A DNA stretch of 64,000 bases from Podarcis gaigeae (lineage: Eukaryota): assembly GCA_964106915.2 (NCBI GenBank), contig OZ066922.1; one strand, given 5' to 3'. The position numbers and the translations under genes were made by a program. Positions 1 to 64,000 of the stretch are shown here, piece by piece. How positions within the stretch are numbered: the first letter of the stretch is position 1; the number at the start of each line of letters is the position of its first letter. The notes beneath the pieces are model-generated. The model had not been told where the DNA came from and ran no database searches. It saw only the letters and a list, made by a program, of their open reading frames with translations.

Positions 1-3000
1 TAGAGATTGTAAGTAATGTGAAGGAGATTATGCGTTGAAATATTTTAGTTGATATTTTAGATTGTAAAATGCTATTTTATCTATTGATTTGTTTTACCTT
101 GTGGGCTTATAGCCGAATAAAGTATTATCCTATCCAGATGCCTTCCCTTTTGTTGGGTTATTTCATCAGCCTAAATATGTTTGTGTTGGTAGCCAGATGG
201 CAGCATGGGGCAGAGGCACTGATCTGCCCTCTTGGCAATTTAGTCACTGCAGCTTATGGCCAGTGGAGGGGAGCATGGCAGCGGGGAGGGCGGCTCATTG
301 TAGCGGCAGGACCACTGGATTGGCTCAGCTGTTACGTTTGCACCATTTTGATCTCCCTTCCCCTTCCCAATAAGCAGCAGTGATTCACCTGTTGGAATGT
401 TAGTTACCACTAGTTATCACTGTGGGAAGTAATCACTTCTGCCCCACAATGCCACCCGCTACTTAGTTTGGTGCATTATGAGCCTGTTCCTGTGTAACTG
501 TAAAAGTCTATCATATTGCTTCAAGTTGCTGATGTTTCACAGTTGAACATGATTTTTTCACTTCTCCTTCTTTGGTTTTGTAATGTATTGGACAGTTTGA
601 TTTGTGAACCACTCTGGGATTTTCTACATTAGGAGCAGTATACAAATGGACCTTATAAATAAATAAAAACAAAGAGATTGGGGGAATAAAAAGCTTGTGT
701 GAAGGCTTATTTGCATAATCATTTATCTCAACATGACAGCCTCTTCCCTCCCTTCCACTTTTAATTTGCTTGTATGGTCAACACACACAATAACAATGTG
801 ACATGACACAATCAATCAGAGCTGCTAAATGACATATATTACCTTGCCACGCCAGCATACTAAAAATGTGCATTTGTAATCAGGTGGATAATAATAGCAA
901 CTTGTTATTAAATAATTATCCCATAATGACCATTACTGTAAAATAATGTAATAAGAAAGCACAAGGAGGGCAGGTTTCCACCTCCTATCCAAGACTGAGT
1001 GCCTGAAGAGACACCACCCAGAGAGTGAGTTTTCTCTGCCACTTCTGATGACCTGCCCTCCACTTCCTTTGCCTGCAGTCACGAAGAGAGCCAGTTTTGC
1101 CCCACAGCAGGTGTATGAAGCAGACAGAGCAGCATCAAGTGATGCTATTCCTAAAGTCATTGCCCTGGAGCTGTAAAATCAAAACTGTTGCCTTCAAGTT
1201 AGGATCCAGCAACCCCGTTGGTTGTGATTGTATTGAGGATTACCAATAAAATGCAAATCTCTCATACCCTATTCCTATGACTAATCAAGAATCCTAAGTA
1301 CAAATACTGTCTCACAAAGGGCCCTCCTACATTTTCCCCAGCATTCCTGAATTGTGAGGTTCAAATGAAATGTTCAAAATGTGCCCTGGAAAGAAAGAAA
1401 AAAATCCACAATATTTCAGACTGGAGGCAAAAAGTGTATTTCAAAGCCCTGAAGCCTTTTCAGATGAATTCCCTCTGGCACATTCCTCTGATATATTGAA
1501 AGGGACGATTCTGTTGATCATACCCTTGGCAGTGTTACTATTCTGGCATTATGACACCCTGGAGATTTCTGCATGCCAGAAAAATACCCAAGTCCTCTGC
1601 ATTTATAACGGAGGCTTTATAATTGTGCTCAGATCCTTTCAAGAGCAGCCAAGTGCTAAAAGTTTGTGGATGAAAGTTACAGTGATTTTTAAAAAACCAA
1701 CTATTAAGGTTTCAGGATGTCCCACAGTTCAAGGGAGGGTATTGTATTTCATAGCAGAACTCCACAGAGCAGTTACAACAGTGTCAGTGTCTAGTCTTTG
1801 AAAGCTTTATCTGAAAATTTAATAAGTAATTGTGTGTTTTAACTTATCACCAACTCTTTGGATCTAACTTATAGTGAGTCTTTTGGGGGAACCTCAACTG
1901 ACTGCCAAGAAATTCCTTATCTGAGAAAAGGAATACCTAGAGAACTCAGACATCACAAAAAAGGGCTAACCCTACCAGTTTGGATGTTACCTTTTTTGTG
2001 TGTGTGTGGGGGGGGGGAGACTCAACTTGGTTAGAGTTGCAGTCACACATTACTCTCCCATGCACTCACTGTGGGAAGAAAGTTATGTGGCTGGAGTGTA
2101 GTTTCTTTTGGCATCTTCCTGATGCTGCAACTGTACATCACAATCTTTTGCAAGTAGAGATCCAAGAGATTGAGTAGGATACCACATTCAAATGAAGAAG
2201 CCCCAGCCTCCCTGACAGGGGTGAGCATTGCTGGACCCTTGCCAAGGCCCACACCCCTCTTTGGTCACCTTCCCATCCCCTTTTGTGTTCTGTGTTTTAG
2301 TTGGTAAGCTTGCCCTGTTTTAATTGTGTGTGCAGAAGCTGCTTTGGCTGAAGAGGAGGTCAAAACACTCCAAATAGATAACTGATTATGGGCAAGATGT
2401 GTAAAAAAGTGTAAGGCAAGATGTATTTCTAAACGTTTTCTACACTGGGTATGGTGTTTCAATGCAACACTACTTTCAATGCAGCACCAGAGTCCCCTAC
2501 AACTGTTGTATATCTTATATTCCTTTGTAGAATTATGACTGAATCATCACAGATTTAATTGCATCTACTCTACCAAACATAATTTTTCACGTATCACATT
2601 GTTTGCCTATGTGAAGTTCCTTTTGTGCGTGTGTGTTAGAGAAAAAAAGTTGCACAGGTGAGGTGTAATAATGCAAATGCTTAATTTGCTGTGAGTCAGA
2701 AGCAGAAACATCTGCAGCATGAAGTAACCAAAGCTGAGCTCGGTGGCCTTTGCAGCAAAATGAGCACAACTTTCTCAGTTGTCCTTTTTTCATGCTCTTT
2801 CAAAGTTTTCGGTTATATAATGCTGCAGAACAGAGCTGATTGAACTAAACTGATTCATGTATTTGTTCAAGGCTAACTAGCTATCCAGCTAGGTGAAATG
2901 AAGGGAAGCTGTCTGTGGTGAGCCATAGCTGGGAAAAAAAGCACCTGATCACAGCCAGAGATAAAAAGCCTGGAGAATATTTGGAACTGAAGGGTGTGGG

Positions 3001-3685
3001 GGGAAGAGAAGTACAGCACAGTGAGAGGCTGAAAGGCAGAGTAAGGAGAAAGGTGGGGGGGGGGAGAGAAGCTGCAATTGGTTGATTGCATCTGACATAT
3101 GAAGGAGGTTTTGCCACAATCAACCTTGGTACTGTTTGAAAAACAGCTGCAATCCGAAACGTATTTACCAGGAAGTAAGCCCCACTGGCCACAATAGGAC
3201 TTACCTCTCAGCAAACATGCAAAGGGTTGTCAGTAAGTGGCTACAAAAATCCTATGCTGACTACGCTGCTTACATTACTCTTTAAAGCTGAAATGTTTAT
3301 GAATTCGTGGAAGTGTTTTAGATGGTAGAATTATCATTTCTTTGTTAGCAGTCTCCTAAGACTCTTACAGTGGACTAAATATTTAAACTGAATTTTCATG
3401 TGGAGTCAAACATTTAGTTTGTATTTTATTTTCATTCTGGGTCACAGGTACAGGCATTATGGCATAATTTTGATTATATGCAGCTGCTGGGAGAAATCAT
3501 CCAAAGGGTACAGCTTTAATGACATCAGCAATACCAAACAGTGCACTTCATTTTCCCCCCTGAAAGAAGTGTTTGTTTTGCATGTTTTTTAGCTCAAGGA
3601 GAGCATGATTCTGCACTGTGTGTGTTCGGGTGAAAAAGATTCAATTTGCATGAAAAGGTGAGCTACTAAGGATCTTGCAGCACAG

Positions 3686-3840
3686 GGCAGGCTGAGATAG
3701 CTCAGTTGGTAAAGCACTAGGCTCTTAACCTCAGGATTGTAGGTTTGAGCCCCACATTGCTCAAAAGCTTTCTGCACTGCAGGAAGTTGGACTAGATGAC
3801 CCTCACGGTCTCTTCCAACTCAACAAATTCTATTATTCTA
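3686..3840 (+). mobile_element. tRNA-derived SINE with CR1-type 3' tail
   Basis: A-box TAGCTCAGTTGG and degenerate B-box GGTTTGAGCCC, followed by TTGGACTAGATGACC...TTCCAAC...ATTCTAT tail. Confidence 0.7.
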
Positions 3841-3843
3841 AGT

Positions 3844-4089
3844 TGGGGTAGGCAACCTAAGGCCCGGGAGCCAGATGTGGCCCAATCACCTTTTCAATCC
3901 AGCCCATGGATGGTCTGGGAATCAGCGTGTTTTTACATGAATAGAATGTGTCCTTTTATTTAAAATACATCTCTGGGTTATTTGTGGGGCATAGGAATTC
4001 GTTCACCCCCCCCCCAATATAGTCTGGCCCACCACATGGTCTGAGGGACGGTGGACCGGCCCACAGCTAAAAAAGGTTGCTGATCCCTG
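3844..4089. mobile_element. hAT-type MITE
   Basis: Imperfect TIRs (GGGGTAGGCAACCT / AGGTTGCTGATCCCTG), 8-bp TSD TTCTAAGT at 3836-3843 and 4090-4097. Confidence 0.75.
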
Positions 4090-4328
4090 TTCTAAGTTGT
4101 AGGTTTCTTGCCAACAAACCTCTACTGGCATAAAGCAAGGTGTAGCCTCCAACCTGCTATTCAGCTCATATGGGATCACATTAGAATGTTAATGCCCAAC
4201 TTTCCTCTGGTTCTAACTTAAATAAAAACCACACTGTACCACCTATTAATTAGATATGAGAAACCAGAGGTTTCAGGAGGTTCATCCAACAAGTACTGCA
4301 AATCTCACCACAACCTAGGTGGAATCTA

Positions 4329-4690
4329 AAGGTAAAGGTAAAGGTACCCCTGCCCGTACGGGCCAGTCTTGCCAGACTCTGGGGTTGTGCGCCCATCTCA
4401 CTTAAGAGGCCAGGGGCCAGCGCTGTCCGGAGACACTTCCAGGTCACGTGGCCAGCGTGACAAAGCTGCATCTGGTGAGCCAGAGCCGCACACGGAAACG
4501 CCGTTTACCTTCCCGCTGGTAAGCGGTCCCTATTTATCTACTTGCACCCAGAGGTGCTTTCGAACTGCTAGGTTGGCAGGCGCTGGGACCGAGCAGCGGG
4601 AGCGCACCCCGCCGCAGGGATTCGAACCGCCGACCTTTTGATCGGCAGGTCCTAGGCGCTGAGGCTTTAACCCACAGCGCCACCTGCGTC
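4329..4690 (-). mobile_element. Sauria SINE, subfamily with GGTACCCCTGCCCGTACGGG end
   Basis: tRNA-like head, (TTTACC)n tail, 12-bp TSD AGGTGGAATCTA. Confidence 0.92.
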
Positions 4691-6226
4691 AGGTGGAATC
4701 TACACACATATAAAAAAATGCATCTAGTGTCACATTTGTATACTGCACTTACAACACATTTAAAATGTTTTATTTGCAGCTGTATAGCTGAGTTCCTAGA
4801 CATCCATTTGTTAAACAACAGATTCTTTTGGGCAGACATCTGGAAATCGCCCTTTCAGAACCATATTTTTGTACAATTAGATTTTCCCACCTAATTCCAT
4901 CCCCTGTGTTTCTCCCACAAGCCCCACAGTTCCTTTTACCCAGCAGTCCCTCCTTCCGTTCGCCTAAGTTAGTAAGCTCCTGGGTAGTATCTGCCTTATA
5001 ATCAACCACTTCTCCAGTGTTCAGACAGAACATAAGCAATGATCAGTACTAATTATCTGTCTTTAAATCCTCCTCCGCTGCCTTTTCAGAGTTACCATGA
5101 ATTTTCGCTTTCCCTCCTCTCCAACTGTGTTAGAGACTCATCTCCTCTTTCTCTCTTCCTGGGAACACTTCAGTAGTTATTCCCATGAGCATAGCCAGGA
5201 TTTTTGTTAGGGCCAAAGTTGTTGAACTTTTTTGCCGCCCCCCCCCCCCCCAGCTATTCCCATGGTTATTCCCAGCATTCTTAATAAACTACAGTTCCCA
5301 GGATTCTTTGACCGGTAAATTAATGGTGTGTACACAGCTTTCCTGATCAATGTGGAGGAAGGTGGAATAACTTAATATGGAACTTCAAGGAAGGAATATT
5401 CCCCCTGCCTTCCCCCAGCAACCCAACTCATCTCACATTGCTCCAGAGAAGCTTTTCAGGAGCTGCAGCAGGCCAAAAGTTTCCCTCCATGAAACTTCCT
5501 TAACATATCATAGGATCCAAACCAGCATATACAAAATGCCCAGAGCTATGATTGATCTGTGGGTTACTGACAGCATGTGCAAACAATGTGCACTCAGTTT
5601 GTGTCTTTTTTAATTATTTTCTTTATTTATTAAATTTGCATTCTGCTTTTCTTCCCAAAGAAGTCCAGGGTGGCAAACGAGTGATAAAACAATAAAACAG
5701 GTCTGCCTGCTCTAAAACCTGATAGTTGTAAGCCTCTTAGCAGATCCACACCATACGTTTAAAGCAGATCCAATACACACTTAAAGCAAAAGAATCTTGG
5801 GAACTATAACTTGCCCCTCAGAGTTACCACAATTCCCAGAATTCTTTGGGAGAAGTCATGTACTTTAAACATGTGTGCACGTTGTCTCCTGAGGCAGACG
5901 GATGCCAACCAATGTCTAAATACCAATTGTTATGAAGCACAGAGCGGGAGATAGCAACTGTCTTGCTGTCCAGGTCGTGGGCTTCCCAGGAGGCATTGGG
6001 CTGGCCACTGTTGGCAGCAGAACACTGGGGCTGCTCAAACATGGAAGGTTTCCACAGAATCTGCATGCCCACACATCCACATGTGAGCATGAAATGCCAC
6101 CCTATCTCACCCCATCTCCAATTTAATTTGGATTTATCATTTCCATGGAAAATCCATTTTTTAAAAAAATAAAAAACCCTGTTTCTAGCAACACATTTGT
6201 GATGTCTGAATGACCCATTTGCAGTA

Positions 6227-6811
6227 CAGTGGTGCCTTGGGTTACTTATGCTTCAGGTTACAGAAATATTACCTTGAGTTAAGAACTTTGCTTCAGGATG
6301 AGAACAGAAATCGTGCTCCGACGGTGTGGCGGCGGCAGGAGGCCCCATTAGCTAAAGTGGTGCTTCAGGTTAAGATCAGTTTCAGGTTAAGAACGGACCT
6401 CCAGAATGAATTAAGTACTTAACCCGAGGTAAAGGTAAAGGTAAAGGTACCCCTGCCCGTACGGGCCAGTCTTGACAGACTCTGGGGTTGTGCGCCCATC
6501 TCACTCAAGAGGCCAGGGGCCAGCGCTGTCCGGAGACACTTCCGGGTCACGTGGCCAGCGTGACATCGCTGCTCTGGCGAGCCAGAGCCGCACACGGAAG
6601 CGCCGTTTACCTTCCCGCTGGTAAGCGGTCCCTATTTATCTACTTGCACCCGGAGGTGCTTTCGAACTGCTAGGTTGGCAGGCGCTGGGACCGAGCAGCG
6701 GGAGCGCACCCTGCTGCAGGGATTCGAACCGCCGACCTTTCGATCGGCAAGTCCTAGGCGCTGAGGCTTTAACCCACAGCGCCACCTGCGTCCCTTAACC
6801 CGAGGTACCAC
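6227..6811. mobile_element. Tc1/mariner(pogo)-type MITE interrupted by a Sauria SINE
   Basis: Homologous to the intact copy at 29360-29600; right TIR split by the SINE. Confidence 0.85.
6432..6794 (-). mobile_element. Sauria SINE (young, CpG-rich)
   Basis: Near-identical to 4329-4690 and 33892-34255; TSD TTAACCCGAGGTA. Confidence 0.92.
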
Positions 6812-8927
6812 GATATTAAGCTCCCATCTAGAAGGAACATGATGTTCTTGGGAAATGCTTTTCTCAGCAAAATACAAGGAAAGGCAAAGACCGTGACTCT
6901 ATGTATCTTGACGAGAAAAGCAGCAATTGAAATATTGATATCCTTCACAAGGCAGAAGAACCAGAGTGCAAGCAGTATGAAGGAGCACCAAGATTAGGGA
7001 CATTTCTTTTAACATACTACAGGGCAACGAAGTGTAGTTTTTGTGCCCCAGCACATCTTACAGTATTAAATGCCAGACATGACCGAAGGCTGGTTAACAA
7101 GCTACCATTTTTGTATCACCCTAATGGGCTGAAATGAACCAGCTTGGTCTAAGGCATCAAACAGGGCCTTTCAGCAGGCAATTGAACATCCCTCTCACAC
7201 AGACCAGAGGTTCTATATTTAACAAAGCTGGGCAACTGAAATGGCTCTTCAACCAGAAAGTAATTATTCAGTTCATGAAGCACACTGCTGTAAATCCTCC
7301 CTAAGATTCAAAAAAGGCAGACATATAAGCCACTTGATACGGAATAAAATCTTTTAAAAGGCCACATAGAAGCCATTAAAGTACATTCAGAAGTCCTCAG
7401 CTATTTCCCTAATGGGATTAAAACAGCCACACAATAACTACAAGAAACACGAGGAGAAATTACTGCTAGAAATAAAACGCTGGGGTCTCTCCCAGGCAGA
7501 ATGAATGCCAGTGTGCTAAAGATGCCAGCTGTCCTCAGCAGACACATTTGTTCTGGAAATGCATTTCCCCCTCTTTCATTCCCCACCTGGTCCAACTCAC
7601 AAGCTGGAAGACAGGGTTATTGGGTACATAAAAACAATTAAACCTTATTTACTGGGATGCGATAAACAAAGCACACCAGATTTAAATCATTTAAACAGAA
7701 AAGCCACAAGCTAACGAAAAAGTATCCTTAGATTTGAGCTATTTTTTAAACATTGTTGGTCATTCTAATGGACCCATAACATTTATACAGCCCTGTGCCC
7801 TCAGAGTGGCCACTTTTCTTCAATTAGTCTTGACAACATTGAGATCAATGAACATTGTGCAGGAATGTCAGATTTGGTGAACTTCAAATCCCACATTAAT
7901 TATTACGGCTATGGTTTGTTGTTTTCAAACACAAACACCCGCACACACAAACTTAAAAATATGGTGCTTCCAACAAAATTGATGAAATCTTTTATAACCT
8001 TAACATATCCAACAGCTATATATTTATTCCCACTGGAGAAGGATTCCCATTTGCTATTAACTTGGGATTTTACCGTTCAGCAACAGAAAAAACATTTATA
8101 ACTCTTGAAGAATAAGAAGTACATTTATTGCCCCAGGCTGAATAATCTCTCATCATTATGTCTCTACGTGCTTTTGGCAGGGCCAGAAAAAGAGAAAGAT
8201 ATGCAATGATGTACAACATGCAGTACAATACATCAGGTGTGCACTAATGCATTGGGACTAACCCCACCATCATAATCCTTTCATTTGTAAATCATTATAA
8301 AAATGCATTTTGTATGCCAGCGGTTTTGTGCAACTTGGTGCTACTTTTATTTGAATACAGTATTTTCGGTTCAGCTCCTCTTCACTTCCATTAAATAGCT
8401 TCTGCTATTCTTGCACCTCTAATGAGATAGAGAGTGGCCAGAAGTGATCACAATGAACACTACTAAAGAGTTCAGGGGTCAGAAAATCTTTTGAATCTAT
8501 GGGTACATTTGCAAACTGAGGAAACTGATGTGGGCACCACACACACTGCAACCTACTCTATTGGCTACAGTGGAATGTTTTTTGCTAGGCCCCATCTGGT
8601 TGGGGTCCCTTCGGTGGGGAAGGGACCTAGTGGGCAAAGGCTTCTGCAGGTGCACCCTTGGGTGCCATGTTAATGACCCTGATGTAATGTCAACAAGCTG
8701 GCAAGAAGAAAAAGAGCTACAAACAAGCTTTGTAGCACAGAGTTGGAAAAATAAATAATGCGGATATGACAAAGGGGGAATGCCAAGACAAGGCAGAGGA
8801 CCCCATAGCTAATTCAACGTTGCACCCTTCTAATTGTCAGACAAAATGATCCTCCCTCTCTTCCCCTCGTGATACTACGAAGCCAAGCATGCCTCCTAAA
8901 AACAGTATATGATTTTGTGTTACTTAC

Positions 8928-9802
8928 TCAAAAAAAGTTGTCCATCCAGTCTCATCACTTTTCGTTGCTAGGAGTCCACTGTTGCCATGATAGGTAAACA
9001 AGACTAGCTCCTGCCCTTGGGCTGTCATGCTTTTTAGACATCCATTGGTTCCTATAGTTAGCCAGATAACTTGGTTGTCAGGAGATACCACCCTCACTGG
9101 CATCCGGTTGGGATCTCGCCTTATACGAAGCGTATTTCCATTGCTGTCAGTTACAGCTGTGATGTCATTGTCGTTACTGTAGCTAAAATTGTACAGATAG
9201 TCTCCTGTGACTAAACTCATTGTGTACTGATGGGTGCCGTTGACATCAAAGATGTAGAGTTCCTGATCGGTTGGAGAGGCAACTTCATAAAAATTCATTG
9301 AAGTCAGCAACGGTTTGTTCTTTGACACAGCTCGTATCCGAATATTTCCAAGATCAGCAATGTACAACGTTCCATCAGGTGAGGCAGCTAAAGAAGATGG
9401 GGCATTAAGTTTGGCATCTTTAGCATAACCATCACCATTTTGGTAGCAGTCACAGTTAACATCATTTTTGCAATCACACTCAGAGGGTATTCCAGCAACT
9501 AATGAGATCTCTCCATCAGTTGTGACTTGTCTTATTCTGTTTATCTTTTTTTCATCAGTTTCTGTAATGTAAAGCACTCCACTGTAAGATACAGCAATCG
9601 CTGTGGCTGATTCTAAAGTAGTCTGTACAGCATGTTTGCCCACTGTGTACTCCACTCCAGGAACTTGGCAATGCATTGGCCTCCCAGCAGCAATACGGAC
9701 TTGCCGATTTTCAGTAATCTGAAGAACTACGTTGTTATCTAACACATATATGGAGTTATCCATTGGGTTGATAGCCAAATCCGTTGGCCACTCCAGACGC
9801 AC
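8928..9802 (-). CDS. TENM3: Teneurin-3 large exon, NHL end and YD-shell start ([17 protein letters not shown]...GWTTFF); 875 nt; gene continues beyond window start
   Basis: 292-aa ORF; TTAAAAG acceptor, GA|GTAAGT donor; sequence is closest to TENM3 among teneurin paralogues as I recall them (e.g. [21 protein letters not shown]). Confidence 0.97.
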
Positions 9803-11814
9803 CTTTTAAAAAAAGGAAAAGTGTTTTATTAGCCAATTATTATCTTTAGCAATCACAGTTTTCTAACTGAACAAGTGCTAGAGATACCACTTTTGAAACA
9901 GTTCTCTGTTTTTCTGAAGTTACATAGAATTACATATATAAAAGGAAATGCAGTAGTTTAAATTATTGCCCCTAGGGTGAATATAAAGGGCAGGGGGGAA
10001 TGGAACCAGGGAAACTGGAGTGCTGGAAACACTAAAACTGAATGCTCAAAACATTATTTTTATTTACATTTCATTTAGTCCAAGAGCACGTGTTTGTAAT
10101 GGTCCTGATTCAGTTAATGTTAGTCATGACTAAAGGTGGAATCCTAACCATGTCTACTCAGAAGTAAGCCTCACTGAATTCAGTGGGGCTTACTCCCAGG
10201 TAGGCGCTGTTGGGATTGCAGCACAAGTTAATTGTGCTAAGTTGTTCCATTGGTTTTAATGGGACTGAGTCATGACTATAATTCTGGGTGAATCTGGCAC
10301 ATAGAAATCATATATTTCTAAATATAAAATATGTCAATGCTAAATAAAGGTAAGATCTTTTCCAATATGACACAGATTAATGTTTGCTATTATTTTTCTA
10401 TCAGAATAGCAAGTCTCTTTAGTGCTGGGGGGAAACCATAGAAATCAATAGAAAAAGTTATCTGGTGTTGAAAAAATATATCACAGAGTTCAAAACTGCA
10501 GACTAGAGGCATTAGTAGAAGTTGGTATTAGAAACATCAGAATGCCAATACTTTTCTAATATACTTCTGCTCCACTTGTATTTTATGACTGTACCTCTTG
10601 TAAATAATTATGGTCTTCCCTACTGTCCCTAAAATTTATTGTAAAGGTAGACATAAAGATACATTTTTAGGTGTATAATATTGATACTTATGTTCTTAGA
10701 ATAAGCTCCTTATCGCGAAGATATAGTATAAAAAACAGTTCAGGATGCTTCTAGACACCTGCTTATTCTAGGATTGGAGCTACAATATATACAATACATA
10801 TCATCAAATTGCCATCTAATCCAGAATTACACTTTCCCAGGAAAAATCTGAAAAATACATAAATAAATACATAAACAAACAACCCATTTATGATATCGCA
10901 ACTGTTTGAAAGGACCCTTTCTATAAATGTTTACTCAGAATTAAGTCCCAGTTCCCCCTTAGCACTGAGGAGAGTGGCCATGGTGGCCTGGTGCGGTCAT
11001 GGCAGGGTGTGACTTCCTCCCCTCAGCTTCAGCATGGCAGGAGGGGAAGCTTCTGTCTCCTCTCGCCAGGGTGACTGCTAGGACATGCTCACAAGGTTCA
11101 GCAGCCAATTGCAAGCAAGTGGACCAGAGGGAGTACTTCCTCCTGGTCAGCTTTCTGGTCATAAAAACCAGCTGTGCCAGAGCTCAGGCCTCAGTCAACA
11201 TTGGATTCTCCGCCCTCTGTTCCTTGTTAATGTGGCTTAATGGGCTGCCTGAGGGAAAGTAAGCATGGCATTGCTGGACCTTGCTATGAAAGTACATGGG
11301 TCACCATATCTGGGTCCAGCGAGGAATTCTCCCTGCAGACTAATTAGGCCTGTCTGCAGGGATTTGCCTGCATCAGAGCAACTAACATAACTTCCTGGTG
11401 GACAATGCATTGGGTTTGATCCGTCTGGGAGGCCAGGGGATGGCCCTCCTTGCTCTGCTGTCATGGAGTATCTCCTTAAAGGAGCCTGGGGTTCTACACA
11501 TCCAGACTTCCATCTTGGGGGCTGATGGGCCATAGTGTTCCCCCGCCAGTGATCATGGGGGTCTTCTATATGATGCACATTGCAAGGTGACCCTTAACCT
11601 TGATCAAACAGCAGTAACACTGGCTGTTTTCAGGATACATACCCAGTGCCTACTCCAGAAGCTGCTGACATCTGCTATCAATAGAAGTTGTGGCCTGATT
11701 AAATCCCAATACTGCTGCCTTGTGTTTTTATTGTGTGTATGCCCTCGGCCTTGGCTCCACTGCCCCAGGGTCTGCAACGGTACTGATTTCAAGCATTCTC
11801 CCCTCATGTGTTCA

Positions 11815-12145
11815 GCAACTGGTATTAAGAAGTATTGCTGCCTCCAACCGTGGAGGCAGAACATAGCTATCATGGCTAACAAATAGCTATCAATAGCCCT
11901 CTCCTCCATGAATTTTAGTCCTCTGTTAAGGCAATCTCGGTTGGTTGCAGTCACCGCCTTCTGTGGGAGGAAGTTTCATAATTTACCTATGTGCTGCGTT
12001 TAGAAGTACTTTCTTTTTATCTGTCTCGTATCTCCCAACATTCAGCATCACTGGATATCTGTGAGTTCTAGTATTATGAGAGAGGGAGAACAACTTTCCT
12101 CTATCTGCTTTCTCTATGCCATGCATGATTTTATAAACTTATATC
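11815..12145 (-). mobile_element. CR1 LINE 3' fragment
   Basis: Similar to 60240-60585; resembles squamate CR1 ORF2 end/3'UTR. Confidence 0.65.
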
Positions 12146-12188
12146 ATGGTGCCCCTAAAACAACTAACAGATCTGTTTTTTTAAATAC

Positions 12189-12343
12189 CTGACTGATGTG
12201 CATGCTGGTATCACATGTTAAAGGTCTAGCTGAAGTCAGATCATTTGAGCCAAGTAATGTTGATATGATTCCATTCTGGTCCACTTTCCTGATCATAGTC
12301 CCATCAACAAAGTAGATTAATCCATTTTTGTCTACTGCCACTC
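12189..12343 (-). CDS. TENM3: Teneurin-3 exon, NHL ([15 protein letters not shown]...SMHISQ); 155 nt
   Basis: CCCAAG acceptor, CAG|GTATTT donor. Confidence 0.96.
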
Positions 12344-12933
12344 CTTGGGTAAAAAAACAAAACACAACACCAAGAGCTTGTTACTTGTTTTTGATCAAAA
12401 CTATTAAACCTGTTTTCCTGCTTTGTTTGTTCATCCTTTCCCACAAAGCCAGAAAATTTGTCTGAAAATATTAACAAAAATGACAGGTTTTAAACATCAC
12501 ATGCAGCTTCGTGAGGTTTAACTGGTTAAAATTTAGATATTAATGTATGGTACTTTATTAAACATAGCTAGTACATTAGAACAACGTGTATGAAAGGAAA
12601 ACATTCTGCTTGTGGGGGGTGAAATCCAACAAGCACTTCTCCTAATGGACTCATTTAAATATTGCTTCTGGACTGGACCCTTTGCAATTTGCTCAGTATA
12701 AAGTCTTTGTGGCATAACTGGAATGTGAAAAAGTATTTATAATGAATTATAATAAATGACTAACTACAAATCTCACTTTCTGCAGTTATGCTTTTGGATA
12801 GCTTTGCCATTCACAAACTGAAAACAAGCTTTTGGAAACACAGGACTGAATAAATAACTAGATAGCATGAAATGCTCTTGTGTGTGCTGACTGAACTGTG
12901 TTTTGCTCTTCATATATTGACAGTTTCCTCCAC

Positions 12934-13166
12934 CTTTGGGGCTCATGAGTGTCGCTTCTACAGCCTTGCCACCATCACCACATCTGGCTTCGTCAAATGG
13001 AAGGCACTGTTCCCCAGTTCCTGCTACCACTTCAGCATTTTTTGTCAAGTCCTTTGCCCCAGTGAGTGACTTCGGACGGTAAATCCTTCGTGTGTTGGTG
13101 TCAGAAACATACAATTCTCCTGTGACTGGGTCAGTTGCAAGGTAGTATCTATGAGCCGGGTTACTG
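12934..13166 (-). CDS. TENM3: Teneurin-3 exon, NHL ([14 protein letters not shown]...TLMSPK); 233 nt
   Basis: TGCAG|CAG tandem acceptor, AAG|GTGGAG donor; phase fits neighbours. Confidence 0.95.
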
Positions 13167-13658
13167 CTGCAGAAAGGGAAACAACAGGTTTTAGCACAGT
13201 AAGCAATATTCACTATTACATTTCAAAAGACAGTCTATCAATTGGACTTAGAAAGCAAATAATTGAAGCAAGCAACCCCTGTTGCCATTCAAAAGTTAGA
13301 GTGAAGAAGGCAGCCATAGCTGAGTGTGGTGGAAGTGATCTTAAAACACATTCTTAGTCTTGGGGACCAACAGCTTTGAATGCAGCAAATCTGTGTTCAA
13401 ACCATTTTTATTGCACTGCAGTGTCCATCTCACTTCACCCCTAGTCATAATGGTATCAAAAAGGCCCAATGAAAACATGGTATGCCTTGCTTCTTACTTT
13501 CTGCAAAGTATTTTCAAGGGTGGGAGGGGGAACAGAAAGTGCTGATGTGCTGCTGTTGTTTTAAACACATTGTATGTTATGTGTGAACTCTGCTGACTCT
13601 GAAAAGAGAATGTGTAAGCGAAAATCAGTAGTTTTGTTTGAAGAAAGTGTTTAATGAA

Positions 13659-14007
13659 GGGACGCGGGTGGTGCTGTGGGTTAAACCACAGAGCCTAGGA
13701 CTTGCCGATCAGAAGGTCGGCAGTTTGAATCCCCGCAACAGGGTGAGCTCCCGTTGCTCAGTCCCTGCTCCTGCCCACCTAGCAGTTCAAAAGCACGTCA
13801 AAGTGCAAGTAGATAAATAGGTACCGCTCCGGTGGGAAGGTAAACGGCGTTTCCGTGTGCTGCTCTGGTTTGCCAGAAGCAGCTTAGTCATGCTGGCCAT
13901 ATGATGCAGAAGCTGTACGCCGGCTCCCTTGGCCAATAAAGTGAGATGAGTGCTGCAACCCCAGAGTCGGCCACTACTGGACCTAATGGTCAGGGGTCCC
14001 TTTACCT
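13659..14007 (+). mobile_element. Sauria SINE, subfamily with GGTCAGGGGTCCC end
   Basis: GGGACGCGGGTGG head, body shared with other copies, TTTACC tail. Confidence 0.9.
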
Positions 14008-15830
14008 AAGTGTAATTTTGGTTAGTTAAGAGTTGGTTAGTGTATTGTTGCTCTGCAATTGAGAAACAGTCAAATAAATACATATTTTTAAAAGACGGGA
14101 GGAGTGTTGATGTATGGATTCTTCCACCTTGCGGAAAGGTAATGGAATAAACACCGTTTTGGTTCCTCCTTTTAATTATATAAATGTGCAAACGTCATTT
14201 TGAGTATTATCTTCAAACCAACAGCACTGGATTAGATCACTCTACAGCCTATGTTTTTCAAATTGCACCTATGTCACTAACTGTATTATTTCAAGTAATC
14301 TAGGCCACTTGAGTACATGATGCATAATATTCATAAACAGAAGAGACTGTTCATGCTACTGATTGGAAGGCATGTGATTACTTGATGTGATTTAATAGGT
14401 CAGATGGCATATTTTAGAAGTAGTTCAGTTTCTTGTCTTAAGTCATCTTAAATCATTGCAAACTTTCACATAAAACTAACGAATATGCTGGACCATCCTT
14501 CTATGAAATAAAGCCACTTTTCAAAAAACACAGAGCACATGACACCATAAACCTTATACAACTGAAACATTTCTCTCCTATGGAATGAGTAGCTCTAGAG
14601 AATACATTTGTTGCTCAAAGATACAATCCAGAAGCTTAATTAGTTGCATCTATGACAGAGGATCTGAGTTATGGTGCTCAGAACTGAAATGAATATATAG
14701 ATGGCAGTGCTAGTGCCTGCTAACACACAGAGCCCAAGCGCCACGGCAGTCAGTTGCATCTCTAATGTGTTTGCAAATGCAGTGCTAAAATGTATCTACC
14801 AATCTTGGTGATATCTGAGCATCTGTTCACAAAACATAGTGCCTCGTATTTCATAAATATAACACAGTGCTAATGTACTTCTGTTTGCAAAAGGCAACCG
14901 AGGCCAACATAAACAAGTTGTGAACAAATTACATCTTGGAGCACAGACATTTCTGAAGTATACAACTAAAGCAATGTAACATCCAAAACAAAACAAAACA
15001 GCAGCAGAATAGGCACAAAATAAAATAAGCAACATGGTATAACAATACTGTGAAAGAGCTAAAACCACTAAACGTTTTTAAAGACTGAAATAAAACATAA
15101 AGGTCTACACCTAGCACTAAACTGGTGAGCCCCTTTAGGTAGATATTCAATTACTAGGGAGCCACCACAAAAAAGTCCTATCTCTACCTCATCATGTTTG
15201 GCATGGGCACTTTAAGAAGCACCTCTGTGTGGATGACTTTAGGACCCAAGCAAGTGGTGGAGTTGATTGTCAGGTAACCTGGTCCAAAGCAGAGGCAAAT
15301 TTAGGGCAGTGCGACTGGTTCCCCTGCACTGGATACAGAGTCTAGGGGGTGCTGGAGGGATTCACAACTAGGATGTAGTCAATTGAGCAGGAAAAGGGTT
15401 TTTATTTGCCTTTTTTAAACTTCTGAGTGCTCTATTAACTAGATTTAGCTTTTCTCTATTTCTGAGAACTAGCCACGTAACTTAAAAAAGGTTTCTGTGC
15501 AACCCTGAACCTAAACTATGATGGTAATAATAGATTTAAAAGATATATGTGCCTTTTTATATATGTACTTTTAATCTTTTTGTTCATTAATGTGCTTATT
15601 TGTTATATACAATTCTTTTTTTGAAAAGCACCAGGTGTATGGATAGTGCTTTAATTATCAGCATAAAAAAAATCTTTATATAAAATCCAACTTTGGATAA
15701 GTTTCAGGGCAATTAGTTTGGTTGTAGAATGATGAACAGTTTAAAATTAAAGCTTAGAACACATAATTGTGGTTGGTTGGATTTTTAACCAATGTACTCC
15801 ATCATTGATAAAAGGAGAAAGTGAACACAC

Positions 15831-15832
<2 letters not shown>

Positions 15833-15867
<35 letters not shown>

Positions 15868-15882
15868 GACACACACACGGGA
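15833..15882. repeat. (CA)n microsatellite with GGGACA interruptions
   Basis: Direct reading. Confidence 0.9.
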
Positions 15883-17558
15883 CATAGTCTAACCACTGTG
15901 TAAGCTTTATGCCAGCATATGAGGATGAATGCTGAATGAACAAGTCATCTGATTTCTTTGCCATTAGGATTATTACATCAATGAAAATGTGTGGATAATT
16001 CTAGTGGAGGCTCCTGACAAGTACAACATTTCTAACATGAGTAGAGAAATCATTTTAGTACAATTTTGAAAATGACACTAGCTGTGCTATTGCCTGCCCT
16101 GCACAAGGCAGATGAATCTCTGAAGAATAATCATTAGCATGCTCCATGAGAATCCACGGCACTGAAAATAACCTCAACTCAGGAGACTTCAAAGACTCTG
16201 CGCTCTAGAGATCGACAATAATAATCTTGGCTGGCTGTAAAATTGCTGTTTTTGACTAACATGGGATATTCCCTTCTTTCTATTGAAACAAAATCTTTAC
16301 CTTAATGTAGGCATTACAAGGCATACTTGGTGTAGTAAAAATCCTTCATAGACAGAAAAATATCCAGTCTCTGCTACTGCAGTTGCCTCTGCAGCTCTTT
16401 ATACATCTTTGTATTTCTCTAGGGAATCTCTGTAGTAGTACACTAATCTCAAAGAAGTTGAACTCAACATTAATACACAATTGCCTGCTTCCCTCTAGAA
16501 ATGTCCTTTTGTAGCAGAACCACACTAGTCTATCCAGGAAGTGCAACTCATATAACACTGAACATGCAACTATTTTTGCCTGTAGTTCTCCAAAGGCTAA
16601 AGAGTTTCCCCACTAAAGACAACTGGATTACTCCAGAAGAATGATATATGGATCACACATTCACTTTCCCTATTCCAGTAATAAATAAAAAGTAGTATTT
16701 GAAAGTACGTGTGCTGTATAATATAGTTAAATCACAGAAAATGGGTATTACTTAACATATGTTCTTGATTCCCCAATATGCTTAGCAACAGATGAACAAC
16801 AGAATGCAGGGAGCCATGTGTAACAACTTTTGAATGCATGTCATATTTTGCATTTGGTATAATATTAAAATGTGAATTTACAAAGTATTCTATCTAATGA
16901 CTGTTAAAGCATCAGCTGGTTTCAATGGACAGAGGGCACTGGTTGTTGTTTTTTTAAAGCAACAATGAACCTTCAGAATGATATGAGAACAGCTGACAGC
17001 TATGCTTATAATTTAAAATAAGGGTGCATATTATATTTAGTCATGGAGAAAATGCTACTTGCCGACACTACACAAAGCAACATATGTGAAACATTAATTC
17101 TGAAATATAAAAAAACATTTCAGTTAAGGAAGAAAACCCACATGAGGCAGTATAACTAGAAGCCCGAGTGAATTTCAACAGAAACCAGACGTAATAAAAT
17201 AAAATGTAGGTCTCTGGGGATTTGTGTAAGAGGGGGAGAAAGACCAAAAATAAAGATGAAGCATGCATGATAATAAGGAGGGTTTCTTAATGTCACCCTG
17301 CATTTTGCATGACACATTTAGCAGCTGTGGCACACAGCAGTGATGTAATGCATGTGTCTAGCAAATAATTTCAGACTGAGCTCTGCCCACTTCATTCTAG
17401 CTAGTGGCAGTCACTGTGATCACAGAACAGAAAGAAAGCGCTGTCCGTGCTGTTTTATCACCCTCCTCTTTAAAGATATGCCTAGCCATAATTCAGCGTG
17501 AATCATCTACAGTTCGCTCTTATGAACATAGGATGTTGCCATGTCATATACTGAGTTA

Positions 17559-17979
17559 AAGGTAAAGGGACCCCTGACCATTAGGTCCAGCCGGAGCGGT
17601 ACCTATTTATTTACTTGCACTTTGATGTGCTTTCAAACTGCTAGGTTGGCAGGAGCAGGGACCAAGCAACAGGAGCTCACCCCATCGCGGGGATTCGAAC
17701 CGCTGACCTTCTGATTGGCAAGGCCTAGGCTCTGTGGTTTAACCCACAGCGCTACCCGCATCCCTATACTGAGTTAAAGATAAAGGTAAAGGGACCCCTG
17801 ATCATTAGGTCCAGTCGTGGCTGACTCTGGGGTTGCGGCGTTCATCTCGCTTTATTGGCTGAGGGTGCTGGCGTACAGCTTCCGGGTCATGTGGCCAGCA
17901 TGACTAAGCCGCTTCTGGTGAACCAGAGCAGCGCACGGAAACGCTGTTTACCTTCCTGCCAGAGTGGTACCTATTTATC
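17559..17979 (-). mobile_element. Two tandem partial Sauria SINEs (17559-17764 internally deleted; 17777-17979 5'-truncated)
   Basis: Two tails; TATACTGAGTTA present three times as flanks. Confidence 0.88.
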
Positions 17980-18716
17980 TATACTGAGTTAGACCTCGGC
18001 TAATGTATTTGTCCGCAGTGACTGAGGCTCTCTCTCTGGAATCTGAGATACGAGTCTTCCTTAGCGCTACTTGGAGATGCCAGGAATTGTTCTACCATTG
18101 AGCCACATAGCTAATTTTGTTCTCCACTGCTAAGTGGCCACTAGATTTCTGTATCACTGGTTATTATAAAGCAGCTGAATGTTTGAATTGACTCCCCTGA
18201 AGCACACAGCATTTCAGGTGATACAAGGACAAAATGAAAGTTCTGTCTGTGGCATTCAGGGCAAGGAGAGAACAATGAAAAGGAGAGGATGATGGTGAAT
18301 GAGTGAGGCATGGATTACAGAAGCACAGCAAGGAGGAAAAATAGGAGCAATACCTTACAGACAGGCTGGAAACGGAAAACAAAAAGTGATAGGGAGCAAG
18401 CAACATTTTTATTTATTTCATCATTTCAGACATTTATACCCTATCATTTAAATGACTTTCCTGGGATGCCTTATGATAAAATATAACTATTTTAACTAGA
18501 ATGGGGAAAGAATTTGGGTTATGTTGAATAGGAGCAATCTTCCAAACTTACACCTCTCTATGATTTAAGGCAAAAATAGTCACTTTTATAGAGCACTCCT
18601 TCCTTATGATCGTAACAATTTTTACAGCACTTCAATCTATTGAATTTATTTGTTCATTCTTTTTTAAAGGAAAGAACACGTTGAACAAAAAGTATGAACA
18701 TGCTTAAAATGCTTAC

Positions 18717-18737
18717 CTATGTCTAAAATCTTTATTT
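18717..18737 (-). CDS. TENM3: Teneurin-3 alternative micro-exon, splice site B (NKDFRHS), 21 nt, phase 2->2
   Basis: Long pyrimidine tract...CCAAG|AAATAAAGATTTTAGACATAG|GTAAGC; known NHL-domain insert. Confidence 0.93.
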
Positions 18738-19098
18738 CTTGGTGGGAAGGCAAGGAAAGGAAGAGTAAAAAAAAACAACAGTATTAGAAAAAAAAGTTAG
18801 ATGAAAAGTTGTTAAAAGAGGGAACAGTAAATAGGTAATGATGCTGATAAGGTTGCTGATTGTAATTCCATTCAGTCATTTTTTATCATCTGAATAGCAG
18901 AGATATTTTGACAGCTATCTCCATGAGTAAATGGCTTGAGAAAATGTCCCATCTTTCTTCAACCTCATTTTAAAATATTATTTTTAAAGCATTTGCATTT
19001 TTATTACAGTGTTCAGGTGTATATGGAAACATGGTATCATAAAATGACTGATTCATCACATAATCTCGAAACCAAATGTTTTAGGAGTAAAGATATAC

Positions 19099-19348
19099 CT
19101 TAGTTCAAGAACACTTGTTACATTTCCAGATGGGAATATCCGTCGAACATAGTTAAAATCCCCTACGTACAGGCTTCCATCAATACCACAAGCTAAGGCA
19201 ACGGGAGCCAAAAGCTTATTGCCATCTGCTTGACCATTGCAACTTGGGCAAGAAATGCTACGTCGTCGACCATTGCCCATTATACTACTGACAACTGGTG
19301 GCTGCTGAGAGATGAACTGATTTTCCCCATTGCCTTTGTAGAGGATTC
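19099..19348 (-). CDS. TENM3: Teneurin-3 exon, start of NHL propeller ([12 protein letters not shown]...TSVLEL); 250 nt
   Basis: TTTTCTCCAG acceptor, AG|GTATAT donor; [15 protein letters not shown] motif. Confidence 0.96.
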
Positions 19349-22300
19349 CTGGAGAAAACACAAATATGGTTTCCTACATCAGTGGAGTATTTTTGTCACT
19401 TACAAATTTTGATCAGAAAATACTAAATACATTTAATATTCCACACTGGGACTGTATTTCAGACGTGTCAAGATCAAGAGAGAGGACAATGACCACCACG
19501 CTGGTTCTCCTGAAATTCAAGAGAAGCTCGTCCATAAGAACTGGAGGCTGCTATCTGGAAGTGGCACTTTAGAAGTCTGTTGCACAAGTGGCCATCCATT
19601 TCAATCCCACCCACTGAATGAAACTCTTTGTGAAAAGGGATCAAAATATCACTATTCATATTTACAATCAGCTCAGAAGGTAATCAGAGCAACCACAGCA
19701 AGAGAAAAAAAGCATATAAGATAACAGTGATGTTTTAAATAACAAACTTCTATGAAAAGTTGGCAAATGCTTAAAAAAAGGATACATCTGGAAAAGTAGA
19801 AATGGGCAGAACTCGTGTTTGCAACAGTTACCTTGGGGCAATCCAATGGGGAGCAATGATATACAAGTGGGTGCTGTGCATGTGCTTCTCATAGCTGAGA
19901 AGCTGAGCTGTTCCTGTGCAACCCCCCACTGGATTGCCATAAAAAAAACGCTTTCTGACCTAAATACAGTTCTATGTTCCTTCTCCTTCCTTCCCAAGCA
20001 GGCAACTCATACTATTCAAAACCACTTGATTTGACAATCTCCCAAACTGGATTTTTTGACTCTGGGAAACATACACAGTACCCATTTGCATGTGCATTTT
20101 TCTCAGTTGGATTTGGGTGAACGTTGGTTTGGAATGATGCATTCCTGTTCGTTTATTCTGTACTGTTAGAATAAATTGCTTACATATGTCCTGTTACGCA
20201 TCACACACCCACAACATTATACCAGTAAACTATTATTGTAAATAAGTTTTCTGACAGCCTCAATTTCCCATTGTCAAATGGTCTTATTTTACGCAAAAGA
20301 ATAAGTTGTCTTTGCTAGCAGAGCCCAGCTCTATAATGTATCTGCAGTTCTGTACTCATATGTCAAACACAACAAAAATGTTTGGGCAAGAATCATTAGG
20401 AAAAGAAGAAGTATTTCTCCAGCATCATTTTTATGGCCTTCACAGGAAATGTGGGGAAGCAATATATGTGCATAATATTAGGCTTTCACAATTACAACTA
20501 TATTTTGTTAAAACATTACCACTATCCTCATTATTATCCTGATCAATGACTCAGTCAAGGTCTGCTGTGAGAACTGTCTGCTATTACTGTTAACACTTAT
20601 TCCACAGTAAATCTCAATGCGTTATAATCCATGCAAACCACATGTCACTTTGTACAGTATAGTAATACTTGCTTTATTGATCAAGTGTACAATATTTCAA
20701 AGATAACAGTACTAATGACTTTATTTTTGTCCCACGGTAACTGTTAAAATACATTTAGGAAGTTCTATGGCAGCTTTCTCCACCCTAAGGTTACTTTTAA
20801 GTTGAATTTCAATGGGTAAATATTTTCCATAAACAGAACATGTTCCTTGGCCTGTGCCAATTACTTTTCTAATGCCATGCAATCCGAGAGAGGTATACCA
20901 GAGGACGGACAACATTATGAAATAAGAGGAAATGAAAATGGCTCATGAAATATAAAAGAAAAGCCATGTAAATGAGGCTGCATCATAACAGCACATGGAT
21001 TTCATTTCCCCAAGAAAAGTTGGAACGAGAATGCACTAATGGAATCTGAAATCCCCTTCCTATGATCACATCATTTATGACAATCAGGAAACCATAATTT
21101 TGCTGAAATAGCTGAGTTCTATAATTTTCATCAGAGGTATCATACAAGTCAGCACTCAGCACTATGGTACCTGATTTATTCTGTCATTACTTTGAAAAAT
21201 TGCCCTTTCGCATCTCTCTTCTATTACCACAGGGGGAAAGATGAACATTAGAATATTTATTGCAGTGATTCAGGGTGTCCGTATAAACACCTGTCACTGT
21301 CTTTGCTCCCTTGTGAATAAATTTCCCCAGCTCATCCACCCTGTCATTACAACTAGCCACTTCATTTATTCAATTAGACAGGCATCACTTTGAAAAGTCA
21401 TTACTTGTCAAACAGTCTCCTGAGCATAAATTTAGGAGCATAGCTGACTCACCTTATGATCAGAAACTACTGAACAACAAAATGAGGAAAATGAATGTAC
21501 ACGTAATTATCTCAGTGCTTACTTGCTTTGTGCCAGTTCCCATGATAAGTTGCATTGGCATTCAATGGCAGTACACTTATTAACCCTTGCCTCCCAGTGA
21601 AATGTACCATATTCACATGAAACGAAGTCTCTCTGTAACTAATCCCATAATAGCTAGAAATACCAAGAAACATGATCTTGTTAACTAGTCCTTAGACATC
21701 ATTTCGGTGTCCTTTGGCTTCCATAACATTCTGCATCCTGGCATCCTCCTTTCTAAGATAGGTCTTTGCCTATCTTAAATCTGAGATCATTTCTTTCCTT
21801 CCATAACATAACTTCCAGGCAACATGAGTGTCATTAGTCACCTTGACTAAGCACCTGTGTGTCATTGCCGCCTGCAGTTAAATGGCAGGCACATTTCACT
21901 CTAAAACTGGCAGTGTTCCAATGACAGGAGAAATATTTCCTCCATACAACTTGTAATGTGTTTCATAATATGGAAGAAAATATACATGTTGCTATATTGC
22001 AATTGTAGCTGGAGTCATACTGCTATGGAAGTCCCAATATATTTAAGCATAAACTGTTTGAGTGAAGAAGCTTCGTGGGGCATCAAGCAAACTGTTTAAT
22101 TGAAACAATAAAGCTCTCCAGTAAATCTGACATATTTACTTGGAAGCCACAAGTGAAAAGGGAGCTTGTGCCTGAGTAAGTGTACTTAGGATCACAGTTT
22201 AGCTAGTCATTAGTGATGACAGAGAAGAAGAAAAAGGTTGGAGAAAGCAGGTCAAGCAGAGAACTATGGGAAGGAAACATGGGTTTTCCTTTTCCTTTTT

Positions 22301-22937
22301 TTGAAACATGGATTTTTATCAGAGATTTAAGGGGGGGAATGCAGTAAATACCAGAGATTTAAAAGAAGTAAAAGAATAAAAGAAGAGTTGGAATTAAAGA
22401 ATAAAGATATGTAAAAATGAGTAAAGGAAAGTTAATGAAGCAAGGAAGAACCATTGGAAATGGCAGGAAAATGGATGAAGTTATTTCCTGCATACGAGTG
22501 CCAATTCTGTTGTGGACTAAAAACCTCTCCCACCCATAACATATTTGTATAAAATACATTTCCCCACCAAATATTCGAATTGACAATGAGAGGCTTAGGA
22601 AACACTTATTTATTTGCATAGAAATACAGGAGTAATCATGCTAGTGAGGCAAAAGAGCAGCAATAATGCTAGCTGTACTTGACACAGTTCCATGGAAACT
22701 GTGGGGGGAGACTAGGCACAGCATAATGATTTTATGTAGTATGAAGAAGAAAACATTTCCTGGTGTTGGCATGGAATGAAGTTATGCTCATAAATTCAAC
22801 ATTAATTCAAATTAAAGAATAATTCTAGGATAGTCATGAATGTGTATTACTCATAACTTTTGCGTGACAGACAATGAATTAATTACATAGTCAGTATGAG
22901 TCCAGAAAAAAAATATTAAAATAAAATGGAGACTTAC

Positions 22938-23081
22938 CATTCTGAACATCCAGGACGTGGTGCTTATCTAGGGTCCAGCCCCCCATGTTGGAAGCATCCA
23001 ATTCATAGCCTTGTAAAATAGCTGTCCGTTTTTCCCACAGTGTTAGATCCAAACAAGATTCATATTCATAACCTACAGATA
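22938..23081 (-). CDS. TENM3: Teneurin-3 exon ([48 protein letters not shown]); 144 nt
   Basis: Not in ORF track; translated by hand; TTCCAG acceptor, G|GTAAGT donor. Confidence 0.95.
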
Positions 23082-23100
23082 CTGGAATTAAAAATAAAAA

Positions 23101-23103
<3 letters not shown>

Positions 23104-23150
<47 letters not shown>
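23104..23150. repeat. (ATT)n microsatellite in the acceptor region of the 144-nt exon
   Basis: Direct reading. Confidence 0.95.
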
Positions 23151-23152
<2 letters not shown>

Positions 23153-23310
23153 ACTACCCTTCCTCTCTTGATACCTGAAGACAGGTTCTAAGTACTTTCA
23201 CTGAACAGGGTTTCCAATTACAGGGAAGTTTCTTTGCATGTTAACATAACACACTTAGAATATTAGTTTTTCCTCTGGGTTAGTGTTAGATACAATCTAG
23301 GAAATATATA

Positions 23311-23479
23311 CCGTATTTTTTGCACCATAACACTCACTTTTTTCCTCCTAGAAAGTAAGGGGAAATGTCTGTGCGTGTTATGGAGGAAATGCCTACGGGT
23401 GGCATGCCTACGGATTTTCCTCCTCTAAAAACTACGTGCGTGTTATGGTCGGGTGCATGTTATAGAGCGAAAAATATGG
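23311..23479. mobile_element. Tc1/mariner-type MITE (CCGTATTTT TIR family)
   Basis: CCGTATTTTTTGC...GCGAAAAATATGG flanked by TA on both sides. Confidence 0.8.
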
Positions 23480-24211
23480 TATTTATAATTTTCAACAAAT
23501 CTTTTGCAGGGATAGAGGTGACACACCTGTATAGCCTGCTTGGCTAGAATTAGTTCAGGAGTCCCATGCACTGTGTCAACCCTAGCAATTATTCAGGGAG
23601 CAAATTTTAATCTGTGACTGAAGTTTCAGTCAATTAATTGTACTGACTGATTAAAGCTTGAAGCTCTATATACACATGATATATTGATGCTCCCTTGAAA
23701 TAATTTAAAGCCTTGAGTTGTTGAAAAACACCAGATGTTTAATAGCAATTTAAGGCAATTAAAATCATTTTGTTTTTTGAAAGCACCACAGGCAGTCCAA
23801 GGCTTTGTCTGTGAAAATGATGGTGCAACTATTTTCCCCATCTTAGTCTGTCTCAGACCTGATCAACACAGTCCTCACAATTTGTTACTTCCAGGTACTA
23901 GTTTAGTTAGATGTGATAATTACAAACGAAGTGTAATTCCTTTGTGATTTTAAAGTTCCATTCTTTTTATAAAAATGAAAAAATATGTCTATAACACATT
24001 TCAACTCTAAGAAGAGCCCTCAAGTCAGCTTACAACAATTTACTGTTAAAAGTAAGCTGTTGTAACAGTAATTGTTAACAATTAAAAGTTTACATTCATT
24101 CTACACAGCATACAGAACTTCTCATATATCTTCATTATTAAATATTATTCTATGTTTTCTAGATAATGCAAACATGCAAACAAAACCCATAACAACACAA
24201 ATAAGACCTAC

Positions 24212-24479
24212 CAACAGCTTCAGATAAACCATAGACCTTTTGGTTATATGCGTCAGTTTTATCCCATATGAATGTGTAAGCCAAATTTGGGGATGCAGGG
24301 AACCATTTTTGGAAAAGTCTTCCCACCACTGCCACCATGAGATGAACCTTCATTAAGTTAAATGGTATCACTGACTGCGTCATGGTGATCTTAAGAACGG
24401 ATTTATACCCTGCAGCTCTGGAGCTTAAATAAGACAATTTCAAATCAGTTCCTGGGACTGTGGTCTCCTCATGTAGTAC
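24212..24479 (-). CDS. TENM3: Teneurin-3 exon, Ig-like/FN-plug region ([17 protein letters not shown]...GLSEAV); 268 nt
   Basis: TTTTTAG acceptor, G|GTAGGT donor. Confidence 0.96.
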
Positions 24480-27400
24480 CTAAAAAATAAAAAGAGGAAA
24501 ATGACAAAATAATCTCAACTAGCAAGAATTTTACTGCATGTGATTGATTAGAAACTATCAGAAATACGTTTTCTGTAGAAAGATACAATTGTTTAAACAA
24601 TCATTGGGCTGACTACCTAAACTTCTGAAGCATTATGTGATTTTTTTTTTAGGATGAATATATGCAAAAGTTTTTACAACCTTATTTCCTACAGCAATTG
24701 CTGCATCAATGGATGTACTACCTATAAAATAACTGTTACATATATACATGTGTACAAAATACTGTGATCTGAGTGCTGTAAAAGACAATGGTTTAGGAAG
24801 GAATGGTCTGTATGCCTCCCCTCCTTCATGAGCCGGCTTGGTGCTGTGATCTGTGTGTGTTTAAACCAGAAATTTAAACCAAGATTTCATCCGGATCTGA
24901 AATTCTGGTTGGTAAATCCAGCAGGATTGAAGCACTGCAGCCATCACAGGACAGGCATGCACACATACCCTTCTGCTTTGAAATCCTTTTTATTTTGGAA
25001 CCTTTCTATCTGGGAAATTTGCCTCTTACGGTCCAATCAAACTTATTTCCTGTCTTGCCATGGTTCCTTTAAAAAGTCACACAAAACCTCCCTGAAATAT
25101 ATCCCTCATCAACTGGCTGCTGATGTGGGTGAAGAGGAAATGGATGTGAGGGCATTTATTGCCAATGTTGAAGCCCTCAAGAAGCAGACTGGGAAAGGAG
25201 ATGGGGGAAGGTCAGACACTTATGGACATGCAGGCTGAGCATGCAGGCTGAGAGCTGCATGAGTCTCTTTCTACCTGGGTTGAGGCTCTGGTGAGCAGGA
25301 TGACCGTGTATCCTGCAAAACCCCTGGGAAGAGTTGCCCTTTTAGGTGAGAGAGTAATGGCACTCAGCCTTCACAGCAGCTGCTTCTGCAGTCTGATGAA
25401 CCACTGGTGTGTTTGGCCCTTCTGACATCATCTGTGTAGTCTGGGGCCTCTCAGCCTAGGATGGTACAGCAAGAGGATGCGCATGGAGACGTACCCCTCG
25501 GAAAGTGGAGTGGCACCTTACTTCTTTTGCAGAGATGAGCTGCTCTTCTCATAACCCTCTCTGATTTTCCTGCTTCTAATTACTATATTTCACAATTTAG
25601 TTCTAATTACTAAAATGGTTTTGTTGTATGGCATTTCAAAATATTGCCTTCAGAATATTTACATTGGCAATTTTTCAAGGAAGATGTTTAAAACAGAAAT
25701 TTTCTTTCCTTCTTTCTCAAGCTAGATGGCTGCCTTAGGGAAAGCTTCCTCATGCATTCTGATCAATATTCAACCCTTTCTCATATCAGGAGAGCACAAT
25801 GATTCAATCTTCTTTTTAGAGCCTTTCTTGCCTAGAAAAGTGTGTGGGTGATAGTTAGACAAGATGGGTTTCTGTCTTCCATGGATTAAGGCAGTCAATC
25901 ATCTTTATTTCATTCAAGACTTCCAACTAGATTTTTTTCTTAACCACACCACTAAAGCGTTAGCTGTAAAGCCACCAAACAGCTCCATTAAGATGAGAAG
26001 ATTTCTAAAAAGACAACGATAAATCTCATATCACTAAAATATGGTGCCTCTGAAACACATAAAGCTCAATTCTCAGGATGCTGGCCACCAACTCAAAAAG
26101 CTGCCTCAAAGTTAGCCTAACCTGAGCTTCCAGGTAGGAGCCATCAAGGAAAGATCTGCACTGCTCAGCATCATTCCAGTTTAGGAGGTGCTGCGGACTA
26201 ATTGGTTCTGCAAGTGCATGTTGATGCCATCCAGGCAATTTGCAGGGCAACGCAACAGCTGCCATGGCCCAAGTTTGGAGAGAAGCATCTCCCTTTGCAA
26301 GATCTCAGGGCACACCACACTTCATGTGGCTCCATAAGCTCTCATGAGGGGGGCACGGTGGCAGGAATCATGAAGAAGTCCTGCCTCACTGGGTAACAGC
26401 ATAGGCAGTATTCAATGCAAGTTTTACTCAAAGTAGACCCAGTGAAATTAATGGTGCTACATTCATTCATTTAAAACTGAGCAAAATTGAGTTGAATACC
26501 CACGTTTACCAGGCAAGAGCCTCCCTTCTCCCAAACAGAATCCTGCAATTATGGGTTAGGTCTCTTGAAAACTGCAAGTGGAAGGAAGCTCTACCCCCTC
26601 CTCCCCCTCGAAGAAAACCCCTCTCTGGGGAGTGGGAGGGACCCCTTTCAATAGCATGGCATGGGGTGTGGGTGACAAGTGCTGTCACCTGATCTTGGAT
26701 GGGGCAATTGCCCAGGCTCCATTGCATACTGTTCAAGAAAATGAACCCAAGCTGCATTCTGGAACAATGAACAACAAACTTTAATTTTAGTGTGATGTCT
26801 GAACCAGTGCCTATGGTTTGTTTCTCCCAAACAACCATGTTCAGGAAGCCAACAGCAAACTTTGGCTTCACGTGGCAATTTGTTTGGACAGAAACAAATC
26901 ATGAATGTTAATTAAGATATCAAACTAAGTCAAGGATTCTCTACATTATGATTTGAACAAATCATACACCTTGGCTTAATGTTATCTGTGATTGCTGTTC
27001 TTTTCTGCCACCAGACTGTCCTGGCAAACAGCAAAGTGTTAATAAAGCTTTGACTCCATAACTAGAGTAGCACATTGGTATGCTATGAAAATGATGCAGA
27101 ATGTTGCCAACTCATTTTAGTACTGTGGCTGATTCTAGTGAAGGAAAACCAAATGGAAATAAACTTATTTGTTTTGTTTTTCAAGTTATCACTTACACAT
27201 ACATTATATGCCTTGCTTGATAATTTATTTGAAAAATTACACTGTTCACTTCCAAGAAAGCCTGGAACTGTATTGATTTATTGTGACTAATGGTTTTTGT
27301 GAGAGATGAGGATATTCAATATTATGTATTGTGCATCTGAGCTTAACATTCAGCCCTTGGGAATTATAAATATGCGTCACTTCTACAACAGAAGGTAAGA

Positions 27401-28380
27401 ATCCTATGAGTGCACAGAGTTTGGAGAAAGCACCCCTCTAATTTATGTTTTCCTGCAAAAATACATATCAGATATGCATTAGCAACAGCGCTAATGTGCC
27501 CACACATCAGAAAAAAGCTATTCATATTAGTACAGTTTAAATAAAATCAAGGTGTAAAAGTTTACTTTTTTCTTAAAATAATCCTTTCTTTCAAAGCACT
27601 TTACCGAGAGGCTTGTAAATTATTAATTTTAATTGTTTATAGACTTGAGTTTAGACATTTCATCAGCTACTGCCAAAAATCAAAGCTATGTTGCCATGGG
27701 TAGTATTTTGAAACTAACTTTTGATCTCATCTGCAGTAACCAAAGGCAGAGGCATAACAGTGACAGATAAAACTGGCTCCTGCTTAATTATTCTGTGTTT
27801 TCCTTTAGGCTTCCAGTCCACATCAACGAATGATTATGTTTCATCCCCTTCCACCTTGCAATGCTAATGGAGTAGGGCATTATGAGTCTAAAACACAAGT
27901 TTTATAGCAGAATGTTTTGAGTTGCCTAAATAATATTACATAAGAGTCCTTAATTTCAAAGTAAAAAGAACTCTTCATTTTGAAACATGCTATAGGTCAC
28001 ACCATGTATTTCAATAAGCTGATAACCTTGTAATTCCTGGATCCTTCCCAATGTCTATTTCATTGCAGCCCATATATCCTATGCAGTAACACATTTCCTT
28101 AAATTTTAACTTGCTTTCAGATGCCACATTTAGCTTCCATGGCAAACACTGTGGAGGCAGTCATCACCACAAGGGACAGATTAACTATTGCCATTAACAC
28201 ATGTTAAGAGGGGGAGGGGGGAGACAAAGCAACCAGGAAAGGGTAGGAATCAGGGTGGCAGCAGTGGAGTTGACAAGGCACTATATGTGGGGACCCTAGA
28301 AGGAACCTTGCCCCCAGCCCCCCTTACTTAGAAAGGGTCCTGATTCTCACAAATATATTTGGACTTAAGATGTATTGTAC

Positions 28381-28642
28381 CTGCGTCTCAGGAATAATAG
28401 GACTGTCCTCAGGGGAAATCCTGAACAAGGTAGAAAGAGGTGATGATACAATGACAGGATTTGGTCTCACAAATCCACTCAGATCGCAGCTGGGAATGTC
28501 ATTCTCCTCCTTCTTCATGACCAGGGTGTCCATGACATAGAAGACATTCCATGGAATCCAAACTGTGTGGTATTGAGTAAGGAATGGTGACCGTTCGAAC
28601 ACTAGGGTTAAAGATGCGCCTCCATTTGCCACCAAGTCAAAC
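28381..28642 (-). CDS. TENM3: Teneurin-3 exon ([11 protein letters not shown]...PIIPETQ); 262 nt, phase 2->0
   Basis: ATTAG acceptor, CAG|GTACAA donor. Confidence 0.96.
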
Positions 28643-28768
28643 CTAATGTAAATCAGATTATTATTGTGTAAAATGCCTTAAATTTACATCTTGCTCACAG
28701 ACATATATACAATTTAAATTTAAAGATTCTGATTTCTTAAGTTTGTCAGAAGAAGCAGTAGTCCTTTT

Positions 28769-28771
<3 letters not shown>

Positions 28772-28809
<38 letters not shown>
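28772..28809. repeat. (GT)n microsatellite
   Basis: Direct reading. Confidence 0.95.
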
Positions 28810-28812
<3 letters not shown>

Positions 28813-28920
28813 CATAAACATAAACATGTGTGTAGACATAAATCTCAAAACAACCTTTGTTGAAATAAGGCAAGTTAATTTTCTGTACTGCTATCTCAAC
28901 ATACGTGATATGAAACTTAC

Positions 28921-29040
28921 ATTCCATCTTGACGAGTGATGGTGTACCCATAATCTGGATAATGTAAAAACGACACATTAACTCCGATGAGTGGTGTTCC
29001 ATCTGCTGTCAATACTTGGCCCCTTATAACAGATGCAAGA
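28921..29040 (-). CDS. TENM3: Teneurin-3 exon, TTR-like domain ([41 protein letters not shown]); 120 nt
   Basis: Not shown in this frame in ORF track; translated by hand; CTACAG acceptor, GTAAGT donor. Confidence 0.95.
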
Positions 29041-29359
29041 CTGTAGGGAAAGGTACAAAATTACAACATTTAATATTTTCCCAAACAAGCACTTCCATGC
29101 CAATGTACCAAAGCATAAACATCCTGTTAGTTCACAACGTTGTATACTGTGCAGCCACTGCCTTATTTCAAAACTCATTTGGATCTATAGTCTCTCTGAG
29201 ATGGTTTCAGTGTACACCGAATTACTTACAGTGTAAATATGACAAGCACTTGCATCATACAAATACAGTGGTAACTGATTGGTTTGTTGTCACATGTACA
29301 CTCAGCAGCAGATTCGGGTTCGCCTCTGTGTTCACATGTAAAAATATTATCTGCTTATA

Positions 29360-29600
29360 CAGTGGTACCTCGGGTTACATACGCTTCAGTTACATATGCT
29401 TCATGTTACAGACTCCGCTAACCCAGAAATAGTGCTTCAGGTTAAAAACTTTGCTTCAGGATGAGAACAGAAATTGTGCTCCGGCGGTGCGGTGGCAGCG
29501 GGAGGCCCCATAGGTTAAAGTGGTGCTTCAGGTTAAGAACAGTTTCAGGTTAAGAATGGACCTCTGGAACGAATTAAGTACTTAACCCGAGGTACCACTG
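29360..29600. mobile_element. Intact Tc1/mariner(pogo)-type MITE
   Basis: Perfect 18-bp TIR CAGTGGTACCTCGGGTTA, TA TSD. Confidence 0.9.
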
Positions 29601-30752
29601 TACAGTAAAATCCTGTGCATGTTTATTTACAATTCCCACTGAATTCAATGTGGCTTACTTCCTAGTAATGGTATTCAGAACTGAACTGCTGCATCTTGCT
29701 TGCTAACTCTGCAAACTTGAGCACACTCACTTGGTGGTAGGTTTCATTGGGATCAAAATAACTTACTTCTAAGCCAATGGCTGAAATCTGATAAATATAA
29801 GGAACACCCTCAGTATGAAGCAGGATTTTTATTTTGTTTTGTTTTTTTTCAAACAAAAGCGTCCTGCGCTGCACTGTAAGAATCTTTTTAAGTTTCATGA
29901 ATTTTAAAAGCCGTTTATGATATGCTACAGTAGGAGGGAACTGCTGTTTGGATAGACCCCTACTACGGCGAACAATCTCTTGACTGCATATAAAGGGGCT
30001 CTCTGGATCACAACCAAAGCATTTTGGATCAGTGTGCAAAATTAATAAATTAGCAATGGTGTTTTAAAATTATAAACTCAAGGCTTTCCTTCTAAACAGC
30101 CTATCTTTTTGCACTTCCCTACGGAAAAGTGTTTTGCCAATTAATTTTTAGGCAATCTGTAAACCTGCGGGGGCTGCAAAGCACAGAATTTAAAGGAGTA
30201 ATAAGGAACATTTGTGTTACAACTTTTAATCAACCGCTGTGCTCAACTACATTAATGCAGCTAAATTACTGCAGACACAGGAGTTCCAGAGTAAATCATC
30301 TACTTTCACTCAGTAAGGCACAGGACACCTGCTTTCAGTTACTAGCTTATTTTCAGGTATATAACCACTCTGCAAAGCACCAGGCAGGCAGCTCCTGCAA
30401 TCATACTGTCATGCAGTTAACAGTTCTATTACATTAATTCATAATTTATATTATTTACTGAGCTCAGCTTTAAAAGTGCATCACTGCCTTCCCTTCTGAG
30501 GCGTTTTCATCACTTTGATACACTTCCAACTGTGCTAACCCAAATCAGCTGGGTCAATGAAGATTTATATAATCCTTAATGGAATGCCCTGTTAGAACTT
30601 AGACAGTACACAGTATAAAAAGCTATGTTAAAGCAGTATCACTGTCTGTCTGAAGTTTTGTACAAAATCAGCCATGCAGAGTCCCAAATTTTATACTTTT
30701 CCAACTATCCTTGAAACAAAGTCTAGCAAAAGGAATAACAGAAAACCCTCAC

Positions 30753-30969
30753 CTTTTATTGAAAGGGCTTTCCCCAGGAATGACATGGGAGCTGTCCGGT
30801 CCTATAAGAAAACTTATCCGATCGTAAAAGGATTTAGCAGCTTGCTGAGATGGTGACTGCTGGCTTTGGCTAATGATATCTTGTGGGTCCGGCAGTCCAC
30901 GGCAGTAGGGCTGGTTTTGGCAGGAACTCTGCAAACAGCAGTCAGGATCCATGCAGTCAATTAATCCAT
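30753..30969 (-). CDS. TENM3: Teneurin-3 exon, Cys-rich region ([12 protein letters not shown]...ESPFNK); 217 nt, phase 1->2
   Basis: CTGTAG acceptor, AG|GTGAGG donor; conserved DCxDPDCC motif. Confidence 0.96.
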
Positions 30970-31641
30970 CTACAGACAAAAAAGTTAGAAGAAAAGGAGC
31001 AATACTTCCTATTCATTTTCCCTAATGAGCAATTAAAGACAACAATCACATACAGCAGTTTTCACAGTGTAAATAATAAGCAAAGATATTAGAAGATTAG
31101 AAGTTATTTCAGGCCTTTCAGAGGAACAAAGGACAGATATTGTGCTAAGTAATAATCTGAAAGCAATGAAGAAGAGGGTCCATGTTGCAAATGTGGCATA
31201 TATAAATTTGCATATTAAAGAAACTCGAGACAAAATAAATAAGAGAAATAGCACACACACAACAGAACTGGATGAATATCTAAAAAGTGCATACAACATC
31301 ACAACTGCATAACCACACCAGGGAAAGGCTGAAAACCAGTTTACTTTCCAAGTTAACGTGTCAACTGTCAGAATCCTGCCTTTCAGGATCCTAAGCTATA
31401 AATCTGTGGCTCCTGTTGTAGTGGTAAGACTATGCATCATAGCTGCACTAAAGTAGATGAGAAGACGCCACGCTGAATTTTGCAGGTTTATGTATGTAAA
31501 CTGTTCCCAATCATATAACCAAGTGCGTGGGTGAGTTGATCTTTCTGGAAACAGTCTACTCAAAGGCAGCCTTAATAATATTTTTTGGTTTGTTATTTTA
31601 AGGGCATGTCACTGGAATAGGCACTATACAAAAGCAGTTGT

Positions 31642-31773
31642 NNNNNNNNNNNNNNNNNNNNNNNNNNNNNNNNNNNNNNNNNNNNNNNNNNNNNNNNNNN
31701 NNNNNNNNNNNNNNNNNNNNNNNNNNNNNNNNNNNNNNNNNNNNNNNNNNNNNNNNNNNNNNNNNNNNNNNNN
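31642..31773. other. Assembly gap (132 N)
   Basis: N run. Confidence 1.
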
Positions 31774-32314
31774 TAAGCGTTAGGGCCAAAAACGCCTCAT
31801 GCATCCAGTGGAGATTCACAATGATGCCAACAGCTTACAAGTGATTATTTCCCCAGCTGCAATTCCCCCAAGAGGAAAATCTGATCCTTGATGTGATGGG
31901 GGAAGCAATATGCATGCTCAGAATATGAAAAGCATTAGCTGCCCTTGTCACTGCTGGTTCAAATTTAGAACCCTCAAAGTTACTAAAAAGGTCTCTGAGA
32001 ATAGCTGAAAGGTGCAAGATAGAGTAACTCTGTTGAAACTAAGCAAAGTCTAGACAGTGCCTTAAGGGGATACTGCCTAGGAACGCTAGGTGTGTTATTC
32101 TAGGTAAGTTGGGAAACAATAAAACATACTCCCCCCCTTCATCATATCACATGGTGAGAGAGAAAGACCACAACTCCCATCATGATTTACCATTGGCCAA
32201 GTTGTCTGGAGTTGAGCCCTAAAACATCTGGAGGGCAACACATTCAATACTGTCTTTCTGACTAGCAGTGGCTGTTGAGGGTTTCAGACAGAGGCTTTAC
32301 TAAAACGCTACCTA

Positions 32315-32520
32315 GTGAATGTGCTGGACTGTTGCCTTGCCTCGGTAATGGACTGGATGAGAGCCAACAAACTGAAGCTTAATCCAGATAAAACTGAGAC
32401 ACTGTTAGTGGACAGTTCCCTGGACCAGATGGGTAGTAGGTGGCCTGTTCTTGACAGGGTTTACACTGCCTCTGAAGGAGCAGGATATAGCTTGGGATAC
32501 TTCTGGGTCCTTTGCTTAGT
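32315..32520 (+). mobile_element. L2/CR1-clade LINE RT fragment
   Basis: Peptide WMRANKLKLNPDKTE typical of the L2 RT C-terminal part. Confidence 0.8.
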
Positions 32521-33891
32521 GATGCGTTAGTACAATGCAAACAAGTTCCAAAAGCCACAATGAAATTCAGATTTCATGCAGATGTTGGCACAGAAACAAA
32601 GTACCCACAAATTTTTGTGAATTGATATTGAGTACTGTTGCAATTTGAGAAGTTCAAAGTATACCAGATTTCAAATCACTGCAGAATTTCATTTCAATGC
32701 CAGCACAGATATAGCTAACACACATATTGCTGATTTATAAATATTAAATAATTTCCAAGGGGGCTTAAAAGTAGCTTTTATGTGAGGTTATTTGGTTTTC
32801 TAGAAAGAGAAGCAGGTAACTGCAGCTTGGCTGCTTCTTGGAGCATATTTAAAGCATTTGAGCTGCAAGTCAGCTTTAAATATTTAAGAACATTTATGAA
32901 GATGGATTCTTTTTCCTTTAGAAGAAAGGCTACATTGCTACAAGCAGAGGTAATTTCAGCCGCTCTTTCAGCTGAAAATATATATATATGAGAACACAAT
33001 ATATGCTCAGCAAATTGAATCTTAATGCAAATCAGTTAATGATGAATACCAGCTTATATAACATAACATAGTGAATACAAACCTGCGTATTTCACACATG
33101 TGCACAACATATTTAAATACAGAGGTGAATCCCCATTTACGTGGGGATTAGATTCCGAACCCCCTCGCAAGTCAATGAAATCACATGGAGAGTCTTAGTA
33201 GCTTACGAGGAGACCCACCCCAGAGCCCAAAGAGGATGTGTGGGGTAGCGCAGCAGCCATTTCCCTGTGCATCAGCTGAGCAAGTCCTGCTGCCCCTCCA
33301 GCTCGCACTGAGACCCTCCCCAGAGCCCAGAGGACATCCTCTTCAGGCTCTGCTGAGGGTCTCCTTGTTAGCCAGAGGCTTGTGGAGGCTGGTCAGCTAA
33401 TGCACGGAAAAGCTTCCCAGTGCATCAGCTGAGCAGCTCAATGAAGTCTCCTCCAGCTACCCCTCCAGCTCACGTGACCAGCTCAGCTGATGTGCAGGGA
33501 AGACGCTTCCCCATGCGTCTGCTGTGTAAGCCCTGCTGCTCCTCAGCTCCTTTTATTATTTCCTACCAGTCTGCTTATTTCTCATTCTCAAATGATCTTT
33601 TTTCTGTTCTACATTTTCCTATCTATCATCTTCTAAAAATGATACAACCTGCTTCTCAGTGCACTGGAAAATGAAAGAAAATATGAAATTGACGTGAAAT
33701 CAGTAAAAAAAAATTTTTTGTTTTTTGTTTGCTTCTGTGTCCTATATTTCTCTTATCTTGTGTGTCTATCTTCTTGTCTTGGTAGCAATTCTTTTGAGAA
33801 AAGTTCTATTTATCACTTAATATCTATACATCACTTAGCACAATAACCTTACTGCTTTGTTAGTTTTTAGCCACCACTAAATTAAATGCCA

Positions 33892-34255
33892 GGGACGCAG
33901 GTGGCGCTGTGGGTTAAAGCCTCAGCGCCTAGGACTTGCCGATCGAAAGGTCGGCGGTTCGAATCCCTGCGGCGGGGTGCGCTCCCGCTGCTCGGTCCCA
34001 GCGCCTGCCAACCTAGCAGTTCGAAAGCACCTCCGGGTGCAAGTAGATAAATAGGGACCGCTTACCAGTGGGAAGGTAAACGGCGTTTCCGTGTGCGGCT
34101 CTGGCTCGCCAGAGCAGCATTGTCACGCTGGCCACGTGACCCGGAAGTGTCTCCAGACAGCGCTGGCCCCTGGCCTCTTAAGTGAGATGGGCGCACAACC
34201 CCAGAGTCTGTCAAGACTGGCCCGTACGGGCAGGGGTACCTTTACCTTTACCTTT
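33892..34255 (+). mobile_element. Full-length Sauria SINE
   Basis: 14-bp TSD TAAATTAAATGCCA; (TTTACC)n tail. Confidence 0.93.
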
Positions 34256-35874
34256 TAAATTAAATGCCATTGAGGGAAACATGATTAATTAGCTAGATCT
34301 TAAACTTTACACTGTGACCACAATCCAAAGAGATTAGTAGTATGTGCACAAAATAGCACACATGCATCTATCACCCTCCTTCAATTTCCTTTTCATCATA
34401 TCCCCAAATTAACTTTACAACAACTACAAATTATTGCTAATTATGTATTTATTTACACACACCAGAATGTGTGCTTTGGCTCAGCATTCGTAACTCTAGC
34501 GACAGAAGGGTAACACACTAGCTTCTTCCAGAAAAATATGTATGGAGTCCAGAATGTAAACACTTCTGGTGACTTTGCCAACATGCATATTTTCTGCTTA
34601 GAAAACATTATCTGCTTTCCTGTAAGTACACATGTTAAGATACAGGTGAGATTGCCATGTATGTCTTGCAAATGCAGTTTGAGAAATGATGCTTGTTCTT
34701 CTCAAAGTATTTTGAAATTTTACAAATATTAACCTATTGACATATTTTGTGTTGTCTGTCACTAATTAAGTTAAAATGCATTTATGATTTTCTTCAAAAT
34801 GTATTCTCTTAAAAATAACAGAGTAATAGACAAATGCCTTGTCAATCTGGGCTTAAACCAATTTATGTTAGTATCAGTATCCAATACATTAATTGTTAAA
34901 CGCTCTATATTGGCAATAGGTGCTTTTGGGGGCTTTGCTCTGTTTGCTCTGTGTTGTCCTGCAGGCAATATTTAGCACAGTTGCCATAGAGGAATGCTCA
35001 AATTTAGTCATTCATCTTTGTTACTTTATAAATAGCAAATGTACATCTGGCATGTAGACTGCAGGTCATAAAACTGTTTGAGATTGACATCTTCTGAACT
35101 AATCAGCTGGAAATGCATTTTTACAAGCCTCCCCACTCACATCAATCAGGAAAAGAATCTCATTTTCACCAGTCAAGATACAGGGACACACTGTTTGTTA
35201 TTTTTCTATGAAGTTTATCAGCTACTTGCCCAAGCGAGTGACGGATGGTTATGAATCTGGCTCCTTCTAACTTGCAAAAATATTTTTCATTCTCTCTCTC
35301 TCTCGCTCTCTCTCTCTCTTTATACAGCTAGTGCATTTTACCAAGTATTCTATTGCCCCATGTGTAAAATAACAAAGGCGAAATCCCTTTACTAAATAAT
35401 CAGTCTATTGTAGTTGGGACCAAAAACTGCACCTGTCTCTTATGGTTCAACAACAACAATCTTTGTTTGAGTTAAGAAAGAAAATCACAGAATGTTCAAG
35501 TCCACTAAATTATCATTATAGTACTAGATGATAGTCTTGCATTTAGAATATCTTAACCCATAGGGCTAAGTCCAACCTGTCAACAAAAATCTAAACTATG
35601 GGCTTTTATAAAAATTCTAATTATACCAGTTTGCTCCCATATAAACACATGGTTCATCTTGATTATTGCATGCACTTTTGATCTTCATATTTCAAACAGG
35701 ATATAACTAGAAACTGTGAAGAGAAAATGTACAAAATAATCAGAGACTATACAAAACCTTTCAAGAACAGGAAGGAAAATATTAAACCTCTTCTGCTAAG
35801 GAAGGTGTAACTAAAGAATAACAACTGAAGCATATATAGAATCTTGAGATTTTAAAAATTAAGAAAGGTATCTA

Positions 35875-36210
35875 CCGTATTTTTCGCCCTATAGGACGCA
35901 CCGGCCCATAGGACGCACCTAGATTTGGGGGGGGGGAGGGAAATAAAGGGGAAAAAATTATTTCCCCAGCCCCCAGAATGGGAGCCAGAGCGATGCCGAA
36001 GCTGCGCGCAGCATCTGCGTCGCTCTGGGAGCTTGCGGGGCTGGGGGGATAGCTTCCTGAAGCCTGGAGAGCGAGAGGGGTTGGTGTGCACCGACCCCTC
36101 TCGCTCTCCAGGCTTCAGCGAAAGCCTGCATTCGCCCCATAAGATGCCACACACATTTCCCCTTCATTTTTGGAGGGGAAAAATTGCGTCCTATAGGGCG
36201 AAAAATATGG
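35875..36210. mobile_element. Tc1/mariner-type MITE with internal GC-rich hairpins
   Basis: 26-bp TIR (25/26 match) CCGTATTTTTCGCCCTATAGGACGCA, TA TSD. Confidence 0.9.
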
Positions 36211-37799
36211 TATGTTCCTTTTTATACTTTAGAGGGAAGGCAATGACATCCAAAGGTAGCAGGTTTCACTAAGAAAACATAATTTGTCATATGTCATGCA
36301 GACTTCCTACTAGATGCTTGAATTTATATATCGGTGTGTGTGCAGACCTATTCAGACAATCATATATTAGGTTGGTAAGCTAAGATATGCATGCTGCTCC
36401 CCCCCTCCCATAACATGCAGCCTCTTTGTTCAAGTCACAAAGAAAAACTCAAAATTAACAAGGTACAAGGCAAGAAGCAACTTCAAACAATTAAACCTGG
36501 CTTGTTCTTCAGCTGGTAACCAGTCTCCCAGTTTTGATAAAAAGGGAAACTATGGTTATTATAGTGTTCCCGCTTTGATTGTGGCCTGCATGAAAGAGGG
36601 AGCAATGGGGCAGCATGTGCAAGGCATAAGGCTTATGCAACTCTTGCTATAATCAACCAAACATGGCCAATCGCATGGTGGATTTGCAATACCAAGAAGC
36701 TGGAGGCACAAGAATACACTAGGTTTCTAATAAATGACCAGAGGCTAGGAATGATGCTTGGGATATTTGTTTTTGAAAAAGGCAACTGAAGCATTTGCTC
36801 ACTCGCTATATTGGGCTGGGTAGACCTAATCAGAAACCCAACAAAACTGTTCACTTTTTTATGCTGGCAGAAATGGACACTGAAGCTACAATTCAAACCC
36901 CCAGGCAGCAGAAGGCTTATCTGATCAGGATAGCCACTTCCACATCCATAGTCCCACCACTCACACTGCTCAGAGCGAAAATAGGGAGTCAGGTAAAAAT
37001 GGATTATTTTGCCATGCCATCTCCCAGGCTGCTGAACAAAAATCCAGAAAGAAAACAAGTGAACCTCCAAGCTAAACACATCCCATTAGTCTTGCAAGGC
37101 TAGGATGGCAAATTTTTGTAAGACAAAAATGTGGCCCAGGGGTCAGCATCTTGGGATCCAATCTGTTGAATCAGATTCAACACCCAGTGGTAGAATGGCA
37201 GAGCAGTAACGGGACTAGAGCACACATGGAAGTACTTCACTCATTTCATGTGGTAAGTGATTGCACATGCGGAAAACTCTCCTGCCACCAAGAAGCACAT
37301 CTATATACACTATCAGGACAGATTAATCTAAAATAATATAGACCACAACTGGGCTGGAAACGAAAAGTAGCAACCGAAAGGAAATAATTCAATTGAATGA
37401 GTGTAGAGGCAAAATATATTGCTGCAATTCTAAATCCCAATTCAACACCACATTATTAAGGATCTGAGCATTTTGAAGTTATTCTCGTAAATGTTTACAG
37501 ATATGTTGATAAGCATACAATCGGAAATTCAATCAGTGAAACCACAACAGAAAACTCAAAACCATGCAAAGCGTGTCAGTCAGTGAAATTAGCCATAGCA
37601 ACAAATGTGACCCTATAAGCAGGTAACTCAAAACACGGGCTGTGTTTCAATACAAGTCAAGTCACACTGTACATGGCACTGTAAACTGTACTGACCATCT
37701 AGAAATTATTTCCCTTGTATACATGAACAACTTCTCTCATGCCCACCCATATAGGCTAGAAATACCATCCCATCTGGCTGCTACTACCTGCTACTCAAA

Positions 37800-38870
37800 T
37801 CAGATGCTTTTGGAGGAAACTGATTTTCAGTTGGGGTTTAGGCCTGGTTTTGACACAGAAACGGCTTTGGTCGCCCTGTATGATGACCTCTGTCGGAAGA
37901 GAGACAGGGGAAATGTGTCCCTGTTAATGACCCCCAGCTTCTCAGTTCCCTCCAGGATTATTTTCAAGCAAACGGCGATTGTGCCTGCATGAAACCAACC
38001 TCTCTTCCATCCTTTACATGTTTCTTCTGGTTCTGAGAGACAAGGGGGAAGGGCAGCTTGATGCAGCAAGAAAGGGAGACACCTGTGAGTCTTCACTAGT
38101 AGGACCCATCTCTGCCTCTTGGCCTTCTCAGCTTCTGCCTCTGATTCTGGACTTCTCTCCACCACAGATGCTCCCAGCTCACTAAGCCCCGTTAACTCTT
38201 CAGCTTCCAACACTTCCGCTTCTTCCTCTGACCACTCATTGTTTCCCCACCACCAATCCCCATGGTCTGAACCTTCTTCCCTTATGGGTTCCCCAGCTGG
38301 TTCCTCCCACCATTCCTCTCCGTCCAACCACTCCATGACATACAGCCTAGCTTCTGTTGTTTATGCTCTGGTAACCTCTAGGCTAGATTAGTGGAATGCA
38401 TTATGCACAGGGCTGCATCTGATGACGGATTGGAAACCAACTGCATTAGCTACCAATTAGTTTCCGGGCTCAATCCAAAGTCCTGGTTTTGACCCATAAA
38501 GCCTCAAACGGCTCATGACCGCAATACCTCAAGTACCATCTCTACCCATATGAACTGCCCCTGCTCCTGCAATAATAAGCTGACACCCTTCTTTGTGTGC
38601 CTCCTCCATGAGAGGTTCGATGGGTGGCAACAAGCCTTTTCTGTAGTGGATCTCCATGTGTGGAATGCTCTACCCAGGGAGGCTTGCCTGGAGCCATCAT
38701 TACATATCTTTAGGTGCCAGCCAATAACATTTCTCTTCAACCAGACCTTTGGCTGATTAACATTCCATGGCCTTTTAAATGTGTTTGTGGGAGCGGGGTG
38801 CCATATGTAAGCTGCCTTGAGCATGGTTTGAACTGTGGAAAGGTAGCATACAAAAATGTATTTATGTATG
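37800..38870 (+). mobile_element. Decayed L2-type LINE (RT piece ~37800-37945; 3' piece ~38340-38870) interrupted by unrelated sequence
   Basis: FQLGFRPGFDTETAL and VYALVTSRLD motifs. Confidence 0.75.
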
Positions 38871-39590
38871 ATTGCAATGACAGAAGACAGAGAGGCAAAA
38901 GGTACTGTGAGGAACTGGAAATGGGAGGTACATAGAAGATGATTTTTTTTAGAGTGGAAAATAGGGCTGGGGGAAAGTAGAGATAAAGTAGTAGGCATTG
39001 ATGGAAGGCAGGGGAAGGTGTGGCAATGCTGCTGTGGTTGCTAAAAATTATTCTGGAAGGCCTTCAATAATGAGCTATAAGAACAACACAGGAATGAGTC
39101 AAAGCTGAGATCAGATAAGGAACAGTTGTGCTAGTAAGAAGCTTGGTGGGATTAGCTTGTTGCTGACAATGGATCTTTTAAAAATGTGAAGTTCTTACTA
39201 AATTATTTCTCAACATCTGTACCTCTTGAAAAACTTTCCCGAATGTGGATGTCACAACTATTCACTTTAGGCATGTGTGCAGCTTTATTATAAAGCTCTC
39301 GGAATTACAGTATTATTTTTGCCCTTAGATAAAATACTACCACTTGGAACTTAATGCTCACTAATGGATTTCGATGTACACATTTTGCCTGCTGTAACCA
39401 TCTCTTAAGGATTTGATAGCATACTAAATGAAGGCAATAAATGTTGTAGCACATTCCTGCATGTATCTCATCACAGGTAGTAAAAGCTCTGTATCATTCT
39501 CACAGCAGTATTTTTTTCACCTGATTGGGAAGCCGATAATTTTACAAATTTTTTTTTAGCAGTGCAGGAATTTCACTCTGCATCTCCTAC

Positions 39591-39737
39591 CTCCTTCATT
39601 GTCCTTGCTATCAGTACATAAAGTTTCCATGGCGACATCACATCCTGCTCCCCTCCATCCTGGCTGACAAACACAGTGCCAGCCATTTTGGTCCAGAGTA
39701 CATCTTCCATTGCTATTACACAAGCCAGGGCATCCCT
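39591..39737 (-). CDS. TENM3: Teneurin-3 exon, EGF8 ([13 protein letters not shown]...DSKDNEG); 147 nt
   Basis: TTTTGACAG acceptor, G|GTAGGA donor. Confidence 0.96.
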
Positions 39738-40342
39738 CTGTCAAAACAGACAAAAAAAATGACACTGCATGTGATTTAGCTATTACAACAATTTAAAATG
39801 TAATCAAAATACGAACAGGGGACACTTACTGGGAACAGGCCTTCAGAACAGCACAAATACTGTAATTGCACATGGAGAGTAGCAGCAACATTACCTGGGA
39901 TTCTAATTCTTAACTAAGTGGCATCTTTGATTGGTCTGACACTTGAGACACCACTTACCTGTGCAGGCAGGAAATATATCCAAGAAACCTCTAAATACCT
40001 GCAGGCCAGACAAAATTATGTTTTCCTGTTCTTTATCAGAGTAGCAGGCAATATGACCACAACATAATACACAACACAGCCTCTAGGCAAAACAACAGGG
40101 GTTCTGCATTTATAGAGGAAATAATTATTTGATGTATATGCGTTGCTGGTTACTTGATGGTATAGATTTCGTTAAGCTCCTTGTTATTTTAAATAAATCC
40201 TTGGAAATTTCAAAGTAGCTGTGCCACTCTGCTTTCAACAACGTTAATTTTATCTGGTCTCAAGAGTTGCCATGTGTTCATGTGAAATTACAGTGCATTA
40301 AATAATTGCACAAAGTATAGGTCAGTTTCAGTGACTATACTT

Positions 40343-40610
40343 NNNNNNNNNNNNNNNNNNNNNNNNNNNNNNNNNNNNNNNNNNNNNNNNNNNNNNNNNN
40401 NNNNNNNNNNNNNNNNNNNNNNNNNNNNNNNNNNNNNNNNNNNNNNNNNNNNNNNNNNNNNNNNNNNNNNNNNNNNNNNNNNNNNNNNNNNNNNNNNNNN
40501 NNNNNNNNNNNNNNNNNNNNNNNNNNNNNNNNNNNNNNNNNNNNNNNNNNNNNNNNNNNNNNNNNNNNNNNNNNNNNNNNNNNNNNNNNNNNNNNNNNNN
40601 NNNNNNNNNN
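40343..40610. other. Assembly gap (268 N)
   Basis: N run. Confidence 1.
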
Positions 40611-40647
40611 TTTTGTGACAATCTCCCTAAGGCTTTTGTGCTGTTAC

Positions 40648-40668
40648 CTTTATATCCTATCTTGTCTG
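40648..40668 (-). CDS. TENM3: Teneurin-3 alternative micro-exon (A)DKIGYK, 21 or 18 nt via AAGCAG tandem acceptor
   Basis: AAAAG|CAG|ACAAGATAGGATATAAAG|GTAACA; in frame; matches the second site-A insert I recall from mammalian Ten3. Confidence 0.85.
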
Positions 40669-40837
40669 CTTTTATGGCCAAGGAGGGAAAATTTGGGAAA
40701 CAATTAAAATTATTTAATATATCCAAAATCTATTACTTTTTTTTCATCTAACAGTACATCAAAAACAGTATCTGTCACTTCCTACTGATGGAAAAACTGG
40801 CATGCAGCCAACATGACCTGTATGAGAATGACAACAG

Positions 40838-40897
40838 TATATATCTATATAGATATATATAGATATAGATATATAGATATATAAATGTATATATATG
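40838..40897. repeat. AT-rich (ATATAG)n-like microsatellite
   Basis: Direct reading. Confidence 0.85.
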
Positions 40898-42609
40898 TAG
40901 AATTCTAGTATTCCTTATCTATGACTGCGGTAAGACATTCACATAAGCAAGTACAGAAGCAGAACTATGATCAGTGGCTACAAATCAGGTATTTTAGGAC
41001 AAAGCAGTTATTTCTAACGCTATACAGCATGTAATATAACTTGTGCCACTACCTTATTAAGATGCATCTGTTTAGTGTCTCTGGGAACTAACCTAGTGTC
41101 CTGTTTCTGTTGATTCACACATGTGCTTGAAACCATCTTTTTTTGCTAGGAATCCTTAAATAATTATTAACGTACTTCTTTCTCCACTTACGCAGCACAA
41201 ATGAAACAATCATTCTAAGGCCGTTATTGCCTCTAGCAAAAATTAGTACTTACAGATGGAAGGGAATAATAGTAGTGTCTCATGACAAGGTATGATGAAG
41301 CTATAGTTATGGATATCATGTCATCATGCCAGGCTGAGATTAGATTTGGCTGCCAGTTATTCTTTAGGTACTATTTGCCATCTGCACTTTTCAATTATAT
41401 GTGCAGAAGGTAAATTTTTTTACTTCTGAAATGTTTTTCTTCCACTTTGGTTACAGAGGACACACAGCTTTATCTGTCCTACTGGCAAAGAATTTCAGAA
41501 AACAATTGAATGCACTCAAGAGTGATTATACGAAAGCCTGGCTTCTGCCATGAATATTGCCATACTCTAATGAAAAAGCACAAATAAGGAAGAGAAGAAA
41601 GGCAATCTGGAAAAAAGGGGAGTACTTGTGATAATTAAACAAAAACACATTTCTTTTACCACAACTGAAGATATGAGAACGGTCGCTGTTTAGTGGTACA
41701 TGCTCAATGAAGAGTTGGCTAAATCAACTTTTCCATTGCAATCCAAAACTACGAAGTATAATTATTTGATTTCACACAGATTTTCTTAGTAAATGGCAAT
41801 AAAATATTTTACCATATAAGCTTATTTTTAAAAGCTTATAAACAATTTTTAAAAAATAAATAAAATAAAAGCAACTACGGAGCTTCCATAAATTTAAGCA
41901 GCTTGTCAACTGCAATAGTCAGCATCCAAAGCAGCGCACATGATGTTCTGATTGTACATGGCACAAAGCCATCAAGGTCCTGACAAGGACCCAGTGAGGA
42001 ACAATAGGAAGGCACAGCGGTGTTTTTCACCCATATATGGACCCATATCCAACTAAGTTCTACCCCAAGTAGACCGACTGCCTAGAAATTTCAATGGGTC
42101 TACTCTGAGTAGGTCTACATGGGATACCACCCATGGTGTGACATGGATCCTGGCCAATGGCACCACTGGCTTCTTTTACACACATATCTCTATTGCAATG
42201 TATCCTTGAAGCTATGACATTTTCTCATCCTGTGACTAACATTTCATTTTTTTCTTATCGTATAGGACGACTAGGAGATTCCTTCAAGCAACAAGAGCTA
42301 GAAGGCTTTAAAAAAACCACAAACAGCAGATGCACAGCTATCTTCAGTTTTTGATATCATCAAAGCTAATCCATTTATACAGGATATAGTGAAACTTACA
42401 AAGTGCTTAGTAAAAATGTTAACAGGTGACAAAAACATTAAAAGTCTTTATCTCTTAAATCCAAGGAACATGGAAAGTAACATGAATGAAATTTATAATT
42501 CATGGAGTACATATAAAATACGTTGCACTTGCCAAGTCTAGTGGAATGGTTGCTATAATATACACAGAGATACATGGAAGCATGTCAAGAAAGAGCAAAT
42601 ATACAGTAC

Positions 42610-42636
42610 CTTTAACTATCTTATCCAAATAGTGAG
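42610..42636 (-). CDS. TENM3: Teneurin-3 alternative micro-exon, splice site A (AHYLDKIVK), 27 nt
   Basis: Long pyrimidine tract + AAG acceptor, G|GTACTG donor; peptide is the known Ten3 EGF7/8 insert. Confidence 0.93.
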
Positions 42637-44114
42637 CTTGAGAATTAAAAAGAAAAAAGAGAACAGACAGACGTTTCAGAAGAGTAATGTAGGAAAGGAA
42701 TTGTTCAGAATTTACACACAGAAAGAGCAGTGATTTGCTGAAATGAGATCTCACATCGCATAGAAAGTTTCCCAGTGTTTAAAAATGTAAAGGATTATCT
42801 CTACAGCAAAATATACAGTCATCATTTGATTAAACACTCAGCATTTTAAAAATGCGTTTTCAGACTAAAAAACCAACACATTTCAAACTCTACAGTTTAC
42901 TTTATAGCTGTTTTTGTTATGCCTAGTCTTTTATGTAGAGCAAACCTAACCAAAGTCATAAATTTTTTTGATTTTCAGTTCATGTTAAAGCAGTTACATA
43001 ACACATGAGCTTTACAGCTTGGCCAAACTGAAGAACCATATATTTGATTTCCAAGTTGTGTACAGTTCAGACATTCTGTACAGAAAAAGTACTGTATTTT
43101 AATTTTGTCCTGTATTATCACTACTTCAAAAAAGAAACAACATCCTTCAGCAATCCACTTATTTGTCTCAGCGCACTTAGCCAATTATGCAAAACACAGA
43201 ACTATATTATTTCATTGAAAGCAGCGGTACCTAGCAATGCAGAAGAAACTAACAGATGCTTTCAAATTTGAGAGTGAAACAAGGTTACAGATACATATAT
43301 ACAACATAGCATGTAACATATAAAATAAGAGAAAGTCTATTTGTTTTTCCCCACAGGTAGCTGTCATTTCAAGTAAAGGTTGGCTGCTGTTTTTTAAAGA
43401 CAGGGCAGTGGTTAAATAATAATTGCTTAATGTTTAACACTGTAACTTACTTACACACCATGTGCCTTATTTTCTAGTCACTTACTGTATGCTAAGTTCA
43501 ATATAAGTGTGACCCATAAATTATGTATTGTATTGCACTGTTTTGCTTAAATATGCTATAAAGCACCTGGAATCACTGATGGAGTATATCAATTGTCAAT
43601 CAAACAAAACAAACAAACCAACAAAATAGCAGACAATATGTGAGTAGCTTATTTACTCCCAACTTGCAGTGGCAACAGCCTAGCCTAGCATGTATCGACT
43701 GATCTAGGAAGGTAGTTTCATTGAAACACTTACCAAATGTAGCTTTAATCAGCACGTGTGAATTCACTCTAAGATAATATCAGTGAAGCTGAACCTGGTT
43801 TTCCCTTTTTGTAAGAGTCATTAGTGACATTATGCAGGATGAGATGGTGGAGTGAATTGGTGCCATTCCAGTCTGTACTCTTTCTGACTGCCTATTTCTC
43901 GATGCACCATGGAGAATGCTACTGCTTGGTGCATCCCTGGAATCTTAACTTGATGAGCAAATCTCTTAAAGAGAGATTACGATGGGATATTCAGGTGTGA
44001 TAGGCACAAACATAGATTTCTGTGAACTGAGCACAGAAGGCAGACATTGCAGCACAGGTGAAATGTGGTTGGTGACTCACTTCTTTTAGGAGACAAGTTG
44101 GCATCTTACTAGAT

Positions 44115-44320
44115 CAGAGCTTTCCAAATTGTGTGTCGTGACACCTTAGTGTGTCTGCTGCAGTGTGTAGGCATGTGGCATAAATGCTGCCCACGCTCCT
44201 CCTTGGGCTGGAAAGTGGTTAGTTTACCCTCTGGTTTACTAGCAAAACTGAATTACTGTGTTGTGAAATGATGTGTGTCTAAAAAGTTTGTCACCAGCAT
44301 GAAAAGTCTGGAAAGCTTTG
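44115..44320. mobile_element. Old hAT-type MITE
   Basis: TIR CAGAGCTTTCCAAA / TCTGGAAAGCTTTG; imperfect 8-bp TSD TACTAGAT/TACTAGTA. Confidence 0.7.
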
Positions 44321-46582
44321 TACTAGTACCTAGATGACGCCGGCAGGAAGCACACCTGACCATTGCTTCCAATTGGTACACGGCAATAAAACCAGAAATG
44401 TTCCCAGATTTTTTGCTGCAGCAGATAAACATGGCTACCCCTGTGCAATTTACAATAGCTACATGCAGAATGAAAGATTTGAACCAGACTATACAGAAAG
44501 ATAAAAGTTATGTGTCATGTACATCTGTACTGATGGCTCCATGTGTCCATACCATTAGTGGCTCAGTGTATGCACTGAATAGGAAGGAAGAATAAAATGG
44601 AATCGTACAGGACCCAGTGTGGAACATAGGGACGTCTGTGAGCAAGACACAGATAGAAAGTGAAAAAGGAAACCATGCATTTGGGAGGTGAATTTAAGGA
44701 AAGATGTGGGAAGGTGGAAGGGAGGAGAAAAACAGCATGGGTACTTCCAGGATGGTGTTCATTAGGGAATGAGTGTTCATGCACACAAATTTTTCAGTGT
44801 CCACATGATATCATTGGTGTATCATTTCATTTAGATTTATCCTTTCCACATAAAATCTAGTAAGTTAAAAGAACCTGTTGCCAACAACCTGCGTGTGTGA
44901 GATATCTGAGCAACCTGTTGGCAATGTTAAGTCCCCCATTGGGAAACATTCTAGTATAGAGGTAGCTTGCTGAAGGGAATATGTGAAATGGAAGACTAGG
45001 GTGGGATTTAACGGGGGAATCTTACAGCATTTATAGAGCTAACTGGTGAGTAGGTAACAGAGAGGAGTATCTGGACTGGAGAAAAGGTTAGGTTAGATAG
45101 AGGAGGTGGAAGGAAAAGATGTGTAAGAAAAGTCATTAAGTTGTGTTTGAAGACAATCGTACAAAAGGGTTGGAAGGAGTGCGATGGGAGATGGGGAATA
45201 AAGACTAGAAAGGAAGATAATACAATGCAATCATCATCTGCCAATTGGCTTCTCTCTCCTCGTTTGCCATGCCTAGGGTCTGTCAGGAGCTCCAGTATTA
45301 GAAATGGGGGAGAGGAAATGAAAACCATGGCCAAAGGCATTGCAACCAATATTCCAAAACTTACTGTTTGCTCAGAGCAGACCCTCTGAAATTAATAGAC
45401 CTAATTTAGTCGTGTTCATTAATATCAGTGGGTCTATTCTGAGTAAAACTTAGTTGAATACCACCCTTACAATAATTAACATAAATTTGGTGGAAGTACT
45501 GTATAAATATAGCTAATACTGTACATAAATAACAGCTCCATACCAAAATAAATACTCAGAGAACAGAAAAGCAAAACTAGACTTGGTGCGTAACAAACTT
45601 GAATCCCATTTATTTCCTGAGAAAAATGATGCTTGTGGGAGGGTGATGTGCAATGGAAAAGAGACAGAGCAGTTAAACACATTTCTGTAACTCTGGTGTG
45701 GAAATAGCTCAAGGTAGTTTGATATTGAGCTGAGAAGCAGGCAGAGAAAGGATTATGTAGTGCCTGTTACTTCTCCACTCTGTATCATTTCCTCCTAGAT
45801 GAAATTTTACTATAAAAATATAGTTGCTTTGCTAGCAAAAGCTCAGATCTTCGAAAAATATGAGCATCTCTCACCCCCCCAAAAAACCCCTGAATCTCAC
45901 AGCTTCTTAAGAAAATCTCTCAGATGACAATGGTGGAAATAAGACAAATTTTGAATTATATAATTTGTTGGCTTAGTACTATTAAGAAATTTGACAATAA
46001 TTGTGGGAGGGCATAGTGGGAATACATTAGGATTCACATAAGATTACTTAAAAGATTTCTAATAGCTTCTGTAATCAACTAATGTAAGGAACATCAACAA
46101 ACTGCAGAGTGAAAACAAGCATAGCAACAAGAAGAAAAATTATTCATCTCCATTGTAATTTTTCCAGCAATAAACTATTAAAGCTAGCAGGAAAATTCCC
46201 ATTTACTATTATGGTTTTTTTTAACAACAGGTCTTAATGCAGGCTTTCTAAAATTTAATGCTTTTCATTAGTCTTCCATTAGAGATATAAGTAGGTATCC
46301 CCCTTAGATTATTCATATGCTAGCTCCTGTAGATATGACAGAATAGCTACAGCCTGCAAAAAAGTATATATTAAATCCATTTATTCCAATCATCTCCTGT
46401 TTAAATCAGCATGAACAGCATGCTCAGTGATTTGATGTTCCTTAATTGGTACTCACTGCACTGTTTTATTACTGATTACCCTGTCATAAAGGATTATAGC
46501 AGTGACATAATTTTCAATGCAGTATAACAAATTCATATTCATATTAGTTTATTCGTGCCCTTTACAAGATATTTTCACTTAC

Positions 46583-46603
46583 CATGATCTTTCTTGTCTA
46601 GGG
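46583..46603 (-). CDS. TENM3: Candidate alternative micro-exon (A)LDKKDH, 21 nt, phase 1->1
   Basis: TATTTTTCTTTTTTATTCTAG|CCCTAGACAAGAAAGATCATG|GTAAGTG; frame-preserving, no stop; no transcript evidence available. Confidence 0.55.
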
Positions 46604-47649
46604 CTAGAATAAAAAAGAAAAATACTAACTATCCTGTTTTGCGCACAGCTTTTCAACATGACTGTAAGCTAAGATGTCATGCTAGGGGTAAAATAATTGA
46701 CCAGGTATTAAAAATACCTCCCTACCACTTAAAATGAAATTTAAATAAAACTTGCAGGCAAAGCTGCGACACAAATTCCAATGGCTAATTCCATGAAACA
46801 CAAGCTGGTGAATTCATACTCAGATTTGGGCACAATGACTGATGCACTGGAGAAATTTCATAATTTTTAGCCTTGAAAACTTACAAAGGTTGTTATGCTC
46901 ACTGTGCTATGAATATTCTTGGTGATGTTTTGGCAGTAGTTATCACCAGATGTAATTTAGTACCAGAAATCTACTGCATGATACAAGATTGGGTAGAGAA
47001 GGAACAAGTAACAGGAGACTCCTGAGTATATTTCAGCTACCTCAAAATCACTTAAGGTCCCACCTCTCTAATATTTGAAACTGAATTTCCTCCTTTGGTT
47101 CCAAAGGGGACCCAAAGCCTTATCCTGGTCCTCTGAAACACTCCCCCACCCCAAACCTCTCTAACATATTTTGCTCCACCAATATCAGAGCTCCAACATT
47201 GCTAGGGCCACAGATGTTGCTACAGATGTGGAGAGGGAGCTATGTTGGCTCTCCAATCATGGAGTTATCTACATGATGTATTCTACGACCCCAGGTCAAA
47301 GGATTGCAGTCCTAGGAGATAAAAAGAATACCAGACACAGAGATTACTCTTAGAGATGGATTTTAGTGCTAACTAGTAAATACGGTCATACCTTGGAAGT
47401 CGAATGGAATCCATTCTGGAAGTCTGTTAGACTTCCAAAATGTTCAGAAACCAAAGCACGGATTCTGATTGGCTGCAGGAGCGTCCTGCAGCCAATCGGA
47501 AGTCACACCAGACATTCGGCTTCCGAAAATTGTTCAAAAACCGGAACACTCACTTCCAGTTACAGATAGGTAGCCGTGTTGGTCTGCCATAGTCAAAACA
47601 AAAAAAATTCCTTCCAGTAGCACCTTAAAGACCAACTAAGTTAGTTCTT

Positions 47650-47689
47650 GGTATGAGCTTTCGTGTGCATGCACGCTTCTTCAGATACC
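47650..47689 (-). ncRNA. Second hammerhead motif (TENM3-sense strand), one stem II mismatch
   Basis: Reverse complement reads GGTATCTGAAGAAGCGTGCATGCACACGAAAGCTCATACC. Confidence 0.65.
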
Positions 47690-47700
47690 TGAAGGAACAA

Positions 47701-47740
47701 GGTATCTGAAGAAGTGTGCATGCACACGAAAGCTCATACC
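47701..47740 (+). ncRNA. Minimal type I hammerhead ribozyme motif
   Basis: GGTAT-CTGAAGA-A-GTGTG CATG CACAC-GAAA-GC-TC-ATACC: stem I, CUGANGA, stem II, GAAA, UH site. Confidence 0.75.
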
Positions 47741-50494
47741 AAGAACTAACTTAGTTGGTCTTTAAGGTGCTACTGGAAGGATTTTTTTTTTGTTTTGACT
47801 CACTTCCAGGTTTTGATCGTTTGGGAGCTGAATTGTTCGGGAGCCAAGGCGTTCAGGATCCAAGGTATGACTGTAAATGCTTAGGGTGACATGTGCTGCT
47901 GTGTGTGGTGGTAAGGATTTTGCTTTGTGATTGAAGGCAAATAGGCCAGCAAAGCTGTTTAGGGCTTGAGCATTAGTTTTGTGATGAAGCATTAAATAAA
48001 CCATTATTGAAAATTAATTACTATATTTCCTTTAATCTTGTGGTAGCCTTACAATTAATGCCATTTGGGACTTGACCAGAAAGGATGGAGGCAGTCTCCT
48101 TGTGATAGTTCTGCTTAATGCCCAAAGAGTCATGAAACCAATTATCATAAAGGAAGGAAAAGAAAGAAAATAAGACAAGCTTTTCTCAAAAGAAACGTAG
48201 CAACCTGTTAAAACATTCAGAAAACTAGGAAGCTGATATCAGCATATCCTAACATGACTGCAGAGTAACTCTGTGGTAGAAAACTGTGCAAGTATGTAGC
48301 AGTAGCTACGCTTAGTTATGTGATCTTTCATAACCTCCACGCAGGCCTGAATTGAAACTATTTGTCTACATTAATTGTAATTAGTGTCACATTACTGTAA
48401 ATTCAGTCACATAATATCTTCAGTTTCACATGCAATACCTAATATTTTCAGAATTGACAGATGGTATTTCTGTTTTCCCAAGTCTTCTCTTTTATTATCA
48501 AAATACTGTCATTTTCTGAAGTGTTCAAAGTTCTGTGCTGACAGAGGCCTTTATTTCTTCCCACAGAGAATGCTTACTCTTCACTTTCTAATTCTGCAGA
48601 AGTAAGAATAATTCTGAATTTGAACCTACAATTGTAATAGATTGCACTTTTTCTTGCATAGCTTGTAGAGTGCCAGACCAGCTGTATTCTTTGAACATTT
48701 TGTCCTCTCGTATATCTATCAATTTCCTGTGCAATAGCTGCTACTAACTTCAATGTCTTCGCAGCACGTCTGCAATTTTAAAACTTACAAACTTCCTTCG
48801 TGCAGGCTTTTTTTAAAAAAACTACTTGTGTAAAGTTCTATGTTCCCCATTTAAATCTGGTAAGAGCATTTATGTTTTTATTGTAACATTTCAAATAGGA
48901 TTAGAGTAGACTTTGGACTACTTAACTGCTAATTAGCTATCAGTATGAAGGCAGCTAAGTGCTATTTATGTGCCTTGTTAAAACCATGTACAATCATATA
49001 TGTACATGGCTCCATGGCACAGAATTCCTGTCTTATTTATAGTGCCATTTAAAACAAGCTTTTAAAATCTCGCCATTACTCACACCATTTTTTGATGTTA
49101 ACGTGCAGGAGAACAAACTTCCAGCAGCTTCATCTAGCAAGATATATCTAGTAACAAACAATAGGCTGCTTGAGAAGCTACAGGTTCTGTTGCATTAGGC
49201 CTGAACCAGCAGTAGCTCCCTATTCTAAAATCTGTCTGTGCTTTCAGTTTCAAATAGTCTTCCCTGGAGCCATAACCTTCAAAAAGCCCCCTAGTCACCC
49301 AGCTTTGCCTTCTTGCCCCCACAGACTTGACAAGTACACAATCTCTGTACTTCCACGAGCCCAGCAATTCAGTACAAATAATCCTGACTTTGCCTCCCAA
49401 TTGATGGGAGGTGCAAAAAACAGGATTCAAGTAATCCAGACTAGTCTGCTACTAGATGTCTCCAACTGCTTTCTGCCTAGCTCCACAAATCCAAAGGTCA
49501 ATTCATTCTAAACAGCTTAGCCTTCTTGTAGGAAACAGAGAACTCAGGGAAGTCCCAGTTAACTATTCATGTCTCCTTAAGTTGTTTTTCCTCATACGCT
49601 GAGATGCATTCCACTAATGATATGCTTATTGCCCCCATCCATTTGAGACTAGGTTAAAATATACATGTCTCCCAGCCAGGTTAAAATATCACCAAAGCCT
49701 AACTCCATATCTTCTCTGAATGCTTAATGGTATACACTCGCATTTATACCACTTACTTTGAACCACATGAATATGTATATAAATATTAATTTTGGACAGA
49801 ACGATCACTGTTTCCACACCATAACAATTAAACAGCTGTAATGCCTCTCGTGAGCTAAGTGTTTGAGCTGCAGGCAAGTTCTTTAAACAGATGGTCTTAC
49901 TCACCCATATTTAACGTTACAGATTTATTTCAAAAGGGCTGTTGACAAATCAGAATGCAGCAGAATTTTAATGCAGGTTTTCTAATTTGCAATGTAAATT
50001 ACCTAACAATAATAATGTGTATAGAAAGAAAAAATTATGAAGCTTTTTAATTGGAGCCACTAATACAACACTTGAATATAGTAGATTCCTACCAACGTAA
50101 TTATTTGCTAATTCCATTCGACTAAATGCGTTTAATGGCAAAGCAGCTGGTGAAGCATTCACTTTTATAGTGTTCCTATCACAGTTATTTAATTTACCCA
50201 AGATAAGTGTCAGCTAAATTGCAAAAACAATAGCCTATCGCTAACAATCTCCCTTCCAACTTTACACTCTTGCTCAGTTGGGTGTGAATCAATGCAACTT
50301 ACATGGACCTAAAGTTAAGCACACAACTCTGCATTTAGTTATAAGCTGATCTCATTGATACTTCATCACATGTCCAATTGCATCCTATAATTATTTTAGA
50401 AGAGAACTTAATTTACTTTATTCTGAAATAGTCAGAGCTGGTCCACCCATTAGCCACAGTGAGACCTTTATCTCAGGCAGATGGAGAGGGCCTG

Positions 50495-50497
<3 letters not shown>

Positions 50498-50560
<63 letters not shown>

Positions 50561-50561
50561 T
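50498..50561. repeat. Compound (TC)n(TG)n microsatellite
   Basis: Direct reading. Confidence 0.95.
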
Positions 50562-53500
50562 CCCCCAGCCCAGACACACTCTCAGTGCCATTTCGCCACT
50601 GACTGTGGGTCAGTGCTGCCACCAGCTGCCCCCTCCCTCCACTGTCTGCTACGGAGTGTGAAGCTGCAGCAAAGCTCTCAGTAGCAATTCTTACAGGGCT
50701 CTCTAGATAACCTATGCCTCACTTTGAAGAACAGTTGTTCCTCAGAGTAAGTCATTGTGGATAAAGTAGTCTCTGAGAGTGCCTGCATGATCCCTGCATT
50801 GCCATGGTGAATGCAGCCTAAAGTTAAAAATGTATTTATTGCTATGGCAACAAAGCAGCACAAGACTTTGTCAGATGAGATGACTCTGGTCAGCCTTGGC
50901 ACACTTGTGTTGCTATTGATGATGTAGTGGCAAAAGCAACAGAAGCAGGTCAACATGCTGGGGCAGTGGCAGCTGCCAGTATGCCTCAGGCGGCAGAAAG
51001 TCTTGCACTAGCCCTGGAAATGGGATACAAAAGCATATAAATACTACAAAATGCTAGTGACCGAATCCAGTATCTGCATTCAGTTCAACAGAATAACTCA
51101 ATCTACATACATTAACTGAAACAGCAATACAGAATGGGTCCCTCCATTCAAAACATTACAGCATTCTTTGAATTGTACAATGTACCTTATCAGTAAGTTT
51201 TGTCAAGCAGGTTTTGGCGCAATGATGGAGAACTTGTAGCTTTCCAGATGCTATTGGAACTCCAGCTCCAGATAGCCAAGGATATTAAAAAATTGTGGCT
51301 GCATCAACATCTTGAAAGCTATAAATTCACTATGTCTATTTTAGCGTCTGATTCTCAGTTCCACATGGACCAGCGTTATAGAGAGTTATCTTTCCATGAA
51401 GGCAATCTTAAGTGGGACCAGTAAGGAGCAGAGTGGTCAGTCCACTGTCATATCCCAAGTACAGCCAGCTCTTACCCATTCTTCTTTGCTATCCTAGTTC
51501 TAGGTTGACAAAGATAAAAGGTCAAAAGATCAAGCCACTGGGAGACAACTGCTGCCCAGCCTTGGGCCCATTTCAAAGTTTGCTGCTTGCTGGGCTGGGT
51601 GTGTAATGCGTGTCATCCTTAGTCTCAGTGTTACACCTGTAGAACTCAGCAAGGAGGATGAGAAGGACAAACCAATAATAAGGACAAACCCATCATTGTC
51701 TCTGGCACCACCTACTGCCTGGGCTTCCCACCTTCTGCCCTACCTGTCCCAATGAGCACCAACCACTGCAGACTCCACTCATTATTATTTGTTGCTTCTG
51801 AACTGATGCTCAAACAAGTTAGATCCAGTTAAAAGCTATATTAAAACTAGGTTAGCATCTCAACAGTTACAGAGCACTGGTTTCCAATGCCTCCCACGTC
51901 TGCACTCAGTAGGAAGAAGGCTAATAAGACAGATGATCTCCAGGCCAGTCTGAATTGATGCGTGTAGATGAGCTTTGGACTTGAAAACAAGGAGAGGTTC
52001 TGCTCACTTTTACCGAATGTATGCTCATAAGGGGTTCACACAGCTATTTGTTAACACAGCTATTAACTTGGTAAAATATGAAAAGCTTGCAGTTCTCCTG
52101 GCATGTAACTCTGAACAATGGACAAGTTCTCAACTTTGGAGAGCGAGGAAGTGCATGCTGATCATATTAGTGAGAAGTAAAGCTCTACAATGTGCAAGCC
52201 ATCAATAAACGTAGGTTTAAGGAAGCATCTGATGCACGTTTCCACTGAGAACTTCTATTAGTTTTTGAAAATGTTTCATTTCTTTCCCACCTAATTTTCA
52301 ATTACTCTTTCTATTTGTATTCAGCAGGGCACATATTTAGAAGCCCCCCAAAAATCCCATCTCTCCAGTTTAAGGAAAGGTAGTCCTTTGAGGTGTTCTC
52401 TGCTAATAGTGTTTTAAACACCAAGCTGTTTATTGAGTTACATTGATTTTCATGTAGATGCAGGCAATTCAAATGGAAATCTGGCCTAGGGGAAATCCTA
52501 ATTCCTTTAAGCTACGAAATACCTGCAATTTGTTTTTATTTCTTCACTACATTGGAAAGCAAGATCATTAATGATCACAAAGACATGCTTTGTTCAGGAA
52601 AAAAAAAGTAGTCAAGCTGGTCAGTGCACCTCTGTTAAACACCAAGGCTGATGTGAGATTTAGGAAGCCAATCAGTGAAAATTTGAAAATGAAACACTAA
52701 CAGCTGGGGAATTAGCTGTTAAACACTACATACAAGACTAAAACATTTGGAATCTGGACAGAATTTCAATCTTGCACCTTGTATCTTGTTTTATTAAGCA
52801 TCATGATTGTACGATTAGTAAGTATTGCACATGGTGCAATTATTATGCTGCATTGTGCTATTTCCCCTTTTTCCATTTGAACTCTGTAATAGGGTTACAA
52901 AGATTCTCAGAAATATAGGTGGTGTAAGTTATTCCTCTTGACAATTATTGCAGACTCCTTTTTCTACTGCCATTGGATAGTGATCACAGACTTACTGGGA
53001 GTACCACAAGGGCTGGGTGCAATACACTTTGTTTTGTTGACATTATGCAGGTTTTATTTTTCTCTAACATTATTTTATCTGTACTGACAGAAGGTTGGAT
53101 CCAAAATACCAATTCTTTTGGGGGAAAACTGTTTTTGTTGGAAGAATGGAATCTTGAGATCCAACCCATTGGTTCTACCCATTTTCTCTTTTCAAGCTTT
53201 CTATCATTGAATTTATTTATACACACAGCTTCTGTTTACCAAACATAGTATATGCTCCATGGAAATTGTTCATTAGGCGAGCGTTTGCATAACGAGTCCA
53301 CAATTTCCATTGATTCCTAGGGGAACATTTGTAATTGGGGATTTGTCAGATCTGTCTCCATGGTTTCTTCCTAAAATGGCTGCAGCCAATCAGCATGTCT
53401 CTCACAAAGAACAAAAACTGATCTGTCTGATCTCTCCTGCTCGCCAATTTGTCTGATCTTGTTCCCTCCCTCTCTGCACAGTTTCTGTCTAAAAGTGTCT

Positions 53501-55233
53501 GCAGCCAAACATCAAAGCACAAACAAACAAGAAAGTAGGCAGACTCCCGCTGTTCAGATATCTGAACCTGCAGAGTGTACAGCAAGGTTTGGACATAATT
53601 CTTTATATTCAGATAAGTTAATTTTTGCATAGCGAGTGGATAGCAGGACCTGCATGTGTAAGAAATTATAGTTTACTCTTGTAACATACATACATGCATG
53701 CATATATTACACAAGACAGCTTTTATGTGTCATTGTCATCAATAAATACACTCTAGCACCAATATTAAATGAATAAATTTGGTGTTCTATAAGTTTAAAA
53801 TTGGTAAATGGAATTTCAAAGTATACTTATAATAAAAGTAATCCATTAATCCATTTTGGCATAACTATTCTCATAGCTGCAGGCTGCAATTCTGTCCCCA
53901 TCAATTAGGGTTTAAAGAGATTGGTGAGACTGAAAGTTATTGGGAACCATGACTAGGTATAAGGGGAAACTGGATATATATGGGATTAGAACTGTTGTGG
54001 AATTAGTCAGTCATTGCAGGAAAATGGAAGCCCTACCCAAACCACTTGAATGTTTAAAAGCTTAACAAATATCCAAAACAATGAATGTATTATTGCAAAA
54101 GCAGTAATGCAATAAATACACGGGCAACGCATAGTTTTGAAATCTAGTCGAACCCCCTGCCTTCCCAATGCTGATGAAAGAAACCCTGTTGTGTCTAATC
54201 ATTGGAAAAAAATGTGCAAGAACAGTTCATCCATATATAATTGTAATCCATGTAGGTCGGTGAGGCCAACAGAAGAGTGATTTGCTGAATAATTACAAGC
54301 TGACAAGCTAAAGCTTAGTGATAGGGCTTTGTCTCCCACATTCATTTTACCATAGACTTTTAAAAGGAGCAGGAAATATGGAGACAAATGTGAAGGATCA
54401 CTATGAAAAGTCTTCCTTCATTTGTCCTCTTTGTGATCTTTAATGACTTATCATGGATCCAACTTAGTTAGATATCAAAGGTTATTTTGTCAAAGACTGG
54501 TTTCTGAAAAGAAACATAACAGAATTCTAAGAAAGAAAATTTTAAGAAAGAAAAAAGGCATCTTTCTTTTATATCCATATAATATGCAGGATGTAAAGGA
54601 AAAATGAGTCTTGTACTGCAAAAACATAGGGCCTCTGCTCTTGCTTGCAAAAAAACCAAACAAACCTATGAATGGAAGTGCTGAAAGTCAGCAAGTTGCT
54701 CAATTTGTCGAAACAGAAGCTTTGTGGAAATGTTAAATAATTCATTATGCCTGCTAACAAAACTCAACAAAAATTATTTCAGGGTGCTAGATTTCCTGGC
54801 AAACAAACCAGCTTTTATGTTCATGTACAATTCTTTAGTTTCCTTTGTTAATAAAGGTGAAATGAGATGCATGACTACAAGCTTAAAACAGAAAAGCTGG
54901 TAGAAATGAACTGATTTATCCATTGATTAGGAAGAATACTAAAATAGTTATCATTGGAGTCAGTGAACTTATGTGTAGAGAAAACCAAGAAAAAATTGAA
55001 TAGAGATTCTTGCCCCTTCCATCTGGGGTGAGATAAAGGATTGATGATCCATCATATAATCATTTCTTCTTCTTTTTTTAAAGTAACAATTTCTTTACAC
55101 AAACTGACAAGTGAAAATATTCCATTTGAAGAAACAGGCTTCAAAGTGCTAAATTTCTGATTCAGACAAGGTCAGGACCTCTGGCTTTTTAAGTTCAGTA
55201 TTGAAGAATAATATTAAAGCACAGTTAGCCTAC

Positions 55234-55419
55234 CAATGGTGCAGTGCTCGCCATTCCAGCCTTGGCTGCATTCACACTTCCCATCTTTACATGTTCCATG
55301 TTCAGCACACCGAGGGTGACATGCTCTCTGACTGCAGGATGGGCCAGTCCAGCCTTCTTCACAACGACAAGTTCCACCCATGCAGACACCATGTGTGCCA
55401 CAGTCAACAGAACAGATTT
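55234..55419 (-). CDS. TENM3: Teneurin-3 exon, EGF6-7 ([11 protein letters not shown]...GEHCTI); 186 nt
   Basis: TGCAG acceptor, G|GTAGGC donor; two EGF repeats. Confidence 0.96.
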
Positions 55420-56540
55420 CTGCATTACAAAAAAACAGCAGGAGAAAGGACGATGGGGTGGGGATGGAGAAAGAACACAATAATTAGCCAAATTCCTGAT
55501 CCAACCTGATCACAGAGGAAGGCAAACCCTTTGAAAATGTAATTTAAAAAGTTACTATAAAAGCATTTTCAGGAAGCTCTCAAGAGAATGGGGAATCTAC
55601 ATCTTAGCTAATGCTCTATTAGTTGCCCAGGAGATTTAGTGATGTCTATCTACCACAGCTTTTCTTCAGTTAGCTTTGAGTATTTTAAAATCAGATTTCC
55701 TAATCACATATATCTTAAGACTCACCTGTTCTTACACATACGAGGATTTATGTAATATTCTTACTGAGCATTGAGATCATATGCACTGAAAACTAATAGT
55801 AGCTACAGCAGAAAATCTTGCTTTAACCCACAGAAAAATAAAGATACAACAATATCATGTTAATGTTTTGATTCTACCAGTGTTAAGCCTGAAGTCTTCC
55901 ATCAAGGGAGTAAAAACAGCTATTCCTTTTGTCTATTTCCGTTCTATGATCTCCAGCACTTTTGTTCCTGAAATTGTCAATCTAATGTATTATTTCATGT
56001 AACCTTGAAATTAAGTGTTTCCATTCCTGAAATCCTCATGATTGTTGAAATAAACGGCACTGAGATAAAGCTCTTTCCTACTCTCTGCCCTATTGTGGCA
56101 ACTTAATGTAACTACACTCCCAAGTCCACAAGTAAGTATAGTTTTTGTGTGGAACATCAACACAAGATAAATGCATTTTGTATGTGGGTGTCTATCTTGA
56201 GCCCAAAATATCCTGTGTTCTGATTGGGTAGTTTTGGCATAGGCATTGGGAGTAAATCCAGAACCATCCAACTCGACTGCTGGATGACTGATTGGCAGGA
56301 TCACCTCTAGGTTACCCTATGACCTACATCTGGGCATCTGGACACAAGCACTGCCCCTAGGACCCCTCTAACAGGGTACCCTGATCCACTGGAATGGGGG
56401 CTGGGACGCCCAATCTCCTTCCTGCTTAGACTAAGGATCCAACCCAATGCCCTAACTGCCAGATTGGTTGTGACAATTGCTATGTGGTAGGCAAAAAACC
56501 CCAAACAGTATCAACTGACCATTTAACCCATTATTTACAG

Positions 56541-56800
56541 CAGGGGTGGGCAACCTTTTTTCTGTGGAGGGCCGCATATCCTCAGGGGTAATCTGTTGGG
56601 GACCACATGCAAGTGGTGGGTAGGGTTGGGCCAAAGGTGGATGAAGCCACCTGTTTTTTCTTTCATTCTGTTTGCCATGTTCTCCCACTCTGCCATCCTC
56701 ATTCCTCCCATTATCTCCATCCTTGTTACCTGCATGACATTAGGCCAAGGGCCGCATGAAATTAGGGGAAAGGCCGCATGTGGGAGGTAGGCTGGTCACT
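56541..56800. mobile_element. Decayed hAT-type MITE
   Basis: CAGGGGTGGGCAACCTTTT start and repeated GGGCCGCAT motifs; right end degenerate. Confidence 0.55.
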
Positions 56801-57758
56801 TTTCATCTACAGTATTCAGTTCCTTATTTGTCATCTTGTGAAAATGCACTGTGATTGCTAAAATACTAAAGTGTTTTCTAAGCTACATAAAACACTTTAT
56901 TCTCAAGCTGAATTCAAGGTGTGAAATAATACTCCAGTCTATTACAGTTTGCATTTATCTCTCCTTCTTTTTTTGAGGGAATAGTTTTCTGTGGCGCTAA
57001 TATGAGGAGGAAAAACATAGCTTAAGGGATATAGTTTAAGACTCTTAGAACAAAGCTGGCACAACCCTAAGATGTTTCATAAGCATATTATATGACTTCT
57101 GTCTCCTGAAAGAAAGAAACAGCAGAAAAAGCAATTCTGGAAACAAAGATCAGAAATTATTTGTGATAGATATTGAAATAGGAATGTAATAATAAAGAAG
57201 CTGAAAAGGATCCTTCCCCTGAGAAGTCATTGCTGTATCTCAAAGAGCTGCAGAACATTAAACATACTATCAAGACTTGTGACACATTTTATGCGCTAGA
57301 AGGTGTGGGAGCCAAGAGAGTTTCTCATATAATCTTTTTATATCTACTTTGAACTAAATGATGTATTTATTTATTATGAGATCTTGGATGGATTAACTTC
57401 AAAACATCAACCCTGCTCTGGGAGGAAAAGGTTTATTTCAGAGGCCCCACCTTTTGTCTTCCATCTAATCAATTCTTCATTAGAGTGGAGGTGTTTATCA
57501 GCTTCTAGCACACTTGCTTTAAGCAAGGTGCGTCAGTCTTTGTAATGAACTTATTAATTAGAGTTAATTTAACTGAAGAGGAATTGGAGGGCTAATTAAT
57601 GGACAAACTGCTGATGAAGACAGAGGAAAGCAAAGTTGATTTTAAACGCCTCCCCCCCCCCCCCGCTAAACCTTTGGGTGGAGCAAAACAACTTTTCCTT
57701 TTCCTTTTAGAATCTTAACAAAACATTTTTTTAATTAGGAACATGTATATACTGATTA

Positions 57759-58097
57759 AAGGTAAAGGGACCCCTAACCGTTAAGCCCAGTCATGGGTGA
57801 CTCTGGGGTTGCGGTGCTCATCTCGCTTTATTGGCCAAGGGAGCCAGTGTACAGCTTCCGGGTAATGTGGCCAGCATGACTAAGCTACTACTGGCGAACC
57901 AGAGCTGCGCACGGAAACGCTGTTTACCTTCCCACCTTTTTATCTACTTGAACTTTTACGTGCTTTTGAACTGCTAGGTTGGCAGGAGCAGGGACCAAGG
58001 AATGGGAGCTCACCCCGTTGCGGGGATTCAAACTGCCAACCTTCTGATCGGCAAGTCCTAGGCTCTGTGGTTTAACCCACAGCGCCACCCGCGTCCC
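57759..58097 (-). mobile_element. Sauria SINE (older subfamily, small internal deletion)
   Basis: TSD TATACTGATTA at 57748-57758 and 58101-58111. Confidence 0.9.
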
Positions 58098-59472
58098 TTT
58101 TATACTGATTATCTACAGGTTATTTGAAACATTTGGAGAATAAGGAGCAAAGTAATTAATCTATGTTTCAATGGTTCTGGAGCACAATCAGCTCTCTAGC
58201 CACCCACTCACCACCAGCAGCAGCCCTGGAATATTGCCCTGGCTGCTCCTCCATGAGCGCCACCATTCCACGGACACTGCATCACCCTGACTTGCCACTC
58301 TGCTGCTCTTTCCACACCATCCTACTGCAATCCTACCCGTTCATTCTTTTCTCTTCCTCCCACCTCCACCCCCTCCCTTACCAGGCAGTGATAAGAATGG
58401 AAAAGGTCATGTTTCCTTCCATTATTATTACTTAACATGTGGAGGTTGGGCAGCCAGTGAGTGGCACAGTGATGCTCCAACCATACCCACCATGTTCAAC
58501 CCCCTTCCAATGCCTCCGAACCTGCAGGGGCCCCGAGTTTTTGGGGGAAACGATGATGGTCAGTGAGGCTATAGCTTCACCGCACCTGGTTATAAAAAGA
58601 TGATTTAAAAGAAAAGAAAGGAATGTTGTGGTGACTAATGTCAGCCTAGTTATTCTCAGGGGTGTTGACCCTTGGCCTGTTTGCCACTGCACTGCTACCT
58701 TCAGCTTCTGTCACTCTCTGGCAGCCATGCCACCAACACTCCTGCAGCCAGGCTGTAGGGCCTACCAAAGAATAGTGCCATTGTAGGACCCTGGCAGCAT
58801 TATTGTTTGGTAAACTCAGCAGCCACCATCTGGTGGGAGCATAAATGGCACTTGGATATATATATAAACTGGCTAAGCCAGAAAATAAACATGAAGCATC
58901 ATAAGGTGCTACCACTGACTTACTGCGACATCACAAGGTACAATATTAATTTTGTTATTATAGTGCTGCAGGCTGGTACCTCAGCAAAAAGACTGCACTA
59001 CCATCTTTCAAGTGAAGAAGAAATTTGCAGAGGTTTGTTTAATAGAAAACCTTCAAGTCTATGCAGAATGTGAGGCACTTTTGCACATGTGGTCAGGCAT
59101 ACATGACGTGAACTTGGCTCACTCCCGTATTAATAAATGAAATTATTTTACTGTTGATTTGTTAATTATTCTATGTGATTTATGTTCCAATTGTAATGTT
59201 ATTGCTACATATTGTTTGTCAGCTGCTTTGAGACTCATGTGGGTAAAAAGCGGTGTGGAAATATATGAATGAAATGAAATGAATCAAGTCTTGGTGGTGG
59301 CAATCTGCTATCAATCTATGGCCAATTTCAATTAAGTATTCCTACATGTTTTTTGCTTGCATTGCTTATAGCCTTTAGCTACACTGGGACCGAAATGTAA
59401 TATCGTTCTAGAATATTGCCCAATATGAACAGTTAAAGCAAACAGATTTCTTTTTTTAAAAAAAGTCCTTAC

Positions 59473-59673
59473 CATTGGAGCAGTCAGGACCAGTCCAATT
59501 AGGGTCACAAGTGCATGTGCCACTTTCTTGAAGATACGTGCCATGGCCAGAGCACTGGTCTGGACACATAGTCTTCAGAATTTCACAGTTGTTACCACCC
59601 CATCCTGGATTACAATGGCACTCTCCATGGATGCACACACCATGATTTGAACAGGCTGGATCTAAACAATCAG
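59473..59673 (-). CDS. TENM3: Teneurin-3 exon, EGF4-5 ([12 protein letters not shown]...WTGPDCSN); 201 nt
   Basis: TTACAG acceptor, G|GTAAGG donor; EGF5 CSGHGTY also lacks one Cys. Confidence 0.96.
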
Positions 59674-60239
59674 CTGTAACGGGAAGACAGTTTTGCATCT
59701 ATGAGTTCTATCGTTATTTCCCATGAATTAGGCTACAGTATATTCATTCTTACACATGAGTAAAGAAGCACAACAATTCAGTGATCTGTATAATGCTCCT
59801 ATTAGGTTCTGAAAAAGAGAGTACAAAGCAGAAGAAACCTTCAATTCCTCGCTATGCTCCTTTTACTTTAACTACAAGTTAACAGAACGCAGCAGCAAAA
59901 ATCAATAGAGGTACACGCTTTAATCATCAGAAGGTCTAGAAAAAGACCTGGCTGTAATTGTGGCATGGGCTGCAGAACAGGGCTTACTAACACAAAATGA
60001 TGATTATTTTAGCTCTCATTAAAAAAAGCAAGCTTCAAATCATAAAGGCAAGCAAACAAAACAGAATGCAACAGGCTGCCATCCTAACCCCACTGACCCA
60101 CTTAATTCATGGAACTTATTTCTAAGTAGACATGGCTAGAATTGCAGCCTTAGAAGCTAGAATTCCCCTTTACATTCCCAATATATGTGCCTACATATTT
60201 TCTAATACCTGCAAGTTCCATGCCTAACTAGCCAACAAG

Positions 60240-60585
60240 CCAGATGCACATGGAAGGCCTGAAAGCAGCTGCCGACTGCAACGGCACTCTCCCCACTTGT
60301 GATTTTCAGCAATGGGAATTTAGAGGCAACTTGTCTCTGATAGTGGAGGAAGAACATAAACATTATGGCTAGTAGCCTTATCCTCATGAAGTTTTCTAAT
60401 CCTCTTTTAAAGCCATCCAAGTTGGTTACCACCACTTCTTGTGAAAGCTAATTCCATAGTTTAACTTTATGCTGTTTCTGTTCTTAATAGTTCAACATTC
60501 AGCTACTTTGGTTATCTACAAGGTCTAGTGTTATGAGATAGGGAGATGCAAAATTTTATACACCTCTATCATGTCTTCTCTTACT
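60240..60585 (-). mobile_element. CR1 LINE 3' fragment
   Basis: Peptide VVTNLDGFKRGLENFM typical of CR1 ORF2 C-terminus. Confidence 0.7.
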
Positions 60586-61670
60586 ATGGCTGCTTAGTTT
60601 GCTCCAAAATTTAACCCTTGTTGAAAATAGGCCTTTCCCTGTTCTAGCATAGAGATGTGCATGTGCATACTATATACAGATTTGGTCATTAGCTAGAAAG
60701 GAAGAATACTCTTTATGAATTAATCTTCTGAGTTATACCAGGGCAGAGTGAAGATGGCTTTACTGCAATATTCAGAACAAAGGAAACAGGTTTGAAATCA
60801 TCTGAAGGTAGCTACTGAAATGAATACAAGTTAGGGGAAGTTCTGTTGCCCACAGACCATGCATATGAATAGACTGTCTTAGTGGACTTTGCTGTTCCTG
60901 TGTTGTGACAGCTGTGTACCACCATCAGCCTGTTTAGGAAATAAATGACTTGCATACCCTCTATCTTTCTTAATTCATTTTAATGTGCTTTAGTTGACGA
61001 GATTTAATTTAGCAATTTGACTCAATAAAATGTTACACTTGTAGGGTCAATGGTCTGAAAATTTAATTCCAGAGACTTAATTGTATTACTTTGTATGTGC
61101 AGATCAATAAAATCAATCTGATTGAGAATGGAAACGTGTGGGTTTTTTCCATCTGAAAAAAATATCAGCACAGAGGAAAGGCTATCATAGTTATTTACAC
61201 CACCACAACAGAAAAAATCTGTACTTTTTTCAACATGAAGGATTTGAATTAGCACTTTCAGGAATGTAGTTTATGTAGGAGATTTTCAGTACATGCAATT
61301 TCTTCTACTATGTGAAAATACTGTGTCTTTTGTCAAACTATCTTTTTTATTTCCTACCTCATCTTAGCTCAGTGATGTAACAAAGAAGATCAAGCTCACA
61401 AGCTAAGAGATTAAAATGTATTTATACATTCAATAGTTAAGGAAACTAAAGTCTACAGTCCAATAAAGATTTTCTAAATCCTATGTTTAATATGCTTGAA
61501 AGATTCAGAATGTGAATGATATGCATATAAAAGAGATGTTTTCATTAAATCTAAAATGTGCTAGCATCTGCATTTATTTGGTATTATATTTAGGGCCTAG
61601 AACATAATAGTGTAGCAAAGCACTTCTGAAGAGTTACAGTCAAATCCTAAGTAAATGTTTATATATTTAC

Positions 61671-61865
61671 CTTCCTCACAGTTTTCTCCTTTGTATCCAG
61701 AGTTGCAGGCACAAGAGCCCATGATGCAAATCCCACGACCTCCGCATTGAGGGTCAATGCACTGGGTGGTAGGCACATCACACTCTGTCCCTTTCCAGCC
61801 ACTGTAGCAAAGACAGCGTCCTTTGGAGTACTGCCCATTGCCACTGCACAATACTGGGCAGGCTG
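61671..61865 (-). CDS. TENM3: Teneurin-3 exon, EGF2-3 ([18 protein letters not shown]...GENCEE); 195 nt
   Basis: AG/GT boundaries; EGF2 has Tyr in place of the third Cys, the teneurin dimerisation hallmark. Confidence 0.96.
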
Positions 61866-62042
61866 CTGTGAAATAAAACATGACAGAAGACTTAACGCAA
61901 TTCTTTTCAATCAAGCTTTAGAAGCAGAGGAACATCTAGACAACAAGTTGTACTTCAGTTCCTTTTTCTTGCTGCTCTAGTAACTACTTGTATTTCTGTT
62001 CTGTATTTGTATTGACTTAAGAAAGGAATTCAATTTATATAC

Positions 62043-62144
62043 CTCTTGAACAATCAGGGCCCAGAAATCCAGCAAAACAATGGCATGATCCTGATACACA
62101 CTCTCCGTTTCCATGGCAATTGCGGGGGCATTCCACCACAGACT
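62043..62144 (-). CDS. TENM3: Teneurin-3 exon, EGF1 ([34 protein letters not shown]); 102 nt
   Basis: Not in ORF track; translated by hand; TTTCAG acceptor, G|GTATAT donor; EGF Cys spacing. Confidence 0.95.
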
Positions 62145-62591
62145 CTGAAAGGAACCGTAAGAAGAGAAATTCTAATACCCTGCAATCACAGCAGTTAGCA
62201 AAAACAGAAGAGAACTCTTATTTAAATCACTTGTAAATGATAGAAAATTAAGACACTTTTAGGAGTGTGCGTGCTTAGCTTGTTTACTGCCTTTGAGAAT
62301 GTAAATAGAGCTTAATTCATTTGAATTACTTGTAGAATGTTAAAGCAGTAACTTTTAACAAAATTCTATTTTAATAGAATTATTACAAGATCTTTATACT
62401 TTGATACCAGAGCATAACAACATGTCATAAATATTTTAGTACACTTCAAGTAAGTCAGATTTTGACACAACTGTGTTCCATCAAAACAGATTTTCTGCAA
62501 AATACTCAAGATTGTCCAACAAAGAAGAAAATATTAGAGAATAGTTCAGCTTGCAACTTTTGTAAACGAACACAGTGAATGCAATTCTTAC

Positions 62592-62802
62592 CTATGACAA
62601 TTGTATTAAAAGACACTTGTTCTGCATTTTTCCCATCATTATAAAAAGCCAGATGCCAGATCCCAGCATCCAAATACTGGATGAAACCTGCTTCATGAAG
62701 ACTGACAGACCTTGCCTGTCTACCTGCTCTCTCTGCCTCAAGAAGGTTGCGCTGTTCCTTTGCAATCAACCGGCTACCATCCAAAAGCTCCACAAAGTCA
62801 TA
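62592..62802 (-). CDS. TENM3: Teneurin-3 exon (YDFVELLDG...SFNTIVI), region preceding EGF1; 211 nt, phase 0->1
   Basis: TTGCAG acceptor, G|GTAAGA donor; peptide matches teneurin-3 as I recall it ([12 protein letters not shown] motif). Confidence 0.95.
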
Positions 62803-63637
62803 CTGCAAGGGGAAATTGCACAAAATGTACATATTATCCATCTACGTAGTGCTGCATTGATTATAGCCTTTAAAAAGTTACTAAATTAAAGCTTCAGTGC
62901 CTGAAGTATTTTCAACAGTTAATCTTTGAAGTAGTGTAGTGTGGAACACACAGTTCCTGTGTCAGCTTCCGTAATATGCTGCTTGCATGCCAACATCCTG
63001 ACCTGTATGCTACCAGGAGTACTGTACATTTTCATGGCTATACTCAGTCACCGAGACAGATGATTTTATACACTTTGCTGAAGGAAAGCTAACAAGATTA
63101 ACTTTTGCACACAACTAGCAGTATAAGAATAGTCACCTAGATGTAACCACATGATGATGGTAGCAATCAATGGCAGTCAATCCCCCTACAACTCAATGAC
63201 TCATTATTTTATTTATTTCTTCTTAAGAACATAACAGAATAGCTACAAATAGAGACACTGATAATGGAAAACACTGTATCAGCTTTAAGAGATAACATAG
63301 CTGTCAAAAGCACTATGTTTTATTAACAGCAACAAATAGGTTATCAGAGGCTTAGACAGAACAGTATTAAATATGCCAAAATTAGAGACAATCTTTAGTT
63401 GCTGTGTGCATTACTTACTATTTTACACTCCAAATTAGGAAAAACTAGGTCAAGTTCTGGTGAAAGGTAAAGGCTAATAGGGTGAACTGGGAAATCTCTT
63501 CTTAGCCTGAACCCAGCTACTATCCTCAGACTCAGCATCCTATCAGCAATGGGAATAATAATAATACTGATCTATGCTAAAGGGTTGTTGCATGGAGTTA
63601 CTATACAAGAAGCACTGAGAAATCTCAAAAAGTGAGC

Positions 63638-63665
63638 ATCAATCAATCAATCAATCAATCAATCA
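63638..63665. repeat. (ATCA)n microsatellite
   Basis: Direct reading. Confidence 0.9.
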
Positions 63666-64000
63666 GCAAAATTATTATGATTTATTACTATATCCTAAGT
63701 ACCTCAAATTCCCACCACTGAAGCAATCACAGCTAAAACTGATTATTTTGTACTCATCCAGTAAATACGTTGCCCAGTTCTGACCACTCTGAAGTGGTGT
63801 TGCCCATAATTTTATTTCTACACTAAATGTTTATTATGAATGTACAACCACTAAAGCAGTTCACCATGTAGGAAGGGTTGCATTGCTTGCATCCTGGCAA
63901 TGCTTACGATCCCAGCAGCAGTGATGCTTACGATCACTGCTGCTTCCCTGGAGGAGGAAAAGCAAAGTGATGATGAGGTTGAGGCTGTGCAGGTGCACGG

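What the first reader, a model, noticed from the sequence alone, without database searches (positions are those of the whole stretch)
46583..46603. Candidate extra teneurin-3 micro-exon (ALDKKDH) at the EGF7/EGF8 adhesion-code splice site
Seen: on the minus strand a near-pure T tract + TAG, 21 nt (CCCTAGACAAGAAAGATCATG), then a consensus donor G|GTAAGT. It is symmetric phase 1 like its intron, has no stop, and an internal second AG gives a 15-nt version (DKKDH) that is also in frame. Known: inserts at this site in teneurin-3 alter dimer conformation and homophilic adhesion. Inference: this is a further site-A cassette upstream of AHYLDKIVK and (A)DKIGYK that would enlarge the isoform code. I do not recognise it from mammalian Ten3, but cannot exclude that it is annotated in reptile or bird models.
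Basis: partly seen in the sequence, partly recalled or inferred. Interest (0 to 1): 0.8.

Follow-up and report, generated by a model that had tools for sequence, protein, structure and literature searches.

The report
Possible lizard-only extra teneurin-3 micro-exon
A 21-base stretch in a wall lizard's teneurin-3 gene looks like a usable extra mini-exon at the spot where splicing tunes neuronal adhesion, but a bird lacks it and no RNA data could be checked, so whether it is used is about even odds.

Summary
On the minus strand, 46603-46583 is a 21-nt open, phase-1 unit. A 19-nt tract with 17 pyrimidines plus AG precedes it, and ATG|GTAAGT follows it. It lies in the teneurin-3 intron between the EGF7 exon and the AHYLDKIVK and ADKIGYK cassettes.

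On rough splice matrices both sites beat nearly all 15 real exons in the window. Chance would give such a pair in this intron, strand and frame with p about 0.0015-0.03. The peptide shares LDK with AHYLDKIVK (p about 0.005-0.01).

In a bird contig the two known cassettes and their splice sites are almost identical to the lizard's. The candidate has no pyrimidine tract and no AG or GT in register there, so it is not part of the ancient cassette set.

The unit also sits inside a lizard-specific predicted hairpin (dG -23.1 kcal/mol, z -4.8) that pairs the acceptor and exon with the downstream intron. The 5' splice site lies in its loop. A 300-nt element conserved with the bird starts 32 nt downstream.

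No squamate relative or full-length teneurin-3 model could be reached. I put about 0.45 on a young, lineage-restricted cassette and about 0.4 on an unused pseudo-exon. The scan holds this stretch only as this same note, not on other DNA.

The parts
46604..46625 (-). Pyrimidine tract plus acceptor AG of the candidate (gtatttttcttttttattctag). The last upstream AG is at -23/-22. There is no good yUnAy branch point at -18..-40. One UGC lies further upstream, at -42..-40 (window 46645-46643), outside these coordinates.
   Evidence: sequence; rough acceptor score 9.4, rank 9 of 4284 AGs on the sense strand.
46583..46603 (-). Candidate 21-nt cassette, phase 1-1, encoding (A)LDKKDH. It is purine-rich (GACAAGAAAGA).
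   Evidence: It shares LDK with AHYLDKIVK and GACAAGA with the ADKIGYK exon.
46583..46597 (-). Alternative 15-nt version from the second AG (DKKDH), also in frame.
   Evidence: acceptor score 6.3.
46577..46582 (-). Donor GTAAGT, preceded by ATG.
   Evidence: rough donor score 10.8, rank 6 of 3517 GTs on the sense strand.
46548..46613 (-). Predicted RNA hairpin of 22 bp in four helices. The 5' arm holds the end of the pyrimidine tract, the G of the acceptor AG and most of the exon. The apical loop GGUAA holds the 5' splice site. The 3' arm is intron +5..+35.
   Evidence: 71 nt, dG -23.1, z -4.84, 0 of 200 shuffles; 121 nt, dG -30.7, z -3.76. It ranks 4th of 629 windows in the interval. The bird orthologous stretch has z +0.5.
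46255..46551 (-). Conserved non-coding element starting 32 nt downstream of the donor. It is rich in homeodomain-type motifs (TAATCC, CAATTAAG).
   Evidence: 79.8% identity over 297 nt to bird contig L004.
55234..55419 (-). EGF7 exon (upstream constitutive exon), ending ...GEHCTI + G.
42610..42636 (-). Known cassette A1, AHYLDKIVK (27 nt).
   Evidence: 26 of 27 nt plus both splice sites identical in the bird. Described in PMC11058771 and PMC5851990.
40648..40668 (-). Second cassette, (A)DKIGYK (21 nt).
   Evidence: the exon plus about 100 nt of flanks is nearly 100% identical in the bird.
39591..39737 (-). EGF8 exon (downstream constitutive exon), starting (G)AG GGA TGC = EGC.

Best explanation
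The unit is most likely a young cassette micro-exon of teneurin-3 site A, restricted to the lizard lineage and not shared with birds.

Mechanism (inferred). U2AF binds the long U-rich tract and the first AG. U1 binds the near-perfect ATG|GUAAGU. The purine-rich body (GACAAGAAAGA) acts as an exonic enhancer. Inclusion would add seven residues, ALDKKDH, or DKKDH from the second AG, to the EGF7-EGF8 linker. This could happen alone or ahead of AHYLDKIVK and/or ADKIGYK, because every junction keeps phase 1 and regenerates Ala or Glu.

The predicted hairpin pairs the acceptor and exon with the downstream intron and leaves the 5' splice site in its loop. That would make inclusion conditional or low rather than constitutive.

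Shown here: the anatomy, the signal strength, the reading frame, absence in a bird and the predicted fold. Inferred: use in mRNA, the effect on the protein, and the role of the hairpin.
For: Exact anatomy and frame. The context is teneurin-3 site A. Acceptor 9.4 and donor 10.8 compare with means of 5.0 and 7.2 for 15 real exons of the same gene; only 1 real acceptor and 2 real donors reach those values. It is the only such pair in 212 kb of strand sequence. The expected number in this intron, strand and frame is 0.0015 when both thresholds are required.

A tripeptide shared with the known cassettes occurs in only 0.5-1% of random open hexapeptide windows. Its acceptor region is the one most similar to the A1 acceptor among 175 pyrimidine-rich AG sites. 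No repeat or transposon structure explains it.

The site tolerates and uses short inserts: A1 and the ADKIGYK cassette lie in the same intron (PMC11058771).
Against: No protein fragment with LDKKD or DKKDH was found among 110 fetched EGF7/EGF8 fragments, and no paper holds the peptide.

The unit is not conserved in a bird, where the orthologous stretch is about 65% identical and lacks the pyrimidine tract, the AG and the GT. A1 and the ADKIGYK cassette are nearly invariant there.

Under a summed-score criterion the unit is top but not a strong outlier: 20.2 against 19.3, 18.9 and 18.6, with about 1.3-1.8 such pairs expected per 212 kb. No good branch-point consensus lies at -18..-40 (read). 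A hairpin of -23 kcal/mol over the acceptor and exon would oppose recognition.

The splice matrices were written from memory and are approximate.
Confidence: 0.45

Rival explanations
1. It is an unused, or only trace-level, pseudo-exon. A local inverted duplication (template switch) of the 5' shoulder of the conserved element created, in one event, the end of the pyrimidine tract, the AGs, the 5' half of the 'exon' and the hairpin that masks them. The GTAAGT in the loop arose by a few substitutions. The frame and the LDK match are coincidence.
For: The 5' arm is 18 of 22 nt identical to the reverse complement of the 3' arm, read from the fold. The 3' arm and loop align without gaps at about 63% to the bird, so they are ancestral, whereas the 5' arm does not align. 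The bird has no exon there.

The summed-score tail predicts about one such pair per 200 kb. The interval holds about six hairpin loci. No transcript or protein evidence exists.
Against: A near-perfect donor within 9-60 nt of the new acceptor, the right frame, no stop and a tripeptide shared with the neighbouring cassette together have a joint chance of roughly 1e-5 to 1e-3. Both sites are stronger than those of almost all real exons of the gene. The upstream U-run extends beyond the hairpin arm.
Confidence: 0.4
2. It is the surviving copy of an ancient third site-A cassette, paralogous to AHYLDKIVK and ADKIGYK. Birds lost it; the lizard kept it, or it is decaying there.
For: All three cassettes share the pattern A-x(0-2)-(L)-D-K-[IK] and start with C after the phase-1 G. 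The acceptor region is the one most like A1's. The bird stretch is alignable at about 65%, as a decayed copy would be.
Against: No outgroup could be reached to set the polarity: the frog locus came without DNA and the sparrow locus is too short. The literature describes only inserts A and B (PMC11058771, bioRxiv 10.1101/2025.02.28.640769). The other two cassettes are ultra-conserved with long conserved flanks, whereas this one has none upstream.
Confidence: 0.1
3. It is a splicing helper rather than a coding cassette: a recursive-splice or decoy exon that helps to remove the 12.6-kb intron or tunes the choice of A1 and the ADKIGYK cassette.
For: It has strong sites deep in an intron of a long neuronal gene.
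Against: The acceptor is followed by CCCT, not GT. Joining ...ATTG to CCCT does not regenerate a 5' splice site, so the defining recursive motif is missing. No pairing between the conserved element and the A1 or ADKIGYK flanks beats shuffled controls.
Confidence: 0.05

Closest known systems
Teneurin-3 splice insert A (AHYLDKIVK, 27-nt exon between EGF7 and EGF8; PMC11058771, PMC5851990)
   Same: It lies in the same intron, on the same strand and in phase 1-1. It is of micro-exon size, starts with Ala from G|C.., contains LDK, has a purine-rich body, and has a similar U-rich acceptor ending in attct..ag.
   Different: A1 is 26 of 27 nt identical between lizard and bird, with conserved flanks, whereas the candidate is absent in the bird. 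The candidate lacks the Tyr and Ile that contact EGF8 and the ABD domain in A1 (bioRxiv 10.1101/2025.02.28.640769). It has much stronger splice sites and sits in a hairpin.
Second site-A cassette, ADKIGYK (21 nt), in the same intron
   Same: It has the same length, the same phase and an identical GACAAGA core. Both start A(x)DK.
   Different: The ADKIGYK exon and about 100 nt of flanks are nearly 100% identical in the bird, and it has a weak acceptor (score -1.3), as regulated micro-exons often do. The candidate shows the opposite pattern.
Intronic pseudo-exons (decoy splice-site pairs; own knowledge, Sun and Chasin type)
   Same: It lies deep in an intron, is not conserved in the one relative reached, and has no transcript support.
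   Different: Its signals rank in the top 0.2% on both sides. It is in frame in an intron already known for cassettes, which is rarer than chance predicts.
Structure-gated alternative exons (chicken beta-tropomyosin exon 6B, tau exon 10 stem-loop; own knowledge)
   Same: A local stem encloses the exon and a splice site, so recognition would depend on opening the stem.
   Different: The fold here is only a prediction for a single sequence. No covariation test is possible and no splicing data exist.
SRRM4-dependent neural micro-exons (PMC12626420 and papers cited there)
   Same: It is at most 27 nt long, lies in a synaptic adhesion gene, preserves the frame and would sit in a surface linker.
   Different: The only UGC lies far upstream (-42..-40). 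The upstream flank is not conserved.

Membership tests
Teneurin-3 site-A cassette exon | Lies in the intron between the EGF7 and EGF8 exons, on the coding strand | tested here: met
Teneurin-3 site-A cassette exon | Phase 1-1, length a multiple of 3, no stop, all junctions stay in frame | tested here: met
   Junction codons read: GCC, then GCT, GCA or GAG.
Teneurin-3 site-A cassette exon | Usable 3' and 5' splice signals | tested here: met
   with approximate matrices. The branch point is weak (read).
Teneurin-3 site-A cassette exon | Found spliced into mRNA | not testable with these tools
Teneurin-3 site-A cassette exon | Exon and splice sites conserved across amniotes, as for A1 and the ADKIGYK cassette | tested here: not met
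   Bird contig L004: A1 and the ADKIGYK cassette are kept, the candidate is absent. Squamates could not be reached.
Teneurin-3 site-A cassette exon | Present in predicted or annotated proteins | tested here: inconclusive
   No LDKKD or DKKDH in the fragments. Full-length teneurin-3 models could not be reached.
SRRM4-type neural micro-exon | Length 3-27 nt | tested here: met
   21 or 15 nt.
SRRM4-type neural micro-exon | UGC-containing enhancer close upstream of the 3' splice site | tested here: inconclusive
   There is a single UGC at -42..-40 and none nearer.
SRRM4-type neural micro-exon | Highly conserved flanking introns | tested here: not met
   The upstream flank cannot be aligned to the bird. 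The downstream conserved block starts only at +32, and the bird keeps it without the exon.
Unused pseudo-exon | Signals no better than the intronic background | tested here: not met
   It is the top pair of 2513 in 212 kb, with p 0.0015-0.03 for this intron, strand and frame.
Unused pseudo-exon | No conservation of the splice sites | tested here: met
   Bird only.
Recursive-splice exon | The acceptor is directly followed by a 5' splice site motif (AG|GURAGU), or the junction regenerates one | tested here: not met
   The sequence is AG|CCCUAG, and the junction ...AUUG|CCCU is not a donor.
Structure-gated alternative exon | A stable local stem encloses the exon or a splice site | tested here: met
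   (prediction only).
Structure-gated alternative exon | The stem is supported by covariation or by mutational tests | not testable with these tools
   No related squamate sequence was available. The bird has no stem.

The most novel reading that the evidence does not exclude
A squamate-specific third cassette of the teneurin-3 site-A adhesion code was born when the shoulder of a conserved intronic element was copied in inverted orientation. That single event created an acceptor, half an exon and a hairpin that gates the exon's own use. Together with the two ancient cassettes it would raise the site-A repertoire from 4 to 8 or more forms (up to 12 with the 15-nt version) in lizards.
Probability: 0.2. 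Interest if true: 0.6.

Novelty: new member of a known kind. Interest (0 to 1): 0.4.

Why it matters
Short inserts between EGF7 and EGF8 of teneurin-3 switch the shape of the dimer and decide which cells stick to each other (PMC11058771). A further in-frame cassette there, limited to one reptile lineage, would show that this splicing code for neuronal wiring is still evolving. It would also give a natural variant of linker length and charge to test in clustering and structural assays.

The likely birth route (an inverted duplication beside a conserved element) and the self-masking hairpin would be a neat case of how a new exon can arise already under restraint. If the unit is unused, the case is still useful as a warning. 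Even the best-looking splice-site pair in 200 kb, in frame at a known splicing hot spot, need not be an exon.

Tried and rejected
For that reason I ran no Rfam scan, DNA pattern scan or findings search by sequence on that stretch. I used it only in local reading, folding, translation and scripts.

2. Word search with the EGF7 exon. It returned 12 short fragments: one spliced Ten3 fragment without insert (P0005), one partial exon, and ten that read through from the exon into the intron.

3. The large representative search with the NHL exon. The only full-length vertebrate hit, P0014, proved to be human teneurin-1 once names were shown. I had used it once as a query before its origin was visible and not afterwards. 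That search listed only mammalian teneurin-1, so no full-length teneurin-3 isoforms were reached.

4. Word search with the bat teneurin-3 fragment P0005. It returned 98 fragments, none with LDKKD, DKKDH, DKIGY or HYLDK.

5. Other loci. The sparrow locus L001 ends before the conserved element next to the candidate, so it is uninformative. The frog locus came without DNA.

6. Transposon or repeat origin. No copies in the window, no terminal repeats, and the other hairpins are unrelated in sequence.

7. Long-range RNA pairing between the conserved element and the A1 or ADKIGYK flanks was no better than shuffled controls.

8. Recursive splicing is rejected because the motif is missing.

9. Papers. 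No hit for LDKKDH, ALDKKDH or DKIGYK. Berns et al. 2018 is not held.

Full report
**Observation.** The minus strand at 46603..46583 reads CCCTAGACAAGAAAGATCATG. It is preceded by tatttttcttttttattctag and followed by gtaagt. In phase 1 it encodes (A)LDKKDH without a stop. A second AG six bases in gives a 15-nt in-frame version.

The EGF7 exon is 55419..55234 and ends ...GEHCTI plus one G. The AHYLDKIVK exon is 42636..42610. The (A)DKIGYK exon is 40668..40648. The EGF8 exon starts at 39737. The EGF7 exon matches solved teneurin-3 at E 6.6e-49. The window carries at least 15 further exons of the gene on the minus strand. Earlier notes of the scan call this genome a wall lizard.

**Is it more than chance?** I scored all AG and GT sites with approximate position matrices written from memory, so the numbers serve only for ranking.
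- The candidate scores 9.4 (acceptor) and 10.8 (donor). A1 scores 6.3 and 4.6, and the ADKIGYK exon -1.3 and 7.1. Fifteen real exons of the gene average 5.0 and 7.2.
- It is the only pair 9-60 nt apart that reaches both values in 212 kb of strand sequence (the window plus two bird loci). With 21 such acceptors and 16 such donors, 0.0015 pairs are expected in this intron, strand and frame.
- A fairer control uses the summed score. The candidate is still top (20.2), but the next pairs are close (19.3, 18.9, 18.6). An exponential tail predicts 1.3-1.8 pairs of that strength per 212 kb, which puts p near 0.03.
- The peptide shares LDK with AHYLDKIVK. Only 0.5-1% of random open hexapeptide windows share any tripeptide with the two known cassettes.
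- Among 175 pyrimidine-rich AG sites, the one most like the candidate's acceptor region is the A1 acceptor.
- No repeat or transposon structure surrounds the unit.

**Conservation.** Squamate relatives could not be reached. Short protein fragments from the word search led to two bird loci.
- L001 is from the song sparrow.
- L002 to L004 are host DNA in a JGI metagenome contig. They align to the sparrow through the introns at 79%, so the source is a bird.

L004 covers the whole stretch from the EGF7 exon to just past the ADKIGYK exon. The AHYLDKIVK exon is 26 of 27 nt identical between lizard and bird, with both splice sites and about 40 nt of flank on each side. The ADKIGYK exon plus about 100 nt of flanks is almost 100% identical.

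Three intronic blocks are also conserved: 54314-54156, 50259-49766 and 46551-46255. The last block (79.8% over 297 nt) starts 32 nt downstream of the candidate's donor. The alignment decays across the candidate. The donor region and the 3' half of the unit align without gaps at about 63-65%. The bird reads ...gtgtgcaggtcacaaaaattatgatgggtggag..., with no pyrimidine tract and no AG or GT in register.

The candidate is therefore not part of the ancient, strongly constrained cassette set. It is either a gain on the lizard side or a loss on the bird side. Without an outgroup I cannot say which: the frog locus came without DNA and the sparrow locus is too short.

The unit sits in a predicted hairpin, 46613..46548.
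- The 5' arm holds the last seven bases of the pyrimidine tract, the G of the acceptor AG, and exon bases 1-4, 7-12 and 17-20.
- The apical loop GGUAA holds the 5' splice site.
- The 3' arm is intron +5 to +35, on the shoulder of the conserved block.

The 71-nt fold has dG -23.1 kcal/mol and z -4.84, and none of 200 shuffles folds as well. The 121-nt fold gives z -3.76. In a scan of the whole EGF7-EGF8 interval it ranks fourth of 629 windows. About six loci reach z of -4 or lower, and none is related to it in sequence. The orthologous bird stretch has no structure (z +0.5).

The 5' arm is 18 of 22 nt identical to the reverse complement of the 3' arm, which is ancestral. A local inverted duplication may therefore have created the acceptor, half the exon and the stem in one event. 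In that case these features are not independent evidence.

**Transcript and protein evidence.** There is none. 

None of the 110 EGF7/EGF8 fragments holds the peptide. The one full-length vertebrate representative turned out to be human teneurin-1, which I had used once before its name was shown and not again.

No paper holds LDKKDH. The structural literature speaks of only two small alternative exons, inserts A and B (PMC11058771; bioRxiv 10.1101/2025.02.28.640769).

**Reading.** Two explanations are nearly level.
- A young, lineage-restricted cassette (0.45). The strength of both sites, the frame, the purine-rich body and the site's known tolerance of inserts favour it. The hairpin would make its inclusion conditional.
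- An unused pseudo-exon born from an inverted duplication (0.4). The lack of conservation in the bird, the weak branch point, the masking stem, the summed-score control and the absence of any transcript or protein trace favour it.

A relic of an ancient third cassette (0.1) and a non-coding splicing helper (0.05) are less likely. The recursive-splice motif is absent, and no long-range pairing with the A1 or ADKIGYK flanks stands out.

If the unit is included, it would lengthen the EGF7-EGF8 linker by seven mostly charged residues. [quoted passage not shown] It lacks the Tyr and Ile of insert A that pack against EGF8 and the ABD domain (bioRxiv 10.1101/2025.02.28.640769). It would therefore probably not simply mimic A1.

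**Verdict.** If real, the unit is a new member of a known kind. The decisive tests are junction reads or RT-PCR in lizard neural tissue and an alignment across squamates and outgroups.

Noticed in passing
window 40611-40854 (minus strand; exon 40668-40648): The 21-nt (A)DKIGYK cassette and its flanks are about 90% identical to a bird over 249 nt, and nearly 100% over the central 120 nt. This is the most conserved stretch of the interval. Even so, the peptide string occurs in none of the 8 million papers searched, and the structural literature treats site A as a single insert.
   Followed up: partly
window 46255-46551: A 300-nt conserved non-coding element (79.8% to the bird) lies next to the candidate. 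It is rich in homeodomain-type motifs (TAATCC, CAATTAAG, TGATTGG). It is probably a transcriptional enhancer within TENM3, and the bird keeps it without the candidate exon.
   Followed up: partly
window 49766-50259 and 54156-54314: Two further intronic blocks are conserved between the lizard and two birds: 72-75% over about 500 nt, and 71% over about 165 nt.
   Followed up: no
window 40121-40342 and 39779-39913: The intron just upstream of the EGF8 exon is conserved with the bird (90% over 103 nt). The stretch nearest the exon reads through as a similar peptide (QLQYLCC..., ..GLFP.SVP..) in Logan contigs of several unidentified species. This fits regulatory sequence for the alternative region.
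   Followed up: no
window 47595-47795: There is a near-perfect fold-back: 96-nt arms, 96% complementary, 9-nt loop, z about -9.6 in my scan. It is the element another first-stage note calls a Penelope-like mini-element.
   Followed up: no
window 47400-47500, 45350-45460, 48950-49060, 44850-44960: Four more strong predicted hairpins lie in the same intron (dG -29 to -51 kcal/mol, z -5 to -8). They are unrelated in sequence to each other and to the candidate hairpin.
   Followed up: partly
window 40343-40610 and 31642-31773: There are runs of N (268 and 132 bases). The first lies between the ADKIGYK exon and the EGF8 exon. I left them untouched.
   Followed up: no
P0282: The fragment named 'Teneurin-3, partial [Galemys pyrenaicus]' differs from teneurin-3 at many EGF7/EGF8 positions (for example CSPGWNGEHC, NGNGRCTLDLNGW). 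It looks like another teneurin paralogue.
   Followed up: no

Follow-up and report, generated by a model that had tools for sequence, protein, structure and literature searches.

A probable Penelope-like fold-back insertion with paired hammerhead motifs in an intron of TENM3 of Podarcis gaigeae

The stretch of DNA analysed here (hereafter the window) comprises 64,000 nucleotides of contig OZ066922.1 from the Podarcis gaigeae assembly GCA_964106915.2. Teneurin exons were found on its minus strand, where an earlier note made from the sequence had placed the TENM3 gene; the EGF6-7 exon shares 97% identity with vole teneurin-3 and 84% with duck teneurin-2, and the insert that concerns us (47560-47800) lies within the EGF7-EGF8 intron of TENM3. 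Downstream of the insert on the TENM3 strand, an exon matching mouse insert A, as published in the available part of PMC11058771, occupies 42636-42610 at a distance of 4.9 kb, and a second site-A exon, known from a gerbil protein, is located at about 40668-40648, 6.9 kb away. The earlier note had put one ribozyme motif about 1 kb upstream of the site-A micro-exons, a distance that has to be given up for both documented exons and that suits only a candidate 21-nt exon (46603-46583), which begins 957 nt downstream of the insert and whose peptide is absent from 120 stored proteins, few of which span site A.

The insert is bounded by a 12-nt direct repeat, exact at the two positions first described (47548-47559 and 47798-47809, both read on the plus strand), which was recovered by a repeat search of the window. 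An exact copy 200-300 nt downstream exists for 20 of the 62,366 12-mers of the 64-kb window. As the last 3 nt of the right arm are also the first 3 nt of the direct repeat, the likely target-site duplication measures 9-12 nt. Within these borders, repeat search and arm alignment agree with the original description of two inverted arms of about 100 nt, at 47591-47690 and 47700-47800, around a 9-nt spacer at 47691-47699. Across their first 82 nt the arms differ by one substitution (47715 versus 47675), and their T tract adds a further substitution and one indel. The insert is nonetheless asymmetric: the alignment leaves an unpartnered tail of 31 nt (47560-47590) on the left arm only, which starts with ATG and constitutes the 3' end of the minus-strand copy. 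The left arm is a pLTR-like copy in sense orientation on the TENM3 strand, and the right arm an inverted, tailless pLTR-like copy on the plus strand that begins 2 nt before helix I of its hammerhead motif. Read on the minus strand, the spacer consists of pyrimidines followed by CAG before helix I, and it is likely the sequence that natively precedes the tailed copy. The 3' end of each arm points outward, as it would in a cDNA primed from the adjoining target strand, and the outer arm ends coincide with the two boundaries of the tail. The whole folds into a hairpin of -190 kcal/mol (z = -26; none of 200 shuffles equally stable), and neither a further copy nor a tandem array of the insert was found in the 64-kb window. 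The insertion had been called recent on account of its nearly identical arms; this holds loosely, since both arms would have been made in one event and the 1/82 nt difference carries a wide 95% interval of 0.03-6.6%.

The insert interrupts an older repeat (47381-47875, without assigned strand), recognized by inverted-repeat search, length and contig depth. Once the insert and one copy of the direct repeat are subtracted, this host repeat measures 245 bp; it is MITE-like, with TA at both ends and 17-nt terminal inverted repeats that are 94% complementary, and we take it to belong to the Tc1/mariner-pogo group. Sequencing runs matching the sequence numbered 24 in the list, of which the contigs of four were examined; no RNA run was listed, so these data have no bearing on expression, and summed contig depth is to be read as a contrast only and not as copy number. 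From about 45, depth climbs to 1e4-1e6 over 47389-47559 and 47803-47875, with loose contig ends at 47389 and 47875, and alignments of further host-repeat copies extend to 47559-47561. Since contigs from the unique flanks enter both ends of the host repeat in all four runs, the host repeat is common to three organisms. Neither a contig spanning the locus nor an empty site occurs among the pieces listed from the four runs.

A descriptor of the type I hammerhead (stem I of at least 4 bp) has two matches in the 64 kb, one per arm and on opposite strands, as had been noticed before. The plus-strand motif, a minimal type I hammerhead at 47701-47740, has intact stems (stem I 47701-47705/47736-47740, stem II 47714-47727), a 2-nt stem III loop and H17 at 47735, so that the predicted cut after 47735 is upheld; its mirror on the minus strand, at 47650-47689, has H17 at 47655 and bears a C-A mismatch (47675) at pair 2 of stem II. 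The plus motif possesses the entire set of conserved core, both helices and palindromic stem III; the minus motif departs from it by the stem II mismatch. Both are minimal motifs with the very short palindromic stem III that the earlier note had described, the 2-nt loop being present in each; the palindrome itself is to be corrected from AAGCU to AGCU. Matches with stem I of at least 5 bp and stem II of at least 4 bp were absent from 40 shuffled windows. The loose core pattern alone stands at chance level (6 matches against a mean of 5.4), so that only the full descriptor is informative. The covariance-model check that had been proposed brought no match: Rfam returned no hammerhead family at E<=10 either for 47300-48100 or for a single motif, and on 47300-48100 it gave only miRNA-hairpin models, every score of which lies below its gathering threshold and which we dismissed as generic hairpin matches. 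According to the available text of PMC4209133, such motifs needed a relaxed descriptor there, and for this reason the Rfam result lowers the hammerhead claim little.

Folding predictions separate the motif from its setting. Alone or as a single arm, the plus motif gives pair probabilities of 0.83-1.0 for stems I and II; in the whole insert both values fall to 0, the probability of stem I being 0 on both strands, as it also is in the nascent minus-strand RNA, and forcing stem I there would cost 59-63 kcal/mol. The suspicion that the long hairpin would compete with the ribozyme fold is thereby borne out in prediction, and both hammerheads are predicted to be buried and inactive at the locus. The head-to-head geometry offers a reason: read-through on either strand would make the complementary arm first, which would then capture the emerging ribozyme. 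With the motifs predicted to be buried in this way and no same-strand partner for a dimer in the window, cleavage of TENM3 pre-mRNA by the insert is unlikely. The hammerheads may be regarded as passengers of the terminal repeat. The hairpin may also serve as a substrate for editing or for small RNAs.

What lies at the locus is very probably one insertion, non-coding and truncated at its 5' end, of a Penelope-like element (PLE) that is very abundant; it consists of a tailed terminal-repeat copy and an inverted tailless copy within an older repeat of a TENM3 intron, and its hammerheads are predicted to be inactive. The Penelope-like origin, already proposed in the earlier note, draws support from the tail, the inverted truncated copy, the likely short duplication and the hammerheads together. 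Counting against it, no reverse transcriptase (RT) or GIY-YIG open reading frame tied to the terminal repeat was found at the locus or by two translated searches: the search for an RT-linked frame gave two candidates, both short singleton frames devoid of relevant Pfam domains, and none of three candidates passed in the search made with the tail frame. As neither search linked such a frame to the repeat, membership among PLEs rests on anatomy and motif. The autonomous partner of the insert may belong to the Neptune clade. A search of the literature for this repeat family found nothing by listing.

The insert has three features of EN+ PLE insertions, namely an inverted 5'-truncated terminal-repeat copy beside the main copy, a one-ended tail of 31 nt in a range of 30-40 nt, and a minimal hammerhead in the terminal repeat. 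The exact repeat of 9-12 nt at both ends is the likely counterpart of their short target-site duplication, with no listed contig bridging the empty site. In the portions available, Arkhipova et al. 2013 (PMC3846280) describe as typical a pLTR in inverted orientation, a tail of 31 bp confined to one arm, duplications of 8-10 bp and head-to-head junctions, the inverted copy there being 37 bp shorter than the full repeat, and Craig et al. 2021 (PMC8557442) report the inverted 5'-truncated copy and a 30-40-bp tail for all EN+ clades. As far as these partial texts go, the head-to-head terminal repeat, the 31-nt one-arm tail, the likely short duplication and the 5' truncation are alike; our insert differs in that truncation is extreme and no open reading frame stands between the repeats.

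The ribozyme motifs point the same way. The available part of Cervera and de la Pena 2014 (PMC4209133) finds minimal hammerheads in the repeats of fish, amphibian and reptile PLEs, with opposite-strand pairs 100-700 bp apart already in 2014, no cleavage by the monomer, weak cleavage by the dimer, and an intron that ends where helix I begins. To judge from that text and from Lunse et al. 2016 as cited in the accessible part of PMC6765202, metazoan PLE hammerheads share with ours the short helix I (5 bp here), the extra nucleotide before helix II, the G10.1-C11.1 pair, the palindromic 2-nt stem III loop, the opposite-strand pairs and the CAG before helix I; helix II is 7-8 bp there and 5-6 bp here, and the minus copy here has the stem II mismatch. 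A further comparison is offered by the Poseidon PLE of Anolis carolinensis, whose protein, in the sections available from Frangieh et al. 2024 (PMC11167929), cleaves the two strands of the target and extends both, is predicted to form a dimer, starts reverse transcription at two sites flanking the tail, and prefers AT-rich targets with no requirement for homology, while the hammerhead needs the protein and is dispensable for insertion in vitro. Compared by eye with the same excerpts, the layout of the hammerhead core, the 2-nt stem III loop and the tail between two priming sites are alike, and so is the ATG within stem II, which here opens a short frame when 47747 is A; stems, tail and downstream sequence are unlike, so that Poseidon is another family. 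Against the reading proposed for the insert stand the AT-rich preference of the anole protein and its indifference to homology, the target here having a GC content of 50%. Non-LTR retrozymes, as far as the accessible text of bioRxiv 10.64898/2026.07.22.740005 goes, are likewise non-coding, derived from PLE terminal repeats and equipped with a type I hammerhead, but they form head-to-tail tandems with two ribozymes on the same strand; the insert, head to head with one motif per strand and no tandem, is ruled out as one of them.

The abundance of the family is plain from the contigs, of which 18,282-31,022 per run align to the locus in all four runs, the left arm being covered to a very high summed depth in each. 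In one of them (run X1), summed depth is 45-49 in the flanks and 0.5-3.7 million in the arm bins. Cover of the spacer stays far below that of the arms (8,601 at position 47695), and at 47698, where most contigs have G, a base other than the reference accounts for 5,827 of a depth of 8,112. The two arms carry the same base at 47647/47743, 47643/47747 and 47628/47762, sites at which 24-51% of the X1 depth differs, an agreement expected if both came from one source element. The contigs hold 533 joints; the 15 listed have 13 different left ends, and 10 of these 15 have right ends at 47701-47704, a clustering partly imposed by the reference, while in 13 of the 15 the letters between the ends are undetermined. 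A translated search further brought up an open reading frame, P0119, that reads through the antisense motif, 29 other residues and a sense arm and hence holds a second head-to-head fold-back, with a gap of 87 nt in place of the 13 nt of our insert; the sense arm of P0119 and the tailless arm of our insert break off at the same point. The tailless arm likewise begins within a few bases of helix I in P0119, and does so in 3 of the 12 contig matches listed. Exact 31-base scans found no locus in metagenome contigs and none in viral contigs.

Given that junctions differ across copies, the hairpin was likely remade at each insertion: the fold-back appears to be a recurring shape with a variable junction, likely made anew per insertion, and not a unit that propagates itself. 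The earlier note had spoken of a mini-element, which would be copied as a fold-back unit; that description is not supported, as junctions differ from copy to copy among the 15 listed of the 533 joints and the gap of P0119 is 87 nt. A MITE-like or retrozyme-like non-autonomous unit, transcribed and reinserted whole, is accordingly very unlikely to us. A fixed family of this sort would have many copies agreeing in their ends and in their internal junction, and here junctions vary and the spacer is rare, its depth being below 1% of that of the best-covered arm bins. The excess of that depth over the flanks does suggest that a few copies may have the identical 9-nt junction, and PLE proteins can mobilise pLTR-flanked sequence in trans according to the available part of PMC3846280; yet another base is frequent at 47698, this cover may be native upstream sequence attached to one arm only, and the window holds neither a tandem array nor a second copy. 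Still less probable is a hairpin produced by assembly or library construction (a fold-back chimera), or one that is a microRNA precursor; we find either hardly credible. No listed contig of the four runs crosses the locus, as a chimera would have it, although such contig breaks are expected at so abundant a repeat; the arms differ at three places, only one has a tail, a likely target duplication is present, and P0119 shows a second fold-back of the family in an unrelated record. Rfam miRNA models do score on the hairpin, all below their gathering thresholds.

A role in TENM3 regulation, through pre-mRNA cleavage or altered site-A splicing, deserves separate consideration and is in our view extremely unlikely. 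Its appeal lies in the position of the insert, in the EGF7-EGF8 intron and 957 nt before the candidate 21-nt exon, and in the combination of a 100-bp hairpin with a candidate cryptic exon of 30 nt, in frame, on the minus strand at 47554-47583, with its acceptor in the tail and its donor in the target. One would then suppose that the insertion adds a splice option at site A, the tail acceptor and the GTGAGT donor of the duplicated target delimiting a 10-residue exon (47583-47554), or that the hairpin shifts the use of the micro-exons, a scenario to which we give hardly more than a slender chance; if true, the code of synaptic recognition would be tuned, in a single lineage of reptiles, by a Penelope-like remnant. 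Such exon matches, however, are at chance level, at least one turning up in 39 shuffled introns out of 100; neither of the two documented site-A inserts is recovered by the scan, and the U tract of the proposed acceptor is paired within the hairpin. Stem II of the TENM3-strand ribozyme is broken and the motif is predicted to be buried, and for a family of tens of thousands of contigs a landing in an intron is expected.

Returning to the truncated PLE insertion, the question arises as to how its fold-back was formed. We give about an even chance to staggered double nicking with priming at both ends. The protein of the autonomous element would nick the two strands of the target at a stagger of 9-12 nt, and the 3' ends so freed would each prime reverse transcription on element RNA. 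The first cDNA, primed at the far end of the tail, would halt 9-11 nt beyond helix I; the second, primed just before the tail with the help of a 3-nt match, would run to where helix I begins, which may be the 5' end of the RNA. The end of the tailless arm near helix I could indeed be an RNA 5' end or a splice site. It would then remain to join the two cDNAs head to head and to fill in the nicks. Somewhat short of even, and rival to this mechanism only, is self-priming, in which a single cDNA running from tail to spacer folds on its own 3' end and is extended as far as the tail boundary, copying its own sequence. For inverted junctions, the accessible part of PMC3846280 favours self-priming from palindromes, and the locus fits it about as well, with its short loop of 9 nt and the alleles that the arms share at three variable sites. 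Taken alone, self-priming gives no account of the exact coincidence of the second arm's end with the tail boundary, a position that corresponds to one of the two start sites in the anole (PMC11167929, in the portion available), and with its 87-nt gap P0119 would have needed a long loop to prime itself by folding back. Both two-ended priming and self-priming are compatible with the alleles that the arms have in common. A search by title or abstract found no paper on twin priming or inverted junctions in Penelope, subscription papers being outside its coverage.

The insert is well preserved and, as a PLE insertion, most likely ordinary. The locus itself matters little, being one among very many truncated copies. 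Its value lies elsewhere, in that the insert is a clean example of a step of PLE transposition that is still unexplained, and the junctions of the family could separate two-ended priming from self-priming.

On the plus strand (47702-47800), a frame begins at an ATG located in the stem II loop of the hammerhead; at this locus, a stop at 47747 closes it. An A at this position in place of the local base opens the frame, and this base accounts for 44-55% of contig depth in three of the sequencing runs and for 28% in the fourth, X2. By analogy with Poseidon, the element of Anolis carolinensis, the ATG may be where the autonomous ORF starts. P0120, the second of the unnamed short ORFs from the translated search, carries the arm in sense orientation and, about 70 residues further, short pieces of the tail in both sense and antisense, a layout that hints at a tail-to-tail arrangement.

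The repeat that hosts the insertion (47381-47875) is a MITE-like, TA-flanked element of 245 bp without the insert and one copy of the direct repeat; it contains two internal hairpins (47412-47442 and 47463-47501) and is abundant in all four runs examined. Self-comparison of the window revealed several short palindromes or inverted repeats (35864-36221, 40838-40883) that are possibly further MITEs. A dispersed repeat of about 360 bp, probably a SINE, comprises a young subfamily (4327-4690, 6430-6795 and 33891-34255; 96-98% alike) and an older one (13657-14007, 17547-17981 and 57757-58099; about 75-89% alike), and an open frame at 37627-37989 (+) contains a putative LINE reverse transcriptase fragment, judged by a motif.

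Both site-A exon types of TENM3 were found on the minus strand, AHYLDKIVK at 42636-42610 and DKIGYK at 40668-40648. The latter, second exon has tandem acceptors 3 nt apart and lies shortly upstream of the second of two assembly gaps (31642-31773 and 40343-40610; 400 N in total). The site-A intron also harbors a candidate phase-1 micro-exon of 21 nt (46603-46583, -) encoding ALDKKDH, flanked by a pyrimidine-rich acceptor and a GTAAGT donor. It differs from the published mouse insert A, and its peptide occurred in none of 120 stored proteins, few of which span site A. This candidate may represent a third exon of site A.
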